Assembly (NCBI GenBank): GCA_030054115.1
Contig: JASGCL010000001.1
Location: 48,788-112,787, forward strand
DNA length: 64,000 nt
Direction: 5' to 3'
Source: Hydrotalea sp.
GTDB taxonomy: Bacteria; Pseudomonadota; Alphaproteobacteria; JASGCL01
The notes below the pieces were generated by a model. That model was not told where the DNA came from, did not search any database, and saw nothing but the letters and a program-made list of their open reading frames with translations. This document shows positions 1 through 64,000 of this stretch, piece by piece (positions within the stretch are counted from its first letter, which is position 1; the number at the start of each line of letters is the position of its first letter). Both the position numbers and the translations under genes were made by a program.

Positions 1-7
1 AATGCTA

Positions 8-1258
8 TTAAAAATAACGCAATCGGAGCTTGTAATGCTCAATCACCGACACGGCGGCAACCCCCGCCCAGGCCAACACCATGGCGCGTATCATGGCAAG
101 GCTCAAGGCCATCACGACGTCACCGCCATCGCCGGTTAAAAAATGCCCCATGCCATTCACCGCCACTGCCATGGTGCCATATTGGGCGAAGCCCTGCATC
201 GCCGTGGCGGTGCCCGCCCTTACGCGAAAATATTTTGTCGAACCGGCGAAGGCATTGCCAATGCCCATGCCATTGCCAAGCGTCGCCACCATCATCGGCA
301 CGGCCACCGCCCACACCTGGTGAATTTGCAATGTCGCCAACGCCCAGAGAATAAAAACCCCCAAGGTCGTAAGCGATACCCCAACCAACATCAGCAGATA
401 CCCCCCGACCCTGTCCTGTATAAGGTTATTGATGGTCGAGCCAACCAAAAACATCACCGCGGTCATGGTGAATATCAATCCAAATTGGTCGGGTTGCAAC
501 CCCAATTGCGTGTAGATAAAAGACGACGCACCGATGTAGGAACCAAAAAAAGCGAAGAAGCCAAACAACACCGCGCCATAGGCCAAAAAACCAAAATGCG
601 ATAAAATCAGCCAATAGGCTTTAAATTCGCCCAGCAGGCTTTTTTCCAATTGCTGTTCAGCGCGGTTTTTTTTCGGCGCGGTTTCGGGCAGGCGAAAGGC
701 AACATACAGCAATATCAAGCCGGCAAAAACGCTCAAGAAATAAAAACTAACCTGCCACACCAGGTATTTTTCAATGAAGCCACCAATCAAGGGCGCGACC
801 ATCGGCGATATCGAAACCACCATGCCGACGAATGAAAAAACCTTGCCCATTTGACTGCGTTCGGTGGTGTCGCGCGCGATGGTGCGGGCGGTGGTGTTGA
901 TAATGGCGGAGGCCACCCCCTGGGCCGCGCGGCCGATAACAAAAACCTCCACCGACCAGCTAAAACCAATCAGCAATGACACGGCAATATACATAACCAG
1001 GCCAATCAACAGCATGATGCGCCGACCGAACCGGTCGACCAAATTGCCGACAAACAAAAACGACCCGGCCAGGGCGATAAAATAATAACTCAACCCCTTA
1101 ACGGTTTGGGTTTTGTCGGTGTGAAAATATTCGGTAATTTTCGGCAGGCTGGGTAAAAAAATGTCGGTGCTGAGAAGCCCCATCATAATCAATAATGCTA
1201 TCAACCCAATATATTTATTGCCACCAGTAATTTTGCTAAGCAGAGACATCTCACCCAC
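8..1258 (-). CDS. MFS transporter (DHA1 / Bcr-CflA-like drug efflux family)
   Basis: 416-aa ORF with about 12 hydrophobic segments and the MFS motif-A-like loop GNLVDRFGRR between TM2 and TM3. The 3' end is near the window edge. Confidence 0.75.
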   Translation of the reverse strand: MGEMSLLSKITGGNKYIGLIALLIMMGLLSTDIFLPSLPKITEYFHTDKTQTVKGLSYYFIALAGSFLFVGNLVDRFGRRIMLLIGLVMYIAVSLLIGFSWSVEVFVIGRAAQGVASAIINTTARTIARDTTERSQMGKVFSFVGMVVSISPMVAPLIGGFIEKYLVWQVSFYFLSVFAGLILLYVAFRLPETAPKKNRAEQQLEKSLLGEFKAYWLILSHFGFLAYGAVLFGFFAFFGSYIGASSFIYTQLGLQPDQFGLIFTMTAVMFLVGSTINNLIQDRVGGYLLMLVGVSLTTLGVFILWALATLQIHQVWAVAVPMMVATLGNGMGIGNAFAGSTKYFRVRAGTATAMQGFAQYGTMAVAVNGMGHFLTGDGGDVVMALSLAMIRAMVLAWAGVAAVSVIEHYKLRLRYF

Positions 1259-1409
1259 CTCTAGATGATTGCCATTGACAAATCAAGTTGCCACGCCCGC
1301 GCCCGCAAAAAAAGTAGCAAAACCAACCGGCTTCGATTATAATTGCGCCATGAATTTATGAGAAAGTTATAAGGCAAAAACGAAGGTATTAAAAATAAAA
1401 CCCATCGCT

Positions 1410-1892
1410 TTGCCGAATCCGCCGCTGAAAAAAAACAACGCGCGTAACTCGATTTCGCCCGCGCCGCTTGCCGCGCGGCCACCCGCCCTTACAAAAAAAA
1501 CATTGCCACCTGCGCCACGGCGGCTAACAACCAATTACGCGCCGGTAACCATCGCGCCGCCGCCCGCCGTGCCCAACACCGTGCCAAATGGCACGATAAA
1601 AAAATCGCAAAAAAACCTGCCCATCGATGGTCGGCTTGACCTGCATGGCATGACGGCGGCCCAGGGCTTCACCGCGCTGGATAATTTTTTTTATAACATG
1701 CGGGCGGGCGGGCGGCGGCATTTGCTTATCATCACGGGCAAGGGCACCGGCGTCATGAAACACACCCTGCAACAATTTTTGGAACGGCACCACGGCATCA
1801 TCGCCAGCCACCAATTGGCCGACCCACGGCGCGGCGGCGACGGCGCGCACTACATCGTCCTAAAAAAATCGGCGATAAGTAAGCAAGTTTAA
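1410..1892 (+). CDS. Smr domain-containing protein
   Basis: C-terminal half carries an Smr-like motif (LDLHGMTAAQ ... LLIITGKGTGV). The N-terminus is Pro-rich and low complexity, so the true start may be internal. Confidence 0.55.
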   Translation: MPNPPLKKNNARNSISPAPLAARPPALTKKTLPPAPRRLTTNYAPVTIAPPPAVPNTVPNGTIKKSQKNLPIDGRLDLHGMTAAQGFTALDNFFYNMRAGGRRHLLIITGKGTGVMKHTLQQFLERHHGIIASHQLADPRRGGDGAHYIVLKKSAISKQV

Positions 1893-2237
1893 TTATCAAG
1901 GAATTGTCAGGGAATGACGGGAGAGGGGCTTTGGAGCAATTTTTTTACGCTACTACTTCAATTCGAAAAATGCCACATTGCCTGTCGGCGTGCTTCAGCC
2001 GCCGACGAGGGATAAAAATACGAACACCGCGACAGCGGTGGAGATATTTTTTGGGTGGGTTCGCCAACTCATCTTTTTATCCTCATATATTTTTTAATAT
2101 AAAAAACGTTACACGACCCCCCCCCTGGCTAAAGCACGCCGACGGGCAATGCGGCATCGCTATCTTCCATGCATTTTTTTTATCATTTGCCTTTTACCAT
2201 TGACAAGGTGCAAAAAATACCCTAAGCAAAAATCATC

Positions 2238-2375
2238 ATGGTTAAAAGAACATATCAACCAAGCAAATTGGTGCGCAAACGCCGCCACGGGTTCAGAACC
2301 CGCATGGCAACCCGCGACGGGCAAAAAATCCTGGCGCGCCGCCGCCGCCAGGGTCGCAAAAAATTATCGGCCTAA
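2238..2375 (+). CDS. rpmH: 50S ribosomal protein L34
   Basis: My own translation gives [45 protein letters not shown], the canonical L34 sequence. The 45-aa ORF is below the 60-aa cutoff of the ORF track. Confidence 0.9.
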
Positions 2376-2522
2376 ACGCCGTCATCAATTTGATGGGCTT
2401 GCCATAAGCTAAGCCATCGTTTGCATCGTCGCCAATGGTGCATGAAACCAGACCAAAACCTAGACCAACCCTAGACAAGGGCTTTTACCCCCCGCTAACA
2501 TTCATCAAAATTCTAAACTTCA

Positions 2523-2894
2523 TTGAAGCTAACCACTATCAAAAAACGAAGCGCGTTTTTGCACACGCAAAAACATGGCCTGGTTGTTAAAAAACCGCTC
2601 ATCTTGGTGGCGGCAACCGCCAATCGCAACAACGCGCCCACTATTGGCCCGCGGGTCGGCTTCACGGTTAGCAAAAAAATTGGCAAGGCCGTCACCCGCA
2701 ACAAAATTAGACGCCGGTTAAAAGTCATCAGCCGCGCTTACCTCGACCAATCGCCGGCCGAAACTTTACCTTTCGATTTTGTTTTCATCGCCACGCCAAA
2801 AACGGCGCGGGCGGGCTTCTTGCCCTTGCAGAATCAAGTGAAAGAAGCTATAGATGCCGTCATCAATCAATATCGGGACAATAAAATTTCTTAA
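2523..2894 (+). CDS. rnpA: Ribonuclease P protein component
   Basis: 123 aa, basic, with KKRSAFLHTQKHG near the N-terminus. Conserved rpmH-rnpA-yidC order. TTG start at 2523. Confidence 0.85.
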   Translation: MKLTTIKKRSAFLHTQKHGLVVKKPLILVAATANRNNAPTIGPRVGFTVSKKIGKAVTRNKIRRRLKVISRAYLDQSPAETLPFDFVFIATPKTARAGFLPLQNQVKEAIDAVINQYRDNKIS

Positions 2895-2924
2895 ATAACT
2901 TTCTAACATTTTGGGGAAAGAGCT

Positions 2925-4730
2925 ATGAATAACAAAAGCAACCTGCTGTTGGCCATTATCCTTTCCACCGTTATTATCGGTGCCTGGAGTTATTTTTTCC
3001 CCGCACCGAAACCACCCGCCACCCCGGCCGCAACGCCGGTCACCACCACAACCGCCGATACCACGGCCGGTAAAAAAACCGCCGCGCAAAAGGATGCGGT
3101 TATTAAACCCCGCGACCAGGCCCTGGCCGATAACCCGCGGGTGCTTATCGACAGCCCAACGATAAAGGGCAGTATCAACCTGCGCGGTTTGCGCTTTGAC
3201 GATATTGTTCTGAAACAATACACCAACGCGGTTGACGACCAATCGCCGGTGACCTTGCTGTCACCCAGCAACAGCGCTAATGGTTACGTCGTTGATTTGG
3301 GTTGGTTGAGCCGCAACGACCGCATCACCCTGCCGAATAGTGATAGTTTATGGACGGCGAATAAAAAAGTTTTAAAAAATGGCGACAATGTCACCCTGAC
3401 CTATAGTTCGGACGGCTTGATTTATAAACTGCTGGTCAGCCTCGACGACAATTACCTTTTCACCATCAAACAATCGGTGCAAAACATCGGCGTCACCAAC
3501 CAAGATATTGCATTTTATGGTTTGACAGCGCGATTTGGCGCGCCGCCGGTTACGGTCGGTAATGTGCGGGAGGGGCCGATGGTCATGCTGGATAAGAAAC
3601 TTACCCAAGAAACCTATGCCAAGATGATAAAAACCCCATTCCAGGGCTCGGGCAAAACCGGCTGGTTTGCCTTTTCTGATAAATATTGGCTGACCGCCCT
3701 GGTCCCCGATATCAGTGGCACGGCGCAGAACAGCAATAAACCAGCAACCACCGCCGACGACGCCACCGCGATACCCGCCAACCCCGACAGCAAACTCGCC
3801 AGCCGCATTACCTATGACAAGGGGGCGTCGCTGGGCCGTGGCCGTTACCAAGTTGATTACACCATGGATTACGATATTTTGCCGCGCCGCCATACGATTG
3901 AAAAAACACTTTATCTTTTTGTCGGGCCGAAAGACACCGGCATTATTAACGATTATGCGACCAGCAAAAATATCGACAAATTTAACCTGACTATCGATTA
4001 TGGTTGGCTTTACATACTGACCAAACCGATGGCCTGGTTGCTTCATTTCCTAAGCGATCAATTGCATTCGGTTGGGTTGGCGATTCTTGCCCTGACGGTG
4101 GTGGTGCGGTTGTTGCTGTTCCCCTTTGCCCAGCATTCATTTAAATCGATGGCGATGATGCGGAAACTCGCGCCAAAGGTCGAGGAATTAAAAAAACGCC
4201 ACAAAACATCGGCCGAGCAGTCGCAGGCGATGATGGCGTTGTATAAAAAAGAAGGCGTCAACCCGCTGGCCGGTTGCTTGCCGATGTTGATTCAAATTCC
4301 AGTATTTTTTGCCCTCTATCACGTCTTCAACATCTCTATCGAATTTCGCCACGCGCCATTTTTTGGCTGGATAAGCGACCTGTCGGTGCCGGATCCCTAT
4401 GGTTTATTGACCGGTTTTGGTTTGTTTCCATGGCAAGTGCCGGCAGTGTTGCATATTGTGAATATCGGCATCTGGCCCATCATCATGGGCTTTACCCTGT
4501 GGTTGCAACAAAAATTTAACCCACCCGCTTCCGACCCATTGCAACAAAAAATCTTCAGCTATTTCCCCTACATCTTTACCTTCATGCTGGGTTCGTCGCC
4601 GGCTGGCCTGGTTATTTATTGGGCGTGGAACAACGCCCTGTCGATATTGCAACAATATGTTATCAACCGCCGTTTGGGCATCCCAACCTACACGCCGTTT
4701 CGCACCGTGAAAAAAACGAGCAAATCGTAA
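2925..4730 (+). CDS. yidC: Membrane protein insertase YidC
   Basis: 601 aa with an N-terminal TM, a large periplasmic domain, and the C-terminal conserved 60-kDa inner-membrane-protein region (LLLFPF..., PLAGCLPMLIQIPVFFALY). GGGGAAAG ribosome-binding site 6 nt upstream. Confidence 0.95.
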   Translation: MNNKSNLLLAIILSTVIIGAWSYFFPAPKPPATPAATPVTTTTADTTAGKKTAAQKDAVIKPRDQALADNPRVLIDSPTIKGSINLRGLRFDDIVLKQYTNAVDDQSPVTLLSPSNSANGYVVDLGWLSRNDRITLPNSDSLWTANKKVLKNGDNVTLTYSSDGLIYKLLVSLDDNYLFTIKQSVQNIGVTNQDIAFYGLTARFGAPPVTVGNVREGPMVMLDKKLTQETYAKMIKTPFQGSGKTGWFAFSDKYWLTALVPDISGTAQNSNKPATTADDATAIPANPDSKLASRITYDKGASLGRGRYQVDYTMDYDILPRRHTIEKTLYLFVGPKDTGIINDYATSKNIDKFNLTIDYGWLYILTKPMAWLLHFLSDQLHSVGLAILALTVVVRLLLFPFAQHSFKSMAMMRKLAPKVEELKKRHKTSAEQSQAMMALYKKEGVNPLAGCLPMLIQIPVFFALYHVFNISIEFRHAPFFGWISDLSVPDPYGLLTGFGLFPWQVPAVLHIVNIGIWPIIMGFTLWLQQKFNPPASDPLQQKIFSYFPYIFTFMLGSSPAGLVIYWAWNNALSILQQYVINRRLGIPTYTPFRTVKKTSKS

Positions 4731-4768
4731 AATTTACAGCGCATCATTCATTGCCCCATTATTGAAGC

Positions 4769-5404
4769 ATGACAAAAAAATGGGAAAGTTATTGGCACGG
4801 CGGCTGGCAATTATTGGCGGTGGCGGCCGCACCCGAACAATTGCCGATGGGGCATTTGGCGGAGGTTGCCTTTTGGGGGCGGTCGAATGTTGGCAAATCA
4901 TCGTTGATTAACAACCTGGTGATGCAAAAAAATTTGGCACGGCAATCGAAAAGCCCGGGCCGAACCCAGGAATTATTTTTCTTTGAAAAAATATTTGGCA
5001 GTGGCGAGCGCGACCGGATGCCGTTTTTATTGGTCGATTTGCCGGGTTATGGTTTTGCCCGCGCCGCCCGCAGTAAAACCGAAATGTGGCAAGACACCAT
5101 CTTGGCTTACCTATCGACCCGCCCCAACCTGCGGCTGATGTGTTTGCTAATCGACGCGCGGCATGGGTTGAAAACCATCGATCTGGCGGCGATACAATTG
5201 TTGTTCGATTGCGGGGTGACGACCCAATTGATTTTTACAAAATGTGATAAGGTGCCAGAAAAATTATTAACCGCCGAAATAAAAAAAACCGAAAATGCGA
5301 TAAAAAAATTTGCCCATTGCTTGCCCAGCATCATCACCACCAGCGCGCACAGCAACCTGGGCAAGGGCGCGCTACAAAACACCATCGCCACCTTGTTGGG
5401 GTAA
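4769..5404 (+). CDS. engB: Ribosome biogenesis GTP-binding protein YihA/EngB
   Basis: 211 aa with G1 motif GRSNVGKSS, DLPGYG and TKCDK motifs. Conserved position downstream of yidC. Confidence 0.9.
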   Translation: MTKKWESYWHGGWQLLAVAAAPEQLPMGHLAEVAFWGRSNVGKSSLINNLVMQKNLARQSKSPGRTQELFFFEKIFGSGERDRMPFLLVDLPGYGFARAARSKTEMWQDTILAYLSTRPNLRLMCLLIDARHGLKTIDLAAIQLLFDCGVTTQLIFTKCDKVPEKLLTAEIKKTENAIKKFAHCLPSIITTSAHSNLGKGALQNTIATLLG

Positions 5405-5437
5405 TCGCCAACGATTGGTTTTTTGCTTGGCGTAAAA

Positions 5438-8209
5438 TTATGCCAGCACCAATTTTTTAATCGCCGCCATTGTATCATCGGCCACCGTGATGTTGCTTCC
5501 GCCCGCCATCTCTGTGGCTGGCAGGCTTCCGCCTGCCCTCTCTGTGGATGGCAGGCTTCCGCCCGCCATGGCAAAATCGGGGCGACCGCCGCCACTGCCG
5601 CCCAGCATTTTGCCGGCCATGGTGGCAATGTCGCCGGCCGAGATAGCTTGCCGCGCCGTGCCATTGACCGCAATGGCGACCGCGACCTTGCCATCGTCAA
5701 CCGCCAACAGGGCAATCACGCTGTTGGCAAGGTCAGGATTTTTTTTGATATTATCGATGATGGGTTTCAGGTCGCGGCCGGTAACGCCATCGATTTTTTT
5801 ACCCACATAGATAAAATCATGACTCGGGTGTTTTTCACCATCAGCCAGCGATAGATTTGATGCCGCCGCAATTTTTTTATCGGCTAACTCCTTGGCCAGT
5901 TTTTTGTTATTCGCCATCACCGCGTCATATTGCTGTTGCAGGGTTTTTATCATAGCTTGCTTTTCGATAATCTCAGTCGGCACCGGTGGAAATACACTCG
6001 CCTTATTTGCCGCTTTTATTTTTGCCTGCCACGCGTTTATTTCTATCTCCAATTTTTTATGCACCATCGCCTTGCCGGTTATGGCCGTAACGCGCCGCAC
6101 GCCCGACGCCACCGATTCTTCGCGCTCTATCATCAGATGTTCAATCTCGGCGACATCGGCCACGTGGGTGCCGCCGCATAATTCTATCGAATAAAAATGT
6201 TGCCGTTCGTTGTTCGCCGATTTATCGGTCGCCGCCCCCATGAAAACCACCCGCACCGCGTCGCCATATTTTTCACCGAACAGGGCAATCGCCCCCAACT
6301 GTTCTGCCGTCGGTTTGTCCATGGTTTTTGTTATCACCCGCCCGCCCCTAGCCACGCGGTCATTCACCGCCGATTCAATCTGGGCCAGGCGCGCCGCGTC
6401 AATCGCCTCGTGATGCGAAAAATCAAAACGCAAATGGTCGTTGGCGACCAACGAACCCTTTTGCGCAACATGCGAGCCCAGTTCCTGGCGCAATGCCTCG
6501 TGCAACAGATGGGTTGCCGAATGGTTGGCGCGCACGCCGTTGCGCCAGGCTTCATCGACTCGCGCTGAAACCTTATCGCCAATTTTTACCGCGCCGCGAT
6601 TTTCGGTTGCGGTAATATGGTGGACGATAATGCCCTGGTATTTTTTTGTGTCCTTCACCTGATATTGCACGCCGTTAATATCGAGCGTGCCGCGGTCGCC
6701 CTTTTGCCCGCCGGCCTCGCCATAAAACGGCGTTTGGTCAAGCACTAGCCAACAATCATCACCCGCCGGCAACTGCGCCATCGATTGCAATTCGTTATCA
6801 AGCAGGGCAATCACCGCGCCGTCGCCCGATAATCCGTCATAGCCCAAAAATTTTGTCTCGCCATGTTTTTCCTTCAACGCAAACCAAATTGGTGCTTGCT
6901 TGTTATCGCCCGACCCGGCCCAGGATTCTTTGCCGCGTTTTTTTTGTTCGGCCATCGCCTTATCAAAACCCGCGACCTCGACCCCGCGCCCATCGCCACG
7001 CATGATGTCGATGGTTAAATCGAGCGGGAAACCAAAGGTGTCATAAAGTTGAAAGGCCACCGCCCCAGGCAAATCCTTTCCCGCCGGAATTTTTTCAATT
7101 TCCTTATTCAACAACCCCATGCCACGCGCCAACAATTCTTCGAACTGTTCTTCCTCGCGCAAAAAAACTTGGTTGATATTTTTTTGCTCCTTGCTCAATT
7201 CGTTGTAATGCCCACCCATCACATCGATTAAGCTCGGCAACAGCCGCCCAAACAATGGCCGGTCGTTGCCCAACATGTGGGCGTGGCGCATGGCGCGGCG
7301 CATGATGCGGCGCAGGACGTAACCCCGTCCCTCGTTCGATGGCGCAACCCCGTCGGCAACCAAAAACGCCATGGCGCGCAAATGGTCGGCGATAACGCGG
7401 AACGAGGCGATGGTTTTCTCGGTTGGTTTTTGGCGAAGCGCGGCCTCAACCGCGGCAATCAACGGCGTAAACAAACTGGTGTCGTAATTGTTCGCAACGC
7501 CCTCCAGCACGGCGGTGATACGCTCCAGCCCCATGCCGGTATCGATAGACGGGCGGGGTAAATCTATCCGCTTGCCGGCGGCCTGCATTTCATATTGCAT
7601 GAAAACCAAATTCCAAATTTCGACAAAGCGGTCGCCGTCTTGGTCTTTGCTCCCCGGTGGGCCGCCAAAAATTTTATCGCCATGGTCATAAAAAATTTCG
7701 GAGCATGGCCCGCAGGGTCCGGTGTCGCCCATTTGCCAAAAATTGTCGTTGGTGGCGATGCGGATAATTTTATCATCGGGGAGGCCGGCAATTTTTTTCC
7801 ACAGGTTATAGGCAGACTCGTCATCGTGATAGACCGTGACGCAAAGTTTATCGCGCGGCAATTTCAGCTCTTGGCTGACAACTTGCCACGCATGGTGAAT
7901 CGCCTGTTCTTTAAAATAATCGCCGAACGAAAAATTGCCGAGCATTTCAAAAAAACTATGGTGGCGCGCGGTGTAGCCAACATTGTCCAAATCGTTATGC
8001 TTGCCGCCGGCACGCACGCATTTTTGCGCGGTGGTGGCGGTTTGATAATCACGTTTTTCCAAACCCAAAAATATATTTTTAAATTGCACCATGCCCGAAT
8101 TGACGAACATCAATGTCGGGTCGTCGTGCGGCACCAACGACGACGACGGCACCACACGGTGGCCGGTGTTTTTAAAATAATCAAGAAATATTTTGCGAAT
8201 ATCGGTCAT
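5438..8209 (-). CDS. alaS: Alanine--tRNA ligase
   Basis: 923 aa with class II aaRS catalytic core, editing domain (HSATHLLHEAL) and C-terminal DHHA1-like region. The C-terminus contains an extra repeat-encoded insertion (see repeat feature). Confidence 0.95.
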   Translation of the reverse strand: MTDIRKIFLDYFKNTGHRVVPSSSLVPHDDPTLMFVNSGMVQFKNIFLGLEKRDYQTATTAQKCVRAGGKHNDLDNVGYTARHHSFFEMLGNFSFGDYFKEQAIHHAWQVVSQELKLPRDKLCVTVYHDDESAYNLWKKIAGLPDDKIIRIATNDNFWQMGDTGPCGPCSEIFYDHGDKIFGGPPGSKDQDGDRFVEIWNLVFMQYEMQAAGKRIDLPRPSIDTGMGLERITAVLEGVANNYDTSLFTPLIAAVEAALRQKPTEKTIASFRVIADHLRAMAFLVADGVAPSNEGRGYVLRRIMRRAMRHAHMLGNDRPLFGRLLPSLIDVMGGHYNELSKEQKNINQVFLREEEQFEELLARGMGLLNKEIEKIPAGKDLPGAVAFQLYDTFGFPLDLTIDIMRGDGRGVEVAGFDKAMAEQKKRGKESWAGSGDNKQAPIWFALKEKHGETKFLGYDGLSGDGAVIALLDNELQSMAQLPAGDDCWLVLDQTPFYGEAGGQKGDRGTLDINGVQYQVKDTKKYQGIIVHHITATENRGAVKIGDKVSARVDEAWRNGVRANHSATHLLHEALRQELGSHVAQKGSLVANDHLRFDFSHHEAIDAARLAQIESAVNDRVARGGRVITKTMDKPTAEQLGAIALFGEKYGDAVRVVFMGAATDKSANNERQHFYSIELCGGTHVADVAEIEHLMIEREESVASGVRRVTAITGKAMVHKKLEIEINAWQAKIKAANKASVFPPVPTEIIEKQAMIKTLQQQYDAVMANNKKLAKELADKKIAAASNLSLADGEKHPSHDFIYVGKKIDGVTGRDLKPIIDNIKKNPDLANSVIALLAVDDGKVAVAIAVNGTARQAISAGDIATMAGKMLGGSGGGRPDFAMAGGSLPSTERAGGSLPATEMAGGSNITVADDTMAAIKKLVLA
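5487..5570. repeat. 30-bp tandem repeat (about 2.5 copies) in-frame inside the alaS 3' region
   Basis: Unit gcttccgcc[c/t]gcc[a/c]tctctgtgg[c/a]tggcag occurs twice in full plus a partial third copy. On the coding strand it encodes the duplicated peptide AGGSLP(S/A)TE(R/M). Confidence 0.8.
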
Positions 8210-8271
8210 GTTTTAGCTATAAAACCTGGCCGCAAAAAAAGCCATCAGATTTTTAAAAACCAGCGAAGACA

Positions 8272-9666
8272 TTAGGCGCGTTTAAAATTCGTTTTCTGCC
8301 AAAACCGCACTGCCAAAATCATGCCGACCAAAAACACACCAACAATAAAGCCCGCAATAATACCCATCGGGTGATGAAAAATATGAAAGCCAAAGATATA
8401 GGCCAGCGGCAGGCTAACCAACATATAACCAATGATGCTAACGATGCTTGAAAAGTTAAAATCACCAAGCCCGCGCAACGCCCCCAGCATGGTCGATTGC
8501 AACCCGTCAACCATCTGGCTGACCGCGCCAATCACCAAAAATCCGGCCGCCAGCGGAATGATAACATCTGCCAACGGCAAGCCCGCGCCAAAAAACGTGG
8601 CCACGCTGTTACCAACCAACAACAAAAACACCACCGACAACAGGGTTAAACAACTGACTATCATCAAGCTCGCCCCACCCGCGATGCGCAACCTTGAGAA
8701 TTGTTTTTTGCCAACAATGTCGGCTATCACAATGGTGGTGGCGTAGGTCATGCTGAGTGGTATCATGTAAAGCATTTCCAAAAAGCCATTGCTGATTTGT
8801 CTTGCCGCCAAGGCCTGAACCCCAAACCACCCAACCATAACGCCGAGCATGGCGTAGCTAACGACTTCAAAAAAACTTTCTATCGCAACGGGGATAGAAT
8901 TTTTTATAAAGTTCTTAATAATTTTTTTATCAAGCGGCGTTCGCAAAAACCATTTCGCCCCACCACCATTTTTTGTGCCATGATATTTTTTCATGCTGGG
9001 GTTTAAGAAGAAATACAAAAAAAATAATGCGTTAGATATCATGTCAGCCATCAACCACGCTATCCCCGCGCCAGCCAACCCAAGGGCGGGCAACCAATCC
9101 GCCACCCCAAAAATAAACCCATAGGCTAAGGGCAAGTTGACAACTATCATCGAAGAGTAAATCAACGTTGCCGTCCATGGTTTTTGCAACGCATCCAACG
9201 TTTGCTTTATCACGTAACCAGTCGCCCAAAAACCAATAGACAGCGACACCGTAATCCAATAACCAAAAACACCCGCCACAACCTCAATCGGTTGACCAAA
9301 TAACCGCAACAAAAAATAACAAGCAAACATCAACAGCCCAAACAATGACCCGGCGGTTATGGCCATGAAACAGCCGACGCGAACCACCTCCCCCACTTTT
9401 TTATATTGTTTACTGCCCGCCGCCTGGGCCACCATAATAACCAGGGGATTTAAAAAACCATAAACCGTGGCATAAAAAACCACCAAGAAAGTTGCTGTCA
9501 AGCCATAACCGGCCAATGGCACCGGCGAATCTAGTCGTGATAAAAAATAACTATCGGTTATGGCCAGTGCCGCCGTGGTCACCGATGATAAAATAATCGG
9601 TATGGCCAAGGCCGTAAGTTTTTTGCTATCCTTCAGCGTCTCGCGCCAAAAACTCTCTATTGTCAT
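8272..9666 (-). CDS. MATE family multidrug efflux transporter
   Basis: 464 aa with 12 predicted TM segments. N-terminal region typical of NorM/MATE (LALPIILSSVT...). Confidence 0.8.
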   Translation of the reverse strand: MTIESFWRETLKDSKKLTALAIPIILSSVTTAALAITDSYFLSRLDSPVPLAGYGLTATFLVVFYATVYGFLNPLVIMVAQAAGSKQYKKVGEVVRVGCFMAITAGSLFGLLMFACYFLLRLFGQPIEVVAGVFGYWITVSLSIGFWATGYVIKQTLDALQKPWTATLIYSSMIVVNLPLAYGFIFGVADWLPALGLAGAGIAWLMADMISNALFFLYFFLNPSMKKYHGTKNGGGAKWFLRTPLDKKIIKNFIKNSIPVAIESFFEVVSYAMLGVMVGWFGVQALAARQISNGFLEMLYMIPLSMTYATTIVIADIVGKKQFSRLRIAGGASLMIVSCLTLLSVVFLLLVGNSVATFFGAGLPLADVIIPLAAGFLVIGAVSQMVDGLQSTMLGALRGLGDFNFSSIVSIIGYMLVSLPLAYIFGFHIFHHPMGIIAGFIVGVFLVGMILAVRFWQKTNFKRA

Positions 9667-9700
9667 ATTTTTTTGCAGACTTTATGCTATAAAAAACACC

Positions 9701-10081
9701 ATGTCAATCTTTCGTGGAATCCTCAGCAACCCACTTGCCACCAGCCAGGGCATCATCCGCCGCGCCATGAAAAAAAATTTCAAATGGCCGAACGAAGCGG
9801 CGGTGTTGGAAAAATTGCAGGAGGAAATAAAGGAATTGCAGGCCGCGCTCAAAAATGGCGATAAAAAAAACCAACAGGAAGAGCTGGGCGATATTATCTT
9901 CACCGTGGTTTGCTTGAGCGAACAGATGAACCTGTCGGCGGAAAAAATCCTGGCACAGGCCAATCAAAAATTTAACCGCCGCTTTGCAAAAATGACGCGG
10001 CTTATCGCCCGCGATAAAAAATCGATGACCGCAATGTCGCCACAGCAATTGGAAGAATATTGGCAAAAAATCAAACATTAA
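9701..10081 (+). CDS. MazG-like nucleotide pyrophosphohydrolase (small all-alpha NTP-PPase)
   Basis: 126-aa product when started at the internal ATG at 9701. The ORF-track start at 9560 would overlap the divergent MATE gene. Contains the EExxE-type motif QEELGDIIFTVVCL characteristic of the MazG/NTP-PPase fold. Confidence 0.7.
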   Translation: MSIFRGILSNPLATSQGIIRRAMKKNFKWPNEAAVLEKLQEEIKELQAALKNGDKKNQQEELGDIIFTVVCLSEQMNLSAEKILAQANQKFNRRFAKMTRLIARDKKSMTAMSPQQLEEYWQKIKH

Positions 10082-10147
10082 GTTTGCTTTGCTAAACCAT
10101 AATTTTGTGGTAAAATAAGACATAAGGGGATTAGCAAATACAGCACC

Positions 10148-12334
10148 ATGCAAGCCGACCAGCTCATTTCTTCGGTTAAAAATTATAACCCGAACATCAA
10201 CGAAAAATTGTTGGCCGCGGCCTATGATTTTTCCGTCGCCGCCCATAAAAACCAAAAACGCCATTCGGGGCGCGATTATTTTGAACATCCCTTGGCGGTG
10301 GCGCAACTCCTCACCGAAAAAAAAATGGACGATGCAACCATCATCACCGCCTTGTTGCACGACACGGTCGAGGACACAACCATCAAACTATCGCAAATCA
10401 AAAAACAATTTGGCGAGGAGGTTTCGTTTTTGGTCGATGGCCTGACCAAAATTGCCCATTTGGAGGAAAGCGAACGCGAGATAAAAGATTCCGAAAATTT
10501 ACGAAAACTTTTGCTCGCCAGCATCGGCGACATCCGCGTTTTGATTGTCAAATTGGCCGACCGATTGCACAACATGCGCACCCTGGCCGGCAAACAAAAC
10601 CCCGACAGCCGCGCGCGCATCGCCGAGCAAACATTAGAAATCTACGTGCCATTGGCCGAGCGCATCGGCCTAAAACGTTGGAGCGAGGAATTGGCGTCCT
10701 TGGCCTTTAAAGAGCTCCACCCGGTGAGCTACGAATTAATCGACAAGCGGTTAAATTTTCTATACCGCGAGCAAGATGTAAACGACATCACGCGCACGCT
10801 GGAGGAATTGTTAAAGATCGAAAAGATGGAGGGGGCGATAAAATTTCGCCTCAAAGACCATTGGTCGATTTATCAAAAAATGCAAAAGAAGCAACGTCAG
10901 ATGGAGGACCTGTCCGACATCATGGCTTTTCGCATCGTTGTCAACAACACGCGCGATTGTTATTTGTGTTTGTGGTTGTTGCACGAACGTTACAAAACCA
11001 TTCCGACCAAACTGAAAGATTATATTTCCTCGCCGAAAAGCAACGGCTACCAAAGCCTGCACACCGTTATCATCGGCCCGGGCGACAAAAGGATAGAGGT
11101 GCAGATTCGCACCCACGCGATGGATGATTTTGCCGAAAATGGTTTGGCGTCTCATTGGTTATACAAACATGAAGCCAATGGTAACGGCGGCCACAACGCC
11201 GATGTTAAAAACAAATACCAACGTTATCACGATTCCGCCTTGACCTGGCTCAAGGATTTTTTTACCGCCATCGAGGAGGAAAAATCTGACCAGCTAAGTT
11301 TTTTAGACAGCAGTCGCACCTTCCTCTACACCGACCGGATTTATGTCTCCTCGCCCAAGGGTGATTTTTACGAACTGCCGATTAATTCCCTGCCGCTCGA
11401 TTTTGCCTTCGCGGTGCATAGCCGAGTCGGCGAGCAATTTTCTCACGCCCTGGTCAATGGGCGGCAGGTTTCGTTCTACACCAATTTAAAAAATGGCGAC
11501 ACGGTCGAAATTATCACCAGCGATAAAAAAATTATGCCAGAACAAAACTGGCTCCATTGGTTGAAAACGGCGCGCGCCAAAACCTTTGTGACAAAAAAAT
11601 TGAAGGAGCGGAAGGAGCAAACCTACCTCGTCCAAGGCCAAGATTTGCTGAAAACCGAATTGTTGCGCTTGGGGTTGATGACGCCCGATGAAACCAACAA
11701 CGTGACGCTCAACCTAAAAAAAGTATATAAAAAATTTGGCGTGGCCAGCGACGAGCAATTATATCGCCTTATCGCCCTGTCGCAAATCAGCGCGCGTGAG
11801 GTTTTATTCGTCCTTTACCCCGAAATGAAACGCGTCACGATTTACCGCGCCCGGCAAAAGAAAGCAAAACAATCAGCCGCCGAGATTGTCGATATTCGCC
11901 ATTTCACCAAAGATGTCTCGCTAAAATTTGCCGAATGTTGCTACCCCCTGCCCGGCGACCAAATTGCCGGCGTTATTAACTTAGGGGAAGGGCTGACCCT
12001 GCATCGCTTGGGTTGTAAAAAACTTTTACCTTTTCAACATCACCCCGACCGGATGATAGCGGTGCACTGGCAAAAAAAATCGGCGCATCAGGAAATCTTC
12101 ACCTCGCGTTTATTATTAAGTTTAAAAAATCGCCCGGGCGCGCTGAACCTGGTGACCGATGTCTTGACCAAAACCGGTAGCAACATCGCCAACGTTCTTT
12201 TTAAACTGCGCACCAAGGACCATGTTGAAATTATTTTAGACATCGAGGTATTCGGCCTGCGCCAAGTCAAAGAAATTATTGAAAAAATAAAATCAGCTGG
12301 TAAAGAAATGGTGCTTGAGATAAAACGCGCTTAA
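10148..12334 (+). CDS. spoT: Bifunctional (p)ppGpp synthetase/hydrolase (Rel/SpoT homolog)
   Basis: 728 aa with N-terminal HD hydrolase domain (HDTVEDT), synthetase domain, TGS and ACT-like C-terminal domains. Confidence 0.95.
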   Translation: MQADQLISSVKNYNPNINEKLLAAAYDFSVAAHKNQKRHSGRDYFEHPLAVAQLLTEKKMDDATIITALLHDTVEDTTIKLSQIKKQFGEEVSFLVDGLTKIAHLEESEREIKDSENLRKLLLASIGDIRVLIVKLADRLHNMRTLAGKQNPDSRARIAEQTLEIYVPLAERIGLKRWSEELASLAFKELHPVSYELIDKRLNFLYREQDVNDITRTLEELLKIEKMEGAIKFRLKDHWSIYQKMQKKQRQMEDLSDIMAFRIVVNNTRDCYLCLWLLHERYKTIPTKLKDYISSPKSNGYQSLHTVIIGPGDKRIEVQIRTHAMDDFAENGLASHWLYKHEANGNGGHNADVKNKYQRYHDSALTWLKDFFTAIEEEKSDQLSFLDSSRTFLYTDRIYVSSPKGDFYELPINSLPLDFAFAVHSRVGEQFSHALVNGRQVSFYTNLKNGDTVEIITSDKKIMPEQNWLHWLKTARAKTFVTKKLKERKEQTYLVQGQDLLKTELLRLGLMTPDETNNVTLNLKKVYKKFGVASDEQLYRLIALSQISAREVLFVLYPEMKRVTIYRARQKKAKQSAAEIVDIRHFTKDVSLKFAECCYPLPGDQIAGVINLGEGLTLHRLGCKKLLPFQHHPDRMIAVHWQKKSAHQEIFTSRLLLSLKNRPGALNLVTDVLTKTGSNIANVLFKLRTKDHVEIILDIEVFGLRQVKEIIEKIKSAGKEMVLEIKRA

Positions 12335-12360
12335 AGAAAATTTAAAACACCTCTTATACC

Positions 12361-12828
12361 TTGCCCCATTTTATGTCGAATAAATTTCTTGTCGCGCTTG
12401 CCAAAAATACCGGGCAAGGCATAAAGCCCATCAGCCATATTGTCGGCACGGGAATCGACCTTGCGCAAATTTCGCGATTTGAAAAAACCTTGCAACGCTT
12501 CCCCAAACGTTTTCCCGAATATGTTTTTACCGAACGCGAACGGCGTTATTGCGACAGCAAACCAATTCGCCGCACCGCCCGTTACGCCATGTTATTCTCG
12601 GCGAAGGAAGCCTGCTCCAAAGCCCTCGGCACTGGCATGCGCCAGGGCGTGCTGTGGCAAAATATGGAGGTCGTGCATTTAATGTCGGGCCAGCCAACCA
12701 TGGTGCTTCATGGTGGGGCGTTGAAACGGGCGAGGAGCCTGATGCCAAAAAATGCGACGCCGGTGGTGCATGTTTCCCTGACCGATGAAGCCGGCCTCGC
12801 CGCCGCCTCGGTCATGCTGGGGTGGTAA
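12361..12828 (+). CDS. acpS: Holo-[acyl-carrier-protein] synthase
   Basis: Core IVGTGIDLAQISRFEK ... FSAKEACSKALGTG matches AcpS. The annotated ATG adds about 28 N-terminal residues, so the true start may be a downstream non-ATG codon. Confidence 0.8.
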   Translation: MPHFMSNKFLVALAKNTGQGIKPISHIVGTGIDLAQISRFEKTLQRFPKRFPEYVFTERERRYCDSKPIRRTARYAMLFSAKEACSKALGTGMRQGVLWQNMEVVHLMSGQPTMVLHGGALKRARSLMPKNATPVVHVSLTDEAGLAAASVMLGW

Positions 12829-12846
12829 GGGTGGCTGATAAATTTT

Positions 12847-13485
12847 TTATCTGTTCTTGCCGGGCTTCCACATGACTTCGCCCTTGCCGCCGAACCGCGG
12901 ATCGCGCGCCAAGATGCGCGACAGCACAAATAACAAATCAGACAAACGATTGAGATATTGAATGGCCAGCGGGTTGACCTCCTCCATGTCCTGCAACGCA
13001 ACCGCACTGCGCTCGGCGCGGCGCGTCACGGTGCGCGCCAAATGCGCCACGGCCGCCAAATAACCACCGCCCGGCAAAATAAAAGATTCCAGCGCGGGCA
13101 AGGCATCGTTCCATGTGTCGATAACCAATTCCAACGATTGAACTTGTTTTTCCACAATTCGCAAATCGTGGCTGGGGGCAATGGGGACAAGCGTCAATGG
13201 TTTGGCCAAATCGGCCCCCAAATCAAACATGTCATGTTGCGCCGCGGTCAGCACCGTAACCATGTTGTCGCGGGTTACCGCGCCAGCAGATTGCCCGCCG
13301 GTCGATTGCTCGACCACCTCAGCATTCGTCAACCCATTCAACAACAGGCCGATGAAACTATTGGCTTCGTCCACATCGCCGTAGGCCGCCACCCGCAAAT
13401 CATTTTTTAAACGGCGCGACCCATCGGCCAACCCCGTGGTGCCATCGTCGCCAGTTTTTGTATAAATTTTATTTAATTTAACCAT
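12847..13485 (-). CDS. PduO-type ATP:cob(I)alamin adenosyltransferase
   Basis: 212 aa. The N-terminus IYTKTGDDGTTGL ... AYGDVDEANSFIGLL is the PduO/MMAB-family signature. Confidence 0.85.
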   Translation of the reverse strand: MVKLNKIYTKTGDDGTTGLADGSRRLKNDLRVAAYGDVDEANSFIGLLLNGLTNAEVVEQSTGGQSAGAVTRDNMVTVLTAAQHDMFDLGADLAKPLTLVPIAPSHDLRIVEKQVQSLELVIDTWNDALPALESFILPGGGYLAAVAHLARTVTRRAERSAVALQDMEEVNPLAIQYLNRLSDLLFVLSRILARDPRFGGKGEVMWKPGKNR

Positions 13486-13495
13486 CTATCAATTG

Positions 13496-13699
13496 CTAAT
13501 ACAGCCGCGCCAGCAAAAACCCAGCCAAAAACATAACGATAGCAAACAATTGCGCGCCGATGCGATAACGCATCAGCATGTTATTCCAACGATAATTTAA
13601 TTCGCCGCCCATCGCCATATTGACAACGCCCAGCACCAATATCACCAACGCCATTGCCATGCCCAGCAACATAAAAATAAATGCAATCAACGATACCAT
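13496..13699 (-). CDS. Small twin-transmembrane protein (HIG1/DUF2909-like)
   Basis: 67 aa with two hydrophobic helices. This is a common small-membrane-protein architecture in alphaproteobacteria. Assigned by topology only. Confidence 0.5.
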   Translation of the reverse strand: MVSLIAFIFMLLGMAMALVILVLGVVNMAMGGELNYRWNNMLMRYRIGAQLFAIVMFLAGFLLARLY

Positions 13700-13703
13700 G
13701 GTT

Positions 13704-14915
13704 TTAAAAACTTTCCTTTAATTGTTTTTCCACCATATCCAAAAATTGTGTAGTCGTCAAATAGCGATTTGCGTCGCCGATAATCGCCGCCAAATCTTTT
13801 GTCACCTGGCCGGCCTCGATGGTGCCAACAATAATTTTTTCCAATTTGTCGGCGAATGATTGCAACGGCGCGTTGCCATCCATCTTGCCACGATAACGCA
13901 ACCCGCCGGTCCAGGCAAAAATCGACGCCACCGGATTGGTCGAGGTCTCCTTGCCCGCCTGGTAATCGCGATAATGGCGCGTCACCGTGCCGTGGGCGGC
14001 CTCGGTCTCGACCGTTTTGCCATCGGGCGATAACAACACCGATGTCATCAACCCCAGCGACCCAAAACCCGCCGCCACCATGTCGGATTGCACATCGCCG
14101 TCGTAATTTTTTAATGCCCACAAATACCCGCCGTGCCCCCAAATGGTCTGCGCCACCATGTCGTCGATGAGGCGATGTTCGTAAAAAAGCTTGGCCTTCT
14201 CGAATTCAGCCTTAAATTCTTTGTCGTAAATTTCTTGGAAGATATTTTTGAATCGGCCGTCGTATAATTTCAACACGGTGTTTTTGGTCGAAAAATAAAC
14301 CGGAATATTTTTTTGCAAACCATAGTGAAAACAGGCGCGGGCGAAAGACATAATCGAGGCGTCGCTGTTAAACATTGCCAGGCCGATGCCGGCCGAATCA
14401 AAATGCCGCACCAATTTTTTTATCGGCGCACCGCCGCCCGCCGGCACAAATTCTAACGTCAAATCGCCCGGGCCATCGGCAATAATTTCGGTCGAGCGAT
14501 ATTGGTCGCCAAAGGCATGCCGCCCGACGACTATCGGTTTATCCCAACCAACCACCAATGGTTTCACATTGTGGCAAATAATTGGTTCACGAAAAATCGT
14601 GCCGTCCAAAAAATTTCTGATGGTCGCGTTGGGCGACGGATACATTTTTTTAAGATTAAATTCCTTGACCCGCGCCTCGTCCGGCGTGATGGTGGCACAT
14701 TTGATACCAACACCATATTGCTTAATCGCCTTCGCCGCATCAACGGTGATGGCATCATCGGTTTTATCGCGGCTTTCAATCCCCAAATCAAAATATTTAA
14801 GGTCAATATCGATATAGGGTAGAATCAATTTTTCCTTTATCATCGCCCACATGACGCGCGTCATTTCGTCGCCGTCCAATTCGACCACCGGGTTGTTGAC
14901 TTTTATTTTGGGCAT
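13704..14915 (-). CDS. icd: NADP-dependent isocitrate dehydrogenase (eukaryotic-like homodimeric type)
   Basis: 403 aa. N-terminal [20 protein letters not shown] and overall length match the IDH1-like bacterial ICDH subfamily. Confidence 0.9.
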
Positions 14916-14927
14916 GGGATTACTCTA

Positions 14928-15920
14928 TCAAGAAAAAATGTTTTGCGCAACCCGCATCTCGCCCGCCGCCAGACCGCGAAAACTTTTCAATTCCTTGCTT
15001 AAGGTTATGCGTTCTTTGGCCTTATCATCCACCAACCCCAATTTATGCAACACGCCGTTTAACGCCAATTGAGAAGCCCGCTCCGCCCCATCATCAATTT
15101 TTATTGCCACGCCAAGCCCAAGATGCGGAATAACCGCGGCGTAAAATGCCTCGGCACCGGTTTTAACAAAAACCTTGCCGGGCAATGTTTCCATCACCAT
15201 CGTGCAATGGCGACCGGTGCCGGCCACGAAATAGGGGTGCGCCATCGCGGCCTGCAACAACAAATCGGCACCGGCCTGGTCATCGCCGGCGTGCGCGCCA
15301 AACCGCGCCAGGCCGCGCGCCATCGCCACCATCGGCAGGGCAAAGGTCGGGGCAGAGCAACCATCGATAGCCGGCAGTGATAATTTTACGTCGCAAAATT
15401 TTTCTATCGTCTTGGCAATCTCGATCTGCACCGCGTGCGCCGGGTCGATATAATTTTTATGGTCGGTTTTTTTTGCATGGGCCAGCATCAACATGCCGCT
15501 GTGTTTGCCGGAACAATTATTATGCAGGGGGCATGGTGCCTCGCCGCGTTTTTCCAAATTAAAACTGGTCGCATGGTCATATGGGTTATGCGACCCGCAT
15601 TCCAACGCATCCATCGTCAGGTCGATTTTTTGCAACAACGCCGCCACCCGCCGCGTGTGCGGCAATTCGCCGCTGTGCGATGCCAACAGCAAAGCGTAAT
15701 CCTCGCCCGATAGCCGCAAGGATTCGGTAACGCCCGATAACACCACCGGCAAGGCCTGAAACATTTTTAACGACGACCGCGGGTAAGAAACCTGCGTCTC
15801 ATCACCCGCCGACCACACCACCTTGCCATCGCCATCGGCAACCACCACCGCGCCACGATGCACCGATTCGACACGGCCACCGCGACATACCTCAACCAAA
15901 ACTGGATTTTCCTGTGCCAT
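14928..15920 (-). CDS. L-asparaginase II family protein (PF06089)
   Basis: 330 aa. Contains NCSGKH, identical to the conserved motif of the Rhizobium etli-type asparaginase II family, and the N-terminal SVHRG segment. Confidence 0.75.
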   Translation of the reverse strand: MAQENPVLVEVCRGGRVESVHRGAVVVADGDGKVVWSAGDETQVSYPRSSLKMFQALPVVLSGVTESLRLSGEDYALLLASHSGELPHTRRVAALLQKIDLTMDALECGSHNPYDHATSFNLEKRGEAPCPLHNNCSGKHSGMLMLAHAKKTDHKNYIDPAHAVQIEIAKTIEKFCDVKLSLPAIDGCSAPTFALPMVAMARGLARFGAHAGDDQAGADLLLQAAMAHPYFVAGTGRHCTMVMETLPGKVFVKTGAEAFYAAVIPHLGLGVAIKIDDGAERASQLALNGVLHKLGLVDDKAKERITLSKELKSFRGLAAGEMRVAQNIFS

Positions 15921-16071
15921 GTCCCATTATAACAATTGGCAATAAAAATTACAAAGCTATAGATGGACAGATGCTTACCGATGCACCCTCTCTAAATTAA
16001 CTTGACAGGCATCAGGCCAAGGGTTATAATGCCACCATTCACGACGAATCCCGTATGGGCGTTTGAATATG

Positions 16072-16101
16072 AAAAAGGCAGTCATTCGACTGCCTTTTTT
16101 T
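16072..16101. terminator. Bidirectional rho-independent terminator
   Basis: gaaaaaGGCAGTCattcGACTGCCttttttt: 7-bp GC-rich stem, 4-nt loop, with an A-run upstream and a T-run downstream. Sits between the asparaginase-II gene and the AT-rich TA islet. Confidence 0.6.
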
Positions 16102-16211
16102 ATGATGCTTAGGGTAATATCTGTCGACAAAAATTACAAAGAATATTACCCGTAAGGACAACTAGCGATATAGATTTCTATAAATATCTATGTTAAGATA
16201 TGGCATAATTT

Positions 16212-16787
16212 GTGCAACAAGCAACGAGTGGTAGTAATATGCAAAATAAAAAAATTTATAGCGTAATTTTTTACATAATAAAAACGTGCCAAGATAAAAA
16301 CTATAAGCTTGGCGCAGTTCGACTCAATAAAATTATTTGGAATTCCGATATTTCTTATCTTAAAGAAAATGGGCGCACAATCACGGAAGAAAAATATGCC
16401 AAGCGCCAATATGGCCCAGTGGTGTTCTCTATGCCTTCTTATATTCGAGAGTTGACACTAAACGGATATATAGACTTTGCTAATAAAATTAGCAATTATG
16501 GAGAAAATGAATATAAAATGACTCTGTACTCTGTCAAAAATAATTTTACAGTAAGCTTATCGAGTAATGAGAAACAAATTATAGATAATTTTATAAATAA
16601 AATATGCAATCAAACTGCTCAAGAAGCAAGTGACGATACTCATGATAATGTCTATGAGCTTACTCCCGATGGTGAAGAAATGCCGTTGGGAGCTTATCTA
16701 TTTGCTGAACCTGCGCCTATAGATGAAAAAGATATAACAGAAGCAAAAAGAACTATTGAACAACTTTCTATAAAATCTAATGCCTAG
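16212..16787 (+). CDS. Panacea (DUF4065)-domain protein, putative type II antitoxin (PanA/SocA-like)
   Basis: 191 aa, AT-rich codon usage. The segment LGAVRLNKIIWNSDISYLKENGRTITEEKYAKRQYGPV resembles the Panacea-domain core (KLxKLLYxAD ... GPV). Its stop overlaps the next ORF by 8 nt. Confidence 0.5.
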   Translation: MQQATSGSNMQNKKIYSVIFYIIKTCQDKNYKLGAVRLNKIIWNSDISYLKENGRTITEEKYAKRQYGPVVFSMPSYIRELTLNGYIDFANKISNYGENEYKMTLYSVKNNFTVSLSSNEKQIIDNFINKICNQTAQEASDDTHDNVYELTPDGEEMPLGAYLFAEPAPIDEKDITEAKRTIEQLSIKSNA

Positions 16788-17064
16788 ATATAAAGTAGAA
16801 TTGTCAGAAAATGCAAAATCTCAATATAATGAGATGCAGCAAGATACTGACCTTCTAAAATTTTTCAATCTCTTGATAGAAAAATTATTGGTGATGCCAA
16901 CTGACGGCGCAACGCCTCTCCGAGCGAATGGAATTCCATATTTCTTATACAAAACTAACCCAAAAATTTGTAAGATAAGTATATTATTTCATGTAGATAA
17001 TAGTAAAAATATTGTGATAATTGAAAACGTTTCTACATACGACGAAAGCCAAGTAGCTTTTTAA
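16780..17064 (+). CDS. RelE/ParE-superfamily-like toxin
   Basis: 94 aa. The N-terminus YKVELSENAKSQYNEM and C-terminal I.ILFHVDNSKNIVIIENV resemble the ParE/RelE pattern (YkIefs.kA.kdl.kl ... yRiiY.id.....i.ilri). It is translationally coupled to the upstream Panacea ORF. Confidence 0.45.
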   Translation: MPRYKVELSENAKSQYNEMQQDTDLLKFFNLLIEKLLVMPTDGATPLRANGIPYFLYKTNPKICKISILFHVDNSKNIVIIENVSTYDESQVAF

Positions 17065-17065
17065 T

Positions 17066-17974
17066 TTATTCATCCGCCACCAATTTGGCGGGGTAGCCAG
17101 GCGCGCGCAGGTCGGTTTTTAATAAATCCTCCAGCAATTTGGCAATTTGCGTCGATTGTGCGTCGCCGCCATAGGCCGCCTTGCCGCTTAAAAAAGTTGG
17201 CATCAGGGCGGAGGCCAAGGTCAGGGGCACGCCAAATTCGCGGCCAAAGCCCAAGGCAAAACCCAAATCCTTTAACGTCAAGTCCATCGTGAAATCGATG
17301 TCGTAGCTACCATTTAAAATCAGCGCGCCCTCGGTCTCATGCACGAAACTATTGCCCGAGCTCGCCTTGATGGCTTCGTAGGCCGTGCCCAGGTCAAGCC
17401 CGCCGCGTTTTGCCAGCATCAGGGCCTCGCTACAGCCGACCAAATTGATGAAGGCCAACATGTTGGTGATGACCTTGATAATTGCCGCCGCACCAACCGG
17501 CCCCATGAAAAAAACCCGCGAGCCGATAAGGCGCAGGGCCTGCTCGTGCTTTTCAAACAGCGATTTATCACCGCCAACCAACACCGTGACCTTGCCCACA
17601 TCGGCCAAATGCACACCGCCAGTGACAGGGCATTCCAATGTTTTCACGCCATGCTCGTCCGCCACGTTGCTCAGGCGCATGATGTTATCGCGGTCAAGCG
17701 TGCTCATTTCTATCCACACCGCGTCTTTTTTAAATGCCGGCAGCATCTCGCGCAACACCCGTTCCGACACCGCGGGCGACGGCAAGCAAGTAATAACCGC
17801 ATCGACGCCGGTGGCGGCAGAACTGGCCGAGGTTGCGGCGGTCGCGCCCTTTTTCACCAAACGCGCCACGGCGTCTTTGCTCAGGTCGAAAACCTTAACC
17901 TGCAAACCGCCGCGCACCAAACAACCCGCCATTTTTTCGCCCAAATGCCCCAGGCCAACAAAACCATATTCCAT
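17066..17974 (-). CDS. NAD(P)-dependent oxidoreductase, 3-hydroxyisobutyrate dehydrogenase family
   Basis: 302 aa. N-terminal Rossmann motif GFVGLGHLG and a 6PGDH-like C-terminal domain, typical of MmsB/GarR-like enzymes. Confidence 0.8.
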   Translation of the reverse strand: MEYGFVGLGHLGEKMAGCLVRGGLQVKVFDLSKDAVARLVKKGATAATSASSAATGVDAVITCLPSPAVSERVLREMLPAFKKDAVWIEMSTLDRDNIMRLSNVADEHGVKTLECPVTGGVHLADVGKVTVLVGGDKSLFEKHEQALRLIGSRVFFMGPVGAAAIIKVITNMLAFINLVGCSEALMLAKRGGLDLGTAYEAIKASSGNSFVHETEGALILNGSYDIDFTMDLTLKDLGFALGFGREFGVPLTLASALMPTFLSGKAAYGGDAQSTQIAKLLEDLLKTDLRAPGYPAKLVADE

Positions 17975-18115
17975 GATACTCTCCGCTTAAAAATAAAATA
18001 TAAAAAATTTAATAAAATAATCCCCACCGACAAGATAACAACATCGTTGTCAAATTGCCGGCGGGGATTTTATATCGTGAAAACCACAATATCAATCAAG
18101 CAATCAAATGCTTGA

Positions 18116-19048
18116 TTACATGCCGAGGGCGGTTTTCACCGCTGGCATGCCGGGTTGGCCGTCAAACGTAGTGACGCCCTTCATCCATTTTTCGACTTGC
18201 GCCGGGTTGGCTTTCAACCAGGCCTTCACCACGCCAGCGGCGGGTTTTTTCTCAATATCGACCATGCCAATCAATTTGCTAATTTCATCGACGTTCATCA
18301 AATAATTAGAAAAGAATTTGGCCACGTTGGGGCAGTCGGATTTATAATCCTTACGGCCAAGGGTAGTAACTTTACCCGCGGCACCCAACCATTTTTCGCC
18401 ACCGGCGAGGTATTGTGGGTTATATTTGCTCATCCAGTGTGGTTCCCACGCCAGGTAAACGATATAACCATCCATTTTTTTACCAACCTCGGACAACATG
18501 GCGTTGGTCGAGGATTCGATAACTTGGAAATCCTTATCGGCTTTGATTTCTTTCAAGAAATCAGTGACGTGTTTATTGCCAGCCGAACCGGGTTCGATGC
18601 CATAGATTTTCCCATTCAATTGCGCCTTGAATTTTGGAATATCTTGCCATTTGGTCAGACCCGCCTTGTAAGCGGCTGGGGTGGTGGCAAGGGTATAACG
18701 AACCTTGGCCATGTTGGTGCCAAGGGTGTCAAAATTGCCCTTATATTGTTTTTCCAGGTCTGCATCAGACGGCAACCAGTTGGCAAGCATGATGTCAAGG
18801 TCTTTGTTCTTTAAAGAAGCAAAGGTGACAGCGGTGCTAACTTGGGTTTGTGACGTTTGATAACCCAACGCTTGCAACATCGCGCTCGCCCAGCCGATGC
18901 TGATGGTCAAATCTGACCAGCCCGGATTGGCAAAACGCACGGTTTTGCAAACGTCTTTGTCTTTTGCCGAGGCAGGGCCAGTGGCCAAAACCGCCGTCGC
19001 AAAAACGCTCAAAGCAAATAATTTTGCTTTATTTGATAATTTTATCAT
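18116..19048 (-). CDS. Glycine betaine/proline betaine ABC transporter substrate-binding protein (OpuAC/ProX family), copy 1
   Basis: 310 aa with Sec signal peptide. The conserved OpuAC core VRFANPGWSDLTISIGWAS and LAWEPHWMSKYNPQYLAGGEKWLG are present. Confidence 0.75.
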   Translation of the reverse strand: MIKLSNKAKLFALSVFATAVLATGPASAKDKDVCKTVRFANPGWSDLTISIGWASAMLQALGYQTSQTQVSTAVTFASLKNKDLDIMLANWLPSDADLEKQYKGNFDTLGTNMAKVRYTLATTPAAYKAGLTKWQDIPKFKAQLNGKIYGIEPGSAGNKHVTDFLKEIKADKDFQVIESSTNAMLSEVGKKMDGYIVYLAWEPHWMSKYNPQYLAGGEKWLGAAGKVTTLGRKDYKSDCPNVAKFFSNYLMNVDEISKLIGMVDIEKKPAAGVVKAWLKANPAQVEKWMKGVTTFDGQPGMPAVKTALGM

Positions 19049-19200
19049 GATGTATTTCCTCCAATCATCATAATGGTTGTTGCCTCATCTTTAGGGAAGG
19101 CCGCCCCAACCTCAGTAATCCTAAAAAAGAAAGACTACTCACTATAGAACAAGTTATAAAAAACACAAGAATAAAATAAACAATAATAGTCACAAAATAC

Positions 19201-19230
19201 AAAAAAAGCGGTGGCGCGCCGTTATTTTCT
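19201..19230. terminator. Bidirectional rho-independent terminator downstream of the cysN-like gene
   Basis: aaaaaaaGCGGTGGCGCGCCGTtattttctc: a GC-rich imperfect hairpin flanked by an A-run and a T-rich run. On the minus strand it reads as a hairpin followed by TTTTTTT directly after the cysN-like stop. Confidence 0.55.
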
Positions 19231-19274
19231 CGCTTCTTTAGCCGATTCGGCGGGGCCAGCCAGGTTTTTTTAAA

Positions 19275-20699
19275 TCATTCGGCCAACACGCCGGCGGCAA
19301 CGGTGTGGTGGGTAACCGGGTCGATAAGGATAAACGACCCCAAATTGCGATTGCCGTAGTAGGACGCGGCCACAATCGGTTGTTGCGATTTTATATTGGC
19401 GGAAAAAATGCTGTTCATCGCCACGACCTTATCCCCTACCGCTCCGCTTACGGCGGCCCTGTCGGTTGCAATATTGTTCAGGTCCATCAATTCCATGTCG
19501 GATAATTTAACAAATGTTTCGCGCGTCGTGTGTTTCAAAATATATTTTGTATTGGGGTTCAACGCGTCGTTATCAAACCAACATAACATGCTGTGTTGTA
19601 AATTGGTGGTGGCTTGCGCGGGCAATGGGGCTGATGAATCTTCTTTGCCATGCGGCACCGCCAGCTTGACAATATAATTACCACGGCCGGCCTCGACCTC
19701 GCCATCGAATTGCATGGTGATGGTTTGTCCCGCCGTCGCCATATCGGTTGCCTCACCATTTTCGTTATAAATGGTTTTGATGGCAATTGTCGCCCCCGCC
19801 GGCATAACCCGCACCTGGTCACCGGTTTTAAAATGGCCGGCTTCAATCCGCCCCTGGTAACCGCGAAATTTCACCCCAACCCCCTGGCCTTCCTTCAGCA
19901 CATATTGCACCGGCAAAATACCGCCAATCTGGTTGGCCAATTTTTCACCGCCAAGCACCGATAATTTATCAAGGTAAGCCAGCAAGGGCTCGCCATCATA
20001 CCAGCCGAGGTTTTTTGATTTATCAACGATGTTATCCCCCTGCTTGGCCGATATGGGAATAATCATGGGGTTGCTTACCGCCCCTACGCCCACTTCTGCA
20101 CCATTGCCATTTTTTGGCTGGCGCAACACCCGCCAAAGTTTTTTATAAAACCCGAGGTAAGCCTCGGCGATTTTTTGATATTTTTGTTCGTCGAAAGCTA
20201 TCGCGTCCATTTTATTCACCGCGACAATAATATGTTGCACCCCCAACATCACCAACACCGCGCTGTGGCGTTTGGTTTGGATAAGCAACAATTCATCGCC
20301 GTCTTTTGTAAAATCCAACTTGGTCGGGTCGAGCAAGATAATCGCCACATCGGCGGTTGAGGCACCGGTAACCATGTTTCTGGTATAGGCCTCGTGCCCC
20401 GGGCAATCGGCCAAAATGTAACGGCGGGTTTCGGTGGTGAAGTAGCGATAGGCCACGTCGATGGTTATGCCCTGTTCTTTTTCGGCGATTAAACCATCGG
20501 TCAGGGCGGCGAAATCGGGTGCGCCGCCAGCTGAACCGGTCGTGCCATCCTCATGCAAAATTTCCAATTGGTCGCGGGTTAAAACCTTGGCGTCGAACAA
20601 CAACCGCCCGATAAGGGTGGATTTTCCATCATCGACACTGCCCGCGGTTATGACCCGCAATGTTTCCTTCATGCCCGCACCCATAGCCAATTTTTCCAC
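19275..20699 (-). CDS. cysN: Sulfate adenylyltransferase subunit 1-like GTPase (CysN family), orphan
   Basis: 474 aa. GSVDDGKSTLIGRLL, QGITIDVAYRYFTTETRRYILADCPGHEAYTRNM and VAVNKMD match CysN/NodQ GTPase motifs almost residue for residue. No cysD lies upstream. Confidence 0.8.
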   Translation of the reverse strand: MEKLAMGAGMKETLRVITAGSVDDGKSTLIGRLLFDAKVLTRDQLEILHEDGTTGSAGGAPDFAALTDGLIAEKEQGITIDVAYRYFTTETRRYILADCPGHEAYTRNMVTGASTADVAIILLDPTKLDFTKDGDELLLIQTKRHSAVLVMLGVQHIIVAVNKMDAIAFDEQKYQKIAEAYLGFYKKLWRVLRQPKNGNGAEVGVGAVSNPMIIPISAKQGDNIVDKSKNLGWYDGEPLLAYLDKLSVLGGEKLANQIGGILPVQYVLKEGQGVGVKFRGYQGRIEAGHFKTGDQVRVMPAGATIAIKTIYNENGEATDMATAGQTITMQFDGEVEAGRGNYIVKLAVPHGKEDSSAPLPAQATTNLQHSMLCWFDNDALNPNTKYILKHTTRETFVKLSDMELMDLNNIATDRAAVSGAVGDKVVAMNSIFSANIKSQQPIVAASYYGNRNLGSFILIDPVTHHTVAAGVLAE

Positions 20700-20736
20700 A
20701 AAACGCTAGACACCTATTTCATAAGTCCCCACCCCA

Positions 20737-21738
20737 CTACATCCCGATATACATGCCGAGGGCGGTTTTTACGATGGGTAATGCCGGTTTGCCGTCGAAT
20801 GTTTTAACGCCCTTTAACCACCGTTCCAGCTGAGCCGGGTGCTGTTGCAACCAATGGCGCGCCACTTGCTCGACGGGTTTTTTGTTAATGTCGACCTCGA
20901 TAATCATTTTGTTCAGCTCGCCCACGTCGAACGCTAAATTGCCAAAAAATTTGGCAAGGTTGGGGCAATCGCTGTCGTAACCTTTTCGCGCTTGGGTCAT
21001 CACCTTGCCCTCGACCCCCAACCATTTTTCGCCACCCGCCAGGTATTGCGGGTTATATTTGCTCATCCAATGGGGTTCCCACGCCAAATAAACAACATAG
21101 CCATTGATATTTTTTTCAACCGCGCTCAGCATGGCGTTGGTCGATGTTTCCACAACTTGGAAATCTTTGTCGGCATCGATGTCTTTTAAAAACTCCTGCA
21201 CATGTTTGTTGCCGGCCGATCCAGGCTCGATAACATAAATTTTTCCATTTAATTGTTTTTTAAATTTGGTGATGTCTTGCCACGTGCGCAGGCCAGCCTT
21301 GTAAGCGGTTGGCGTCGTCGCCAGGCTGTAACGTACCCTCGGCATGTTGGTGCCCAACATGACAAAATCGCCCTGGTATTTTTTTTGCAAATCCTCGCCC
21401 GCTGGCAACCAATCGCCCAATGTAACATCGATGTTGTTGCTTTTGAATCCCTCGTAAACCAGTGTTGACCCGACCGATACCTGTTTCGGCACATAACCCA
21501 TGGCGCGTAATATGGTGCTCGACCAGCCGATGCTGATGGTTAAATCGGACCAGCCCGGGTTGGCGAAGCGCACCGATTTGCAAACCTCTTTATCGCCTGA
21601 CGGGCGACGCGTTTCGTCGGCCGCATGTGATATGGTTGCGGGCAATAATAAGCCAGCGGTTATTATTGCGATTAGTATAGTTAGTGAAGTTTTTTTTGTT
21701 TTGGTTGATATTATTTTTTTGCTTGATTGTTTTATCAT
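20737..21738 (-). CDS. Glycine betaine-type ABC substrate-binding protein (OpuAC/ProX family), copy 2
   Basis: 333 aa with signal peptide. Paralog of 18116-19048 with long stretches of near-identical DNA, for example the gccacc[g/c]gc[g/c]aggtattg[t/c]gggttatatttgctcatcca region. Confidence 0.75.
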   Translation of the reverse strand: MIKQSSKKIISTKTKKTSLTILIAIITAGLLLPATISHAADETRRPSGDKEVCKSVRFANPGWSDLTISIGWSSTILRAMGYVPKQVSVGSTLVYEGFKSNNIDVTLGDWLPAGEDLQKKYQGDFVMLGTNMPRVRYSLATTPTAYKAGLRTWQDITKFKKQLNGKIYVIEPGSAGNKHVQEFLKDIDADKDFQVVETSTNAMLSAVEKNINGYVVYLAWEPHWMSKYNPQYLAGGEKWLGVEGKVMTQARKGYDSDCPNLAKFFGNLAFDVGELNKMIIEVDINKKPVEQVARHWLQQHPAQLERWLKGVKTFDGKPALPIVKTALGMYIGM

Positions 21739-22132
21739 GTCTTTCTTATTGTTTCCTATTTAAGTTACATTTTTATATTGACCAGATACCTAATTTATAC
21801 CGCCGGTCGTTTGCTACCTCGGGTATTCTCTACCCTGTCACGCTGTCCTTAATTCCCCCTTTGTTTCTTTTTGGGGGTGTCGCCTATCTATCTTGCGATT
21901 TATCACCATAGCACTATAAAGAATAAATTAATAAAACAAAACCACCACACCACCGATTGTCGTCATTGGCAAAATTTAAACACAAATGGGCGATATTAAC
22001 CACCGTATTTCTAGGCCATTTCATATTTATAAAAATACCACCGGCGCATGGTTGGCACTTGGGTTGCCGATTAATTACCCATTTGTTGCTCATTGTTGCT
22101 CACGGCGGCGAGCTGTGCTACAAACAAGGGTA

Positions 22133-22936
22133 ATGAATTTTATAAAAAAAATCGCCACCGCTTTTGTCTCCTTGCTCGGCACGATTGGCCAAACGGTTTT
22201 GGCCGTCGTTGATTCGGCGGGCGCGATATTATTGTTTTTTATGCGCGGCCTGTTGGCGGGTATTGTGCCACCCTATTACCCACGCCTGTGGTTGGCGCAA
22301 ATGGCCGAGATTGGTTTTTATTCCTTGCCGGTGGTGGGCTTAACAACGATATTCAGCGGCATGGTACTGGCGATTCAAGCCATCGGCAGTTTAAACGCCA
22401 GCCTGGCCCCGGTTGCCGTGCCCAACTTGGTGGTGTTCGCCATGATTAAGGAATTATCGCCGGTGTTGGTTGGGTTGATGGTCGCCGGCCGTATTGGTTC
22501 GGCCATTTCGGCCGAATTGGGCACTATGCGGGTCAGCGAACAAATCGACGCCTTGCACACCCTTAACACCAACGTATTTTCCTATTTGGTTTTTCCGCGA
22601 TTATTGGCGGCCATGTTGATGATGCCATTGTTGGTGTTGGTCGGCGATTTGCTCGGCATCTTCGGCGGTTACATCATGGCGGTGCAACAGGCCGGCCTGC
22701 CCAGCGACGTTTTCCTTAACAATGCCTGGGCGGCGATAACATTCAGCGGCGTGTTCGGCGGTTTGATTAAGGCCTTTGCCTTCGGCCTTATCGTTGCCCT
22801 GATGGGTTGTTACCACGGGTATCATTGCGGCGGCGGGGCCGAGGGGGTCGGCATTGCCACCACCCGCGCCGTGGTCAGCTCCTCTATCCTTATCCTTATC
22901 GCCAACTTCCTCATCACCATCTGGTGGTATCAATAA
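22133..22936 (+). CDS. mlaE: Phospholipid (Mla) ABC transporter permease MlaE
   Basis: 267 aa from the internal start MNFIKKIATAF. Multi-TM MlaE/Ttg2B-family permease. Confidence 0.85.
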   Translation: MNFIKKIATAFVSLLGTIGQTVLAVVDSAGAILLFFMRGLLAGIVPPYYPRLWLAQMAEIGFYSLPVVGLTTIFSGMVLAIQAIGSLNASLAPVAVPNLVVFAMIKELSPVLVGLMVAGRIGSAISAELGTMRVSEQIDALHTLNTNVFSYLVFPRLLAAMLMMPLLVLVGDLLGIFGGYIMAVQQAGLPSDVFLNNAWAAITFSGVFGGLIKAFAFGLIVALMGCYHGYHCGGGAEGVGIATTRAVVSSSILILIANFLITIWWYQ

Positions 22937-22955
22937 AAAATAAAAAATAAAAAAC

Positions 22956-23732
22956 ATGACCATCGCACCCATGAATAACCAAATGAATAGCCAAGAAAAA
23001 CTTATCACCGTCAACAACCTGTCGGTGGCGTTCGGCAAGAAAAAGGTTCTGCGCAACCTGTCGATTGATTTGGCGCGTGGCGAATCCTTGGCGGTTATTG
23101 GCGCGTCTGGTTCGGGGAAATCGGTGTTGTTTAAATCAATCCTTGGCCTGTTGGATGTGCGTTACAGCGGCCGCGTGTCGTTGCTGGGCATCGAACCCAC
23201 CACGGCGTCGCGCGGCAAATTGACTGAGGCCTTTAAAAAAATTGGCATGTTGTTTCAATATTCGGCGTTATTTGATTCCCTGCCCTTGTGGCAAAATGTT
23301 GCTTTCCAAGCATACCAAACAAAACAATTGTCAAAGGATGAAGCCCGCGCCCAAGCGATTGAATTGATGGAACGGGTCGGTGTGACGCGCGACAACGCAG
23401 ATTTGTTTCCGGCGGAAATTTCGGGCGGCATGAAAAAACGGGTTGGCTTGGCGCGGGCATTGTTCATGAAGCCCGAATTATTATTTATCGACGAACCGAC
23501 GGCCGGCCTTGACCCATTAATGTGCCGCGTGATTGACAATTTGGTGTTGGAAAATATTCGCGCCTATAACGCGACCGCGGTAACCATCACCCACGATTTG
23601 GACACGGTGCGCCACACCGCCAGCCGGGTTGCATTGTTGCACGAGGGGGTTATTGCCTGGCAGGGCACCCCCGCCGAAATGTTCGCCAGCCAAAACCCCA
23701 TTGTCAAATCGTTCGTTGAGGCACGGCGGTAG
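22956..23732 (+). CDS. mlaF: Phospholipid (Mla) ABC transporter ATP-binding protein MlaF
   Basis: 258 aa with Walker A GASGSGKS, the ABC signature ISGGMKKR and Walker B LLFIDEPTAGLDP. Follows mlaE by 19 nt. Confidence 0.85.
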   Translation: MTIAPMNNQMNSQEKLITVNNLSVAFGKKKVLRNLSIDLARGESLAVIGASGSGKSVLFKSILGLLDVRYSGRVSLLGIEPTTASRGKLTEAFKKIGMLFQYSALFDSLPLWQNVAFQAYQTKQLSKDEARAQAIELMERVGVTRDNADLFPAEISGGMKKRVGLARALFMKPELLFIDEPTAGLDPLMCRVIDNLVLENIRAYNATAVTITHDLDTVRHTASRVALLHEGVIAWQGTPAEMFASQNPIVKSFVEARR

Positions 23733-23780
23733 GGACGAATTAGGAAAACCATATCACTAAGGTTATTTTTCCTTGCTATA

Positions 23781-23810
23781 TTGCTTGAATCAAGCTAAGG
23801 TTGGTATAGT
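23781..23810 (+). promoter_or_regulatory. Putative sigma70-type promoter for the AT-rich three-gene cassette
   Basis: TTGCTT - 18 nt - TATAGT, about 25 nt upstream of the first ATG of the cassette. Pattern match only. Confidence 0.35.
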
Positions 23811-23833
23811 GTTAAATATGCTGTGTCTAATAT

Positions 23834-24637
23834 ATGAAAGAAATTAAAATGGCGCAACATCCTAAAAGACTTAAAATTTTGCCGCTGGTTGATGCCGTAT
23901 TTGAAATAAGGTTCAGGCATCCCTTTAAAGCTTATCAGGCAATCGTTGGGACTATTTATAACAATGTTGATTCAGAATATAAAAACAAAGAAATTATTAA
24001 CACCAACGAATCTGTGTTGCCAAAGCCCGTGAGGGATTCTCAGCCCCAATTCGAATACGCAATGTTAAATATAATCTCCCTAGATGGAATTTTTATTGGA
24101 GTGGGAGAGAAAGCACTTAACCTGGTTGCTAAATATCCTTATCCAGGTTGGGACGTTTTTAAGCAGAAAATTTTTAAAGTGTTAGATATTCTACAAGAGG
24201 GCACAGACGACACCTCTATAAATCGCTTCAGTTTAAAATACATTGATGTTATAGATAATAGCAGATTAATTAACCCTAGCAATCACTTGGACTCTTTAAA
24301 AATACAATTAAATATATTAGAGCAAAACTACCAAAAAGATATTTTCCATTTTATAATTACCACAAAAGATGAAAAAAATCATGCTATAAGTACTATACTT
24401 AATTTATCAGCACCAGCTGAGGTTAAAATTAATGGCGAAGCAACATATGAAGCAACCAATGGTATTAGAATTGACATAGATGTTATAAAAAATGTTGAAG
24501 AAGACCTAACCATACGCTCTCTATTAACAACAATAAAAAATCAGGACTCAGTTCTAGATGAAATGCATATAAAGGTTAAAAATTTATTCTTTAATATATT
24601 GGACGCAAAAGTAATAAAGAATCATGATCCCGAGTAA
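23834..24637 (+). CDS. Hypothetical protein, TIGR04255-like N-terminus
   Basis: 267 aa, strongly AT-rich codons. N-terminal LPLVDAVFEIRF resembles the conserved start of TIGR04255-family proteins. No catalytic motif recognised. Confidence 0.55.
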   Translation: MKEIKMAQHPKRLKILPLVDAVFEIRFRHPFKAYQAIVGTIYNNVDSEYKNKEIINTNESVLPKPVRDSQPQFEYAMLNIISLDGIFIGVGEKALNLVAKYPYPGWDVFKQKIFKVLDILQEGTDDTSINRFSLKYIDVIDNSRLINPSNHLDSLKIQLNILEQNYQKDIFHFIITTKDEKNHAISTILNLSAPAEVKINGEATYEATNGIRIDIDVIKNVEEDLTIRSLLTTIKNQDSVLDEMHIKVKNLFFNILDAKVIKNHDPE

Positions 24638-24646
24638 GTTTTAAAA

Positions 24647-25204
24647 ATGACATACGCTTTGCCCCTGCCCCTGTCTTCTTTCAATAATTTGGAGAAGTCT
24701 GCTACGCCATTAAATTTATTTAATGGTCTAAAACAATCGGAGAGATTTAATTACATTTCACGCCAATCTGGCCGTCAAATGAGTATTATCAAATCTATTT
24801 TAAATATAGATGATAACAACTCATATTATAACGCTAATATTAAATTTGAAATAGAAAAAAAGATTGCACAAGCTATTCAGAGGACACGAGAAGAGGATGA
24901 AAAAATCAGACCAAATGCAACATCCCAAACGAACCTGTTGGCATTTCTTTCTACTGGTAATTTTGATTTGCCATCAGTTTTTTTACTTGAAAATGGTGTA
25001 TTCCAAATAGTTTGGTCTAAAGGGGCGGGAGAAAGAATAGAAGTTCAATTTCTAGAAGATGGCTTCATAGAGCTAGCGGCGATTATTAAAGAAGGAAATA
25101 AAAATGTTCCTAGATATTTTGTATATCAAGAGAAAGAAAACGTTATTAGACAAATTAAAAATGATAGATTAGACAGAATCATCAATGAAAAAAAACATAC
25201 CTGA
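24647..25204 (+). CDS. Hypothetical protein (orphan ORF 2 of the cassette)
   Basis: 185 aa. Begins 10 nt after ORF1 on the same strand with AT-rich composition. No recognisable domain. Confidence 0.5.
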   Translation: MTYALPLPLSSFNNLEKSATPLNLFNGLKQSERFNYISRQSGRQMSIIKSILNIDDNNSYYNANIKFEIEKKIAQAIQRTREEDEKIRPNATSQTNLLAFLSTGNFDLPSVFLLENGVFQIVWSKGAGERIEVQFLEDGFIELAAIIKEGNKNVPRYFVYQEKENVIRQIKNDRLDRIINEKKHT

Positions 25205-25619
25205 TAATGATAATGTGCTTCGTCATATTAAAGGCTCTTGGCTAGATGCTGAGAAAAATACTGTTACGTCTGAGGCGTTTATGCTAAGAGAGCACGAACA
25301 AGGTATATCTGTAAACTGGCTAGAGCATGATATAATCAAATATCCGAATACAAAATCTCAGATTAATTTTATCAGAGGTTCTATCAATCTAGAATTAAAA
25401 AAAAGCCATCGTTTTCTAAAATTGAATGTTGGTAAAACCAAAAATATAATAAAAGAAAAAATAAAAAAAACTATTATTATAGAACACCAACCGAATAAGC
25501 ATGATAATTCTCATTCTTGCATTGCTATAGAAAAAAATAAAATTATTAATAAGTTAATAGCGCTATGCATTGTAGAAGAATTTGGGAAAAAGGATAATCT
25601 TATCGATGCCGCATCCTAA
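25185..25619 (+). CDS. Hypothetical protein (orphan ORF 3 of the cassette)
   Basis: 144 aa, overlaps ORF2 by 20 nt, very Lys/Ile/Asn-rich. The N-terminal HIKGSWLD ... ISVNWLEH block has no confident family assignment. Confidence 0.5.
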   Translation: MKKNIPDNDNVLRHIKGSWLDAEKNTVTSEAFMLREHEQGISVNWLEHDIIKYPNTKSQINFIRGSINLELKKSHRFLKLNVGKTKNIIKEKIKKTIIIEHQPNKHDNSHSCIAIEKNKIINKLIALCIVEEFGKKDNLIDAAS

Positions 25620-25798
25620 TATTTTTTGCCCCCGATTTGGCATCGCCGAATAGAATTATAGTATTATTCTTTAAAGAATAATGAATGGTTTTAGACGCTG
25701 GCTAAAATAGCTCCCTACTTGCAAGACCCCGAACAAATATACTTGACCACACTGGCCTGTTTACTAACGCTGGTGCCGGCCATGCTGTTAGTAATAAA

Positions 25799-26803
25799 TT
25801 AAAATTCGATTTGCGAGACCACCGCCCGATGGTCAGACGGCCAGGGCGCAATGGCGATATCGGCATGTTGCTTGTCTTCGCCAATTACCATACTGCTGTT
25901 TACTTTTAAATTTTTTGCCTTGGCAAAAATAAAATCGATTCGGTCGTGGTGGTCTTCGGGGTCGGTTTGGGCCGTGGTCGGTGTCCAGGTTAAGCCGGGT
26001 TTTGCCACTTCATCTTGGTTGATGGCGCGATAGGTATCAACAAAACCCATTTTTTCCAATTTCTGCGTGGTGGGCCAAGCAACCTTGACCGGGTGTAATT
26101 TCGCCGCCACCGCCGCCTTTGTCCAATCGCGGTGCGATGGTTCGTTAAAATCACCCATGACAATCACCGCGTCCGATTTTTTTGTTTCATTTTTAATCTC
26201 CGCGCTTAATTCTTTAAAAGCGGCACCATGGGCAATCTCGGCATAATGAATGGCTTCCTTTTCCGTTTTGATAAAGGGGTAACCTTCATATTCGATATTG
26301 TTAATTTGATAGGGCGGGTATGGTTTATAATCAAGGTTCAGCGAAAAAACATAAATCTTTCGACCATTGTTGAGATTGATTTCCGCCCCCAACCCCAGCG
26401 GTGTGCCCTTTTCAATTGGGTATTTGCTTAAAATTGCATTTGCCCAAATGGCGGGGTGGTCGCCGGTGCGTTTTTTGTCAGCGTCATAAAAATTTGATTG
26501 GTCATAATAATAATAACCCATGGCCTTGGCCAATTTCGGCGTTATCGATGGGCCGGTCGGCCCCGGGTTTTTTTCATCGGGGTTGTCCAATCGAACCTCC
26601 GACAGGGCGATAATATCGGCCTTGCTTTCTTTCATAATTTTTATGGTTTGTTTAAATCCGGCCTCGTTGCCGCCAGCATTTAATATATTAAATTGCAACA
26701 GGGTCAATTTCGTCGTTTCGGCATGGGCGACCCGGCCACCGCCAAACACGCCCATAACTGCCATCGCGGCCACCAAGATTGAGGACAAATAAAATCTTTT
26801 CAT
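25799..26803 (-). CDS. Secreted endonuclease/exonuclease/phosphatase (EEP) family protein
   Basis: 334 aa with a signal peptide (AMAVMGVFGGGRVAHA). Contains EEP-fold blocks: LLQFNILNAGG, IIALSEV, and a C-terminal SDHRAV. Confidence 0.75.
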   Translation of the reverse strand: MKRFYLSSILVAAMAVMGVFGGGRVAHAETTKLTLLQFNILNAGGNEAGFKQTIKIMKESKADIIALSEVRLDNPDEKNPGPTGPSITPKLAKAMGYYYYDQSNFYDADKKRTGDHPAIWANAILSKYPIEKGTPLGLGAEINLNNGRKIYVFSLNLDYKPYPPYQINNIEYEGYPFIKTEKEAIHYAEIAHGAAFKELSAEIKNETKKSDAVIVMGDFNEPSHRDWTKAAVAAKLHPVKVAWPTTQKLEKMGFVDTYRAINQDEVAKPGLTWTPTTAQTDPEDHHDRIDFIFAKAKNLKVNSSMVIGEDKQHADIAIAPWPSDHRAVVSQIEF

Positions 26804-26910
26804 GCGATAATTTTAACTTTTCTGTAAAAAATTGCAAGCGGAAAAGTAGTTTTTTTTTGAAAAAAACGGTGGGGGATAGCCATGCCGCAATGCCCCATTG
26901 CTTCATTAAA

Positions 26911-28308
26911 TTAATTGCTTTCTAACGCCTTAATAATTTTTTCGACCACGGCCTTGGCATCGCCGAATAACATCATGGTGTTGTCTTTAAAAAATAATGG
27001 GTTTTCCACGCCGGCGTAACCCGACGCCATCGAACGTTTAATAAATAACACCGTGCCGGATTTTTCAACCTCCAATATCGGCATGCCATAAATCGGGCTG
27101 GAACTATCGGTTTTGGCCGACGGGTTGGTAACATCGTTCGCGCCAATAACAAACGCCACGTCGGTGGTGGCAAAATCGCGATTGATATGGTCTAATTCAA
27201 ACACGTCGTCATATGGCACCGACGCCTCGGCCAGCAAAACATTCATATGCCCGGGCATGCGCCCAGCCACCGGGTGAATGGCGTAACGCACCGTGATGCC
27301 GCGTTTTTTTAACATGTCGGCCATTTCCTTCAACGCATGTTGCGCCTGGCTGACCGCCATGCCGTAACCCGGCACAATAATCACCGACGCGGCATTGCGC
27401 ATTAAAAACGCCGCGTCATCGCCCGACCCCTGCTTCACCGGTTTTTGCGGGCCGGTTGATTTTTTGGTGGCGGGGCCGGAATCTTGCAACCCGCCAAAAA
27501 TTACATTAAATATCGACCGGTTCATCCCCTTGCACATGATGTAGGAAAGAATAGCCCCCGACGACCCAACCAACGCGCCGGTGATAATCAACGCCACATT
27601 GCCCAGGGTAAAACCAATGCCCGACGCCGCCCAGCCGGAGTAGCTATTCAGCATCGACACCACCACCGGCATGTCGGCCCCGCCAATGGGAATAATCAGC
27701 AGGAAGCCCAGCAAAAACGCAACCGCCATCAGCCCCCAAAAATACATCGGCGAGGCGGTTTGGCAAAACATCACCAGCCCCGCGACCAACCCCACCGCCA
27801 ATAACAAATTCAATAGTTGCTGGCCAAAAAACCGCACCGGGTTGCCGGAAATTATCCCCTGCAACTTGCCAAAGGCTATGACCGAGCCAGAAAAAGTTAT
27901 CGCGCCGATGATACCGCCCAGCGACATCTCCACCAAATTACCAACTGGAATATTGCCGTCGATTAATTCGACGCCCAAATTATCCGGCCGATAAAATGCC
28001 GCGGCGGCGACAAACACCGCCGACAGGCCGACCAAACTGTGAAATGCCGCCACCAATTGCGGCAGGGCGGTCATGCTGATGCGCCGCGCCACCACGCCGC
28101 CAATCGCGCCGCCCAATAAAAACAACGGCAAAAACCATAAAATAGTTTGCATCGGCAACAGCAAAAGCGTCGTGCCAATGGCCACCACCATGCCGATGAT
28201 GCCCAGCAAATTGCCGCGCCGCGATGTATCGGGGTGCGACAAACCCTTCAACGCCAAAATAAATAATACGCCGGCCAACAGGTAAAGATAAGGTGCGATG
28301 TTTGTCAT
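26911..28308 (-). CDS. pntB: NAD(P) transhydrogenase subunit beta
   Basis: 465 aa with an N-terminal multi-TM domain and a C-terminal NADP(H)-binding dIII domain (GYGMAVSQAQ ... IGANDVTNP). Confidence 0.9.
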   Translation of the reverse strand: MTNIAPYLYLLAGVLFILALKGLSHPDTSRRGNLLGIIGMVVAIGTTLLLLPMQTILWFLPLFLLGGAIGGVVARRISMTALPQLVAAFHSLVGLSAVFVAAAAFYRPDNLGVELIDGNIPVGNLVEMSLGGIIGAITFSGSVIAFGKLQGIISGNPVRFFGQQLLNLLLAVGLVAGLVMFCQTASPMYFWGLMAVAFLLGFLLIIPIGGADMPVVVSMLNSYSGWAASGIGFTLGNVALIITGALVGSSGAILSYIMCKGMNRSIFNVIFGGLQDSGPATKKSTGPQKPVKQGSGDDAAFLMRNAASVIIVPGYGMAVSQAQHALKEMADMLKKRGITVRYAIHPVAGRMPGHMNVLLAEASVPYDDVFELDHINRDFATTDVAFVIGANDVTNPSAKTDSSSPIYGMPILEVEKSGTVLFIKRSMASGYAGVENPLFFKDNTMMLFGDAKAVVEKIIKALESN

Positions 28309-28704
28309 TTATTTTTTCTTACCCCGTTTTTTCGCGCTGGTTTTTTTCGCGACGATTTTTTTCTTTTGAAACATGGCGAGCATACGTTGCGTAACCAAAA
28401 ACCCGCCGACGATATTCACCGCCGCCAACACCACCGCCGCCGAACCGAACAGCTTATTCGGCGATAATTCAAACGCGCCATCGTCGCCGCCGACCAAGGC
28501 CAATATCGCCCCGACAATAATCACCGATGAAATGGCGTTGGTAACGCCCATCAGCGGTGAATGCAGGGCCGGCGTCACCGACCAGACAACAAAATAACCA
28601 ATGAAGCACGCCAGGACGAAGGCCATCAGCAAGACAAAAAAATGGCTGAAGCCACCGCCGCCACTCAACGCCGCCCCCGCCAACATATAAGAATAATGAG
28701 TCAT
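28309..28704 (-). CDS. pntAB: NAD(P) transhydrogenase subunit alpha part 2 (membrane part)
   Basis: 131 aa with about four TM helices. Lies immediately upstream of pntB with a 1-nt junction, the typical split-alpha arrangement. Confidence 0.85.
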   Translation of the reverse strand: MTHYSYMLAGAALSGGGGFSHFFVLLMAFVLACFIGYFVVWSVTPALHSPLMGVTNAISSVIIVGAILALVGGDDGAFELSPNKLFGSAAVVLAAVNIVGGFLVTQRMLAMFQKKKIVAKKTSAKKRGKKK

Positions 28705-28723
28705 GTTTTTTCCTTTTTATTAT

Positions 28724-29863
28724 TTAGGCCAATAAAATTTTTCCATCGTGCGCGACCAATGAACCCTTGATAATATCATCGGTCAGGTTAATCACCAATT
28801 TTTTTTCATCATTATGCCATAAATTGCCAATAAAATTGACAATGTTTTTTGCAAACAGGGCGGAGGCCGAGGCCGGCAGAAGCCGCGCCAAATTCGCCCC
28901 CGGGACAATTTTCACGCCATTGCCGGTTTCAACAATTTTATCGGGCGCATTGCCCGCGACATTACCACCCGATTCAACCGCCATATCAACCACCACCGCG
29001 CCGGTTTTTATTTTTTTCACCATCTCCGCCGTCAATAATTGCGGCGCGGCGCGCCCGGGGATAAGGGCGGTGGTTATGACAATATCAACCTGCGGCAGGG
29101 TTTCCATTATCAAGGCCTGCTGTTTTTTTTGATAGGCCGCGCTCATCGGCTTGGCGTAGCCGCCGGCGGTTTGCGCGTTTTTGAATTCTTTATCCATCAC
29201 CGCCAAAAATTGCCCGCCGAGGCTTTCGACCTGTTCCTTGGTATCGGGGCGCACGTCGGTCGCCATGACCACGCCGCCCAATCGTTTCGCGGTGGCAATT
29301 GCCTGCAACCCCGCGACCCCCACCCCCATGATTAAAAACTTCGCGGGTTTTAATGTGCCGGCGGCGGTCATCATCATTGGCGCGGCCTGACCATAATGTT
29401 GCAGGGCGAGGAGCACCGCACGATACCCCGCCAGGTTCGATTGCGACGATAAAATATCCATATTTTGCGCACGCGAAATACGCGGAATCATTTCCAGGGC
29501 GAAGGCCGAAATTTTTTGGCCAGCCAGCACCTGCAACAATGCGTTATCTTGCCGCGCGTTCAGCGGCGCGATGAGCCACGCCCCGGGTTTCATTTTTTTC
29601 ACCATCGCCGCGGTTGGTGCCATGACCGAGGTAACAATATCCGCACCGGCCAGGGCGGAATCATTATCGGCGATAATATCGCCGCCAATTTTTTTATAAT
29701 CATCGTCAGAAAAACCGGCCGCCGCACCGGCGTTTTTCACCACCGCAATCGACAGATTGTTTTTTTCGCGCAACAATTTCAACGATTCGGGGGTCGCGCT
29801 GACGCGTGTTTCATGGTCGTCACCCCAGCCACCGACCATGTTGTTTAATGCGGACAATTTCAT
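28724..29863 (-). CDS. pntAA: NAD(P) transhydrogenase subunit alpha part 1 (dI, NAD(H)-binding)
   Basis: 379 aa. Alanine-dehydrogenase/PNT-like domain with the Rossmann motif IMGVGVAGLQAIATAKRLGG. Confidence 0.9.
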   Translation of the reverse strand: MKLSALNNMVGGWGDDHETRVSATPESLKLLREKNNLSIAVVKNAGAAAGFSDDDYKKIGGDIIADNDSALAGADIVTSVMAPTAAMVKKMKPGAWLIAPLNARQDNALLQVLAGQKISAFALEMIPRISRAQNMDILSSQSNLAGYRAVLLALQHYGQAAPMMMTAAGTLKPAKFLIMGVGVAGLQAIATAKRLGGVVMATDVRPDTKEQVESLGGQFLAVMDKEFKNAQTAGGYAKPMSAAYQKKQQALIMETLPQVDIVITTALIPGRAAPQLLTAEMVKKIKTGAVVVDMAVESGGNVAGNAPDKIVETGNGVKIVPGANLARLLPASASALFAKNIVNFIGNLWHNDEKKLVINLTDDIIKGSLVAHDGKILLA

Positions 29864-30123
29864 GTGACAACACTAGGCAATCTGGTAAAATTTTTCAATT
29901 GCTAATATGAAAAAAAATTTCTTAAGCGTAATCATTTTTTTTCATCATAAAAAAAGAGGAATAAAAACCAAATGCAAACCCACCATTGCAAATAAAATTA
30001 AACTTAATAATCAACGATATAAACATCGGCGGTGGGGTTGTAATATAATTGATTTGGTTTAGAATCCCCCAAGGTAATTAACCGGCAATAAAATATCACA
30101 AAAAAAACCCTAGGAGAACGCGC

Positions 30124-30249
30124 ATGAATTTTTTAAAAAAATTATTAGCAAGACGTATCTTTCGCAAAAAAAATTTCATGAACATCATCCGGTTATTTTT
30201 TACCATGACCGCGATATTGTCGGTCGCGCAGGGTTTGGCGGCGGCGTAA
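30124..30249 (+). CDS. Putative 41-aa small hydrophobic peptide
   Basis: MNFLKKLLARRIFRKKNFMNIIRLFFTMTAILSVAQGLAAA, with an AGGAGA Shine-Dalgarno 6 nt upstream. Basic N-terminus and hydrophobic C-terminus. Speculative. Confidence 0.2.
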   Translation: MNFLKKLLARRIFRKKNFMNIIRLFFTMTAILSVAQGLAAA

Positions 30250-30431
30250 AAACGCGCGATATACAACCAACCGCGTGGTATTCAAGACGCCTGTCGCCAC
30301 CCTGCCCTCGGCAATAATTGCAAGGTTGATGCTATCCAGCGGGGTGTTTTAGATTCATTTTTTAACTGCGAGCGGTTACAAAAAACACGCTTATAGCTTG
30401 TTTTCTTGGGAGAGATGTTTAATAGAAAGGC

Positions 30432-31070
30432 GTGTCTTTATTTGATAATTTAAATCCTGCTAGTTTTCTAAAATCCTTGTTAGATAACAAGGACGCTGTG
30501 TTTTTCATCATGGCTTTTATTCTGCCGGGTTTTATTTGCGTTAAGTTTTATGAAATTTTGACTGGCCAAAAACGAACTGACGCTAGCCAATTTAGAATGG
30601 ATTTTTTTGCTTACAGCTTAATAAATAATTTTTTTGCTTTGCTATTGGATATAACAATTAATCATTTTCTTGCGTCAAAAACAGATATTGTTAGCTACCT
30701 GCTCTATTTCTTATATTTTGTCATCTTGCCAATTTGTTTAACTTATATCCTTTATTTATCTAGGAAAGCTAACTGGTCTATATGGTTGTTTCAGCATCCT
30801 GATGCTTATGCCTGGGACCATGCCTTTAAGAATGCTAAAAATGGATGTTTTGTCATCGTAACTTTAAACGATGGTAAAAAATATGCTGGGAAATATATTA
30901 GCAAACCACAAGAGAAAAAAACATCCTTTGCCGCCTCTGGTTATTTAGCAAAAGACATATACCTTGCCGAACAATGGGAGTTAAATAAAAATGCCAGCTT
31001 TAAGAAAAAAACTAATCAAACTGGCGGAATATATTTATCAGACATTAAGACTATTGAATTTTTTGAGTAA
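30432..31070 (+). CDS. Hypothetical membrane protein (N-terminal multi-TM region, C-terminal soluble domain)
   Basis: 212 aa, AT-rich. Three to four hydrophobic helices in residues 20-110, then a soluble C-terminal part (CFVIVTLNDGKKYAGKYIS ... GGIYLSDIKTIEFFE). No family recognised. Confidence 0.55.
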   Translation: MSLFDNLNPASFLKSLLDNKDAVFFIMAFILPGFICVKFYEILTGQKRTDASQFRMDFFAYSLINNFFALLLDITINHFLASKTDIVSYLLYFLYFVILPICLTYILYLSRKANWSIWLFQHPDAYAWDHAFKNAKNGCFVIVTLNDGKKYAGKYISKPQEKKTSFAASGYLAKDIYLAEQWELNKNASFKKKTNQTGGIYLSDIKTIEFFE

Positions 31071-31111
31071 AAGTGATAAATTTTGTAATATAATTTAAAG
31101 GAGCGTTAACA

Positions 31112-31280
31112 ATGACTGGAAAATTAATATATACTAAAGATGGACATACACCGCCGAAGTCTACGGGTAACAACGACCAACCAAATAATATAAAAATGAT
31201 ACCCACTCGCGAGGGGTATTTGCCTTTTGGACATACGCCACAAGGGCGAGTCATTGAAGTAAAGCCCCCCAAAACACGTT
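31112..31280 (+). CDS. Putative 55-aa small protein
   Basis: MTGKLIYTKDGHTPPKSTGNNDQPNNIKMIPTREGYLPFGHTPQGRVIEVKPPKTR, with a strong AAAGGAG Shine-Dalgarno 8 nt upstream. Contains an internal repeat (DGHTPPK / FGHTPQG). Not in the ORF track because it is under 60 aa. Confidence 0.35.
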
Positions 31281-31320
31281 AGAATTTTCGGGTGGGTTCG
31301 CGGATAAGATTTTTTATAAA

Positions 31321-31358
31321 AAAAAGGGCGGTTATTACTAACCGCCCTTTTTTATTTT
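31321..31358. terminator. Strong bidirectional rho-independent terminator
   Basis: aaaaAGGGCGGTTAttacTAACCGCCCTttttttattttt: perfect 10-bp stem, 4-nt loop, with an A-run before and a T-run after. It terminates both the small plus-strand ORFs and convergent aroC. Confidence 0.8.
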
Positions 31359-31471
31359 TCTTGAAACTTCTGCGTATTATTAAACGCTCATAACGTAGCT
31401 ATATCGTCAGACGAACACTGCGTCAGCAGTTTTCGTAATTTAAATTGTCAAATCGCGGAGCGATTTTTTTA

Positions 31472-32563
31472 TCAAATAACTTCTCCACACTGCCCGCGAT
31501 GCAATAATAAATGGTCGAGGATGGTTATCGCCATCATCGCCATGGTTATCGGCACGGCGCGAATCGCAACGCATGGGTCGTGTCGCCCCTTCGTCACAAT
31601 GTCGGTGTTGTCGCCATTGGTGGTCACGGTTTTTTGCGGGATAAGGATACTGCTGGTCGGTTTTATCGCCACCCGCACCATAATATCTTGGCCGGTGCTG
31701 ATGCCGCCCAATATGCCGCCGGCGTGGTTCGATAAAAATTCAACCTCACCTTTTTTATTTGCTTGCATCTCATCATTGTTGTCGGTGCCCTCCATCCCCG
31801 CGACATTCATGCCGTCGCCAATCGCCACCGCCTTCACCGCGTTTATCGACATCATGGCGCTTGCCAAATCGGCCGATAATTTGCCGTAAATCGGCGCGCC
31901 AATGCCCGCCGGCACGCCGCGCGCCACCACCTGAACCATGCCGCCAACCGACGAACCTTTTTTCCTTATGCTGTCTAAATAATCGGCAAAGGTTGCGACG
32001 ATTTTTTTATCGGGGGTGTAAAAATCATTGTTCCACACGCCGCCCCAATCGTAATTTTTTTCGTCGCTGTGGTGCCTGCCCATTTGGATAAGCCCGGCAT
32101 CAATGCCATAATCTTTGCCCAATATATGTTGCAACACCTGGTGCGCCACCGCCCCCACCGCCACCCGCATCGCCGTTTCGCGCGCCGACGACCGACCGCC
32201 ACCGCGATAATCGCGCAGGCCGTATTTTTGTTGATACGTATAATCAGCATGGCCCGGGCGAAATTTTTGCGCAATCTCGCCATAATCTTTCGACCGTTGG
32301 TCTTGGTTTTCAATAACCATGACAATCGGCGTGCCGGTGGTAACGCCGTCAAATAGCCCGGAAACAATTTTTACCTTATCCTCCTCCTGCCGTTGCGTCG
32401 TGAAACGGCTTTGCCCGGGGCGACGGCGGTCAAGCCATTGTTGCACCATGGCTTCATCAATTTTTATACGCGGCGGGCACCCGTCAATCACCGCGCCAAT
32501 CATCACCCCGTGGCTTTCGCCAAAGGTGGTGAAACGAAACAAACGGCCAAAACTATTCGACAT
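31472..32563 (-). CDS. aroC: Chorismate synthase
   Basis: 363 aa. N-terminal FGESHG and overall conservation match chorismate synthase. Confidence 0.95.
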
Positions 32564-32659
32564 GATTTTTTAACATAAATTTATTATCCCATTTTTACAA
32601 TAGTTCGCGGCGAATGGCAAAGCAATCTGCGTAAGGTTATGCCTTACCCGCCCATAATT

Positions 32660-33628
32660 TTAAGCATCGCCGCGAATGATCAACAACCCGGCGACCAAAA
32701 TCATGAATGCCCCGACCATCGCCAAGATAGTTGGCACCTCACCCCATATCATGAAACCCGCAATAAAGCTTATCAACAACGCGCCATATTCAAACGGCGC
32801 GACCACGCCGGCCGGCGCGGCGCGATAGGCCTTGGCCAGGAATGTCATGCCAAAGGTGCCAACCACGCCGGTCGTCATCAACAACAACAAATCGGATAGC
32901 GTGAACGTCACCCAATCGCGGGTTAAAAAGATTAAGCTTAGATGATGGGGTTCAAATTGAAAAAAATGAAAAACCATTGTCGCCACACCGGCGGCAATGA
33001 AAAACAACGCGGTTTGGTATATCGCCATTACCAGCGGGCTGTCGCCCTGCAAATATTTTCGATTGATGGTTTGCGACAGGGCATAAAAAATCGCCGCCCC
33101 CAATGGTAATAATCCGGCAAAATCAAACACATGTCCCGGGCTGTTCCACGGGCGTAAAATAATCAACGAACCGGCAAAGCCAATGATAATCGCCAATAAT
33201 TGGCGCGGCGTTATGGCATCGCCGACGAACAAAAAACTAAACAACACCAAAAACAATGGCGCGGTTAAAAACATCGACGCGATGGTGGCTATCGGCAATA
33301 CGGGAAAGGCGAGGTAATAGGTGTTGTAGGCCAACACCGCGGTGCAACCGCGAATTGCCAACCACCGCCAGCGCGGCGACCAAATGGCACCGACGCCAAC
33401 CGGTTTGCCATCCAACGACCAACGCGCCATCAACCACAATAATAATGGCATGGCGATAATGCAACGCACCACCATCAATTGGCTGATGGCGTAATCGTGG
33501 CTGACAAATTTTATCACCATATCCTGCAGGGAAAAAACCATGACGCCGATGTTTATATCGATAATCGCACGGCGTTTTATGCGCCGCGATTCATGGTGCG
33601 CGCGCGATGATGTGGTTGCTGTGGGCAT
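32660..33628 (-). CDS. DMT superfamily (EamA-like) transporter
   Basis: 322 aa with about 10 TM helices arranged as two EamA-like halves. Confidence 0.75.
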   Translation of the reverse strand: MPTATTSSRAHHESRRIKRRAIIDINIGVMVFSLQDMVIKFVSHDYAISQLMVVRCIIAMPLLLWLMARWSLDGKPVGVGAIWSPRWRWLAIRGCTAVLAYNTYYLAFPVLPIATIASMFLTAPLFLVLFSFLFVGDAITPRQLLAIIIGFAGSLIILRPWNSPGHVFDFAGLLPLGAAIFYALSQTINRKYLQGDSPLVMAIYQTALFFIAAGVATMVFHFFQFEPHHLSLIFLTRDWVTFTLSDLLLLMTTGVVGTFGMTFLAKAYRAAPAGVVAPFEYGALLISFIAGFMIWGEVPTILAMVGAFMILVAGLLIIRGDA

Positions 33629-33745
33629 GGTCTATCGATTTTTTTTCTCAACGCGGCCACCATACAGCGGCGAACTTGGCATCGCAAGTCATATCATTTA
33701 GCCGTTGATAGGAAAAATATGCGCAATCACAGGTTGATAAGATTC

Positions 33746-33774
33746 TTGACAAGCCGCCCACTATTTGGTATAAA
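33746..33774 (+). promoter_or_regulatory. Near-consensus sigma70 promoter upstream of the tandem secreted-protein genes
   Basis: TTGACA - 17 nt - TATAAA, 24 nt upstream of the ATG at 33798. AGGGGG ribosome-binding site 7 nt before the start. Confidence 0.5.
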
Positions 33775-33797
33775 GAAGGACATTATAGGGGGCATTA

Positions 33798-34508
33798 ATG
33801 AAAAAGCATTTTAAGCAAGCTTTATTTTTAGCTGGTGGTCTGTTTGTATTACTAGCGGGTGACAATGGCCTTTATATAACCCAAGCGCAGGCGCAAGCGA
33901 ACAATGCGGGTAACAGATTCTTCATCAGCGCCGCGCCACAATTTTCATACAGCAATTTTATTGGTATCGGCTGGGGTGGTGGTGTATCGCTGGGCACGAC
34001 CAACGACCGTCGTACCGACGCCTTTAATGTCGATTACCAAAACATGTCGCAAACCTTTGACGCTGGCGGCGACATCAGCAATTTATTAAAAAGCATTCCC
34101 GGGGTTAACCTCAACGTGGACGCCAACGCCAGCGCGACCATGAAAACCCAATTTGCCGCCATAACCTATGATTACGTTGCCAAATTGGAATATGACCAGT
34201 TTGTTGGCTTGATTGGCACCGGCGCAGGGATTGAGGGTTGGATTCTGCACGTAACCGCCGCCGCCGTGGCCAATGCCACGGCCACCGTGTCGGGCGGTGG
34301 GCAAACCCAAACCCAAACCCAATCACAATCAAGCGGCACCGATAAGGAAGTAATCCTTGGCGGGTTATTATTGACGCCGCGCATTGGTTTTGAATGGAAC
34401 GCCACCGATTTATTAGCCCTTGGCATGAACATACGTGGCTTTATCGATTTGCCGGCATTTCCCCTGTCGCGCGGCACGATCGACGTAACGGCAAAATTAA
34501 CATTCTAA
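33798..34508 (+). CDS. Secreted/outer-membrane beta-barrel-like protein, paralog A
   Basis: 236 aa with signal peptide. Gly-rich alternating pattern and a C-terminal Phe, as in OMP beta-barrels. Paralogous to the next gene (IGIGWGGGVSLGTTNDRRTDAFNVDY vs LGIGVGGGISIGLDSGDKTDAGNIDF, and LLTPRIGFEW vs LLTPRVGVEW). Confidence 0.5.
   Translation: MKKHFKQALFLAGGLFVLLAGDNGLYITQAQAQANNAGNRFFISAAPQFSYSNFIGIGWGGGVSLGTTNDRRTDAFNVDYQNMSQTFDAGGDISNLLKSIPGVNLNVDANASATMKTQFAAITYDYVAKLEYDQFVGLIGTGAGIEGWILHVTAAAVANATATVSGGGQTQTQTQSQSSGTDKEVILGGLLLTPRIGFEWNATDLLALGMNIRGFIDLPAFPLSRGTIDVTAKLTF
34302..34331. repeat. In-frame hexanucleotide microsatellite (CAAACC)x3 followed by (CAATCA)x2 inside paralog A
   Basis: caaacccaaacccaaacccaatcacaatca encodes QTQTQTQSQS in a predicted surface loop. 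Confidence 0.6.
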
Positions 34509-34518
34509 AAAAAACATC

Positions 34519-35310
34519 ATGGGCATTAAAACAAAAAAATCTTCCTTCACAACCATTGCGGCCATAGGCCTGTTTGGCATGCTGGCCGGCCTGGCGACCC
34601 GCACCGCGCCGGCAATGGCGGCAGACGACAACGACACAGCAATAACATTGCCAACGGGCAAAAATATCGACTTCAGATGGGTGGACATTAGTGATGATTA
34701 TACTGATGATTATAACAGCGCCAGCCAAAAGCAACCCATCGCCGTTAACAACGCCCGTGCAAATGTGCCATTTACCGTTATCGAACCAACTGTGACCTTT
34801 GGCATGTTGGGCATTGGCGTCGGCGGGGGTATTTCTATCGGCCTGGATTCCGGTGACAAAACCGATGCCGGCAATATCGATTTTCACTATTTGTCGGTCA
34901 CCAACGAAAAGCTTAACCAATTTATTACCGCCGTTAAAGACGCCTATGGCCTGACGTCGTTGGGTCACGTGCCCGCCGCCGCCTCCTTTACCATGTTAAA
35001 CATACCGGTGACATATGATTGGACGGCAAAATTTGGTGGCAACCTCAAACTATTGGTGGGCTCTGGCGTTGGGCTTGACCTTTTCATTTTTTACCCCAAG
35101 GTTGATACCGGCGTTGGCGCGGCCAACGATGCCATATCGAAACTAAACATACCGATTATACCAGAATTTTTATTGACACCACGGGTTGGCGTTGAATGGA
35201 CTATCGACGATGGGTTAGCGATTGGTCTGGACGCACGTGCCTTTGTTGACTTGCCGGCCTATCAACTTTCGCGCATCGCAGTTGATGGTTTGGTGAAGTT
35301 TATATTCTAA
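34519..35310 (+). CDS. Secreted/outer-membrane beta-barrel-like protein, paralog B
   Basis: 263 aa with signal peptide and C-terminal ...VKFIF. Tandem duplicate of the upstream gene, 10-nt spacing. Confidence 0.5.
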   Translation: MGIKTKKSSFTTIAAIGLFGMLAGLATRTAPAMAADDNDTAITLPTGKNIDFRWVDISDDYTDDYNSASQKQPIAVNNARANVPFTVIEPTVTFGMLGIGVGGGISIGLDSGDKTDAGNIDFHYLSVTNEKLNQFITAVKDAYGLTSLGHVPAAASFTMLNIPVTYDWTAKFGGNLKLLVGSGVGLDLFIFYPKVDTGVGAANDAISKLNIPIIPEFLLTPRVGVEWTIDDGLAIGLDARAFVDLPAYQLSRIAVDGLVKFIF

Positions 35311-35360
35311 AAATTTTGTTCCGGTTTGTCGGCTGTCGCTTTTAGCGCAAAGCCCTCCCC

Positions 35361-37976
35361 TTAACGCAATGAAATATGGCCGAAGCTTGGCTTGCCAGGT
35401 GCTGGTGATGGTTGCGCTGTTTGTTGCGTCGTTGCTTGTGCCGGGCGCGCGCCGGCTTGCGGTGGCTGTTGCGGCGCCATTGCTTGGGGCGCGCCACCGC
35501 CCATCATCTGTGCCAGCTGTCCCATCATCTGTGCCGGCATTCCACCCGGCATACCGCCAGCGGGCATCATCATGCCGGCGGGCATTCCACCCGGTGTGCC
35601 CGCGCCGCCCTGTTGTTGTTTGGTTTGTTGTTGCAAATACATCGGCAATATTTTTTCGGTTTCAGCCATTGCCACCATCTTGCCATCCTGCATCACCATC
35701 ATCATGTCGGCCACCGACAATAATTTGGTGTTGTGGGTGATGAAAATCACGGTGCGGCCGGCTTGCTTCAGGGCGGTAATGGCGTTCAGCAGGGCGACTT
35801 CGCCCGCGGTATCAAGGTTCGAATTGGGTTCATCCATCACGATAACCGCCGGGTCGGTATAAAGCGCGCGCGCCAGGGCGATTTTCTGCCTTTGCCCGGC
35901 GGATAATTTTACACCATCGATACCGATATCGGTTTCATAATTTTTATCCAACCGCATGATAATCTCGTGGCAATTGGCTAGCTCGGCCATTGCCACCACC
36001 CGTTCCATGTCGGGGGTTTGAAAACGGGCGATGTTTTCGGCGACCGACCCTTCAAACAATTCGACCGTTTGTGGAACATAACCAATAAAATTCGGCCGGT
36101 CGTTGGGGTTTAAATTATTAATATCGGCACCATCGATACGAACAAAACCGCGCATCGGTCGCCACACGCCACACAAAAATTGGGCAAAGGTGGTTTTTCC
36201 CGCGCCCGATGGCCCGACCACCGCCGTCACCGTGCCGGGCATAAATTGCGCGCTGATGCCTTGGATAATGGGGCGGGTTGCGCCGGGGGGCGAACCAACC
36301 AATTCCTCGACCGCGACGATTCCTTTCGGCCGGGGCAGGCGCAATTCGTTGTCGATGTTCGGCGGGAATTGGCTGAGCATTGTGCTGAGGCGCAGGTAAG
36401 CAAACCGCGCGGTTGAAAATGACCGCCAGCCGCCAATCGCCATATCCACCGGTTGCAAAACCTTGCCAACAATAATCGAACAGGCGACAATCAACCCGGG
36501 GCTTAATTGGTCGGTCAAGACAAGGTAGCTCGCCAAACCCAAAACCAACGATTGCAACAATTGCCGCAACGACCGCGACAGGGTGGACAGGGTCGCCACC
36601 GTGTCCTGCGCCTTGGTCATTAAATTAACCGTCGGTTCATAATTTTCGCGCCATTTTTTTTGCATCGACCGCATCATGCCCATTGCCTGCAACACGTCGG
36701 TGTTGCGCAATGATGTTTCGATAAATTGCGATGCCTGGTTTGAATAGGTTGCCGAATTGCGGAAGGGGGTTTTGGAGGCAACCTCGGTCATGACCGCCAA
36801 GATAAAAACCAACACCATGCCGACCAGGGCAAAAATACCCATGACAGTATTGATATAAAACAATATGCCCAAAAACATAAATGCCCATGGCGTGTCGTAA
36901 ATCACAAATATCAGGGGCGAGGTGATGAACATTCGCACCTGTTCCATATCGCGCACCGCGCCCGACCCGACCGGCCGGTTGCGCATTAGGTTATTAAGGA
37001 ACGCCGATTCAAAAACACTATCCTGCATCGCAAAGTTGATATAGGCACCGATGCGCCCCATGATTTTTAGGCGAATCGCCTCGAGCATCGATTGAAACCC
37101 CATCAAAAAAATGGCGATGGCGGTCATCGACACCAGCGTGCTGGTGTTGGCCGACCCGAGGACGCGGTTATAAATTTGCATCATAAAAATCGGCGGCACC
37201 AGCATCAAGACATTAATAAACACCGAAAAAAACCCGATGGTTATCAAGGTCGAGCGATAATAGCTGATAAGTTGCCTTATCGGGTCGCGTTTCCATTGCA
37301 CCGATTGGCGAATATGTTTTGCCGACAGCACAAAATTGCCGTCGCTGGTGATTTCGGGTCGCGGTCTTTTATTGAGGAAAATATCCTTCAAAAAATTCCA
37401 CAGCGATTCCACATCGGCCCCCGCGCCATCCCCTGCTGACGCCTTACCATTTGGCCGTTGCCCGCGCGGCCGCGCGGTGTTTTGCCTCGGCGGTTGTTGC
37501 GCGCTTGCTTGGTAATTTTGTTGTGGATTTTGTTGATAAGATGTTTGACCACCGCCATCGGTTGCGGGTGGCGGTTCGGTGGTTGTGCCTGGCGTAATAC
37601 CTTGATTGGCGACCTGCGCCATTTGCGTCATGGCCTGGGCAACGGCTTGCTCCATGGTTCGTTCGGGCAATGGTTGCGGTGCGAATGATTGCGGTTGAGA
37701 TTGCATCGGTGGTGTTTGCGGCCGCGCACCATTACCATTGCTTACTGGTCGCCTTATCGGGCGTCTCATCGGTTGTCTTATGGTGGGGCGGGGTGGCCTG
37801 GGAGATTGCGCCGGCATGGTTGCCATGGCCGGCCGTTCGGCGGTTGATTGCATTGGCGGCTGACCTTGTGGACGGGCTTGCGGGCGACCGCGGTATTGAC
37901 CTTGCGGGCGCGGCCTCATCCCCGGTCGCGATGGTCGCGGGCGAAATTGGTTTGGTCGTGGGGGTTGCTGGGCCAT
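35361..37976 (-). CDS. Type I secretion system permease/ATPase (PrtD/HlyB-like, no C39 peptidase domain) with long low-complexity N- and C-terminal extensions
   Basis: 871 aa. The central 560 aa are a typical T1SS ABC exporter (6-TM domain, Walker A GPSGAGKT, signature LSAGQRQ, Walker B VIVMDEP). About 200 aa of P/Q/R/G-rich sequence precede the first TM. About 100 aa of Q/G/M/P-rich sequence follow the nucleotide-binding domain. Confidence 0.8.
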   Translation of the reverse strand: MAQQPPRPNQFRPRPSRPGMRPRPQGQYRGRPQARPQGQPPMQSTAERPAMATMPAQSPRPPRPTIRQPMRRPIRRPVSNGNGARPQTPPMQSQPQSFAPQPLPERTMEQAVAQAMTQMAQVANQGITPGTTTEPPPATDGGGQTSYQQNPQQNYQASAQQPPRQNTARPRGQRPNGKASAGDGAGADVESLWNFLKDIFLNKRPRPEITSDGNFVLSAKHIRQSVQWKRDPIRQLISYYRSTLITIGFFSVFINVLMLVPPIFMMQIYNRVLGSANTSTLVSMTAIAIFLMGFQSMLEAIRLKIMGRIGAYINFAMQDSVFESAFLNNLMRNRPVGSGAVRDMEQVRMFITSPLIFVIYDTPWAFMFLGILFYINTVMGIFALVGMVLVFILAVMTEVASKTPFRNSATYSNQASQFIETSLRNTDVLQAMGMMRSMQKKWRENYEPTVNLMTKAQDTVATLSTLSRSLRQLLQSLVLGLASYLVLTDQLSPGLIVACSIIVGKVLQPVDMAIGGWRSFSTARFAYLRLSTMLSQFPPNIDNELRLPRPKGIVAVEELVGSPPGATRPIIQGISAQFMPGTVTAVVGPSGAGKTTFAQFLCGVWRPMRGFVRIDGADINNLNPNDRPNFIGYVPQTVELFEGSVAENIARFQTPDMERVVAMAELANCHEIIMRLDKNYETDIGIDGVKLSAGQRQKIALARALYTDPAVIVMDEPNSNLDTAGEVALLNAITALKQAGRTVIFITHNTKLLSVADMMMVMQDGKMVAMAETEKILPMYLQQQTKQQQGGAGTPGGMPAGMMMPAGGMPGGMPAQMMGQLAQMMGGGAPQAMAPQQPPQAGARPAQATTQQTAQPSPAPGKPSFGHISLR

Positions 37977-38112
37977 GGTAAAAATGCAAGGTGGGACAAG
38001 AGCAGGGTATTTACCTGTCTTTTATGCAAATTAAGACTTTTTTATGATAATTGCAACTGCCAAGAAAGGCAGGGGGTATTTTATATTTTTTACTAGCAAT
38101 TCTTCCCTACTC

Positions 38113-38141
38113 TTGACTATTTAAGGAAATGCTACTATTAT
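38113..38141 (+). promoter_or_regulatory. Putative sigma70 promoter for the DUF262/DUF1524 gene
   Basis: TTGACT - 17 nt - TATTAT, about 22 nt upstream of the ATG at 38164. Confidence 0.4.
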
Positions 38142-38163
38142 ATCATCATAGATAGCATAAAAG

Positions 38164-39912
38164 ATGACTCAAGCTACATCCACTGACAGAATTAGAAAAA
38201 ATCTTTTTATCCCTACTAATATTTCTATTGGAGATATGTTGGGTAATGGCAAAAAATATATTGTGCCAAAATACCAACGGAATTACTCATGGGAGCAAGA
38301 ACAATGGCAAGAGTTATGGGATGATATAAAAAAATGCTATGAAGATGAAAATTATTATCACTTCTTAGGAAATATTGTTTTATCAGAACAAATCGGTAGA
38401 AAAGAGTTTGAAATTATTGATGGCCAACAACGACTGGCTAGCATAAGCATCGTTGCCATTGTCTTAATAGATTTCTTACAGCAACTTGTTAATGAGAGCA
38501 TCAGCAAGGACGAGAATCAAAAACGCGTTTCTTATTATAAAGAAAGATTAATTTCAAGCACCGATGGCACGACCCTTTACTCCTATCCAAAGTTACAACT
38601 TAATAAAAACAACAATGACTACTATAAAGATTACTTAAGCCAAATAAATATTGTTAGACCTTCCGATAATAATTCTAAGCCGCTTTATGACTCCATAATT
38701 TTTTTTAAAAAGCGGCTAAATGAAGACTATCCTAATGTCATTAAGGATGGCGAACAGATATCAAAAATACTAGAGTCAATAATCGACAAGTTATTTTTAA
38801 TACAAATCACCGTTGCTAATGAGAATGACGCCTACATTCTTTTTGAATGTTTAAATGCACGTGGCTTAGACCTTTCCCCCGCTGATTTAATTAAAAATTA
38901 TATTTTCTCTCAAATAAGAACCCCTCACGATGCTGACATCATTTCATCAAAATGGCAAGAGCTTGAAGGTATTACTAAAGCGAATAAACTTGCTTCTTTT
39001 ATAAGGTATTTTCATAATTGTACTGAAGCCGGGGTTATTAAAGAAAAGCAATTATTTTTAGAATTACAAAACATTATTAAAGAAACTTATCACGGCAATA
39101 TAGATAAATTTATTAACCAGCTTATAGAATATGCAAAGATTTATAGAGCCTTAAAAAATTATACTGATGATGAATGGCATAAGGAGGGGGGGCAAGATAT
39201 TAAAAACGCAGTTAGGGTATTAACTGATTTAGGGGTGCAACAACCTCTAATTGTTCTGATGCCTGCATATCAAAAATTCAAAACAAGGGATTTTATTCAA
39301 ACCATAAAATATCTTTCAATTGTAGCAATAAGATACAATATTGTCTGCCATAAAAATCCTAACGCGCAAGAAAGCCTGTATAATAAAATTGCCATAGACA
39401 TCCATGCTGGCAAAATAAAAGGATCTTCGGATATAAAGGACAGAGTCATAAAAGGGGGAATATATCCAAATGATAATGAATTTAAGGCAAGCTTTCAGAC
39501 CTTGTCTATAACGAAAACTAAGGTCATTATATATTTTTTAAAAGAATTAGAAAATTATATTTCTGGCAACAATCGGGGCACGGCTGATACTGCAGGCACT
39601 ATAGAGCATATATTGCCTGAAAGCTGGAACGAAAATTGGGCTGATTTCTTTGATACAAAGCAACATGAGGAGTATTATAAAAAGTTTGGTAACTATTGTC
39701 TCTTAGAGGCAGAGATTAATAGTTCAAACGAAATGGCTGATATAAAAACATTTTCAGAAAAAAAAGCAGGCTATAAGAAATCAAATTATGCTCTAGCGAA
39801 GCAGTTATTAAAATATGACGAATGGAATGAAGATTCTATTAATACTCGTCAAGAAAATTTAGCCGAGCAAGCAATAAAAATTTGGTCGTTTGATAATATT
39901 GATAATCTATAA
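38164..39912 (+). CDS. DUF262 + DUF1524 fusion protein (GmrSD / BrxU-like modification-dependent nuclease; putative type IV restriction/defence)
   Basis: 582 aa, AT-rich. The N-terminus has the DUF262 (ParB/Srx-like NTPase) signature IDGQQRL. The C-terminus has a DUF1524 His-Me finger-like block IEHILPESW ... GNYCLLEAEINSS. Confidence 0.75.
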   Translation: MTQATSTDRIRKNLFIPTNISIGDMLGNGKKYIVPKYQRNYSWEQEQWQELWDDIKKCYEDENYYHFLGNIVLSEQIGRKEFEIIDGQQRLASISIVAIVLIDFLQQLVNESISKDENQKRVSYYKERLISSTDGTTLYSYPKLQLNKNNNDYYKDYLSQINIVRPSDNNSKPLYDSIIFFKKRLNEDYPNVIKDGEQISKILESIIDKLFLIQITVANENDAYILFECLNARGLDLSPADLIKNYIFSQIRTPHDADIISSKWQELEGITKANKLASFIRYFHNCTEAGVIKEKQLFLELQNIIKETYHGNIDKFINQLIEYAKIYRALKNYTDDEWHKEGGQDIKNAVRVLTDLGVQQPLIVLMPAYQKFKTRDFIQTIKYLSIVAIRYNIVCHKNPNAQESLYNKIAIDIHAGKIKGSSDIKDRVIKGGIYPNDNEFKASFQTLSITKTKVIIYFLKELENYISGNNRGTADTAGTIEHILPESWNENWADFFDTKQHEEYYKKFGNYCLLEAEINSSNEMADIKTFSEKKAGYKKSNYALAKQLLKYDEWNEDSINTRQENLAEQAIKIWSFDNIDNL

Positions 39913-39919
39913 TCAACCG

Positions 39920-40732
39920 CTAGGCCGTTGCCAGCATTTTTTTGATTTCGCCAATCGCCTTCGCCGGGTTTAACCCCTTGGGGCAGGCCGAGGTGCAATT
40001 CATAATCGTGTGGCAACGATAAACCTTAAAAGCACCCTGCAATTGATCCAATCGTTCTTGTTTTGCGTCGTCGCGGCTGTCGGCCAAAAACCGATAGGCC
40101 TGCAACAAAATCGCCGGGCCCAAATATTCATCTTGCTTTTCGTCTTGGTTTTTAAGGTCGCTCTTATCGCCGTTCCACCAATAGCTGGGGCAAGATGTGG
40201 CGCAGGCAAAACACAAAATACATTCGATAGAACCATCCAACTTTTCGCGTTGCGCCGGTGTTTGCAACGATTCGCGTTGGCCGGTGTGGTAACCATCGTT
40301 TTTATCGTTACCGGTTTTTTGCGCCTCGCTATCGTTTCTTTTTAACCATGGTTCGATAGATGCCAATTGGCGATAGGGCGTCGACAGGTCGGGCACCAAA
40401 TCCTTCAACACCGGCAAATGGGGCAAGGGCGCGATGGTGATGGTATCACCCATGTCCTTATCGGCCAGCGACTTGGTGCAGGCCAAACCATTTTTACCAT
40501 TCATGTTCATGGCGCAGGAGCCGCAAATCCCCTCTCTGCATGACCGGCGAAAGCTCAGGCTGGAATCGATGGTGTTTTTAATCGCCAGCAAACTATCCAG
40601 CACCATGCTACCGGCGGTTTCTGCGTCTAACATAAATTCTTGCCAATAGGGTTTGCTGTCGGTCGCCGGGTCGTAGCGATAGACGCGAATTTTTTTGCTG
40701 GCTGGGGTTAAGGTCATGTTATTTATTTTCAA
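39920..40732 (-). CDS. sdhB: Succinate dehydrogenase iron-sulfur subunit
   Basis: 270 aa with 2Fe-2S, 4Fe-4S and 3Fe-4S cysteine clusters ([36 protein letters not shown]). Confidence 0.95.
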
Positions 40733-40785
40733 TTATAAGCCTTTTATAAGTTGCTTGCAACGCGCTTGTAACGCAATTGGCATTT

Positions 40786-42624
40786 TTAATATACTCGCGC
40801 TTTCGGCGGGATTGATTTGACTTCCTTGGTGGCGAAGGAAACCGGCCGATAGGCGTAATCAATCTCGCCCGCCATAAAATCGCTGGGGTTATTGCCGGCG
40901 GCGGTTTCAAACGCAATGTGGCTATGCACCAGCCATTGGTCGTCGTCGCGGTTTTTAAAATCCTCGCGCGCGTGGGCACCGCGCGATTCCTCGCGCCGTA
41001 ACGCGCCGGCCATGCTGACAATTGCCATGCCCAGCAGGTTGTAAAATTCGTAGGTCTCGGCCAAATCGCTGTTCCACAGCATGCCGGTATCCTTCAGCGT
41101 CAGCCCGACGCTGTCGCTCGCCAGGGTTTGTAATTTTTGCAGGCCGATTTGTAAATTTTGTTTGTCGCGAAACACGCCGCAATATTGTTGCATGGTATGT
41201 TGCATTTCCAACCGCGCGGTTGCGGTGGTCATGCCACTGCCACTGCCAAAGCGGACGCGGTCAAACCGGTCGATAATTTTTTCACCATTGTCGTCATTGT
41301 TATTAACCATTGCGCCCTGGCGCACCGATTTTTTAATTGTCTCGCGGCAGGTGGTGGCCACCGCACGGCCAAACACCACCAAATCCAGCAGGCTGTTCGA
41401 CCCCAAACGATTCGCGCCATGCACCGAAACACATGCCCCCTCCCCCGCCGCCAACAAACCGGCGACGACCGATGTTTTTCCTTTTTTATCGGTATAAATA
41501 ACCTCGCCCCGCACATTGGTCGGGATGCCGCCCATGTTGTAATGGCAGGTCGGAATAACCGGTATCGGGTCGCGTGTTACATCCAGGCCGGTAAAGGTTT
41601 TCACCGTATCGGCAATCCCCGGCAATTTTTCATGTATCGTTTTGGGCGACAGGTGCATCAAGCATAAATAAGCATGGTCTTTTTTCGGCCCGACACCGCG
41701 ACCGGCACGAACCTCCATCGCGATGGCGCGGCTGACAACATCGCGCGATGCCAAATCCTTAACATGCGGCGCGTATTTCGCCATGAATTTTTCGCCCTCG
41801 CTGTTGATAAGGTAACCGCCCTCGCCGCGCGCCCCCTCGGTTATCAAACAGCCAACACCATAAAGGCCGGTCGGGTGAAATTGCACGAACTCCATATCCT
41901 CCAACTGCAGGCCGGCGCGGAGCACCATGCCGCCGCCATCACCAGTGCAGGTGTGGGCCGAGGTCGAACTGAAATATGCCCGCCCATAACCGCCGGTCGC
42001 CAGCACGGTTTTTTGCCCGTAAAAGCGATGCAACGTGCCGTCGGCCAAATTCCACGCCAAGACGCCCAAGATTTCAATGTCCTTACCCGTGCCGCTGGTC
42101 AATAAATCAATCGCGACATATTCAACAAAAAATTCGGCCTTGGCCTTGAGCGACTGTTGGTAAAGGGTGTGAAGCATGGCATGACCGGTGCGGTCGGCCG
42201 CGGCGCAGGTGCGCAGGGCCGGCGGCCCATCGCCAAATTGTGTGGTCATGCCGCCAAACGGCCGTTGATAAATTTTACCATCGGCGTTGCGGCTAAACGG
42301 CAAACCATAACGTTCTAATTCGATAACCGCGGGAATAGCCTCGTGCGTCATATATTCAATCGCATCTTGGTCGCCCAGCCAATCGCTTCCCTTCACCGTG
42401 TCATAAAAATGCCATTGCCAATCATCGGCGGCTTCGTTGCCTAAGGCCGCCGAAATGCCGCCCTGCGCCGCGACGGTGTGACTGCGGGTTGGGAAAACCT
42501 TGCTGATGACGGCGGTTTTTAAATCGGCCTCGGCCAGGCCCAATGTCGCGCGCAACCCCGCGCCACCCGAACCCACCACCACCACGTCATAATAATGGTC
42601 GATAATGTTGTATGATTTTGTCAT
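40786..42624 (-). CDS. sdhA: Succinate dehydrogenase flavoprotein subunit
   Basis: 612 aa. FAD-binding N-terminus [14 protein letters not shown] and the covalent-FAD His region [10 protein letters not shown]. Confidence 0.95.
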
Positions 42625-42977
42625 CAGATTTCCCCCCTAAATATATAATAGGCCACCACCAGGGTGAGTATTTTAAAAACCCACGCCGCCGCATTGTTAA
42701 AAAACAACGCGACATGTTGCGGGGTGGTCTCATGCACGTAATCCTCGATAATGACCTCGAACCCCAATTTGCCATGGTCGAACAACACCAAAAACCCCAA
42801 GGCCATAACAACAACCAATCCATTGCCCGCCAAATCGGCAAGTTGTGGCAAGGCAAAATTATTATCGGCCAGCACCGACGCCAGGTAAACAGCAATCACC
42901 AACATCAACACCGCCGACACACGTTGGCCAAGCCAATGGCGCGTGGTTTTTTTACGCTTGCTGAAAAAATTGGCCAT
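42624..42977 (-). CDS. sdhD: Succinate dehydrogenase hydrophobic membrane anchor subunit
   Basis: 117 aa with 3 TM helices. Its stop overlaps the sdhA start (ATGA). Confidence 0.8.
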
Positions 42978-42998
42978 GATGTTATATTTTTTATTTTA

Positions 42999-43463
42999 TT
43001 ATGAATGTAGACGCCACATTGTCATAGCAATAATCACGGTCGCCAGCAACGACAGACCGATGACCAGCCACGCGCTGGCACGGGCAACCTTGATATTATA
43101 ACCGAAACCCATGTCCCAAAAAAAATGGCGTATGCCATTTAGGCCGTGAAAAAACAGGGCAAAAAACACTGGTGCCAAAATAATATAAGAAAAATCTTTG
43201 GCAATGGTCGCAATAAAACCAACCAGCGGCGCAACGAAACTATCGGGCGCGGTAAAAAAATGCAATAGCACGCGGTCGCTGAGCAGTAACAAGGCCACCA
43301 CCGCCACCAACCATAAAAACACGCCGCTGAAGCGATGCAATATCGACAGCACCATGGTTATCTCCCACCGGTAGATCCCAAGACCGGGCGACAAAATTTT
43401 TCGCCGTTGGTGCTGGGGGATGCTTGGGGATTTCTCCCCATTGGTGGAGGAGCTATTTTCCAT
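42999..43463 (-). CDS. sdhC: Succinate dehydrogenase cytochrome b556 subunit
   Basis: 154 aa. GIYRWEITMVLSILHRFSG matches the SdhC signature (RP.SPHLQIY ... SI.HRITG). Confidence 0.8.
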   Translation of the reverse strand: MENSSSTNGEKSPSIPQHQRRKILSPGLGIYRWEITMVLSILHRFSGVFLWLVAVVALLLLSDRVLLHFFTAPDSFVAPLVGFIATIAKDFSYIILAPVFFALFFHGLNGIRHFFWDMGFGYNIKVARASAWLVIGLSLLATVIIAMTMWRLHS

Positions 43464-43583
43464 GATGTTTTTTTTACCCTCTTGACGCTTTGCTATTTAA
43501 TCGTCCCAGATAATGACCCTATCCCATTCCCGTGGCCATTATCTTGCGCCCTTCATAAAAAATAAAGGGCGATCTATTCTATA

Positions 43584-44975
43584 TTATTTATTGACGTCTT
43601 TCCATGTTAAATCAAGACAGGTTTTAATCACGGCAAACATGTCGTCGATTTGATTCTTGTCAATAATCAGCGGCGGCGATATCAACATGGTATCGCGCGT
43701 CGCACGCAAAATAACATTATGGGCGAAGAAATGGTCGCGACAGACCGTGCCGGTTGACCCCTCGTTCGGGAAGCGCGCCCGCGTTTTTTTATCCTTAACC
43801 AATTCGATGGCACCGATAAGCCCCAGGGAACGCACCTGACCAACAATTGGCATGTCGCTTATCTCCGCCAATTTTTTGGCAAGATATGGCCCGGTTTCGT
43901 TTTTAACCTTCTCAATCAATTTTTGGTCTTCGATGATTTCCAAATTTTTCAAGGCCGCGGCCGCACCCACCGGGTGGCCGCTGTAGGTGTAGCCATGGGC
44001 AAAATCGTCATTGGCGGTATCCAGCGTGTCGAGCACGTGTTTTTTCACCGCCACGCCCGACATCGGCACATAGCCCGATGACAAGCCCTTGGCCATGGTT
44101 ACCAAATCGGGGTCGAGGTCGTAATGTTGATGACCGAACCACGTGCCCAACCGGCCAAAGCCGCAGATAACCTCGTCCATTACCAGCAGGATGCCGTGTT
44201 TTTTACAAATCTCAGCAACCGCTGGCCAATAGGTTTTTGGCGGAATAATAACGCCGCCCGCCCCCTGCACCGGTTCGCCGATAAAGGCCGCGACCTTATC
44301 AACCCCCAGTTCGTTTATTTTATCCTCAACCGCCTTGGCGCAGAGCAAACCGAATTCGTCCTCGCTCATCTCGCCGCCCTCGCCATACCAATATGGTTGG
44401 CGCACATGGTGGATGCCGGGAATCATCCCCGGGGTTTGGTCGTGCATGTAACCCATGCCGCCCAAGCTTAAACCGGCGATGGTCGAACCATGGTAGGCAT
44501 TTTTGCGCGAAATGACGTGCATTTTTTCGGGTTTGCCCTTTAATTGCCAATAACGTCGCACCAAACGCAAAACCGTGTCGTTCGATTCAGAGCCCGAGGA
44601 GCCAAAGAAAAAATAATTTAATTGCTTGTCGCGCGGTTTGTTATGAAGCTCCGCCAATTTTTTTGACAGGGCAATCACCGGCGGGTGGCTGGTTTTAAAA
44701 AATGTATTGTAATAGGAAAGTTCCTTAACCTGGTCGCTGACGGCCTTGGCCATGTCGGTGTTGCCATAACCGATGGTGGCGCACCACAGGCCAGCCATGC
44801 CGTCCAAAATTTTATTGCCGAGTTTATCGGTCAGGTAACAACCCGAGGCCGAGGTGATGATGCGTGGTCCGCCAGCGTCGGCAAGTGCCTTATGGTCGGT
44901 GAAGGGGTGAATATGATGCGCGATGTCGTATTTTTTTAATGTCGCGTCGTCCACATTATGTAGAATATTTGTCAT
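43584..44975 (-). CDS. Class III (omega) aminotransferase, aspartate aminotransferase superfamily
   Basis: 463 aa. PLP fold-type I, class III pattern with the lysine region LLVMDEVICGFGRLG. Confidence 0.85.
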   Translation of the reverse strand: MTNILHNVDDATLKKYDIAHHIHPFTDHKALADAGGPRIITSASGCYLTDKLGNKILDGMAGLWCATIGYGNTDMAKAVSDQVKELSYYNTFFKTSHPPVIALSKKLAELHNKPRDKQLNYFFFGSSGSESNDTVLRLVRRYWQLKGKPEKMHVISRKNAYHGSTIAGLSLGGMGYMHDQTPGMIPGIHHVRQPYWYGEGGEMSEDEFGLLCAKAVEDKINELGVDKVAAFIGEPVQGAGGVIIPPKTYWPAVAEICKKHGILLVMDEVICGFGRLGTWFGHQHYDLDPDLVTMAKGLSSGYVPMSGVAVKKHVLDTLDTANDDFAHGYTYSGHPVGAAAALKNLEIIEDQKLIEKVKNETGPYLAKKLAEISDMPIVGQVRSLGLIGAIELVKDKKTRARFPNEGSTGTVCRDHFFAHNVILRATRDTMLISPPLIIDKNQIDDMFAVIKTCLDLTWKDVNK

Positions 44976-45034
44976 TGATAACCTCTCCTATTTGGTTAAG
45001 AAATATTTTATTTTTCTAATAAAAATATATCTGA

Positions 45035-46405
45035 TTAGATATTCAAAAGCAAGTGCTCTCTCTCCCACGAGCTGATAACGCGGTGAAATTTATTATATTC
45101 GTGCAATTTGACCGCGCTGAAAAGCGCGATGAAATCCTCGCCGATGATGGATTTCATTTGTTTCGAGTGGCTCATTTTATAAATAGCATCCTGCAAATTA
45201 TGCGGCAGGCTGAAGGCCAATTTGTAGGCATCGCCCTCGGTCGGGCGGCCGGGCGAAACCCGCTCGCGCAGGCCCAAGAGGCCGGCGGCAAGGCTGGCGG
45301 CGAAGGCAAGATAGGGGTTGCAATCGGCACCGATGATGCGGTTTTCGACGCGGCGATTTTTCACCTCAGACGCCGGCACGCGAAGCCCGACCGTGCGGTT
45401 ATCCAGCCCCCAGTGGGTGTTAATCGGTGCGTCGCTGTATGGTGTGATGCGCCGATAACTATTGATATTGGGCGCGAACATTGGGAAGCAATGGGAAATA
45501 TATTTACGTAGCCCGCCGATGTAATAAAACAACTTGCGGCTATTGCGGCCGTCGAGCTCGGCGAATAGATTTTGACCGGTGACCTTATCCACCACCGATT
45601 GGTGAAGATGCATCGCCGAACCAGTGTGGTTTTCATAGGGCCGCGCCATGAAGGTAACGAACATACCTTTTTCTAACCCGACCTGGCGCGCCATGCGCTT
45701 GAACATAAAAACTTGGTCGGCCAGCGACAATGGGTCGCCGTGGTTAAAATTAAATTCGACCTGCGCCGGCCCAGATTCCAAGGCGATGGTATCGACGTCG
45801 ATATCCATTTTTTCGGAGTAATTATAAAGTTGGTCGACCACATGGTCAAAATTATTCAATCGTTCGATGCCGTAACCTTGCCCCGATTGGTCTTGGCGAC
45901 CAGTTAAGGATTCGGGGGTGAGCAATGGCAAATCGGGGTCGAGGTTTTTTTGCACCAAATAAAATTCCAATTCGGGCGCGACCACCGGTTTTAACCCCAT
46001 GTCGTCATATAATTTTAACACATGTTTTAAAACCGAGCGCGGCGCGAAGGGTAATTCTTGGCCGGCCTTGTCATTATGTTTGCCGTCGCTGGGGTAGACC
46101 ACGTCGCACACCACCTGCGCCGTTGGGTTTTTATACCACGGCACCAGGCTGAGGGACGAAAAATCCGGCACCATCTGCAGGTCGCCGTCGGTATCTTGGA
46201 TGACTTCGTCATCCCAGATATATTCGCCATTGACGGTTTCTTTCAAAACCTCCATCGGCATGCGAATGCCGCGTTCGTAATCTTCCAAAAATTTTTTAGC
46301 GGGAATTATCTTCCCGCGCATGATGCCATTTAAATCTGGCATCGAGCATTCAACTTCGTCAATTTTACGTTCTTCCAGCCATGCCGCCACTTCCGCCTTT
46401 TTCAT
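45035..46405 (-). CDS. Glutamine synthetase family protein (gamma-glutamyl-amine synthetase, PuuA/GlnA3-like)
   Basis: 456 aa with a GS beta-grasp N-domain and catalytic domain (MPDLNGIMRGKIIP ..., ELEFYL, SAMHLHQS). Confidence 0.85.
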   Translation of the reverse strand: MKKAEVAAWLEERKIDEVECSMPDLNGIMRGKIIPAKKFLEDYERGIRMPMEVLKETVNGEYIWDDEVIQDTDGDLQMVPDFSSLSLVPWYKNPTAQVVCDVVYPSDGKHNDKAGQELPFAPRSVLKHVLKLYDDMGLKPVVAPELEFYLVQKNLDPDLPLLTPESLTGRQDQSGQGYGIERLNNFDHVVDQLYNYSEKMDIDVDTIALESGPAQVEFNFNHGDPLSLADQVFMFKRMARQVGLEKGMFVTFMARPYENHTGSAMHLHQSVVDKVTGQNLFAELDGRNSRKLFYYIGGLRKYISHCFPMFAPNINSYRRITPYSDAPINTHWGLDNRTVGLRVPASEVKNRRVENRIIGADCNPYLAFAASLAAGLLGLRERVSPGRPTEGDAYKLAFSLPHNLQDAIYKMSHSKQMKSIIGEDFIALFSAVKLHEYNKFHRVISSWEREHLLLNI

Positions 46406-46549
46406 GTTACACCTAATTTCTATTGGTCGCCCCCATCAATAATAACGGGTAGAAAGCAACCAACGCGACTATAGCAGAGCAAAAGGATAATGGCAAATGC
46501 CACCTATTAGTTTTAAAATCGATTCTGCAAAAAAATTATAAGAGACTAT

Positions 46550-46909
46550 TTATTTATTTTTTCTATAACGATTGGATCGAATAATTAACAATGGCACCCC
46601 TATTAATAACAATAAAAATACCACGTCTCTTTCAAACCAAGACCATGCAATCACCACGGCATAAAAAATAACCACGCTAGTGACATTTATTCCTATATCT
46701 CTTGCTCTAGCACTCCAGACCATTGCCATAGATACAATAGCTACTACATATAATATTAAGTAACTATTATAACTGATTTCTTCATTTTGATTAAGCAATG
46801 CAAGGAAGAAAAATAACACAACATAAGATACAAAATATCCTACCCTAGCCATTCTCAACGAAGTGAAAAATGAAACGATAAATTGCAAAAATGATTTTTG
46901 TTTTTTCAT
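46550..46909 (-). CDS. Small inner-membrane protein, DUF805-like
   Basis: 119 aa, AT-rich. Three to four TM segments, with SARARDIG resembling the DUF805 R.HDxGxSGW core. Weak assignment. Confidence 0.35.
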   Translation of the reverse strand: MKKQKSFLQFIVSFFTSLRMARVGYFVSYVVLFFFLALLNQNEEISYNSYLILYVVAIVSMAMVWSARARDIGINVTSVVIFYAVVIAWSWFERDVVFLLLLIGVPLLIIRSNRYRKNK

Positions 46910-46946
46910 TTATAATTTCTTAAAAAATAATATATTTTTATTCCTT

Positions 46947-47657
46947 TTAAAAACTATAGCTTGCCCCCAGTCCGAAGCTATAATAAAATATATCAGAATC
47001 ATTATCGCTGGTTGTTTTATTACTTGTCGTCGTTCCTGAGGTAAAACCAGAAACTCTATCTACGTCATAAGGAGCAGACCTTATCAACCCAGCAAAATCA
47101 TTGGCCAATGTCAACTGAAACGACGGCGTTACGGAATAATTAAGGTCAAACGTGCCACCGACTATCGGATGAGTGCTACTTTCTTTTATATAATACTCAG
47201 CAAAGTTACTCCTCCTCCCCGTTATAACCTCCGTATAAAAAGCCACTCCCGCGTACACCCCGCTCGACAGAGATAATTTATCTGTTAGTCTTATCTTGAG
47301 GGCGTTTGTGCCTATAACCAAAGGAACGTAAGACACATAACTTGTGCTGTTATATAGGCCAATATTTTCTAAACTATTTTTCCCAAGATATGTTAACGCA
47401 TCGCCACTATAGTTAAAACCCGTGCCAATATAGATATAATCTTTATAGCCGACAGAAGCTTTGAATCCCCCCATTATCACATCGCATTTTGACAAAAGGC
47501 CAGAACAACCACCCTCAGCAACAACAACGCCAACGCCAACTTGAGGAGTAATGGATAGTTTTAATCCTATTTCAGCTTTAGCATTTTTGGGTACAAACCC
47601 AACCATGCCAAACACAGCCAAAACCATAGCGAAAGTTAGTAATACTCTTTTTATCAT
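46947..47657 (-). CDS. Outer-membrane beta-barrel protein
   Basis: 236 aa with signal peptide. Alternating hydrophobic pattern and a C-terminal ...GLGASYSF with terminal Phe. AT-rich. Confidence 0.55.
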   Translation of the reverse strand: MIKRVLLTFAMVLAVFGMVGFVPKNAKAEIGLKLSITPQVGVGVVVAEGGCSGLLSKCDVIMGGFKASVGYKDYIYIGTGFNYSGDALTYLGKNSLENIGLYNSTSYVSYVPLVIGTNALKIRLTDKLSLSSGVYAGVAFYTEVITGRRSNFAEYYIKESSTHPIVGGTFDLNYSVTPSFQLTLANDFAGLIRSAPYDVDRVSGFTSGTTTSNKTTSDNDSDIFYYSFGLGASYSF

Positions 47658-47724
47658 TATCTTTAAACTAGTATACTAATAATAATTATAGTCAAGAGAG
47701 AAAATGAAGCGAGTGTTGGTCTTT

Positions 47725-49347
47725 CTACTCTACCGCCGCGTCTATCAACCCGATGAATTTTTCGCGACCAAATAGGGTGATAAAACTGCCCAGGCGTGGC
47801 CCCTCGACCTGGCCCAGCAATGTTTCATAAAGCAATTGAAACCAGGCGCGTAATTCTAAAGTGGTTTTTTTGCCCCGTTCGTAGATGATGGTTTGCAAAT
47901 CCTCGGGCGTGGTGGCGTCGGTGGCTTGCAAATCAGCAGACAAATCGACCAGCCATTGTTTTTCCGTCTCGTTTGGTTTTTTAAATTTCTTGTGGGGTTT
48001 GACAAAATCCTCGTAATAACGAATCGCAAAGCCAACCAACGCGTCGAGGGCTTTGTCCTTGGCCGCATCGACATCTTTATAATAATTATTAATAAAACCC
48101 CAGAGGATTTTTTTATCGCTGGCGTCAGACGCCGAAACCAAATGAAGCAGGAGCGAAAATGACACCGCCGGCGCAAGGCTGTCTTGCCAATGTTCTGGGG
48201 ATATATGGAACACCGTGTTGTCGAGCATCTCGCCGTATTTTTTCTCGCCAGATTGTTTATGCAGGGCGTTTAATTGCTGGTAATATTCGTCGACATTTTT
48301 GGGGATAATGTCAAAAAATAATCGCTTGGCGGTTTTTGGTTTTTGATACATGAAGTAAGCCAAGGATTCCTTTGGCGCGTAGCGCAACCATTCCTCCATC
48401 GTTAGGCCGTTGCCTTTGCTTTTTGAAATTTTTTGCCCCTTGTCATCCAAAAACAATTCGTAGTGAAATACCAGCGGCGGCGTGCCACCGGTTTTGCCGA
48501 TGATATCGAGCGCGAGCTCGGCCGATGGAATCAAGTCCTTGCCCGCCATTTCGTAATCGATATTCAGTGCCTGCATCCGCATTGACCAATCGGGTTTCCA
48601 TTGCAATTTGCATTGGCCACCCAATATCGATTGTTCGATTTCCTTGCCGTCATGCAGATAGGTAATGGTATTTTTGTCGACATTGGTTTTGATAACCGGC
48701 ACCTGCAACACCACACCGGTTTCGGGGTGAATTGGCAAAAATGGCGAATAGGTCGACTGCCGTTCCGCCCCCAGGGTTGGCAACATCACCGCCAAAATAT
48801 CATCATGGTGTTTCAAGTATTTTTTTAATTGCGCGTCAAAAAAACCCGACGTATATTGTTCGGTCGATGACATAAATTCATAATCAAACCAAAATTGGTC
48901 GAGGAAGTCGCGCAATCGCGCGTTATTTTGTTCGCCGTAGCTTTTGTATTTGGCATAGGCACCGTCGGTAAATGGATTGGGCACGCGGGTCAAGGGGATG
49001 CCCAAGTATTTTTGGAGCATTTCCTGGTTCGGCACGTTGGTTGGGACTTTGCGGAAGCCGTCCATATCGTCGGAAAAGCAAATTAATTTGGTTGGGATGT
49101 CGGACAAAATGGCGAAGGCTTGGCGCACCATGGTGGTGCGGAGAACCTCGCCAAATGTGCCGATATGCGGCAGGCCCGATGGGCCGTAACCGGTTTCAAA
49201 CACCACCGCGCCGGTGATTGGTTTTTTATTTTCGTAGCGCGCGACCAATTTTTTGGCTTCGTCAAACGCCCAAGATTTCGCCGCCGCCGCGAGGGGGCGA
49301 TAATGCGGCCGCCACGCCGCCAAAAATTTATCTGATACAAATGCCAT
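47725..49347 (-). CDS. lysK: Lysine--tRNA ligase, class I
   Basis: HIGH-type motif region GLPHIGTFGEV and KMSKS-type KISKSKGNG. The start is set at the internal MAFVSDKF, since the upstream extension overlaps the small lipoprotein gene. Confidence 0.9.
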   Translation of the reverse strand: MAFVSDKFLAAWRPHYRPLAAAAKSWAFDEAKKLVARYENKKPITGAVVFETGYGPSGLPHIGTFGEVLRTTMVRQAFAILSDIPTKLICFSDDMDGFRKVPTNVPNQEMLQKYLGIPLTRVPNPFTDGAYAKYKSYGEQNNARLRDFLDQFWFDYEFMSSTEQYTSGFFDAQLKKYLKHHDDILAVMLPTLGAERQSTYSPFLPIHPETGVVLQVPVIKTNVDKNTITYLHDGKEIEQSILGGQCKLQWKPDWSMRMQALNIDYEMAGKDLIPSAELALDIIGKTGGTPPLVFHYELFLDDKGQKISKSKGNGLTMEEWLRYAPKESLAYFMYQKPKTAKRLFFDIIPKNVDEYYQQLNALHKQSGEKKYGEMLDNTVFHISPEHWQDSLAPAVSFSLLLHLVSASDASDKKILWGFINNYYKDVDAAKDKALDALVGFAIRYYEDFVKPHKKFKKPNETEKQWLVDLSADLQATDATTPEDLQTIIYERGKKTTLELRAWFQLLYETLLGQVEGPRLGSFITLFGREKFIGLIDAAVE

Positions 49348-49571
49348 TAGCCACCTATAAATGGTTTTGCAATAAAAGCAAATTGCTGTTTGTTGCAATT
49401 GCTGAGGGCGAAACTGACTCGGTCGGTTACCTGGTCGGCTTGCGTGGCTTGTGCTTGGTTTTTGTCTTGCCGGCTGGGGTAGGTTCTATCCAACGGCGCG
49501 CATTTTGAACGGCACCCATTGGTCACCGTCACCATGGCGAGCAATAAAAATAAGGTGAGAATTTTTTTCAT
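49347..49571 (-). CDS. Small secreted / putative lipoprotein
   Basis: 74 aa with signal peptide MKKILTLFLLLAMVTVTNGC. Its TAA stop overlaps the lysK ATG (TAATG). Confidence 0.4.
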   Translation of the reverse strand: MKKILTLFLLLAMVTVTNGCRSKCAPLDRTYPSRQDKNQAQATQADQVTDRVSFALSNCNKQQFAFIAKPFIGG

Positions 49572-49572
49572 G

Positions 49573-51060
49573 TTATTTGTTTAATAAATCTTTTAGCACT
49601 TGGTTGGCAAGGGACGGGTTGGCTGAACCTTTCGATAATTTCATCAACTGCCCGACCAGGAAGCCAAAAACCTTTTCATTGCCCGATTTGTAATCGGCGA
49701 CTTGGGTCGGGTTTTGCGCCATGACATCGGCGGCGAGTTTTTCAATCGCCCCCTTGTCTGAAACCTGCGCCAGGCCTTTTTCCTTGATAATATCGGCGGC
49801 GGTTTTGCCCCCACCATCATGCCCCCACATGTCGGCAAAAACATCCTTCGCCATTTTGCCGGAGATGCTACCGGCCTGCAATTCATTAACCAACCCGGCC
49901 AGGTTGCTGGCGATAATCGGGCTGTCGCCTATGGTTAAATTATGTTTGTTCAGGTTGGCGAACAAATCGCCCAATATCCAATTGGCGAGAATTTTGGCGG
50001 CTGATTTTTCTTTCAACGCCGCCACCGCGGTTTCAAAATAATCGGCGATGTCGCGTTCGGCCAACAATTGGCTGGCGTCGTAACCGCTGAGGCCGTAATC
50101 TGCTTCCCATTGTTTTTTTTGTTCGTCGGGCAGGATAGGAATCGAATCCTCGCATTCGGCGATGAATTCATCGCTTAGCACCAAGGGCAAAAGGTCGGGG
50201 TCGGGGAAGTAGCGGTAATCGGCGGCATCTTCCTTATCCCGCATCGGGCGGGTTTCGTTTTTGTCGGCATCATAAAGCCGCGTTTCCTGCACCATTTTTT
50301 CACCCCGTTCAAGGAGCGCGATTTGCCGTTTCGCCTCGACCACTATTGCATCGCGCACGAATTTTATCGAATTGATATTTTTTAATTCGGCGCGAATCCC
50401 CAAATTTTTGTCGCCGACTTTTCTTACCGAGACATTAACGTCGGCGCGCAGGCTACCCTCCTGCATATTGCCATCGCACGTGCCAATATGGCGAAGGAGG
50501 GCGCGCAATTTGGTGACATACAAACCGGCTTCCTCGGGCGAGGTCATGTCGGGTTTTGAAACAATTTCCATCAGGGCGACACCCGACCGATTAAGGTCGA
50601 TATAGGATTCTGTCGGCGATAGATCGTGAATCGATTTGCCGGCGTCTTGTTCCAAATGCAATCGTTCGATGCCGATGGTTTTTTGCGTGCCATTTTCCAG
50701 GTCGATGGTGATGGCCCCCTCCCCCACCACCGGTTTATCAAATTGCGAAATTTGATACCCTTGGGGCAGGTCGGCGTAGAAATAATTTTTGCGGGCAAAG
50801 ACCGAAACTGGGTTTATTTTTGCCCCTAATGCCAGGCCGGTGCGCACCGCCTGGCGCACGCATTCGCGGTTGATGACCGGCAATTGCCCGGGGAGCGCGG
50901 CGTCGAACAATGCCACGTGGCTGTTTGGTGCGCCGCCGAAATCGGTGCTGGCGCGCGAAAATAATTTTGAATTTGAAATCACTTGGGCGTGAACCTCCAA
51001 CCCGACGACCAATTCCCAATCGCCGGTTTTGCCCTTCAAAATAAATTGTTGTTGCGTCAT
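49573..51060 (-). CDS. gatB: Asp-tRNA(Asn)/Glu-tRNA(Gln) amidotransferase subunit B
   Basis: 495 aa. N-terminal WELVVGLEVHAQ is the GatB signature. Confidence 0.95.
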   Translation of the reverse strand: MTQQQFILKGKTGDWELVVGLEVHAQVISNSKLFSRASTDFGGAPNSHVALFDAALPGQLPVINRECVRQAVRTGLALGAKINPVSVFARKNYFYADLPQGYQISQFDKPVVGEGAITIDLENGTQKTIGIERLHLEQDAGKSIHDLSPTESYIDLNRSGVALMEIVSKPDMTSPEEAGLYVTKLRALLRHIGTCDGNMQEGSLRADVNVSVRKVGDKNLGIRAELKNINSIKFVRDAIVVEAKRQIALLERGEKMVQETRLYDADKNETRPMRDKEDAADYRYFPDPDLLPLVLSDEFIAECEDSIPILPDEQKKQWEADYGLSGYDASQLLAERDIADYFETAVAALKEKSAAKILANWILGDLFANLNKHNLTIGDSPIIASNLAGLVNELQAGSISGKMAKDVFADMWGHDGGGKTAADIIKEKGLAQVSDKGAIEKLAADVMAQNPTQVADYKSGNEKVFGFLVGQLMKLSKGSANPSLANQVLKDLLNK

Positions 51061-52604
51061 GTTATGTTGTTTCTTTTTAGGAGGTTGTCGGTGGTGGGGA
51101 TATTAAATGCTTGCTCCAGCGCGCCCATGACGCGGAACATGGTTGCTTCGTCGTAATGTTTGCAGATGACTTGTAACCCTGCTGGCAACACGCCTTCTCT
51201 TCTTGGTGGTAATGGCAATACACCTGCGGGCACTCCCGCCAAGGATGCTGGTATAGTTAAAAAATCTTGTTTGTATATTTCGGTCGGGTCACTAAATTTT
51301 GTATTCAAGGCAAAGGCACCATAAGTATTTGTTGTAGGTAAGAGAATAACATCATAATCTCTAAATAATTTAAAAAATTCTTCGCACATCATGCGTCTTA
51401 TCTGTTGCGCCTTTTTGAAATAGGCGTCGTAATAGCCAGCCGAGAGCACATAATTGCCGATAAGAATCCTGCGTTTTACTTCATTGCCAAACCCATCGCG
51501 CCGCGTGTTTTCATACATATCATTTAGGTTCTTGCCATCACTGCGCAAACCATACCGCACCCCATCGTAACGGGCGAGGTTGGATGCCGCCTCGGCCGGC
51601 GCAATGATATAATAGGTTGATATGCCATTATTAAATTTTTCTTTAACCTGCAAATATTCGTTAGCAATATCTAAACATTTTATTTTTTCATACTTCTTGG
51701 TTAATAAATTAAATATCTCTGAATTTGCCCCACCTAAATAACCTACCCGCAACCCCTTCAACCCCTCATTCTTGCCCTTCTCCACCGCGTCGAGCCATTG
51801 TTTTTTTGGCACGGGTAAATTCGCGCTGGTCGAATCGCGCTGGTCATGGCCGGCGATTACCCCCAGCATCAATGCCGCGTCGCGCACCGACCGCGTCATC
51901 ACCCCCGCCTGGTCCAGCGAGCTGGCAAATGCCACCATGCCGTAACGCGAACACCGGCCATAGGTCGGCTTCACCCCGACCAAACCGGTGAAGGCGCAGG
52001 GTTGGCGAATCGACCCGCCGGTGTCACTGCCGGTTGCGCCAAGTGCCATCAACCCCGCCACCGCCGCCGCCGACCCGCCCGACGACCCACCAGCGGTCAG
52101 GGGGTCGCGTTCCATATTAAAATTCTTAGTCCATAAATTCGGACTCCACGGGTTTATCGTCGGCACGACGCGTTTTTTTTCGCGGTGATAACCGGTGCTG
52201 GTGGTTGACCCCATGGCAAATTCGTCCATGTTGGTTTTGCCCAAACACACCGCGCCGGCGTCCCACAATTTTTGCGTCACGGTTGATTCATACGGCGGCA
52301 CAAAATCAGCCAGCATTTTCGACGCGGCGGTGGTGTAAATCCCCTTGGTGCAAAACAAATCTTTTATCCCCAGCGGTATGCCGGTTAAGTCTTTAAAATT
52401 CTTATCAGCAATATCTTTATCGGCCTGCTTTGCATCGGCCAATGCGCGGTCGGGGGTAACGGTGATGTAGGCATTGAGGGTATCATTCCGCGCCGCAATT
52501 TCATCAAGGTAAGTTTGCGTCAATTCCACCGCGCTGATTTCCATGTTGCGCAAGGCCGTTACTGCCCCAACCATGTCCAACGATAGAATTTGTTTTTTAT
52601 CCAT
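51057..52604 (-). CDS. gatA: Glutamyl-tRNA(Gln) amidotransferase subunit A
   Basis: Amidase-signature family (GGSSGGSAAAVA). Start chosen at the internal MDKKQILSL, since the ORF-track start at 52712 would overlap gatC. Its 3' end overlaps the gatB start by 4 nt. Confidence 0.9.
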   Translation of the reverse strand: MDKKQILSLDMVGAVTALRNMEISAVELTQTYLDEIAARNDTLNAYITVTPDRALADAKQADKDIADKNFKDLTGIPLGIKDLFCTKGIYTTAASKMLADFVPPYESTVTQKLWDAGAVCLGKTNMDEFAMGSTTSTGYHREKKRVVPTINPWSPNLWTKNFNMERDPLTAGGSSGGSAAAVAGLMALGATGSDTGGSIRQPCAFTGLVGVKPTYGRCSRYGMVAFASSLDQAGVMTRSVRDAALMLGVIAGHDQRDSTSANLPVPKKQWLDAVEKGKNEGLKGLRVGYLGGANSEIFNLLTKKYEKIKCLDIANEYLQVKEKFNNGISTYYIIAPAEAASNLARYDGVRYGLRSDGKNLNDMYENTRRDGFGNEVKRRILIGNYVLSAGYYDAYFKKAQQIRRMMCEEFFKLFRDYDVILLPTTNTYGAFALNTKFSDPTEIYKQDFLTIPASLAGVPAGVLPLPPRREGVLPAGLQVICKHYDEATMFRVMGALEQAFNIPTTDNLLKRNNIT

Positions 52605-52635
52605 GATGTTATCTCTGTTGTTATTTTTTCGACTA

Positions 52636-52998
52636 TTACTCGCCATTATCGCCGACGCCGCCGACAACCTTTGGCACGACAAAAAAACCGCCCTCGCCCA
52701 TTTCTTTGGCATTACGCGCTATTTTTAACAAATCGACGGCGTTGTTTTTTTCGCCAACCTCATCGGGCATCATGGGCAATATCGCTTCTTGCGCTTCGGG
52801 CAAGTTGCTTAAGGCCACCTCCAACACCGACATCAATGGTTCTACGCTATCCGGTATGTCTTTCAATTTACTCACCAGCGATAAAATATTGTTTAATTCG
52901 GGGATGAGTCGTTCCTTCTCCGCGTCGGTCAATTTTATTTTGCTCAACCGCGCGATATGCTCCACGGTTTTTTTGTCGATTATTTTGTCGTTGCTCAT
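52636..52998 (-). CDS. gatC: Asp/Glu-tRNA amidotransferase subunit C
   Basis: Small acidic protein: MSNDKIIDKKTVEHIARLSKIKLTDAEKERLIPELNNILSLV is the GatC pattern. Conserved gatC-gatA-gatB order. Confidence 0.8.
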   Translation of the reverse strand: MSNDKIIDKKTVEHIARLSKIKLTDAEKERLIPELNNILSLVSKLKDIPDSVEPLMSVLEVALSNLPEAQEAILPMMPDEVGEKNNAVDLLKIARNAKEMGEGGFFVVPKVVGGVGDNGE

Positions 52999-53028
52999 CG
53001 TCGAAACCATCCATCAATTTTGCAAAAT

Positions 53029-55704
53029 TTAAACAATCGCCCCGTGGCAATGTTTGTATTTTTTACCCGACCCGCATGGGCATGGGCTGTTGCGCGACGG
53101 CGGTGGGGTAATGCCGCCGCCATTCGCCCCAGCCATCTCGCCGGCAATGTTGCGCGCCGCAAGCCCGGCCTCGCCCATTGCCGCTAGGTTTTCGCTATTG
53201 CCCTCACCATCGGCCGATTTTTTTTCAACCTGCAGGTGGCTCATCATCCCGACCACGGTTTCTTGAATCATCGCCAATAATTGTTCAAACATGGCGAAGG
53301 CCTCCTGCTTATATTCATTCAGCGGGTCGCGCTGGCCATAGGCACGCAGGCCGATACCACTCCGCAAATGATCCAGATGGCGCAAATGCTCTTTCCACAA
53401 ATGGTCCAACACCTGCAGGAACAAACCGACCGTGAGTTGTTGCCAATCTTCCTTGCCCAGTTTTTTTTGCAAACTTTTCCATTTTTCGCTTGTGGTTTTT
53501 TCGACCAAGGCGGTGATGTTTTTTTCGTTTAATGTGTTTTCTTCCTGCCACTTGGCGACCGGCAAATCGACGTCGAATGTTTTTTTACAAAATTCGGCCA
53601 GGGCCGGCAATTGCCATTGTTCCGGCAACGCCTTGGCCGGCATGAATCGCTCCAGCGCACCGCTTAACAACGGCGCGACAAATCCGGCGGCAACCTCGGC
53701 GGCGTTTTGCTCGCGCATCACCTGTTTGCGCAAATTGAAAATAATTTTGCGCTGGTCGTTCATCACATCGTCGTATTTTAACAAATGTTTTCTAATTTCA
53801 AAATTGCGCTCCTCGACCTTTTTCTGCGCCTTTTCCAACGCCTTGGAAATCCACGGGTGGATAATCGCCTCACCCCGTTGCAACCCCAAGGTTTTCAACA
53901 TCGAATCAATTTTTTCCGAACCAAAAATCCGCATCAAATCATCTTGCAATGATATAAAAAATTTAGACGCCCCCGGGTCGCCCTGCCGCCCGGCGCGACC
54001 GCGCAATTGGTTGTCGATACGGCGACTTTCGTGGCGTTCGGTGCCGATGATATATAACCCGCCGGCCTTTAAAACCTTTTCCTTGTTTTCTTTTATTTCT
54101 TTTTCCAATTTGGCTAGCTCCCTTTTCAACACACTGGTGTCGTTTATTTCGGCCCCGAGCATTTTTGCATGAAGTTCAAAATTGCCACCAAGTTGAATGT
54201 CGGTGCCGCGCCCCGCCATGTTGGTGGCGATTGTTACCGCGCCAATCCGGCCGGCATCGGCGATAATCGTTGCCTCGCTCTCATGGTGGCGGGCGTTCAA
54301 AACTTGGAAATCAATATTTTTTTTCTTCAGCAGGGCGGCAAATTCTTCCGACTTTTCAATCGACACCGTGCCGACCAACACCGGTTGGCCATTTTTTTGC
54401 GCCGCCAGAATTTCCTTCACCACGGCCTCGTCGCGTTCCTCGGCGGTGCGATAAATTTCATCGTCGTAATCTTTCCGCACCATGTTTTGATTGGTCGGAA
54501 TGGCGATGACTTGTAATTTATAAATTTCGTCAAACTCAGCCGATTCGGTCATGGCGGTGCCGGTCATGCCCGATAATTTTTCATAAAGCCGGAAATAATT
54601 CTGGAACGTGGTCGATGCAATGGTTTGGTTTTCGGGTTCGACCGCGACCTTTTCCTTGGCCTCCAACGCCTGGTGCAAGCCGTCTGAATACCGCCGGCCA
54701 ATCATCATGCGGCCGGTAAATTCATCGATGATAATCACTTGGCCGTCCTTGACAATATAATCCTTGTCGCGCTTGAATAAATAATGGGCGCGCAGTGCCT
54801 GGTCGGCGTGATGCAACAGCCGCAGGTTTTCAAAATCAAACAGCCCGCCTTCGGGCATTAGCTTGGTTTTTTGTTTTATCAATTCTTCCAATCGTTGGTG
54901 GCCAGCGTCGGTCAGGTTAATGGTGCGTTCTTTTTCGCTCAATTCAAAATCGCCCTTTTTCAACAGCGGCATCAACGCGTCTATCGCGTAATAAAGGTCA
55001 GATGTTTCGTTGGTCGGGCCAGAAATAATCAGCGGCGTGCGTGCCTCGTCGATTAAAATCGAATCGACCTCGTCAACCACGGCAAAAAAATGCCCGCGTT
55101 GCACCAGCGTATCAAGCGATAATTTTAAATTGTCGCGCAGGTAATCAAAACCAAATTCGTTGTTGGTGCCATAGGTAATGTCGGCGGCGTAGGCAAGTTT
55201 CCGCGCGTCATCCTCCAGCCCGGGCACAATCGCGCCAACCGATAACCCCAAAAATTCATAAACCTTACCCATCCAATTGGCGTCGCGCTTCGCCAAATAA
55301 TCATTAACCGTTACCACATGCACGCCGCGCCCGGCCAGGGAATTAAGCACCGCCGCCAGGGTTGCGACCAATGTTTTACCCTCACCGGTTTTCATTTCGC
55401 AAATCGCCCCCTGATGCAAGACGATACCGCCCATCAATTGCACGTCAAAATGGCGCAGGGCCAGAGTGCGTTTGGCGGCCTCGCGCGTTAGGGCAAAAAC
55501 CTCGGGCAATAATTTATCCAATGTCGCCTTGATATCTTTGCTGGCGGCGACTTGTTTTTTCCAGGTTTCGATTTTATTTCGGCAATCGCGCGCCGACAAT
55601 TTTTCCATCGCCCCCTCCAGCCCATTGATGCGCGTTATCAAGGGGTGAAATTTCTTTATTACCCGTTCGTTATCGCTCGAAAATAAATTGGAAAAAATAG
55701 ACAT
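53029..55704 (-). CDS. secA: Preprotein translocase ATPase SecA
   Basis: 891 aa with DEAD-like motor domains and the C-terminal zinc finger CPCGSGKKYKHCHG. Confidence 0.95.
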   Translation of the reverse strand: MSIFSNLFSSDNERVIKKFHPLITRINGLEGAMEKLSARDCRNKIETWKKQVAASKDIKATLDKLLPEVFALTREAAKRTLALRHFDVQLMGGIVLHQGAICEMKTGEGKTLVATLAAVLNSLAGRGVHVVTVNDYLAKRDANWMGKVYEFLGLSVGAIVPGLEDDARKLAYAADITYGTNNEFGFDYLRDNLKLSLDTLVQRGHFFAVVDEVDSILIDEARTPLIISGPTNETSDLYYAIDALMPLLKKGDFELSEKERTINLTDAGHQRLEELIKQKTKLMPEGGLFDFENLRLLHHADQALRAHYLFKRDKDYIVKDGQVIIIDEFTGRMMIGRRYSDGLHQALEAKEKVAVEPENQTIASTTFQNYFRLYEKLSGMTGTAMTESAEFDEIYKLQVIAIPTNQNMVRKDYDDEIYRTAEERDEAVVKEILAAQKNGQPVLVGTVSIEKSEEFAALLKKKNIDFQVLNARHHESEATIIADAGRIGAVTIATNMAGRGTDIQLGGNFELHAKMLGAEINDTSVLKRELAKLEKEIKENKEKVLKAGGLYIIGTERHESRRIDNQLRGRAGRQGDPGASKFFISLQDDLMRIFGSEKIDSMLKTLGLQRGEAIIHPWISKALEKAQKKVEERNFEIRKHLLKYDDVMNDQRKIIFNLRKQVMREQNAAEVAAGFVAPLLSGALERFMPAKALPEQWQLPALAEFCKKTFDVDLPVAKWQEENTLNEKNITALVEKTTSEKWKSLQKKLGKEDWQQLTVGLFLQVLDHLWKEHLRHLDHLRSGIGLRAYGQRDPLNEYKQEAFAMFEQLLAMIQETVVGMMSHLQVEKKSADGEGNSENLAAMGEAGLAARNIAGEMAGANGGGITPPPSRNSPCPCGSGKKYKHCHGAIV

Positions 55705-55875
55705 AAACTGAAAAAAATAAAAATAAATAAAACGCGCCTTATGCTACCTATAACCTACGTGGCGAAAAGTCAAGATAAAGCACGCCAAGCCTTAACCTTT
55801 ACAAAAACCAGGCCAAAATAAGCAAAAAACAAACAATCTTGCCAAAATTAGAAAAAAACTCTAGGTTCTCGGCAA

Positions 55876-56400
55876 ATGGCCAAGATGTTCCCCCGCCCTA
55901 TTTCCACGCAACCCATACCAACGCTGACCCGCCGGTTGGCCGGCGTCTTGACCGCCATGTTGGCCACCTTGTTGTTAATCGGCTGTAGCGGTTATCGCCC
56001 AAACAGCGGGTTATTTGGCGGGTTTGCTTCGCAAAAACTTTCGGCCAATATGTATCATGTTTATTTTTTGGGCAATGGTTACACCAGCCAAGCCCGTGCC
56101 AGCAACCTGGCCCTTCTGCGGTCGGCCGACATCACCCTGCAAAGCGGAATGAATTATTTTGTGCTGGTGCGCGGCACGCCGGCGGTTGACGTCGGTAATA
56201 GCAATAAAAATAATAGCGATAGCTTTACTTATCAAGGTCGCCGTTATTACATCGCGGCACCCAGCAACGACAATCTTATGATAATGTTTAAAACCCCACC
56301 GGGTGGCGTCCGCAATAACTTCTATACCGCGAAAAAAATTTGTGATACCATGGCCGCGGATTATGATACAACCTGTGGCGATTTTAAGCTAGATAAATAA
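55876..56400 (+). CDS. Lipoprotein of unknown function
   Basis: 174 aa with a long n-region then the lipobox LLIGCSG. No family assigned with confidence. Confidence 0.5.
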   Translation: MAKMFPRPISTQPIPTLTRRLAGVLTAMLATLLLIGCSGYRPNSGLFGGFASQKLSANMYHVYFLGNGYTSQARASNLALLRSADITLQSGMNYFVLVRGTPAVDVGNSNKNNSDSFTYQGRRYYIAAPSNDNLMIMFKTPPGGVRNNFYTAKKICDTMAADYDTTCGDFKLDK

Positions 56401-56427
56401 AGCTAGACAAATAAAAAAATAAAAAGC

Positions 56428-58926
56428 ATGGAAAGAAACATGGCAAACGAAAAATATGACGTAGTGGTGTTGGGCGGCGGCGCGGTGGGGGCGGCGACCC
56501 TGTGGCATTTGGCCCAGATGGGCCTGTCGGCGGTTTTGCTCGAACGGAAAAAATTAACCTCCGGCACCACGTGGCACGCCGCCGGTTTGGTTGGGCAAAT
56601 GCGCCTGACCCATGCCCTGGCGCGTATTGCCTGCTACGGGGTTGAATTTATGAAAGATTTAAGCAAAAACGCCGGCACCGATATTGGTTTCAAACAACCC
56701 GGGTCGATATCGGTCGCGCTCAATGACGAGCGTTTCCATGAATTTAAGCGGCTGAAGGACATCAGCCGTTACCATGGCGTGAAGATTGAGGTCTTGCCGC
56801 CCGAGGGGTTGAGGGAACGTTACCCCTATTTAAATATCGACGGCGTGGTCGGCGCGACCTATACCCATGGCGATGGTCAGGTCAACCCCATCGACCTGAC
56901 CCAGGCGATGGTCAAGGCGGCACGGCAAAAGGGCGCGGTGGTGAAGGAAAATTGCAAGGTAACAAAAATTATCACCGCCGGGCGGAAAGTGCTGGGGGTC
57001 GAAACCGAGGCCGGCACCATCGATTGCGATAATATTATTTTATGCGGCGGCATGTGGTCGCGCGACATTGCCAAATCGGTCGGGGTGTCCTTGCCATTGC
57101 AGGCCGCCGAGCATTTTTACATCGTCACCGAACCAATGGCCGATTGCCCACGCGACATGCCGGTCATCCGCGTGCCAGACGAATTTGCCTATTACAAGGA
57201 AGATGCTGGCAAGATATTGCTCGGCGCGTTTGAGCCCGGGGCGAAAACCTGGGGGCTGGATGGTATCCCCGAGGATTTTGAATTCGATACCTTGCCCGAG
57301 GATTTCGACCATTTCGAGCAGGTTTTTAACATGGCCCTGAACCGCTTCCCCATGCTGGAAAAGGCCGGCATCAATTTATTCTTCAACGGCCCCGAAAGTT
57401 TTACACCCGATGTGAAATTTCACATTGGTCGCGCGCCGGCTATCGATAATTTTTTTGTCGCGACTGGTTTTAATTCGACCGGTATTCAAACCGCGCCTGG
57501 CGCGGGGAAAATGATCGCCGAGTGGGTGAAGAACGGTTACCCGTCGGAGGATCTTTCGGGGAACGAACCCAGCCGTTTGCAATTTTACACCAACAGCAAA
57601 GAATTTTTGAAGGACCGCACCACCGAGACCTTGGGGTTGCTTTATGCGTTGCATTACCCTTATCGCCAATTTGAAACCGGTCGCGGCGTGCGGCGGTCGC
57701 CGTTCCACCATGCCATGTTGGCGCAGGGCGCGGTGATGAGCGAGGCCGGCGGCTGGGAACGCCCCGGGTTTTTTAAAGGCCCCGACAACAATGGCAAGCT
57801 GGTCGATGGCTACCACTATTCTTGGTTTTTGCAAAATTGGCACGACCGCGCCATGATGGAGGGTATCACCACCCGCGACCGCGTTGCCCTCTATGACCAA
57901 TGTTCGTTCCACAAATTCATGGTAATGGGCACGGGCGCGTTGCCGTTGCTAAACCATTTGTCATGCAACAACATCGATGTAAAAATTGGCAAGGTGGTTT
58001 ATACGCAATGGCTGAACGACCACGGCGGGGTGGAGGCCGACCTGACCATCACGCGGCTTGGCGAAAACCAATTCATGGTGGTTACCGGTTCGGCATCGGG
58101 CGTGCGCGATTTGACGCGCCTGCAAAAATACCAATCACAATTTTCGGGGGTCGAGGTTATTGATATTTCGGCCGGCATGGCGATGCTCGGCATCATGGGG
58201 CCGGAATCGCGAAAATTATTATCGCTGGTCACCGGCGAAAAATTAGAAAACCTTGATAACCAGCATTTCCCATTTGGCACGTCGCGCGAATTTGAAATTG
58301 GCTACGCGCCGGTGCGGGTATCGCGCCTGACCTATGTTGGTGAGCTGGGTTACGAAATTTATGTCTCGAGCGAGATGGGCGAGTATGTGATAGAAAAAAT
58401 TTTGGCGGCGGGAAAGGATGTCGGGCTTGGCATGGCGGGTTATCATTGTTTGAATAGTTGTCGGTTAGAAAAAGCCTATCGCCACTATGGTCACGACATG
58501 GCGTGGCATGATAATTTGGTGGAATCTGGTTTGGCCTTCACCGCCCGCATGAACAAAAAAGATTTCATCGGCAAGGCCGCCACCGCCACCGCGATGGAGA
58601 AAGCCGAAAAACTTGGCGCGCCGTCACGTCGATTGGTGCAATTTTATTTTAATGATGCCACGCCAAAGGCACCACTTTGTTATCACGAGGAAGCCATCGT
58701 GATGCAGGGCAAGCCCGACCAGATGGTGGGGATGGTGACATCGGGCGCGTGGGGTTACCGGCTGAATAAATCCATCGGCATGGGTTATGTTACCAATAAA
58801 GACGGCGTTAGCGATGACTGGTTGAAGCAACAAAAATTGGCCGTCGTGATTGGCGACCAAGAACATGGTATTACGGCGCAAATCGATGCCCTATACGACC
58901 CGAGCAACCAAAAAATAAAAAGCTAA
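56428..58926 (+). CDS. FAD-dependent dimethylglycine/sarcosine dehydrogenase-like protein (DAO domain + GcvT aminomethyltransferase domain)
   Basis: 832 aa. N-terminal FAD motif VVVLGGGAVGAA, then a glycine-cleavage T-protein-like C-terminal half. This is the architecture of DMGDH/SARDH-family enzymes. Confidence 0.85.
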   Translation: MERNMANEKYDVVVLGGGAVGAATLWHLAQMGLSAVLLERKKLTSGTTWHAAGLVGQMRLTHALARIACYGVEFMKDLSKNAGTDIGFKQPGSISVALNDERFHEFKRLKDISRYHGVKIEVLPPEGLRERYPYLNIDGVVGATYTHGDGQVNPIDLTQAMVKAARQKGAVVKENCKVTKIITAGRKVLGVETEAGTIDCDNIILCGGMWSRDIAKSVGVSLPLQAAEHFYIVTEPMADCPRDMPVIRVPDEFAYYKEDAGKILLGAFEPGAKTWGLDGIPEDFEFDTLPEDFDHFEQVFNMALNRFPMLEKAGINLFFNGPESFTPDVKFHIGRAPAIDNFFVATGFNSTGIQTAPGAGKMIAEWVKNGYPSEDLSGNEPSRLQFYTNSKEFLKDRTTETLGLLYALHYPYRQFETGRGVRRSPFHHAMLAQGAVMSEAGGWERPGFFKGPDNNGKLVDGYHYSWFLQNWHDRAMMEGITTRDRVALYDQCSFHKFMVMGTGALPLLNHLSCNNIDVKIGKVVYTQWLNDHGGVEADLTITRLGENQFMVVTGSASGVRDLTRLQKYQSQFSGVEVIDISAGMAMLGIMGPESRKLLSLVTGEKLENLDNQHFPFGTSREFEIGYAPVRVSRLTYVGELGYEIYVSSEMGEYVIEKILAAGKDVGLGMAGYHCLNSCRLEKAYRHYGHDMAWHDNLVESGLAFTARMNKKDFIGKAATATAMEKAEKLGAPSRRLVQFYFNDATPKAPLCYHEEAIVMQGKPDQMVGMVTSGAWGYRLNKSIGMGYVTNKDGVSDDWLKQQKLAVVIGDQEHGITAQIDALYDPSNQKIKS

Positions 58927-58957
58927 AAAAACACAGCAAGGATAAATTATCGCTATC

Positions 58958-60115
58958 GTGGCTATTTATAATATCTTAGGTTCAATGACGGGGACATCCG
59001 CCGATGGTATCGACCTTGGCATTATTACCACCGATGGTGAAAAAATTATAAAGTTCGGCGCGCAAGGTTTTTTTGCCTATGATGCAAATGTTCGCGACAA
59101 CATAAAATCATGGTTCGGGCGCGATGACATCGACCCGATTTTTTCTGAACCGGCGGCGGTTATCACCAACCTGCATCGCGTCGCCATCGACCAGTTCTTG
59201 GCCGACCATCGGTTATCACCGCAGGCTATAGACGCGATTGGTTTTCATGGCCAAACCATTTACCACGCGCCGCAAAAAAAAATGACATGTCAATTGGGTG
59301 ATGGCAAGGCCTTGGCCGAAACATTTAACACCCCGGTGGTATGGCAATTTCGCCAGCGCGATGTGATGATGGGCGGCCAGGGCGCGCCGTTGATGCCGTT
59401 GATGCACCAGGCGGTGGCGGATTTTTTTAACCTGCCCCGGCCGGTGGTTTTTTTAAATATCGGCGGGGTGGCCAATATCACGCTGGTTGCGCAAGATGAT
59501 ATTTCCGCCGGCGATCTCGGCCATGATAATTTCCAAAATAATTTATGGGCCGCCGACGTCGGCCCAGGCAACGCGCTGATTGACGATTACGCAAAAAAAT
59601 ATATGAAAAAAGAAAGGGATAAAGATGGCGCAATGGCATCGCAGGGTAAGGCCGATGAAGCCTTGGTGGCGCGCTGGATGGCAGATGGTTTTTTTAACCG
59701 TGCCATGCCAAAATCGCTCGACCGCGATTATTTTGCAAAAATGGTGTGGCGCGATATCCCCAGCAAACCAGCCAATAATGCAATCAACAACGATTTGGCG
59801 ACCTTAAGTTTTTTTACGGCGCGCGCCATTATTCATGCGGTTGATAACTTGCCCGCCGCGCCAAAAATAATATTGGTGGCCGGCGGCGGGCGGCACAACC
59901 AAACTATTATGAATTATTTACAGGCCGGCCTTAAAAAAAACACCGCGCTAAAAAGCCTCGACGCCGTAACCGATAAAATCATCGCCGACAATTTGGAGGC
60001 CTATGGTTTCGGCTTTTTGGCGGCGCGGGTATTGCGCGGCCTGCCCCTGACCCTGCGGACCACCACCGGCGTCATCGCCCCGACACCCGGCGGCGTAGTA
60101 AGCCGGCCAAAATAA
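58958..60115 (+). CDS. anmK: Anhydro-N-acetylmuramic acid kinase
   Basis: 385 aa. The N-terminus GSMTGTSADGIDLGI is the AnmK signature (MSGTS.DG.D). Confidence 0.85.
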   Translation: MAIYNILGSMTGTSADGIDLGIITTDGEKIIKFGAQGFFAYDANVRDNIKSWFGRDDIDPIFSEPAAVITNLHRVAIDQFLADHRLSPQAIDAIGFHGQTIYHAPQKKMTCQLGDGKALAETFNTPVVWQFRQRDVMMGGQGAPLMPLMHQAVADFFNLPRPVVFLNIGGVANITLVAQDDISAGDLGHDNFQNNLWAADVGPGNALIDDYAKKYMKKERDKDGAMASQGKADEALVARWMADGFFNRAMPKSLDRDYFAKMVWRDIPSKPANNAINNDLATLSFFTARAIIHAVDNLPAAPKIILVAGGGRHNQTIMNYLQAGLKKNTALKSLDAVTDKIIADNLEAYGFGFLAARVLRGLPLTLRTTTGVIAPTPGGVVSRPK

Positions 60116-60156
60116 TTTGATTGCAGGCAAGATAATAATTCTGTAGAATTCAAATA

Positions 60157-61248
60157 ATGATTGCAAACCTTAAAAACAACCAGCTGGCAATATCTACAGA
60201 AACAGATGGGGGAATCACAAAAAAAACATCTCGCGCGATAGATACAACAGCCATCGCGCCCATAGCATTATTATTGGCGATGCTCGCCATAACGCACCAG
60301 GCACAGGCTAACCAATTTGACATCACGGCCAACAGCAACCAACCCACCAAGCGCGTGGCGCAACTTGGCACACCCCTGTTGCCCGCCGATTCCACCACAA
60401 CGCCACCCGTTATCAATAATGGAAATAACGTTAATGCGGCGCAGGTCAAACCGACTTGTGTTGACCTTATAAAAAAATATAACGACATCATTCAATCAAG
60501 CGCGAAGGCTAGCGACCTGCGCCTTGCCTATTGGGGACGCGCCGGTTGTAATTATCGTTTGGGGCGTTTTCAATTCACGTTGGACGATTACAATTTTATG
60601 CTCCAAAAAAATTGGATAGGTAAAAAAGACATGGCGATGTTTTATAACAATCGCGGCAATGCCTATTTCAATCTAAAAAGTTACGGCCCAGCAATTAGCA
60701 ATTACACCCAGGCGATTGGTGAAAAACCGAATGCGGTTTATTACCTGAATCGCGGCAACGCCCACCAGGCCTCGGGCGATTATGAAAATGCGATGCAAGA
60801 TTATAACAAGGCCATCAGCATCGACCCGAACCAAGCCGACTCCTACGCCAACCGTGGCAACCTTTACCTCAACAGCGACAAAAATGACTTGGCCATGGCC
60901 GATTACAACCGCGCCCTGAACCTTGGTAATTTGCAGGGCCTGCGTCCCGCCACGGTGTATTTTTATCGCGGCCTGAGCAATGTCGCGCTCAACAAAAATG
61001 ACGATGCGATGAATGATTTCAATCGTGCCATTTCGCTCGACCAAAAAAATGCTGACAGCTATATTGAGCGCGGCAAGTTGCTTATCAAAAACAATCAAGC
61101 CCTGTTGGCGATTGATGATTTTAACAAGGCCATCAACCTTAATAAAAATTTTGCCCTGGCCTATCAATTGCGTGGCTTGGCAAAAAAATCGGTCGGGCAA
61201 AACGGCGACAATGATTTGCAAACCGCCGAGCAATTAAAAAAGCAATAG
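60157..61248 (+). CDS. Tetratricopeptide-repeat protein with N-terminal membrane anchor/signal
   Basis: 363 aa. A hydrophobic segment IAPIALLLAMLAI follows a 30-aa n-region, and at least 7 TPR-like repeats follow (A.YNNRGNAYF..., YLNRGNAHQ ...). Confidence 0.7.
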   Translation: MIANLKNNQLAISTETDGGITKKTSRAIDTTAIAPIALLLAMLAITHQAQANQFDITANSNQPTKRVAQLGTPLLPADSTTTPPVINNGNNVNAAQVKPTCVDLIKKYNDIIQSSAKASDLRLAYWGRAGCNYRLGRFQFTLDDYNFMLQKNWIGKKDMAMFYNNRGNAYFNLKSYGPAISNYTQAIGEKPNAVYYLNRGNAHQASGDYENAMQDYNKAISIDPNQADSYANRGNLYLNSDKNDLAMADYNRALNLGNLQGLRPATVYFYRGLSNVALNKNDDAMNDFNRAISLDQKNADSYIERGKLLIKNNQALLAIDDFNKAINLNKNFALAYQLRGLAKKSVGQNGDNDLQTAEQLKKQ

Positions 61249-61466
61249 AGATTCTCTCATAAAATAATGGTGGGCTTCAGGGGTCTACCCCACTGGCCTA
61301 AAATGGCATTGTCATGATGATGGCATGGTGATGGCGGCGCGCCAATATGCCACCCCCGCGCCAAAATGGCGTAAAAATTGCATTAAATTGGCAATCGAAG
61401 CCACTATTATTTACCTTGGTTGTTATTTTTTATAAAAAAATTACCGGTAGAAATGGCGGCGCAATA

Positions 61467-62816
61467 ATGAGAGAAGATGGAGGAATGTCCCCCGTGCAAG
61501 CACCAATGTTTGACCCCAATATGGTTCGCCCCAAGCCGGCGGGGCGCGACCGCGATATTGTTTTGGGTTCGGTTACCATTGTCGTTGGCCTGTTGATATT
61601 TTTTATTTGGGCGTTTTTTTCACCATTGCACGAGGGCGTGATGGCGCAGGGCACTATCGTGGTTGAGGGGCAACGAAAAGTTATCCAACATTTGGAGGGC
61701 GGCATCGTTAAAAATATATTGGTCAAGGAAGGCGACACGGTAAAAACCAACGATGTGTTGGTGGAGATGGAAGGCACGCAAAGCCGCGCCAATTTTGATA
61801 TTGTAACCGGCCGTTATGAATCTGCCCTGGCGCAGGTCACGCGCTTGACCGCAACCTACAGCAATCAACCGACATTGGTTTTCCCCAATGAATTGTTGCA
61901 GTCCGCCAAAACCAACAAGCAATTACAAAGCACCTTGACCGCGCAACAGGAAATTTTTAAGGCCTATCGCGAACAATATGCTAACCAAGTAAAAATTTAC
62001 CAAGAACGATTAGCCGGCTTAATCAGCCAACAACGCGCCAAGCAATCTTATTTGGGCGGCATCAAAAAAGAACTCATCAATTTACAATCGCTGGAGCGGG
62101 ATCGCTTGGTCGACCATGCCACGGTGATTGCACGGCAACGCGATTACGAAGAAACCAACAGCGACATCAATCGCTTGGGGTCAGACATAGCCTCTACCCA
62201 ATTGTCCTTGTCGCAAATCAAAATTGATTCGTTGGAGAAAATCTCTCGCGAATTGGCCGAGGCACAAAAAGAAATGAACGACCTAAAAGCGCAAAGGGAT
62301 AATTTGGCGGATGTTGTTAGCCGAATTGAGATTCGCTCGCCGGTCGACGGAAAAATTCTTCGCCTCGCCATCACTGGTGCTGGCCAGGTTGTCCCCCCGG
62401 GTGGCGCGCTGATGGAAATTGTGCCGATTGATGACAAATTGGTTATCCACGCCATGGTGAATGCGACCGACCGACCCGGGTTGGTCGAAGGGCAAAAGGT
62501 GCGGGTTAGTTTTCCATCGTTAAAATCGCGCGTCTTGCCAACAATTTATGGCACGCTCAATCTGATTTCGGCCGACGTAATTCAAAACCCCAACGCCGCC
62601 CCAACCACCAGCATCCAAGCCAACAAGGTCAACCCCAGTAGTTTTTACAGCGCGACCATCAGCGTCACCCCCGAGGAATTAAAAAAATTGGACGATAACA
62701 AACTTGACCCAGGCATGCCGGTCACCGTGATGATTGAGGGTAAAAAAAGAACACCGATGGCCTATTTTCTGAAGCCATTTAGCGGCCTGTGGGATGAAGC
62801 ATTCATCGAAAAATAA
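61467..62816 (+). CDS. HlyD-family type I secretion periplasmic adaptor subunit
   Basis: Single N-terminal TM (IVLGSVTIVVGLLIFFIW), long coiled-coil middle, and a C-terminal beta domain. Start taken at the internal MREDGG. The ORF track extends to 61347. Confidence 0.85.
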   Translation: MREDGGMSPVQAPMFDPNMVRPKPAGRDRDIVLGSVTIVVGLLIFFIWAFFSPLHEGVMAQGTIVVEGQRKVIQHLEGGIVKNILVKEGDTVKTNDVLVEMEGTQSRANFDIVTGRYESALAQVTRLTATYSNQPTLVFPNELLQSAKTNKQLQSTLTAQQEIFKAYREQYANQVKIYQERLAGLISQQRAKQSYLGGIKKELINLQSLERDRLVDHATVIARQRDYEETNSDINRLGSDIASTQLSLSQIKIDSLEKISRELAEAQKEMNDLKAQRDNLADVVSRIEIRSPVDGKILRLAITGAGQVVPPGGALMEIVPIDDKLVIHAMVNATDRPGLVEGQKVRVSFPSLKSRVLPTIYGTLNLISADVIQNPNAAPTTSIQANKVNPSSFYSATISVTPEELKKLDDNKLDPGMPVTVMIEGKKRTPMAYFLKPFSGLWDEAFIEK

Positions 62817-62832
62817 AATCAAAAATAAAATC

Positions 62833-64000
62833 ATGAGACAACCTTCACACCGCCCATTCGGCTATTCGCAAAAAGCCATCTGGCATTTTTTTATCTTAAC
62901 GGCGATTGCCCTGGCACCGCAGGATTTGCGGGCGCAGGATTCATCGGGCCAAGCCCAGACAGCCACTCCAGCCACAACGGCAACCTATGATTTTGTCACG
63001 GCCTTGAGGGATGCCCTGGCCAACGACCCACGGCTGGCTGCCGCCAACGAAGCATTAACCGCGCAAGCCGCCAGCGCGCAGATAACAAAAATGTCGGCCC
63101 TGCCGCAACTTACCACCAGCGGTTATATCGGCAACTATACCCAAAAAAAATTCCAACAGATTCCGAATTATTATACTCTGAGTGGCCCATTTGGCAACCA
63201 ACGGATTCAAGTTGGCTCGACCGCCGGCACGGTAACCATTAGCGGCACCCTGAGCGAGGCCAACCTGACCGCCAGTCAAAATTTATTAACCTTTGGCCGG
63301 CAACAGGCCAACGAAGGAATCAGCGACAGCCAATATCGCCTGGCGCAATGGCAACAGAAAAAAATCGCCTATCAAATCACCACCGACGTCGCCAACAATT
63401 ATATTGGTTGCGCCACCGCCGGGGAAATCGCCAAAACCAAACAATTTTACCGCTCCAGTTTGCAATCGATATACAACAATGTGAAAAGAAAATATGACGT
63501 CAATGCCGCAACCAACACCGACCTTAACCTGGCGGCCATCAATTACCGCAACGCCGCAAATGATTTGTTATTGCAACAGCAACAGGTTGCAACATCCTGC
63601 CAAAAATTATTACGCCTCACGGCGCAGGACATGGATTACAAGCAATTGTTACCCCGCCTGTCGCTGGCCGACCTTGACCAATATGATAAATTAATTCCAA
63701 ATAATTTTGACGATATCAAAAATACCACCCTGGCCAATAACCCCGACCTGGGGACGGCGGTTGAAAGCCTGACCCTGCGGCAAAAGCAAAAGGAGCAGGC
63801 GGTCGCCAATTTAATGCCGATAGCCAGTTGGAGTGCCAAGGTCGAACAGCTGACCGTGCCCGGCTCGGTCAGCCGCAACGGCGTCACCCCCAGCGCGACC
63901 ATCAACAACCAATCGGCGACCATCACCCTCAATTACCAACAAAACATCATGCAAAGTATTTTTCAATTGTCGGCCAGCAATCATAAGGCCACGGCGCAAT
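62833..64000 (+). CDS. TolC-family outer-membrane efflux protein (3' partial, runs off window)
   Basis: Open frame from the ATG at 62833 to the window end with no stop (my translation). The N-terminus DFVTALRDALANDPRLAAANEAL matches the TolC N-terminal helix pattern. Follows HlyD by 16 nt. Confidence 0.7.
   Translation, partial: MRQPSHRPFGYSQKAIWHFFILTAIALAPQDLRAQDSSGQAQTATPATTATYDFVTALRDALANDPRLAAANEALTAQAASAQITKMSALPQLTTSGYIGNYTQKKFQQIPNYYTLSGPFGNQRIQVGSTAGTVTISGTLSEANLTASQNLLTFGRQQANEGISDSQYRLAQWQQKKIAYQITTDVANNYIGCATAGEIAKTKQFYRSSLQSIYNNVKRKYDVNAATNTDLNLAAINYRNAANDLLLQQQQVATSCQKLLRLTAQDMDYKQLLPRLSLADLDQYDKLIPNNFDDIKNTTLANNPDLGTAVESLTLRQKQKEQAVANLMPIASWSAKVEQLTVPGSVSRNGVTPSATINNQSATITLNYQQNIMQSIFQLSASNHKATAQ

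Follow-up and report, generated by a model that had tools for sequence, protein, structure and literature searches.

Introduction

The ABC transporters of type I secretion systems (T1SS) are classed by their N-terminal appendix, which may be a C39 peptidase, a C39-like domain or absent (PMC8277102). In HlyB, the CLD binds unfolded substrate and places cargo at the entry window, and in AaPrtD acidic substrates are believed to be stabilised by the entry window and the 'bowl', both of them basic (PMC8277102). The natural substrates of T1SS tend to carry negative charge, and secretion is blocked by cationic regions (PMC9223453). How cargo is recognised and held by the 'no appendix' PrtD/HasD class is poorly understood. 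FtsZ is described as a globular core with a variable disordered linker and a conserved C-terminal peptide (bioRxiv 10.1101/171280). In Hsp70, GGMP repeats beside the EEVD end play a part in binding substrates and co-chaperones (PMC7926355), and clustering of the Mycobacterium tuberculosis ABC transporter Rv1747 is driven by its disordered regions (PMC8573418).

Here we describe a T1SS ABC gene in a 64-kb window (the whole stretch of DNA that was analysed, 64,000 nucleotides) whose product carries tails on both ends, which is unusual for this pump family. We consider it reasonably probable that the gene encodes a functional PrtD-class half-transporter with two translated, cytoplasmic, disordered tails, of which the N-terminal arm would capture substrate and the C-terminal tail would present a docking peptide. 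Our literature searches found no description of disordered tails on T1SS ABC proteins, nor of the recurring low-complexity C-terminal tails among PrtD relatives that are reported below.

The exporter gene and its core

The features of the locus are collected in Table 1. The open reading frame, 871 aa long with an ATG start, and the peptide strings quoted in an earlier sequence-only reading were all recovered, as was the assignment to PrtD-like type I exporters. The product scores 621.9 bits against TIGR01842 (cutoff 510.15), with aa 238–777 on model positions 2–541 of 544, and aa 232–783 align with positions 10–561 of the AaPrtD chain (5L22, E 1e-133); both alignments displace the core from residues 200–760, where it had been placed. 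Pfam finds ABC_membrane and then ABC_tran, as in a half-transporter with a 6-TM type IV exporter domain and one NBD. The ATPase motifs are intact and invariant in 4/4 orthologues (Walker A GPSGAGKTT, Q636, signature LSAGQ, Walker B VIVMDE and H748), and so are the T1SS-specific F350-I-T352, W517-R518 and R529. Taken from the published list of T1SS TMD motifs (FxT, W-R and gating Arg; PMC8277102), these align to AaPrtD F128/T130 (the TM3 FxT kink), W295/R296 (TM6) and R307 (the gating Arg of the entry window). By alignment and motifs, the core is identified as that of an intact PrtD-type type I secretion ABC exporter.

Table 1. Features of the exporter locus and of the candidate partner genes in the window.
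Feature	Position	Strand	Residues	Basis
PrtD-type T1SS ABC exporter, complete gene	35361..37976	-	1-871	871 codons + stop, ATG start
Polycationic P/R/Q-rich disordered arm, start M-[A/D]-x-x-PP	37659..37976	-	1-106	pLDDT <50
Short helical island TMEQAVAQAMTQMAQVAN within the disordered arm	37605..37658	-	107-124	AF2 helix 108-124, low confidence
Q/N/T/P/G-rich disordered spacer, length-variable among orthologues	37422..37604	-	125-185	pLDDT <50
Juxtamembrane segment: amphipathic helix SLWNFLKDIF, K-x-P-x-P-E, hairpin, short helix	37284..37421	-	186-231	conservation, AF2
Canonical PrtD core: elbow helix, 6-TM domain (aa 244-504), NBD (aa 572-718)	35628..37283	-	232-783	5L22 alignment, motifs, pLDDT 80-96
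Q-rich helix end YLQQQTKQQQ, then Met/Gly/Pro/Gln/Ala-rich disordered tail	35379..35627	-	784-866	sequence, pLDDT
Invariant C-terminal pentapeptide HISLR-COOH	35364..35378	-	867-871	same in 4/4 orthologues
Met91 codon, start in NCBI record MDI9313135.1 (781 aa)	37706..37708	-	91	P0001 = window aa 91-871
Sigma-70-like promoter match TTGAGT-16-TATGAT, 9/12	38145..38172	-		weak, consensus match only
T1SS membrane-fusion protein, HlyD/AprE type, unlinked	61347..62816	+		TIGR01843 308.1 bits vs cutoff 208.65
TolC-like outer-membrane factor, cut by window end	62794..64000	+		Pfam OEP 1.4e-16

Assignment to the HlyB class (TIGR01846, 262.6 bits against a cutoff of 725.55) or the LssB class (TIGR03375, 339.9 bits against 693.1) was rejected, and both matches begin at model position ~133–135, past the CLD. 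Neither a C39 or C39-like domain (PF03412) nor any other Pfam family matched aa 1–240, even at E <= 1. The exporter resembles the PrtD / HasD / LipB class (AaPrtD, 5L22) in a core that aligns from end to end, in its motifs, in having no C39 or C39-like domain, and in the HlyD-type MFP and putative TolC-like OMP of the same genome region. It differs at the termini: the aligned core of AaPrtD is flanked by 9 N-terminal and 11 C-terminal residues, that of the exporter by ~231 and ~88, of which ~213–231 and ~88 are extra and predicted to be disordered. Short termini, of roughly 10–30 residues on each side, are usual for the subfamily but form no part of the HMM definition. Low-complexity extensions of about 200 and 100 residues had been claimed, and both exist with other dimensions, the N-terminal one being made up of ~185 low-complexity residues and ~45 that are conserved and not of low complexity.

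This is the only real gene in the window with extensive low-complexity sequence. The tails were rightly called GC-rich (60–64%, against 52% in the core), but the DNA is biased rather than repetitive: in the window, Tandem Repeats Finder detected no tandem arrays in either tail. Four of the six frames of the C-tail DNA are stop-free, so the overlapping plus-strand ORFs (35369–35740, 35392–35862, 35412–35723 and 37670–37981) are composition artefacts, as the sequence-only reading had held. The isolated tails match no known Pfam domain at E <= 1, and Rfam and tRNA scans across the window gave no matches. Both tails are predicted to be disordered by AlphaFold2 (pLDDT <50).

Architecture of the two tails

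The N-terminal arm is rich in P (19%), Q (16%) and R (12%), and over aa 1–190 has a pI of 12, with 24 K+R against 8 D+E; no TM segment is predicted in it. The arms of the orthologues are likewise basic and P/R/Q-rich, with a pI of 12 and a net charge of +15 to +19. Within aa 1–106, the residues M1, P5, R7, P18, P24, P69, M70 and R72 are invariant across the four orthologues. The helical island that follows has a mean pLDDT of ~53 over aa 111–120 in the AF2 model; it can be recognised as TM[E/Q]QAVxxAMxQM in the window, L004 and L005, and is unrecognisable in L001. The juxtamembrane segment (aa 186–231) is strongly conserved in 4/4 orthologues, with dN = 0 for L004 vs L005, and AF2 places helices at 186–200 and 219–225. 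Canonical PrtD proteins are without this segment up to ~aa 213, and the tail-less relative P0085 and AaPrtD begin at the equivalents of ~aa 214–223.

The C-terminal tail is composed chiefly of Q (18%), G (18%), A (15%), P (15%) and M (12%). No acidic residue occurs in aa 784–866, and pLDDT is below 50 over aa 796–871 except in a short helix at 817–824. In the orthologues the C-tails are of like composition, Met/Gly/Gln-rich and almost acid-free, and their sequences are poorly alignable. The layout is that of a variable, predicted-disordered linker closed by the invariant terminal peptide. No other ORF ending in HISLR was found among the sequences examined.

Translation of the tails and the position of the start

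An open frame by itself is weak evidence that the tails are translated, and the comparative data decide. In dinucleotide shuffles, frame 0 is open with P = 0.06 for the window and 0.04 for L001. GC3 periodicity, which had been put forward as a check, can be computed and gives GC1 > GC2 > GC3 in the tails, an order set by amino-acid composition and hence uninformative on coding. Full-length ORFs of 871, 848, 842 and 794 aa occur in four independent assemblies, and the three orthologues from the other assemblies (L001, L004 and L005; 72–76% identity) retain the entire extended frame rather than starting near TM1. Tail codons avoid CCT, GCT and ACT, as is the case genome-wide. A scan of metagenome contigs for further orthologues gave nothing above 34% identity, and an exhaustive search of family representatives returned a single >50% cluster for the exporter's clade.

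Two of the four genomes that carry the tails, L004 and L005, are closely related, and the selection statistics come from this one pair: dN/dS is 0.15 in the N-arm (aa 1–165), 0.14 in the C-tail and 0.05 in the core, and third-position substitutions are in excess in both tails (p = 3.6e-4 in the N-arm, 6.8e-3 in the C-tail). All 5/5 indels between the two lie in the tails, every one a multiple of 3, and three of them are in the N-arm at codons 23, 60 and 85. The N-arm is 91% identical in this pair and the 300 nt upstream ~48%. The preserved frame, purifying selection and retained composition indicate that the tails are translated and are not an ORF run-on; of the two options left by the sequence-only reading, real tails or an internal start, the conserved frames, start and composition and the protein-level selection on both tails favour the first.

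We place the start at the first ATG (37976) or, failing that, at a conserved Met no further downstream than aa 119. In 4/4 orthologues the first ATG sits 2–15 codons past the upstream in-frame stop, at the extreme 5' end of the frame, and opens the common motif M-[A/D]-x-x-PP. The GC content rises from 0.27–0.40 to 0.68 exactly there in the window, with a jump in L001 too, and AGGA stands 4–5 nt before ATG1 in L004 and L005. In the window no Shine-Dalgarno sequence precedes ATG1; most bona fide window genes are likewise without one, and it was set aside as uninformative start evidence. A promoter-like match lies ~170 nt upstream of ATG1 (Table 1), and none was found from ATG1 to TM1 on the exporter strand.

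If the true start were internal (Met91, M70, M119, GTG189 or GTG216), the N-extension would be wholly or partly an untranslated leader held open by composition, which we regard as very unlikely. The NCBI records would agree with it, MDI9313135.1 beginning at Met91 and the orthologue at an internal Met, as would the open antisense frames and the shuffles above, by which an open frame in such a GC-rich stretch is mildly improbable at most. It would also suit the first ~58 codons, where L004/L005 substitutions by codon position (3, 6 and 7) have no clear third-position skew, and GTG216, which is the start position of P0085. However, the two NCBI starts, Met91 included, are non-homologous in position and non-conserved. 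With aa 191–231 near-invariant (dN = 0) and no start codon between M119 and GTG189, aa 189 is the last position at which translation could begin, or aa 119 if it begins at a conserved Met. The features at ATG1, the three N-arm indels in multiples of 3 and the dN/dS over aa 1–165 all speak against an internal start, which moreover cannot apply to the C-tail, since this precedes the first stop. Downstream initiation at M70 or M119 may serve part of the protein pool. The NCBI starts of MDI9313135.1 and of the orthologue MGI9461166.1 are probably too far downstream.

Distribution in the family and origin of the tails

Typical homologues have 15–30 aa before TM1 and 10–35 aa after the NBD. Most relatives bear out the statement that tails of this kind are missing from canonical T1SS ABC proteins, but of the 150 family representatives closest to the exporter, ~8 (~5%) have low-complexity C-tails of at least 100 aa, unrelated to the HISLR-type tail. 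P0003/P0004 combine a PrtD-type core with a 220-aa G/Q/A-rich C-tail ending AVTPLKR, with an AprE-type MFP gene adjacent in P0003, and P0099, P0136, P0144 and P0202 are PrtD-type cores with long low-complexity C-tails as well. These tails differ from the exporter's in composition and ending and are non-homologous to it, and the low-complexity C-tail thus appears as a recurrent theme in the PrtD family. N-extensions free of TM segments may be present in up to 3 of the 150 (P0197, P0215 and P0218). As parallels to the N-arm, P0197 and P0215 were rejected: they come from genomes of 64–67% GC and have internal candidate starts, so their start call is uncertain, and the P0215 extension is without the core's GC3 signal. 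A long N-arm and a long C-tail occur together in 0 of the 150.

P0085, the nearest tail-less relative (47% identity, 571 aa), has neither tail, just 98 nt upstream of its start, and a canonical ABC-AprE-OEP operon (L083). Because this relative is tail-less and sits in a canonical ABC-MFP-OMP operon, the tails are a lineage-specific gain, made, to judge from the sequences compared, in one small clade of uncultured alphaproteobacteria of ~50% GC.

A gain of this kind could also have produced tails that are translated and yet have no specific function, that is, an inert spacer or entropic bristle grown by replication slippage, in which bulk properties (solubility, no stops) alone are maintained. 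We think this unlikely. The tail-less nearest relative in its canonical operon and the sporadic, unrelated C-tails across the family are what it would predict, and it fits the wide variation in tail length (N-arm 148–190 aa, C-tail 57–92 aa), the in-frame tandem repeats in the DNA of orthologue tails (periods 9, 12, 21, 24, 39 and 45 nt), and the elevation of both dN and dS in the tails relative to the core (L004 vs L005). Selection on bulk properties such as charge and flexibility, rather than on specific binding, could likewise yield a dN/dS of 0.15. This value is, however, far from the ~1 of an inert sequence, and the N-arm pI of 12 and the near acid-free C-tail stay constant across orthologues of 72–76% identity. 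The conserved start motif and aa 186–231 are equally hard to reconcile with a mere spacer, as is HISLR, which is retained through synonymous changes (Leu TTG/TTA, Arg CGT/AGG) and with differing downstream neighbours.

Candidate secretion partners and the search for a substrate

The MFP (61347..62816) and the TolC-like factor are likely the exporter's partners, a pairing that we infer across 23 kb. Truncated at the window end, the TolC-like protein reaches 52 bits with TIGR01844 (cutoff 225). Members of the PrtD class have a prtDEF-like operon, whereas the ABC gene of the present clade is unlinked from the MFP/OMP genes. A T1SS substrate bears a secretion signal at its C-terminus that is not cleaved off, and is often acidic and of RTX type. 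In the search for an RTX substrate, no ORF with at least two GGxGxD motifs was found in the 64-kb window.

TPR domains bind C-terminal peptides. A TPR-repeat protein (60157–61248), whose gene directly precedes that of the MFP, was considered as the HISLR partner and rejected: with its signal-peptide-like N-terminus (…LLLAMLAITHQAQA/NQ) it is probably periplasmic, and so an unlikely partner of a cytoplasmic tail.

The substrate search also took in the genes directly preceding P0085's ABC gene in L083, among them GroEL and two paralogous secreted proteins; by tblastn, none of them matched the window, L001, L004 or L005.

Proposed mechanism and comparison with known systems

The N-arm (~185 aa, net ~+16) is located where other T1SS ABC proteins have their C39 or C39-like appendix, by the basic substrate-entry window, and would most likely be a flexible capture arm for acidic, unfolded T1SS substrates. 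The arm itself is not expected to pass through the channel, since T1SS transport is blocked by cationic stretches. The amphipathic helix and K-x-P-x-P-E segment (aa 186–231) may anchor it at the membrane surface. The C-tail would be a flexible linker that offers HISLR-COOH either to some partner in the cytoplasm or to the transporter itself. Unfolded substrate may, in addition, be held by the Met-rich stretch of this tail, and both tails would change in length via in-frame slippage of short repeats. A selected polycationic disordered arm at the appendix position, together with a Met/Gly-rich tail closed by an invariant peptide, would amount to a natural experiment in cargo capture by disorder and electrostatics.

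With HlyB-type (C39-like) and PCAT-type (C39 peptidase) exporters the protein shares a cytoplasmic N-terminal appendage before the elbow helix and TM1. Theirs is a folded papain-like domain, whereas here it is a polycationic low-complexity chain, and the two may be functionally analogous. That the tails amount to an IDR-based fourth class of T1SS ABC appendage is distinctly unlikely in our view; in such a class the N-arm would fly-cast for acidic, unfolded cargo and the GGMP/Met-rich C-tail would hold cargo or recruit a cytoplasmic factor via HISLR-COOH, so that chaperone-like disordered arms replace the HlyB-type folded appendix.

The tails could instead serve localisation or clustering. The arm would then bind anionic lipids, nucleic acid or polyphosphate, and self-association of the Q/G/M-rich tail would gather the exporter into patches or condensates, in which it could, for instance, meet the MFP/TolC encoded elsewhere. 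There is a precedent in Rv1747 (PMC8573418), and the strong net positive charge of the N-arm, the Q/N/G/M-rich, prion-like composition and an ABC gene unlinked from MFP/OMP in the clade, as opposed to the operon of the tail-less relative, are all in keeping with the idea. However, Rv1747 has FHA domains and a phosphorylated linker, which are absent here (Pfam), and the invariant HISLR favours specific docking over bulk demixing; we hold a role in clustering to be highly doubtful.

For a half-transporter with a capture arm and a docking tail, the reading that we prefer, the layout of the C-tail would parallel the linker and peptide of FtsZ and the GGMP and EEVD of Hsp70. The likeness to FtsZ is one of architecture only, the protein and process being unrelated. 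GroEL, too, has GGM repeats at its C-terminus. In Hsp70/Hsc70, Gly/Met/Pro-rich repeats come directly before a conserved C-terminal peptide as they do in the exporter, although Hsp70 ends in EEVD and the exporter in HISLR, and homology is not implied. L001 has no exact GGMP, L004 and L005 carry GGMP/GGAM, and the window protein has GGMP three times, all within aa 784–866.

A PrtD-type exporter with two disordered appendages

The peptide strings quoted in the sequence-only reading, and the ORF that it assigned to a type I secretion system (T1SS) ABC exporter, are both found in the window sequence. Pfam assigns aa 244-504 to an ABC exporter transmembrane domain and aa 572-718 to an ABC ATPase domain, and the NCBIfam model for the type I secretion PrtD subfamily (TIGR01842) matches aa 238-777 at 621.9 bits (cutoff 510.15). 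The HlyB and LssB models stay far under their cutoffs, with matches starting downstream of the models' C39-like domains. Among solved structures the best match is Aquifex aeolicus PrtD (AaPrtD; 5L22, E 1e-133), in which chain residues 10-561 of 572 align with aa 232-783. The earlier placement of a PrtD-like core at roughly aa 200-760 was thus right as to family and slightly off in its limits. Relative to canonical PrtD, the protein has about 213-231 extra N-terminal and about 88 extra C-terminal residues. The ATPase motifs are all present (Walker A GPSGAGKTT, Q-loop Gln636, signature LSAGQ, Walker B VIVMDE, His748). Three motifs of AaPrtD have been described as specific to T1SS ABC proteins, namely F128-x-T130, W295-R296 and the gate residue R307 (PMC8277102); their aligned counterparts, F350-x-T352, W517-R518 and R529, are unchanged in all orthologues. 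The protein is a bona fide PrtD-subfamily member with a lineage-specific pair of disordered appendages, termed here the N-arm (low-complexity, aa 1 to about 185) and the C-tail (the last ~88 aa).

Features of the window discussed in the text
Feature	Position	Strand	Remarks
ABC exporter ORF	35361..37976	minus	871 codons, ATG-initiated
HlyD-type T1SS adaptor (MFP) gene	61347-62816	+	TIGR01843, 308 bits (cutoff 208.65); 23 kb from ABC gene
TolC-like gene	62794 onward	+	After MFP gene; ends at window edge, so partial
TPR-repeat protein gene	60157-61248	+	Signal-peptide-like N-terminus; directly upstream of MFP and TolC-like genes
GmrSD-type (DUF262/DUF1524) type IV restriction endonuclease gene	38164-39912	+	33% GC; between sdhB and ABC gene
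Tandem paralogue, first	33798-34508	+	236 aa
Tandem paralogue, second	34519-35310	+	263 aa
DUF6338 gene	30432-31070
Low-GC stretch	24001-26000		GC 0.34
Low-GC stretch	30001-32000		GC 0.41
Low-GC stretch	46001-48000		GC 0.40

Translation and conservation of the tails

The ABC gene is the only real gene in the 64 kb window with extensive low-complexity sequence, and its tails are richer in GC (60-64%) than its core (52%). The open frame by itself is weak evidence, since dinucleotide shuffling of the window leaves frame 0 open with P = 0.06. Several + strand ORFs overlap the gene; four of the six frames lack a stop in the C-tail DNA, so these ORFs are composition artefacts, which bears out the earlier view that they are spurious. 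The same view called the tail DNA repetitive, and no tandem repeats were found in the window's tails. Tail codons avoid CCT, GCT and ACT, an unusual avoidance common to the genome.

A protein search over 5.8 billion proteins gave two close matches: P0001 (MDI9313135.1), the same protein annotated as 781 aa from Met91 and labelled 'Hydrotalea sp.' by NCBI, and P0002, an orthologue with 78% identity. The locus of P0002 (L001) is syntenic with the window (sdhCDAB, then the ABC gene), and its open frame extends 5' of the annotated start to an ATG, giving 794 aa (N-terminus MAYPPQRRPS…). A scan of GTDB species genomes added two further orthologous loci, L004, carried by a complete alphaproteobacterial chromosome of 1.63 Mb, and L005, on a separate contig, with full-length ORFs of 848 aa (MDTPPHNNRPP…) and 842 aa (MDIPPHNNRPP…). 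Each of the four genomes encodes an N-arm rich in P/R/Q(N) (pI 12, net charge +15 to +19) and, before TM1, a near-invariant segment, SLWxFxKxxFxxKxPxPE…DGxFVLSA…WKRDPIRQLI. All four C-tails, rich in G/M/Q/A/P and containing no more than one acidic residue, open with YLQQQ and close with HISLR, which is conserved despite synonymous changes (Leu TTG/TTA, Arg CGT/AGG) and differing downstream genes. Judging from the four assemblies, in each of which it lies between the nucleotide-binding domain (NBD) and the first stop, the C-tail is translated without start-site ambiguity.

Selection was assessed on the single pair L004/L005, which is close enough for such tests. All five indels in the gene fall within the tails (3, 6, 12, 12 and 3 nt). 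By codon position, the substitutions number 8/11/27 (N-arm), 3/5/13 (C-tail) and 6/2/45 (core); for the third-position excess the binomial p is 3.6e-4 in the N-arm and 6.8e-3 in the C-tail. Nei-Gojobori dN/dS is 0.15 in the N-arm, 0 in the conserved segment (aa 186-231), 0.05 in the core and 0.14 in the C-tail. DNA identity is 91% in the N-arm and only about 48% in the 300 nt upstream. The tails are very probably translated and under selection, and the earlier suggestion that they are real is supported by strong comparative evidence, namely the frame, start and composition kept in orthologues together with the L004/L005 comparison. A rival reading is that the tails are an inert spacer made by slippage. 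We consider a specific function for the tails probable.

There is no start codon from Met119 to GTG189 and residues 191-231 are strongly conserved, hence translation begins well upstream of the canonical PrtD start. Where it begins can be read in two ways. For the first ATG (ATG1), the preceding in-frame stop lies 2-15 codons upstream in all four genomes, and GC steps sharply there from 0.27-0.40 to 0.63-0.68 (window and L001). ATG1 has no Shine-Dalgarno motif, but neither do sdhA, secA, gatB and most of the other genes in the window, so its absence carries little weight. The rival is a partly internal start rather than ATG1 alone; the first ~58 codons have little third-position skew (3/6/7, L004/L005), and some initiation may occur at the conserved Met70 or Met119. 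The two NCBI starts, of the window protein and its orthologue, are at non-homologous, non-conserved positions.

Distribution of tails in the PrtD family

Typical relatives, judged from an alignment of 30 homologues, carry 15-30 residues ahead of TM1 and 10-35 beyond the NBD. When 1.84 billion cluster representatives were searched exhaustively with HMMER, a single >50% cluster was returned for the clade. The next match, P0085 (47% identity, 571 aa), starts at about window aa ~214, has no tails and belongs to a canonical ABC-AprE-OEP operon, where just 98 nt precede its start. This indicates that the tails were gained in the four-genome clade, along with scattering of the operon genes. Of the best 150 representatives, 15 have at least 75 extra N-terminal residues; 12 of these carry 1-5 extra TM-like segments and so represent a different kind of appendage. 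The other three (P0197, P0215, P0218) are TM-free and A/P/R-rich; P0197 and P0215, from 64-67% GC genomes with doubtful start calls, were not relied on as parallels to the N-arm. C-terminal extensions of at least 100 aa occur in 12 of the 150, about eight being low-complexity, and P0003 and P0004, which came from the initial protein search and are outside the best 150, have a 220-aa G/Q/A tail ending AVTPLKR, beside an AprE gene. Low-complexity C-tails are a recurrent theme of the PrtD family. Both tails together occur in none of the best 150, and the strongly cationic N-arm with a GGMP/HISLR tail is specific to the four-genome clade. A literature search found no description of disordered tails on T1SS ABC proteins. 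For the T1SS specialist the paired tails are curious and testable; they are based on four uncultured genomes and touch no major open question yet.

The N-extensions with 3-5 extra TM-like segments (180-410 aa) form two apparent groups, one (P0101, P0102, P0123, P0141, P0190) with a basic low-complexity linker before the ABC core and the other comprising P0129, P0138, P0177, P0195 and P0219. Pfam gave no significant match for one example of each (P0101, P0129), and these extensions could represent a T1SS ABC transporter membrane appendage not yet described. Folded C-terminal additions were also seen, which by eye resemble a second NBD-like region (P0089), a TPR-like helical region (P0134) and a transposase-like region (P0178, possibly a fusion artefact). 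Before the tail-less operon of P0085 are two paralogous basic, Sel1/TPR-like proteins of ~340 aa with signal-like N-termini (L083:1723-3903), and GroEL further upstream; no homologues of these proteins were found in the window.

Predicted structure and possible roles of the tails

AlphaFold2, run on a 30-sequence alignment, models the core confidently (pLDDT 80-96) and gives pLDDT <50 for aa 1-109, 119-187, 796-814 and 824-871. Short helices are predicted at aa 108-124 (TMEQAVAQAMTQM; kept by three of the four orthologues), aa 186-200 (amphipathic, SLWNFLKDIF) and aa 817-824. Pfam found no match to the isolated tails even at E <= 1. In type IV ABC exporters the N-terminus is cytoplasmic. No hydrophobic segment was found in the N-arm, so both tails should be cytoplasmic, like the NBD.

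In PCAT and HlyB transporters, an N-terminal C39 or C39-like domain positions cargo at the lateral entry window, and in AaPrtD this window and the 'bowl' beside it have a highly basic character, which is taken to stabilise acidic cargo (PMC8277102). The natural substrates of T1SS tend towards a negative charge, and stretches exceeding +2 charge per 20 residues block PrtD/LipB-type secretion (PMC9223453). The N-arm (net +16, disordered, tethered next to TM1) therefore has properties that would suit it to drawing in unfolded acidic cargo, and as a strongly cationic stretch would not itself be threaded; the conserved amphipathic helix at aa 186-200 would hold the base of the arm to the membrane surface. 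In layout, the C-tail can be likened to FtsZ, with its variable disordered linker and invariant terminal peptide (CTL and CTC; bioRxiv 10.1101/171280), and to Hsp70, where GGMP repeats precede EEVD and the stretch contributes to substrate and co-chaperone binding (PMC7926355). Because of this shared layout and the three exact GGMP units of the window protein, we propose that the C-tail could be a flexible linker presenting HISLR-COOH to a putative cytoplasmic partner or to the transporter itself; its Met-rich stretch possibly makes holdase-like contacts. Cargo capture or docking of this kind is a tentative account of the function, less likely than not. A rival is localisation or clustering, as in the ABC transporter Rv1747, whose clustering is driven by disordered regions (PMC8573418).

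Partner genes and neighbourhood

With adaptor and TolC-like genes also present, the T1SS of the window looks complete but dispersed. The MFP ORF as listed begins about 40-46 codons before a more plausible Met41/Met47 (MREDGGMSPVQ…); TIGR01843 matches from aa 71 on, and the listed start may be over-extended. The TPR-repeat protein may be a periplasmic accessory or substrate-related factor of the T1SS.

In L001 and L004 the ABC gene directly follows sdhB, and in L005 another insertion (215-aa ORF, L005:1951-2598, minus) occupies the site of the restriction gene; this intergenic region resembles a hot spot for insertions. The tandem paralogues are convergent to the ABC gene; each has a signal-peptide-like N-terminus, and the two share a C-terminal part whose last residue is Phe (…LLTPR[I/V]G[F/V]EW…DLPA[F/Y]…F). 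They look like outer-membrane beta-barrel proteins; Pfam and NCBIfam gave no match to either. The source MAG carries the NCBI label 'Hydrotalea sp.' (Bacteroidota). Its gene order (sdhCDAB, gatB, class I LysRS) recurs in the alphaproteobacterial MAG contig L001, and all close orthologues of the ABC gene come from MAGs that bear an Alphaproteobacteria label, among them one whose 1.63-Mb chromosome is complete; the window contig is probably misbinned or mislabelled. A DUF6338 gene is also present, and the low-GC stretches, against about 0.50 for the window, may be additional islands.

Follow-up and report, generated by a model that had tools for sequence, protein, structure and literature searches.

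How a solitary, AT-rich gene for a putative restriction nuclease came to lie between two core genes of an alphaproteobacterium, and what it might do there, are the questions raised by this locus of Hydrotalea sp. It was analyzed within a stretch of 64,000 nucleotides (hereafter the window, to which all coordinates refer). The original prediction, made from the sequence alone, had placed here a single 582-aa reading frame with its own promoter-like element, combining DUF262 and DUF1524 domains, on an AT-rich islet between a type I secretion system (T1SS) ABC gene and the sdh operon. It had interpreted this gene as a standalone, horizontally acquired, GmrSD/BrxU-like type IV restriction gene. 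This description holds up, with refinements to the extent of the islet, the likeness to BrxU, and the strength of the type IV claim.

A single intact gene with DUF262 and DUF1524 domains

The locus comprises the following features:

35361..37976, minus strand: T1SS PrtD-type ABC permease/ATPase gene, one of the two bounding core genes (TIGR01842)
38065..39925, no strand assigned: acquired cassette, ~1.86 kb, AT-rich and with one gene (empty-site comparison with relative L171, GC content)
38113..38141, plus strand: promoter-like element TTGACT-17 nt-TATTAT (10 of 12 consensus matches, conservation in relative L170)
38164..39912, plus strand: gene for a predicted HEC-06-type GmrSD-family NTPase-nuclease, 582 aa (ORF list, PADLOC HEC-06 model, AF2 model)
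38227..38907, plus strand: N-terminal DUF262/GmrSD_N domain (ParB-like NTPase), residues 22-248 (PF03235)
38419..38433, plus strand: DGQQR motif for putative NTP hydrolysis, D86-R90 (invariant in 31 of 31 homologs)
38908..39462, plus strand: all-helical linker/middle domain, residues ~249-433 (DSSP on the AF2 model)
39463..39867, plus strand: C-terminal DUF1524/GmrSD_C His-Me-finger nuclease domain, residues 434-568 (PF07510)
39604..39609, plus strand: predicted catalytic E481-H482, in TIEHILP (invariant in 31 of 31 homologs)
39688..39720, plus strand: G509-N510 ... N519, putative metal-/DNA-binding Asn of the His-Me finger (homolog conservation)
39920..40732, minus strand: sdhB, the other core gene bounding the hotspot (Fer2_3 and Fer4 domains)

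The 582-aa reading frame is intact, as had been claimed, and no second ORF of at least 60 aa was found on either strand within 38164..39912. It is full length, spanning 96-98% of the family members, and all invariant family residues are present. Both Pfam profiles that had been named as a check match the same polypeptide above their cut-offs, i.e. PF03235 (GmrSD_N) with 123 bits (gathering cut-off 33.2; profile positions 1-199 of 199) and PF07510 (GmrSD_C) with 93.2 bits (cut-off 23; positions 1-137 of 138). A search of NCBIfam with the 582-aa protein returned no matching model. The AF2 model of the protein is confident (pLDDT 88); in it, the middle domain consists of helices between residues 254 and 430, and the C-terminal domain has a beta-beta-alpha core made up of strands 478-482 and 511-515 and helix 516-520.

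All three motifs quoted in the original prediction were located in the translation: IDGQQRL at residues 85-91 (nt 38416-38436), IEHILPESW at residues 480-488 (nt 39601-39627), and GNYCLLEAEINSS at residues 509-521 (nt 39688-39726). In the AF2 model, DGQQR lies where strand 81-86 meets helix 88-110. The DUF1524 catalytic residues, whose absence would have counted against the prediction, are in place: none of E481, H482, G509, and N510 varies across the 31 homologs, and the conservation of N519 is 90% or higher. The proposed combination of DUF262 and DUF1524 on one polypeptide therefore stands, with its catalytic motifs intact.

Acquisition at a variable sdhB/T1SS site

The flanking genes are those that had been named. 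The ABC gene scores 622 bits against TIGR01842 (type I secretion permease/ATPase; cut-off 510), and sdhB is convergent with the nuclease gene, the two stop codons being 7 nt apart. The nuclease gene has a GC content of 0.32 and a GC3 of 0.29, compared with 0.50 and 0.62 for sdhB, 0.55 and 0.62 for the ABC gene, and a backbone GC of about 0.52, in agreement with the marked AT-richness relative to sdhB noted before. Other AT-rich islets are scattered through the Hydrotalea sp. genome.

Syntenic relatives were obtained by a protein-database search (SdhB identity 73-85%). In two of them with the same gene order, L171 and L173, the site is empty: sdhB adjoins the T1SS ABC gene, which follows directly and is 87% and 80% identical, respectively. 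A third relative (L172) carries other AT-rich cargo at the sdhB/T1SS junction, and a fourth (L170) has, at the same site, a 61%-identical intact allele with the same -35/-10 promoter. The nucleotide identity of the L170 and window alleles is 67%, at which synonymous sites are saturated. The flanks of L170 and L171 are identical at 30/30 and 28/28 nt and enclose a ~1.85-kb cassette in the former versus a 58-nt spacer in the latter. These empty sites, the alternative cargo, and the base-precise L170/L171 junctions directly demonstrate the horizontal acquisition that had been proposed, and they place it at a variable hotspot with sdhB on one side and the T1SS gene on the other. The absence of the nuclease gene from close relatives also indicates that it is dispensable and not a housekeeping gene. 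Loci from SdhB scans of genome and metagenome contigs were rejected as empty sites, with identities of at most 60% and gene order not conserved; among 160 SdhB loci from these contig scans, none had a GmrSD or ABC homolog.

Comparison with L171 also sets the boundaries of the cassette, each good to about ±5-10 nt. On the sdhB side, homology to the empty site stops at position 39931. On the ABC side, it comprises the spacer up to ~38060 (..ATAATTGCAACTGC) and then the interior of the ABC gene from 37419. The ~90 nt from 37977 to ~38065 are thus the native AT-rich sdhB-ABC spacer, also present in L171. Of the proposed AT-rich islet, the part at ~38065..39925 is the acquired cassette, whereas the first ~90 nt belong to the native backbone. 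The last codons of sdhB vary between genomes with the cassette and those with an empty site (..VAEQ* in L171, ..VAG* in L170, and ..ATA* in the window). The cassette is not framed by direct repeats, a target-site duplication, or terminal inverted repeats, no mobility gene flanks it, and the 64-kb window has no tRNA/tmRNA genes or Rfam family. With repeats, mobility gene, and tRNA/tmRNA missing, an insertion mediated by an integrase, a transposon, or a tRNA is unsupported.

The promoter-like element that had been proposed is present and ends 23 nt upstream of the ATG. Twelve such matches were found versus 8.9 ± 3.2 in shuffled sequences, i.e. there was no enrichment in this AT-rich DNA. Since a consensus match by itself does no better than chance, the weight of the call lies in the comparison with L170: TCTTGACTATTTAA and TAT(T/C)AT are kept, at the same spacing, in the 67%-identical cassette, whereas the surrounding intergenic DNA has diverged. 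This conservation suggests that the -35/-10 element works as a promoter. A terminator scan gave nothing convincing.

Could the gene be an inactive relic, or a housekeeping or regulatory gene that merely resembles a defence nuclease? The lack of a strong Shine-Dalgarno sequence upstream of the ATG would fit such a reading. However, the ORF is full length with every invariant residue intact, the L170 allele has diverged to 61% identity and is yet intact with its promoter conserved, and the gene is missing from close relatives. We therefore regard a relic or a function outside defence as highly improbable.

Placement in the HEC-06 branch of the GmrSD superfamily

The best match among defence families was the PADLOC HEC-06 model PDLC04154 (E = 9.7e-163, 540.8 bits), which aligns residues 12-577 with profile positions 4-567 of 569; three more PADLOC HEC-06 models also match the protein. 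HEC-06 stands for Hma-embedded candidate 06 from E. coli MOD1-EC1687 (WP_096851903.1; Payne et al., bioRxiv 10.1101/2024.01.29.577857). An alignment of 579 columns between the 582-aa protein and the E. coli HEC-06 for which phage defence had been demonstrated by experiment gives 31% identity and 54% positives (E = 1e-91). As comparison sequence we used L174:9001-10680 (E. coli), the first 399 nt of which are identical to the tested gene. By sequence, the protein accordingly falls into the GmrSD superfamily, within its HEC-06 branch. Identity is 61% to its closest relative and at most 38% to those that follow.

Several features are shared with HEC-06: (i) the three-part architecture, at a length of 582 versus 560 aa; (ii) the DGQQR and EH(I)xP motifs; and (iii) a single gene, which for HEC-06 suffices for defence and sometimes occurs alone. 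Differences include the identity of only 31%, and HEC-06 S46, which corresponds to D53 here (mutation of S46 had no effect in HEC-06). Furthermore, the window gene lies between two core metabolic/secretion genes and not within Hma, RM, or BREX. Regarding such embedding (Hma, RM type I, or BREX), the 64-kb window contains no defence partner of the helicase, methylase, or ATPase kind. Because the tested HEC-06 gene also occurs by itself, in a Rac-like prophage of E. coli S3, this context reflects the setting of its discovery and is not a requirement.

The best PDB matches to the AF2 model were all GmrSD-like defence nucleases, i.e. DndI, SspE, and BrxU (Foldseek). By both sequence and fold, the closest solved structure is that of DndI from Salmonella enterica Cerro 87 (PDB 9JFL), with a single-sequence E of 2.9e-21, a full-length profile E of 7.6e-55, and a Foldseek TM of 0.67-0.70; its identity of 19-20% is below that of HEC-06. 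The two proteins share DGQQR and the EH...GN...N nuclease motif, and the DndI aromatic residue Y25, which senses phosphorothioate (PMC11662687), corresponds to Y37 here. An 818-aa DUF262 protein (PDB 20yv) was matched with a profile E of 1.5e-21.

The region of the helical middle domain is collinear with HEC-06 and DndI, and the functional residues of both can be placed on the window protein. D86-G87-Q88-Q89-R90 align with D76-R80 of HEC-06 and D83-R87 of DndI, E481-H482 with E471-H472 of HEC-06 (TLEHICP), and N519 with N541 of DndI. In HEC-06, Q79A, R80A, E471A, and H472A each abolish defence (bioRxiv 10.1101/2024.01.29.577857), and all four residues are conserved here as Q89, R90, E481, and H482. 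In DndI, R87A leads to loss of ATPase activity, and N541A to loss of nicking and defence. The 582-aa protein is predicted to have both nuclease and NTPase activity.

SspE (PDB 6JIV/7DRS) was the second-best structural match (Foldseek E = 8e-15). As in the window protein, DGQQR lies in an N-terminal DUF262 domain, and the C-terminal nuclease is of the DUF1524 type. In contrast, SspE is longer (~770 versus 582 aa), and sequence similarity is mostly confined to the N-terminal ~120 residues, PADLOC SspE models reaching only residues ~15-130. The likeness to GmrSD and BrxU consists of the same Pfam pair in the same order, DGQQR, and the (D/E)H His-Me motif; these are also single-polypeptide enzymes, solitary or embedded, and share the proposed logic of cutting modified phage DNA. 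BrxU (PDB 7P9K), however, gave no sequence match at E ≤ 1 with either the single protein or the family profile, and its fold match is weak globally (Foldseek E = 1.4e-5, TM = 0.35). The BrxU nucleotide-binding motif RLFDS is absent, the corresponding residues 48-56 being WQELWDDIK; HEC-06 likewise lacks it, and its quaternary structure is distinct from those of BrxU and SspE (bioRxiv 10.1101/2024.01.29.577857). The GmrSD/BrxU-like label thus holds for the superfamily, on account of both Pfam domains, but BrxU itself is distant: the protein is of HEC-06 type with DndI as the nearest solved relative.

Solo context and specificity

Models for brx, pgl, ssp, dnd, Hma, and methylase genes gave no match among the other ORFs of the 64-kb window. 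Four homologs on long contigs (P0044, P0041, P0004, and P0036) are also single genes among housekeeping genes, with no dnd or ssp partner within ±10 kb and no brx, Hma, or methylase partner beside them. Within these 64 kb of the genome, the gene is therefore standalone, as proposed. This sets it apart from BrxU in its BREX context, for which neither a Brx nor a Pgl match was found in the window, from SspE, which requires SspABCD, and from DndI, beside which dndBCDE are encoded.

The closeness to DndI nevertheless raises the question whether the protein is a DndI/SspE-like phosphorothioate-sensing effector that attacks unmarked DNA, with dndBCDE or sspABCD encoded elsewhere for self-protection. 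DndI is encoded beside, and depends on, IscS-DndBCDE phosphorothioation and is toxic without it; it attacks DNA without the phosphorothioate mark, and protection of the host needs DndBCDE. As the closest solved relative, and opposite in action, DndI counts against a type IV reading, with SspE next in similarity. In addition, PADLOC 'Orf5' models score up to 470 bits on the window protein, and one of 596 positions (PDLC02701) covers the same query residues as the 596-aa DndI. The equivalence of Y37 and DndI Y25 points the same way, but a Y or F at this position belongs to the family-wide motif (F/Y)QR and so does not discriminate. Against such an effector stand the missing dnd and ssp matches in the 64-kb window and within ±10 kb of the four homologs, and the toxicity of DndI without phosphorothioation, given that the present gene is gained or lost singly between near-identical backbones. 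HEC-06 is also nearer than DndI (31% versus ~20% identity) and acts by itself in E. coli K-12 without added dnd genes. Taken together, we consider a phosphorothioate-sensing effector decidedly unlikely.

HEC-06 reportedly blocks T4. For the homolog HEC-06Bact, T-even phages are blocked, whereas T4-GT7, an unmodified T4 without cytosine modification, escapes; this evidence for modification-dependence is in vivo and not biochemical (PMC12366544). The transfer of specificity across the family is weak, because identity to HEC-06 is only 31% for the window protein and only 22% for HEC-06Bact. A HEC-06-family nuclease with a trigger other than base modification, in which the NTPase domain gates a non-specific nickase, must also be weighed; examples of such triggers are a phage protein, changes in nucleotide pools, and a structure or replication intermediate of DNA. 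The architecture and the catalytic residues are equally compatible with it, the HEC-06 preprint does not ascribe the phage range to DNA modification (bioRxiv 10.1101/2024.01.29.577857), and DndI and SspE illustrate that the scaffold is regulated by cues besides base hypermodification. Yet protection by HEC-06Bact was lost on T4-GT7 in the sole specificity test for this type (PMC12366544), and a solo nuclease without an immunity gene is explained most simply by a mark that the host lacks. On this evidence, triggers of this kind appear unlikely.

On balance, we favor, with moderate confidence, a self-contained one-gene anti-phage cassette of the HEC-06 branch, horizontally acquired and of type IV (modification-dependent). 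Its modification-dependent action is proposed because the gene arrives and persists without a DNA-modification partner in the 64 kb; together with the published in vivo results for HEC-06 and its homolog, this solo context suggests type IV specificity, and an anti-phage function in the Hydrotalea sp. host appears plausible. In the proposed mechanism, the gene would be transcribed from its own sigma-70-like promoter, and the protein would probably be dimeric, by comparison with BrxU, SspE, and DndI. The ParB-like DUF262 domain, through DGQQR, would bind and hydrolyze NTP and act as a DNA-sensing switch, the helical middle domain would relay control to the nuclease, and the His-Me finger (E481/H482, N510, N519) would nick or cut invading DNA. 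The host chromosome would most likely be spared, as only phage DNA with a modification that the host lacks, e.g. hypermodified cytosines, would be attacked.

A broader departure from this type IV cassette, which we regard as unlikely, has two separate parts. First, HEC-06-type proteins would be partner-less NTP-gated nickases with an as yet undescribed self/non-self cue and not classical type IV enzymes, a view suggested by their being closer to DndI/SspE than to GmrSD/BrxU. Second, the sdhB/T1SS junction and the AT-rich islets would reflect an uncharacterised cassette-swap route. Such a route may bring promoter-plus-gene defence cassettes into intergenic sites without integrase, repeats, or tRNA, even rewriting the last codons of a core gene.

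Implications

The nuclease gene, for which we favor the type IV reading, is a well-supported but otherwise ordinary defence gene of a known kind in a poorly sampled alphaproteobacterium. The pair DUF262 and DUF1524 alone does not fix the mechanism. Annotation pipelines should not equate it with type IV, because the same scaffold serves both modification-dependent (GmrSD, BrxU) and modification-inhibited (DndI, SspE) enzymes. The locus also provides an unusually clean natural case of a minimal defence cassette, with gene and promoter being present, absent, or replaced at one hotspot. If the proposed reading is true, a divergent alphaproteobacterial member would join a family that has so far been validated only with proteins from E. 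coli and Bacteroides.

Nuclease gene and its domains

The nuclease gene is a single long open reading frame (ORF), and neither strand holds a further ORF of at least 60 aa within its limits. Its neighbours were identified as sdhB and a PrtD-type T1SS permease/ATPase, in agreement with the placement originally predicted. The motifs on which that prediction relied were all located in the protein, and the profile searches it had proposed for the two domains were run, each matching over the whole profile and far above the gathering score.

Features of the nuclease locus (window coordinates) and of the nuclease protein (residues)
35361..37976 (-): T1SS permease/ATPase, PrtD-type (TIGR01842, 622 bits against a cut-off of 510)
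38164..39912 (+): nuclease gene, 582 aa
39920..40732 (-): sdhB
Residues 22-248: GmrSD_N (DUF262, PF03235), 123 bits
Residues 85-91: IDGQQRL
Residues 434-568: GmrSD_C (DUF1524, PF07510), 93 bits
Residues 480-488: IEHILPESW
Residues 509-521: GNYCLLEAEINSS

GC content, ~0.55-0.60 towards the 5' end of the upstream ABC gene, drops to 0.31-0.33 over the nuclease ORF and returns to ~0.50 in sdhB. The AT-richness claimed relative to sdhB is also evident at third codon positions (GC/GC3: nuclease gene, 0.32/0.29; sdhB, 0.50/0.62; ABC gene, 0.55/0.62).

The ABC protein has a ~230-aa Pro/Gln/Arg-rich low-complexity N-terminal extension (37290-37976, -) and a Gly/Met/Pro/Gln-rich C-terminal tail (35361-35650, -), both outside the TIGR01842 core (residues 237-776). 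The coding sequence of the N-terminal extension is similar in two related contigs (L171 and L173), and one gene caller chose a later start, giving 781 aa. Just downstream of this gene, on the opposite strand, lie two tandem paralogous genes (33798-35310; 236 and 263 aa, mutual identity 29-32%), whose products have hydrophobic, signal-peptide-like N-termini and match no Pfam or NCBIfam family.

Relationship to HEC-06 and DndI

The best PADLOC match of the nuclease protein was HEC-06 (PDLC04154), with E = 9.7e-163 from end to end. The 'Orf5' models (PDLC02686-02702), which overlap heavily with HEC-06, ranked second with up to 470 bits; one of them (596 positions) aligns with the stretch of the protein that the 596-aa DndI also covers. 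Matches to mREase_IV (E = 4e-21) and SspE (E = 1e-18, N-terminal ~120 residues only) were far weaker, and no NCBIfam model matched. A PHROGs match (phrog_21165, unknown function, E = 1e-113) indicates that the family is present in (pro)phages too.

HEC-06 was discovered embedded in Hma systems, as one of a pair of 'GmrSD-like' candidates; it protects E. coli from phages, and Q79A, R80A, E471A and H472A each abolish protection (bioRxiv 10.1101/2024.01.29.577857). The tested sequence was taken from Table S2 of that study, and a complete E. coli genome sharing its 5' 399 nt exactly supplied the full-length gene; a match of >=99% to these 399 nt occurs in 30 of the 5,426 complete genomes of E. coli. 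In E. coli S3 (NZ_CP010228.1, 2006331-2008013), the gene stands alone in a Rac-like prophage (intR-xisR-recET ... sieB ... DUF262), outside any Hma system. The nuclease protein is collinear with HEC-06 (31% identity, 54% positives, 579 columns, E = 1e-91), and the residues required for protection are paired: Q89/R90 with Q79/R80, and E481/H482 (TIEHILP) with E471/H472 (TLEHICP).

More than 5,000 relatives were found in the protein database at E <= 1e-5, comprising one identical protein (NCBI), one at 61% identity and all others at <=38%. An alignment of 31 homologs shows no variation at D86-G87-Q88-Q89-R90, E481, H482, G509 or N510, and conservation of N519 at 90% or more. An AlphaFold2 model made from this alignment (pLDDT 88, pTM 0.72) consists of an alpha/beta N-terminal domain with DGQQR where strand meets helix, a long, all-helical middle domain, and a C-terminal core, beta(478-482)-beta(511-515)-alpha(516-520), which bears H482, N510 and N519 and is a predicted His-Me finger.

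Among PDB sequences, DndI (9JFL) was nearest (single sequence, E = 2.9e-21; family profile, E = 7.6e-55 over the full length), followed by an 818-aa DUF262 protein (20yv/20yw) and SspE; BrxU was absent at E <= 1 with either query. Foldseek searches with the model gave 9JFL (TM 0.67-0.70, E = 4e-19), SspE (E = 8e-15) and BrxU (E = 1.4e-5, TM 0.35). Judged by sequence, the nuclease protein belongs to the GmrSD superfamily and to the PADLOC HEC-06 family, all defining features at that level being present. The GmrSD part of the proposed GmrSD/BrxU-like reading thus stands, but BrxU is not the nearest relative: the closest experimentally tested protein is HEC-06 and the closest solved structure is DndI.

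Insertion site of the cassette

SdhB searches of genome and metagenome collections returned nothing above 60% identity; the protein database held relatives at 85%, 83% and 73%, on contigs with the gene order of the window (gatA-gatB-lysS-glnA-like-aminotransferase-sdhCDAB). In L171 (SdhB 83%, ABC 87%) and L173 (SdhB 73%, ABC 80%), the T1SS ABC gene directly follows sdhB, and tblastn detected no trace of the nuclease gene. L172 (SdhB 85%) carries another AT-rich segment at the same site (10781-11820, GC 0.28-0.35), encoding a ClpP-like SDH-type serine protease (PF01972, 52 bits; the gene runs off the contig end) and a 67-aa ORF. With this different cargo, the junction downstream of sdhB behaves as a hotspot with exchangeable cargo. 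The 73% relative, L173, also has an unannotated 247-aa gene (9189-9932) between sdhA and sdhB, splitting the sdh operon.

The homolog with 61% identity, P0002, is carried by L170, a 1.9-kb contig, and is flanked on its 3' side by the sdhB tail (GEIKKMLVAG*). Both L170 flanks match L171 without a mismatch (ABC side, 30/30 nt; sdhB side, 28/28 nt); the DNA enclosed by them is 58 nt in L171 and a ~1.85-kb cassette in L170. This could reflect either loss in L171 or gain in L170. Empty sites, replaced cargo and matched flanks together bear out the horizontal acquisition that had been proposed. The nuclease gene and sdhB converge, their stop codons lying just 7 nt apart (window 39913-39931; compare L170 1856-1908 and L171 10770-10800). 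The last two or three sdhB codons and the stop vary between cassette-bearing and empty genomes (VAG* in L170, VAEQ* in L171), and the C-terminus of this core gene appears to have been rewritten by the insertion.

Approached from the ABC gene, backbone homology in the window ends at ~38060, and approached from sdhB it ends at 39931, which delimits the acquired segment to ~38065-39925. Of the interval first proposed (37990-39915), the part from ~38065 onward is therefore acquired, whereas the part before it belongs to a native AT-rich spacer (37977-38065). Searches around the cassette found neither flanking repeats nor any tRNA gene, Rfam element or mobility gene, and exchange through homologous recombination in the flanking core genes would be the simplest route.

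The window and L170 cassettes share the block TCTTGACTATTTAA followed by TAT(T/C)AT, with identical 17-nt spacing, amid unrelated DNA upstream. A generic promoter scan (12 matches against 8.9 +/- 3.2 expected) is insufficient alone to establish a promoter; the shared block is a phylogenetic footprint for a putative one, which strengthens the suggestion that the gene has its own promoter-like element.

The identical nuclease and SdhB proteins (P0001 and P0121) are labelled 'MAG: Hydrotalea sp.' (Bacteroidota) by NCBI, and the backbone is alphaproteobacterial. The best SdhB matches in species-level collections are Alphaproteobacteria (<=60%), and the closest taxon-labelled syntenic relative is an 'Alphaproteobacteria bacterium'. 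The MAG is probably mis-binned or mis-named and from a poorly sampled lineage.

Other AT-rich islets

Four more AT-rich islets (GC 0.29-0.33) interrupt the ~0.52-GC backbone:

16212-17064: SocA/Panacea antitoxin-like protein (191 aa) and a 94-aa ORF
23834-25619: three genes, for a TIGR04255-family protein (267 aa) and products of 185 aa and 144 aa, the latter matching AbiEii weakly
30432-31070: DUF6338 protein
46550-47657: 119-aa and 236-aa ORFs of no family (the latter at 46947-47657, GC 0.40)

Small foreign cassettes resembling toxin-antitoxin or defence genes seem to pepper this genome. The last islet, in the gap between the glnA-like gene and lysS, is missing from all three syntenic relatives (no tblastn match), where this gap spans 79-190 nt (L171 4157-4347, L172 4217-4328, L173 3594-3673); this 12-kb stretch thus contains a second insertion specific to the lineage.

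Partner genes and mode of action

The DUF262-DUF1524 scaffold serves two opposite uses: GmrSD and BrxU target modified DNA; SspE and DndI target invading unmarked DNA, self DNA being spared by the phosphorothioate mark that SspABCD or DndBCDE places on it. Whether modification genes accompany the nuclease gene is therefore the key question about its context. DndI, the ATPase-nickase effector of IscS-DndBCDE-DndI, is released by phosphorothioate on self DNA and, where phosphorothioation is lacking, harms the host (PMC11662687). Its nuclease residue N541 aligns with N519 of the window protein; its phosphorothioate-sensing Y25 aligns with Y37, a non-discriminating pairing because this position is F or Y across the whole family.

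A PADLOC scan of 44 backbone ORFs of the 64 kb and eight ORFs of the other islets matched no Dnd, Ssp, Brx, Pgl, Hma, DISARM or methyltransferase model. The few matches obtained (mad3, mad8, AriA, AbiLi, ATPase-Toprim and PDC-S33) most likely arise from generic ATPase-type similarity. Four homologs, all on long contigs, are solitary too, lying among housekeeping genes with neither dnd nor ssp genes in the surrounding 10 kb: (i) P0044, adjoining dnaA and dnaE; (ii) P0041, near ku/ligD genes; (iii) P0004, between gyrA and coaD; and (iv) P0036, in Spirulina. Two of the four have an unrelated RM-like gene within a few kb. Within the 64 kb the gene thus stands alone, as predicted, and by context or close similarity its product is none of BrxU, SspE and DndI. 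Despite the structural proximity to DndI, a DndI-like, phosphorothioate-dependent enzyme with partners elsewhere is unlikely.

The evidence favours a one-gene defence enzyme, in which the DGQQR NTPase sensor domain would gate the His-Me-finger nickase/nuclease via the helical domain, as in characterised relatives. Given that no modification partner accompanies the gene as it moves and is maintained, and that the validated HEC-06 is active on its own in E. coli K-12, we consider dependence on phage DNA modification the likeliest way in which the host would be spared. Published results, obtained only in vivo, lend this indirect support: HEC-06 reportedly blocks T4, and the homolog HEC-06Bact stops T-even phages but not T4-GT7, whose DNA is unmodified (PMC12366544). 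The 'type IV' label for the nuclease gene is one that we infer. That the gene encodes a functional, horizontally acquired defence nuclease of the HEC-06/GmrSD family is highly probable; the same statement with modification dependence included is held with moderate confidence. A HEC-06-type nuclease triggered by something other than DNA modification has a smaller but appreciable chance, and a relic or non-defence role, set beside the invariant motif residues, is very improbable.

Of modest note, this protein diverges from the members studied so far, and a minimal cassette of promoter plus gene shows a clean polymorphism (present, absent or replaced) at a junction of core genes. For the family, the DUF262-DUF1524 architecture alone does not set the direction of modification sensing.
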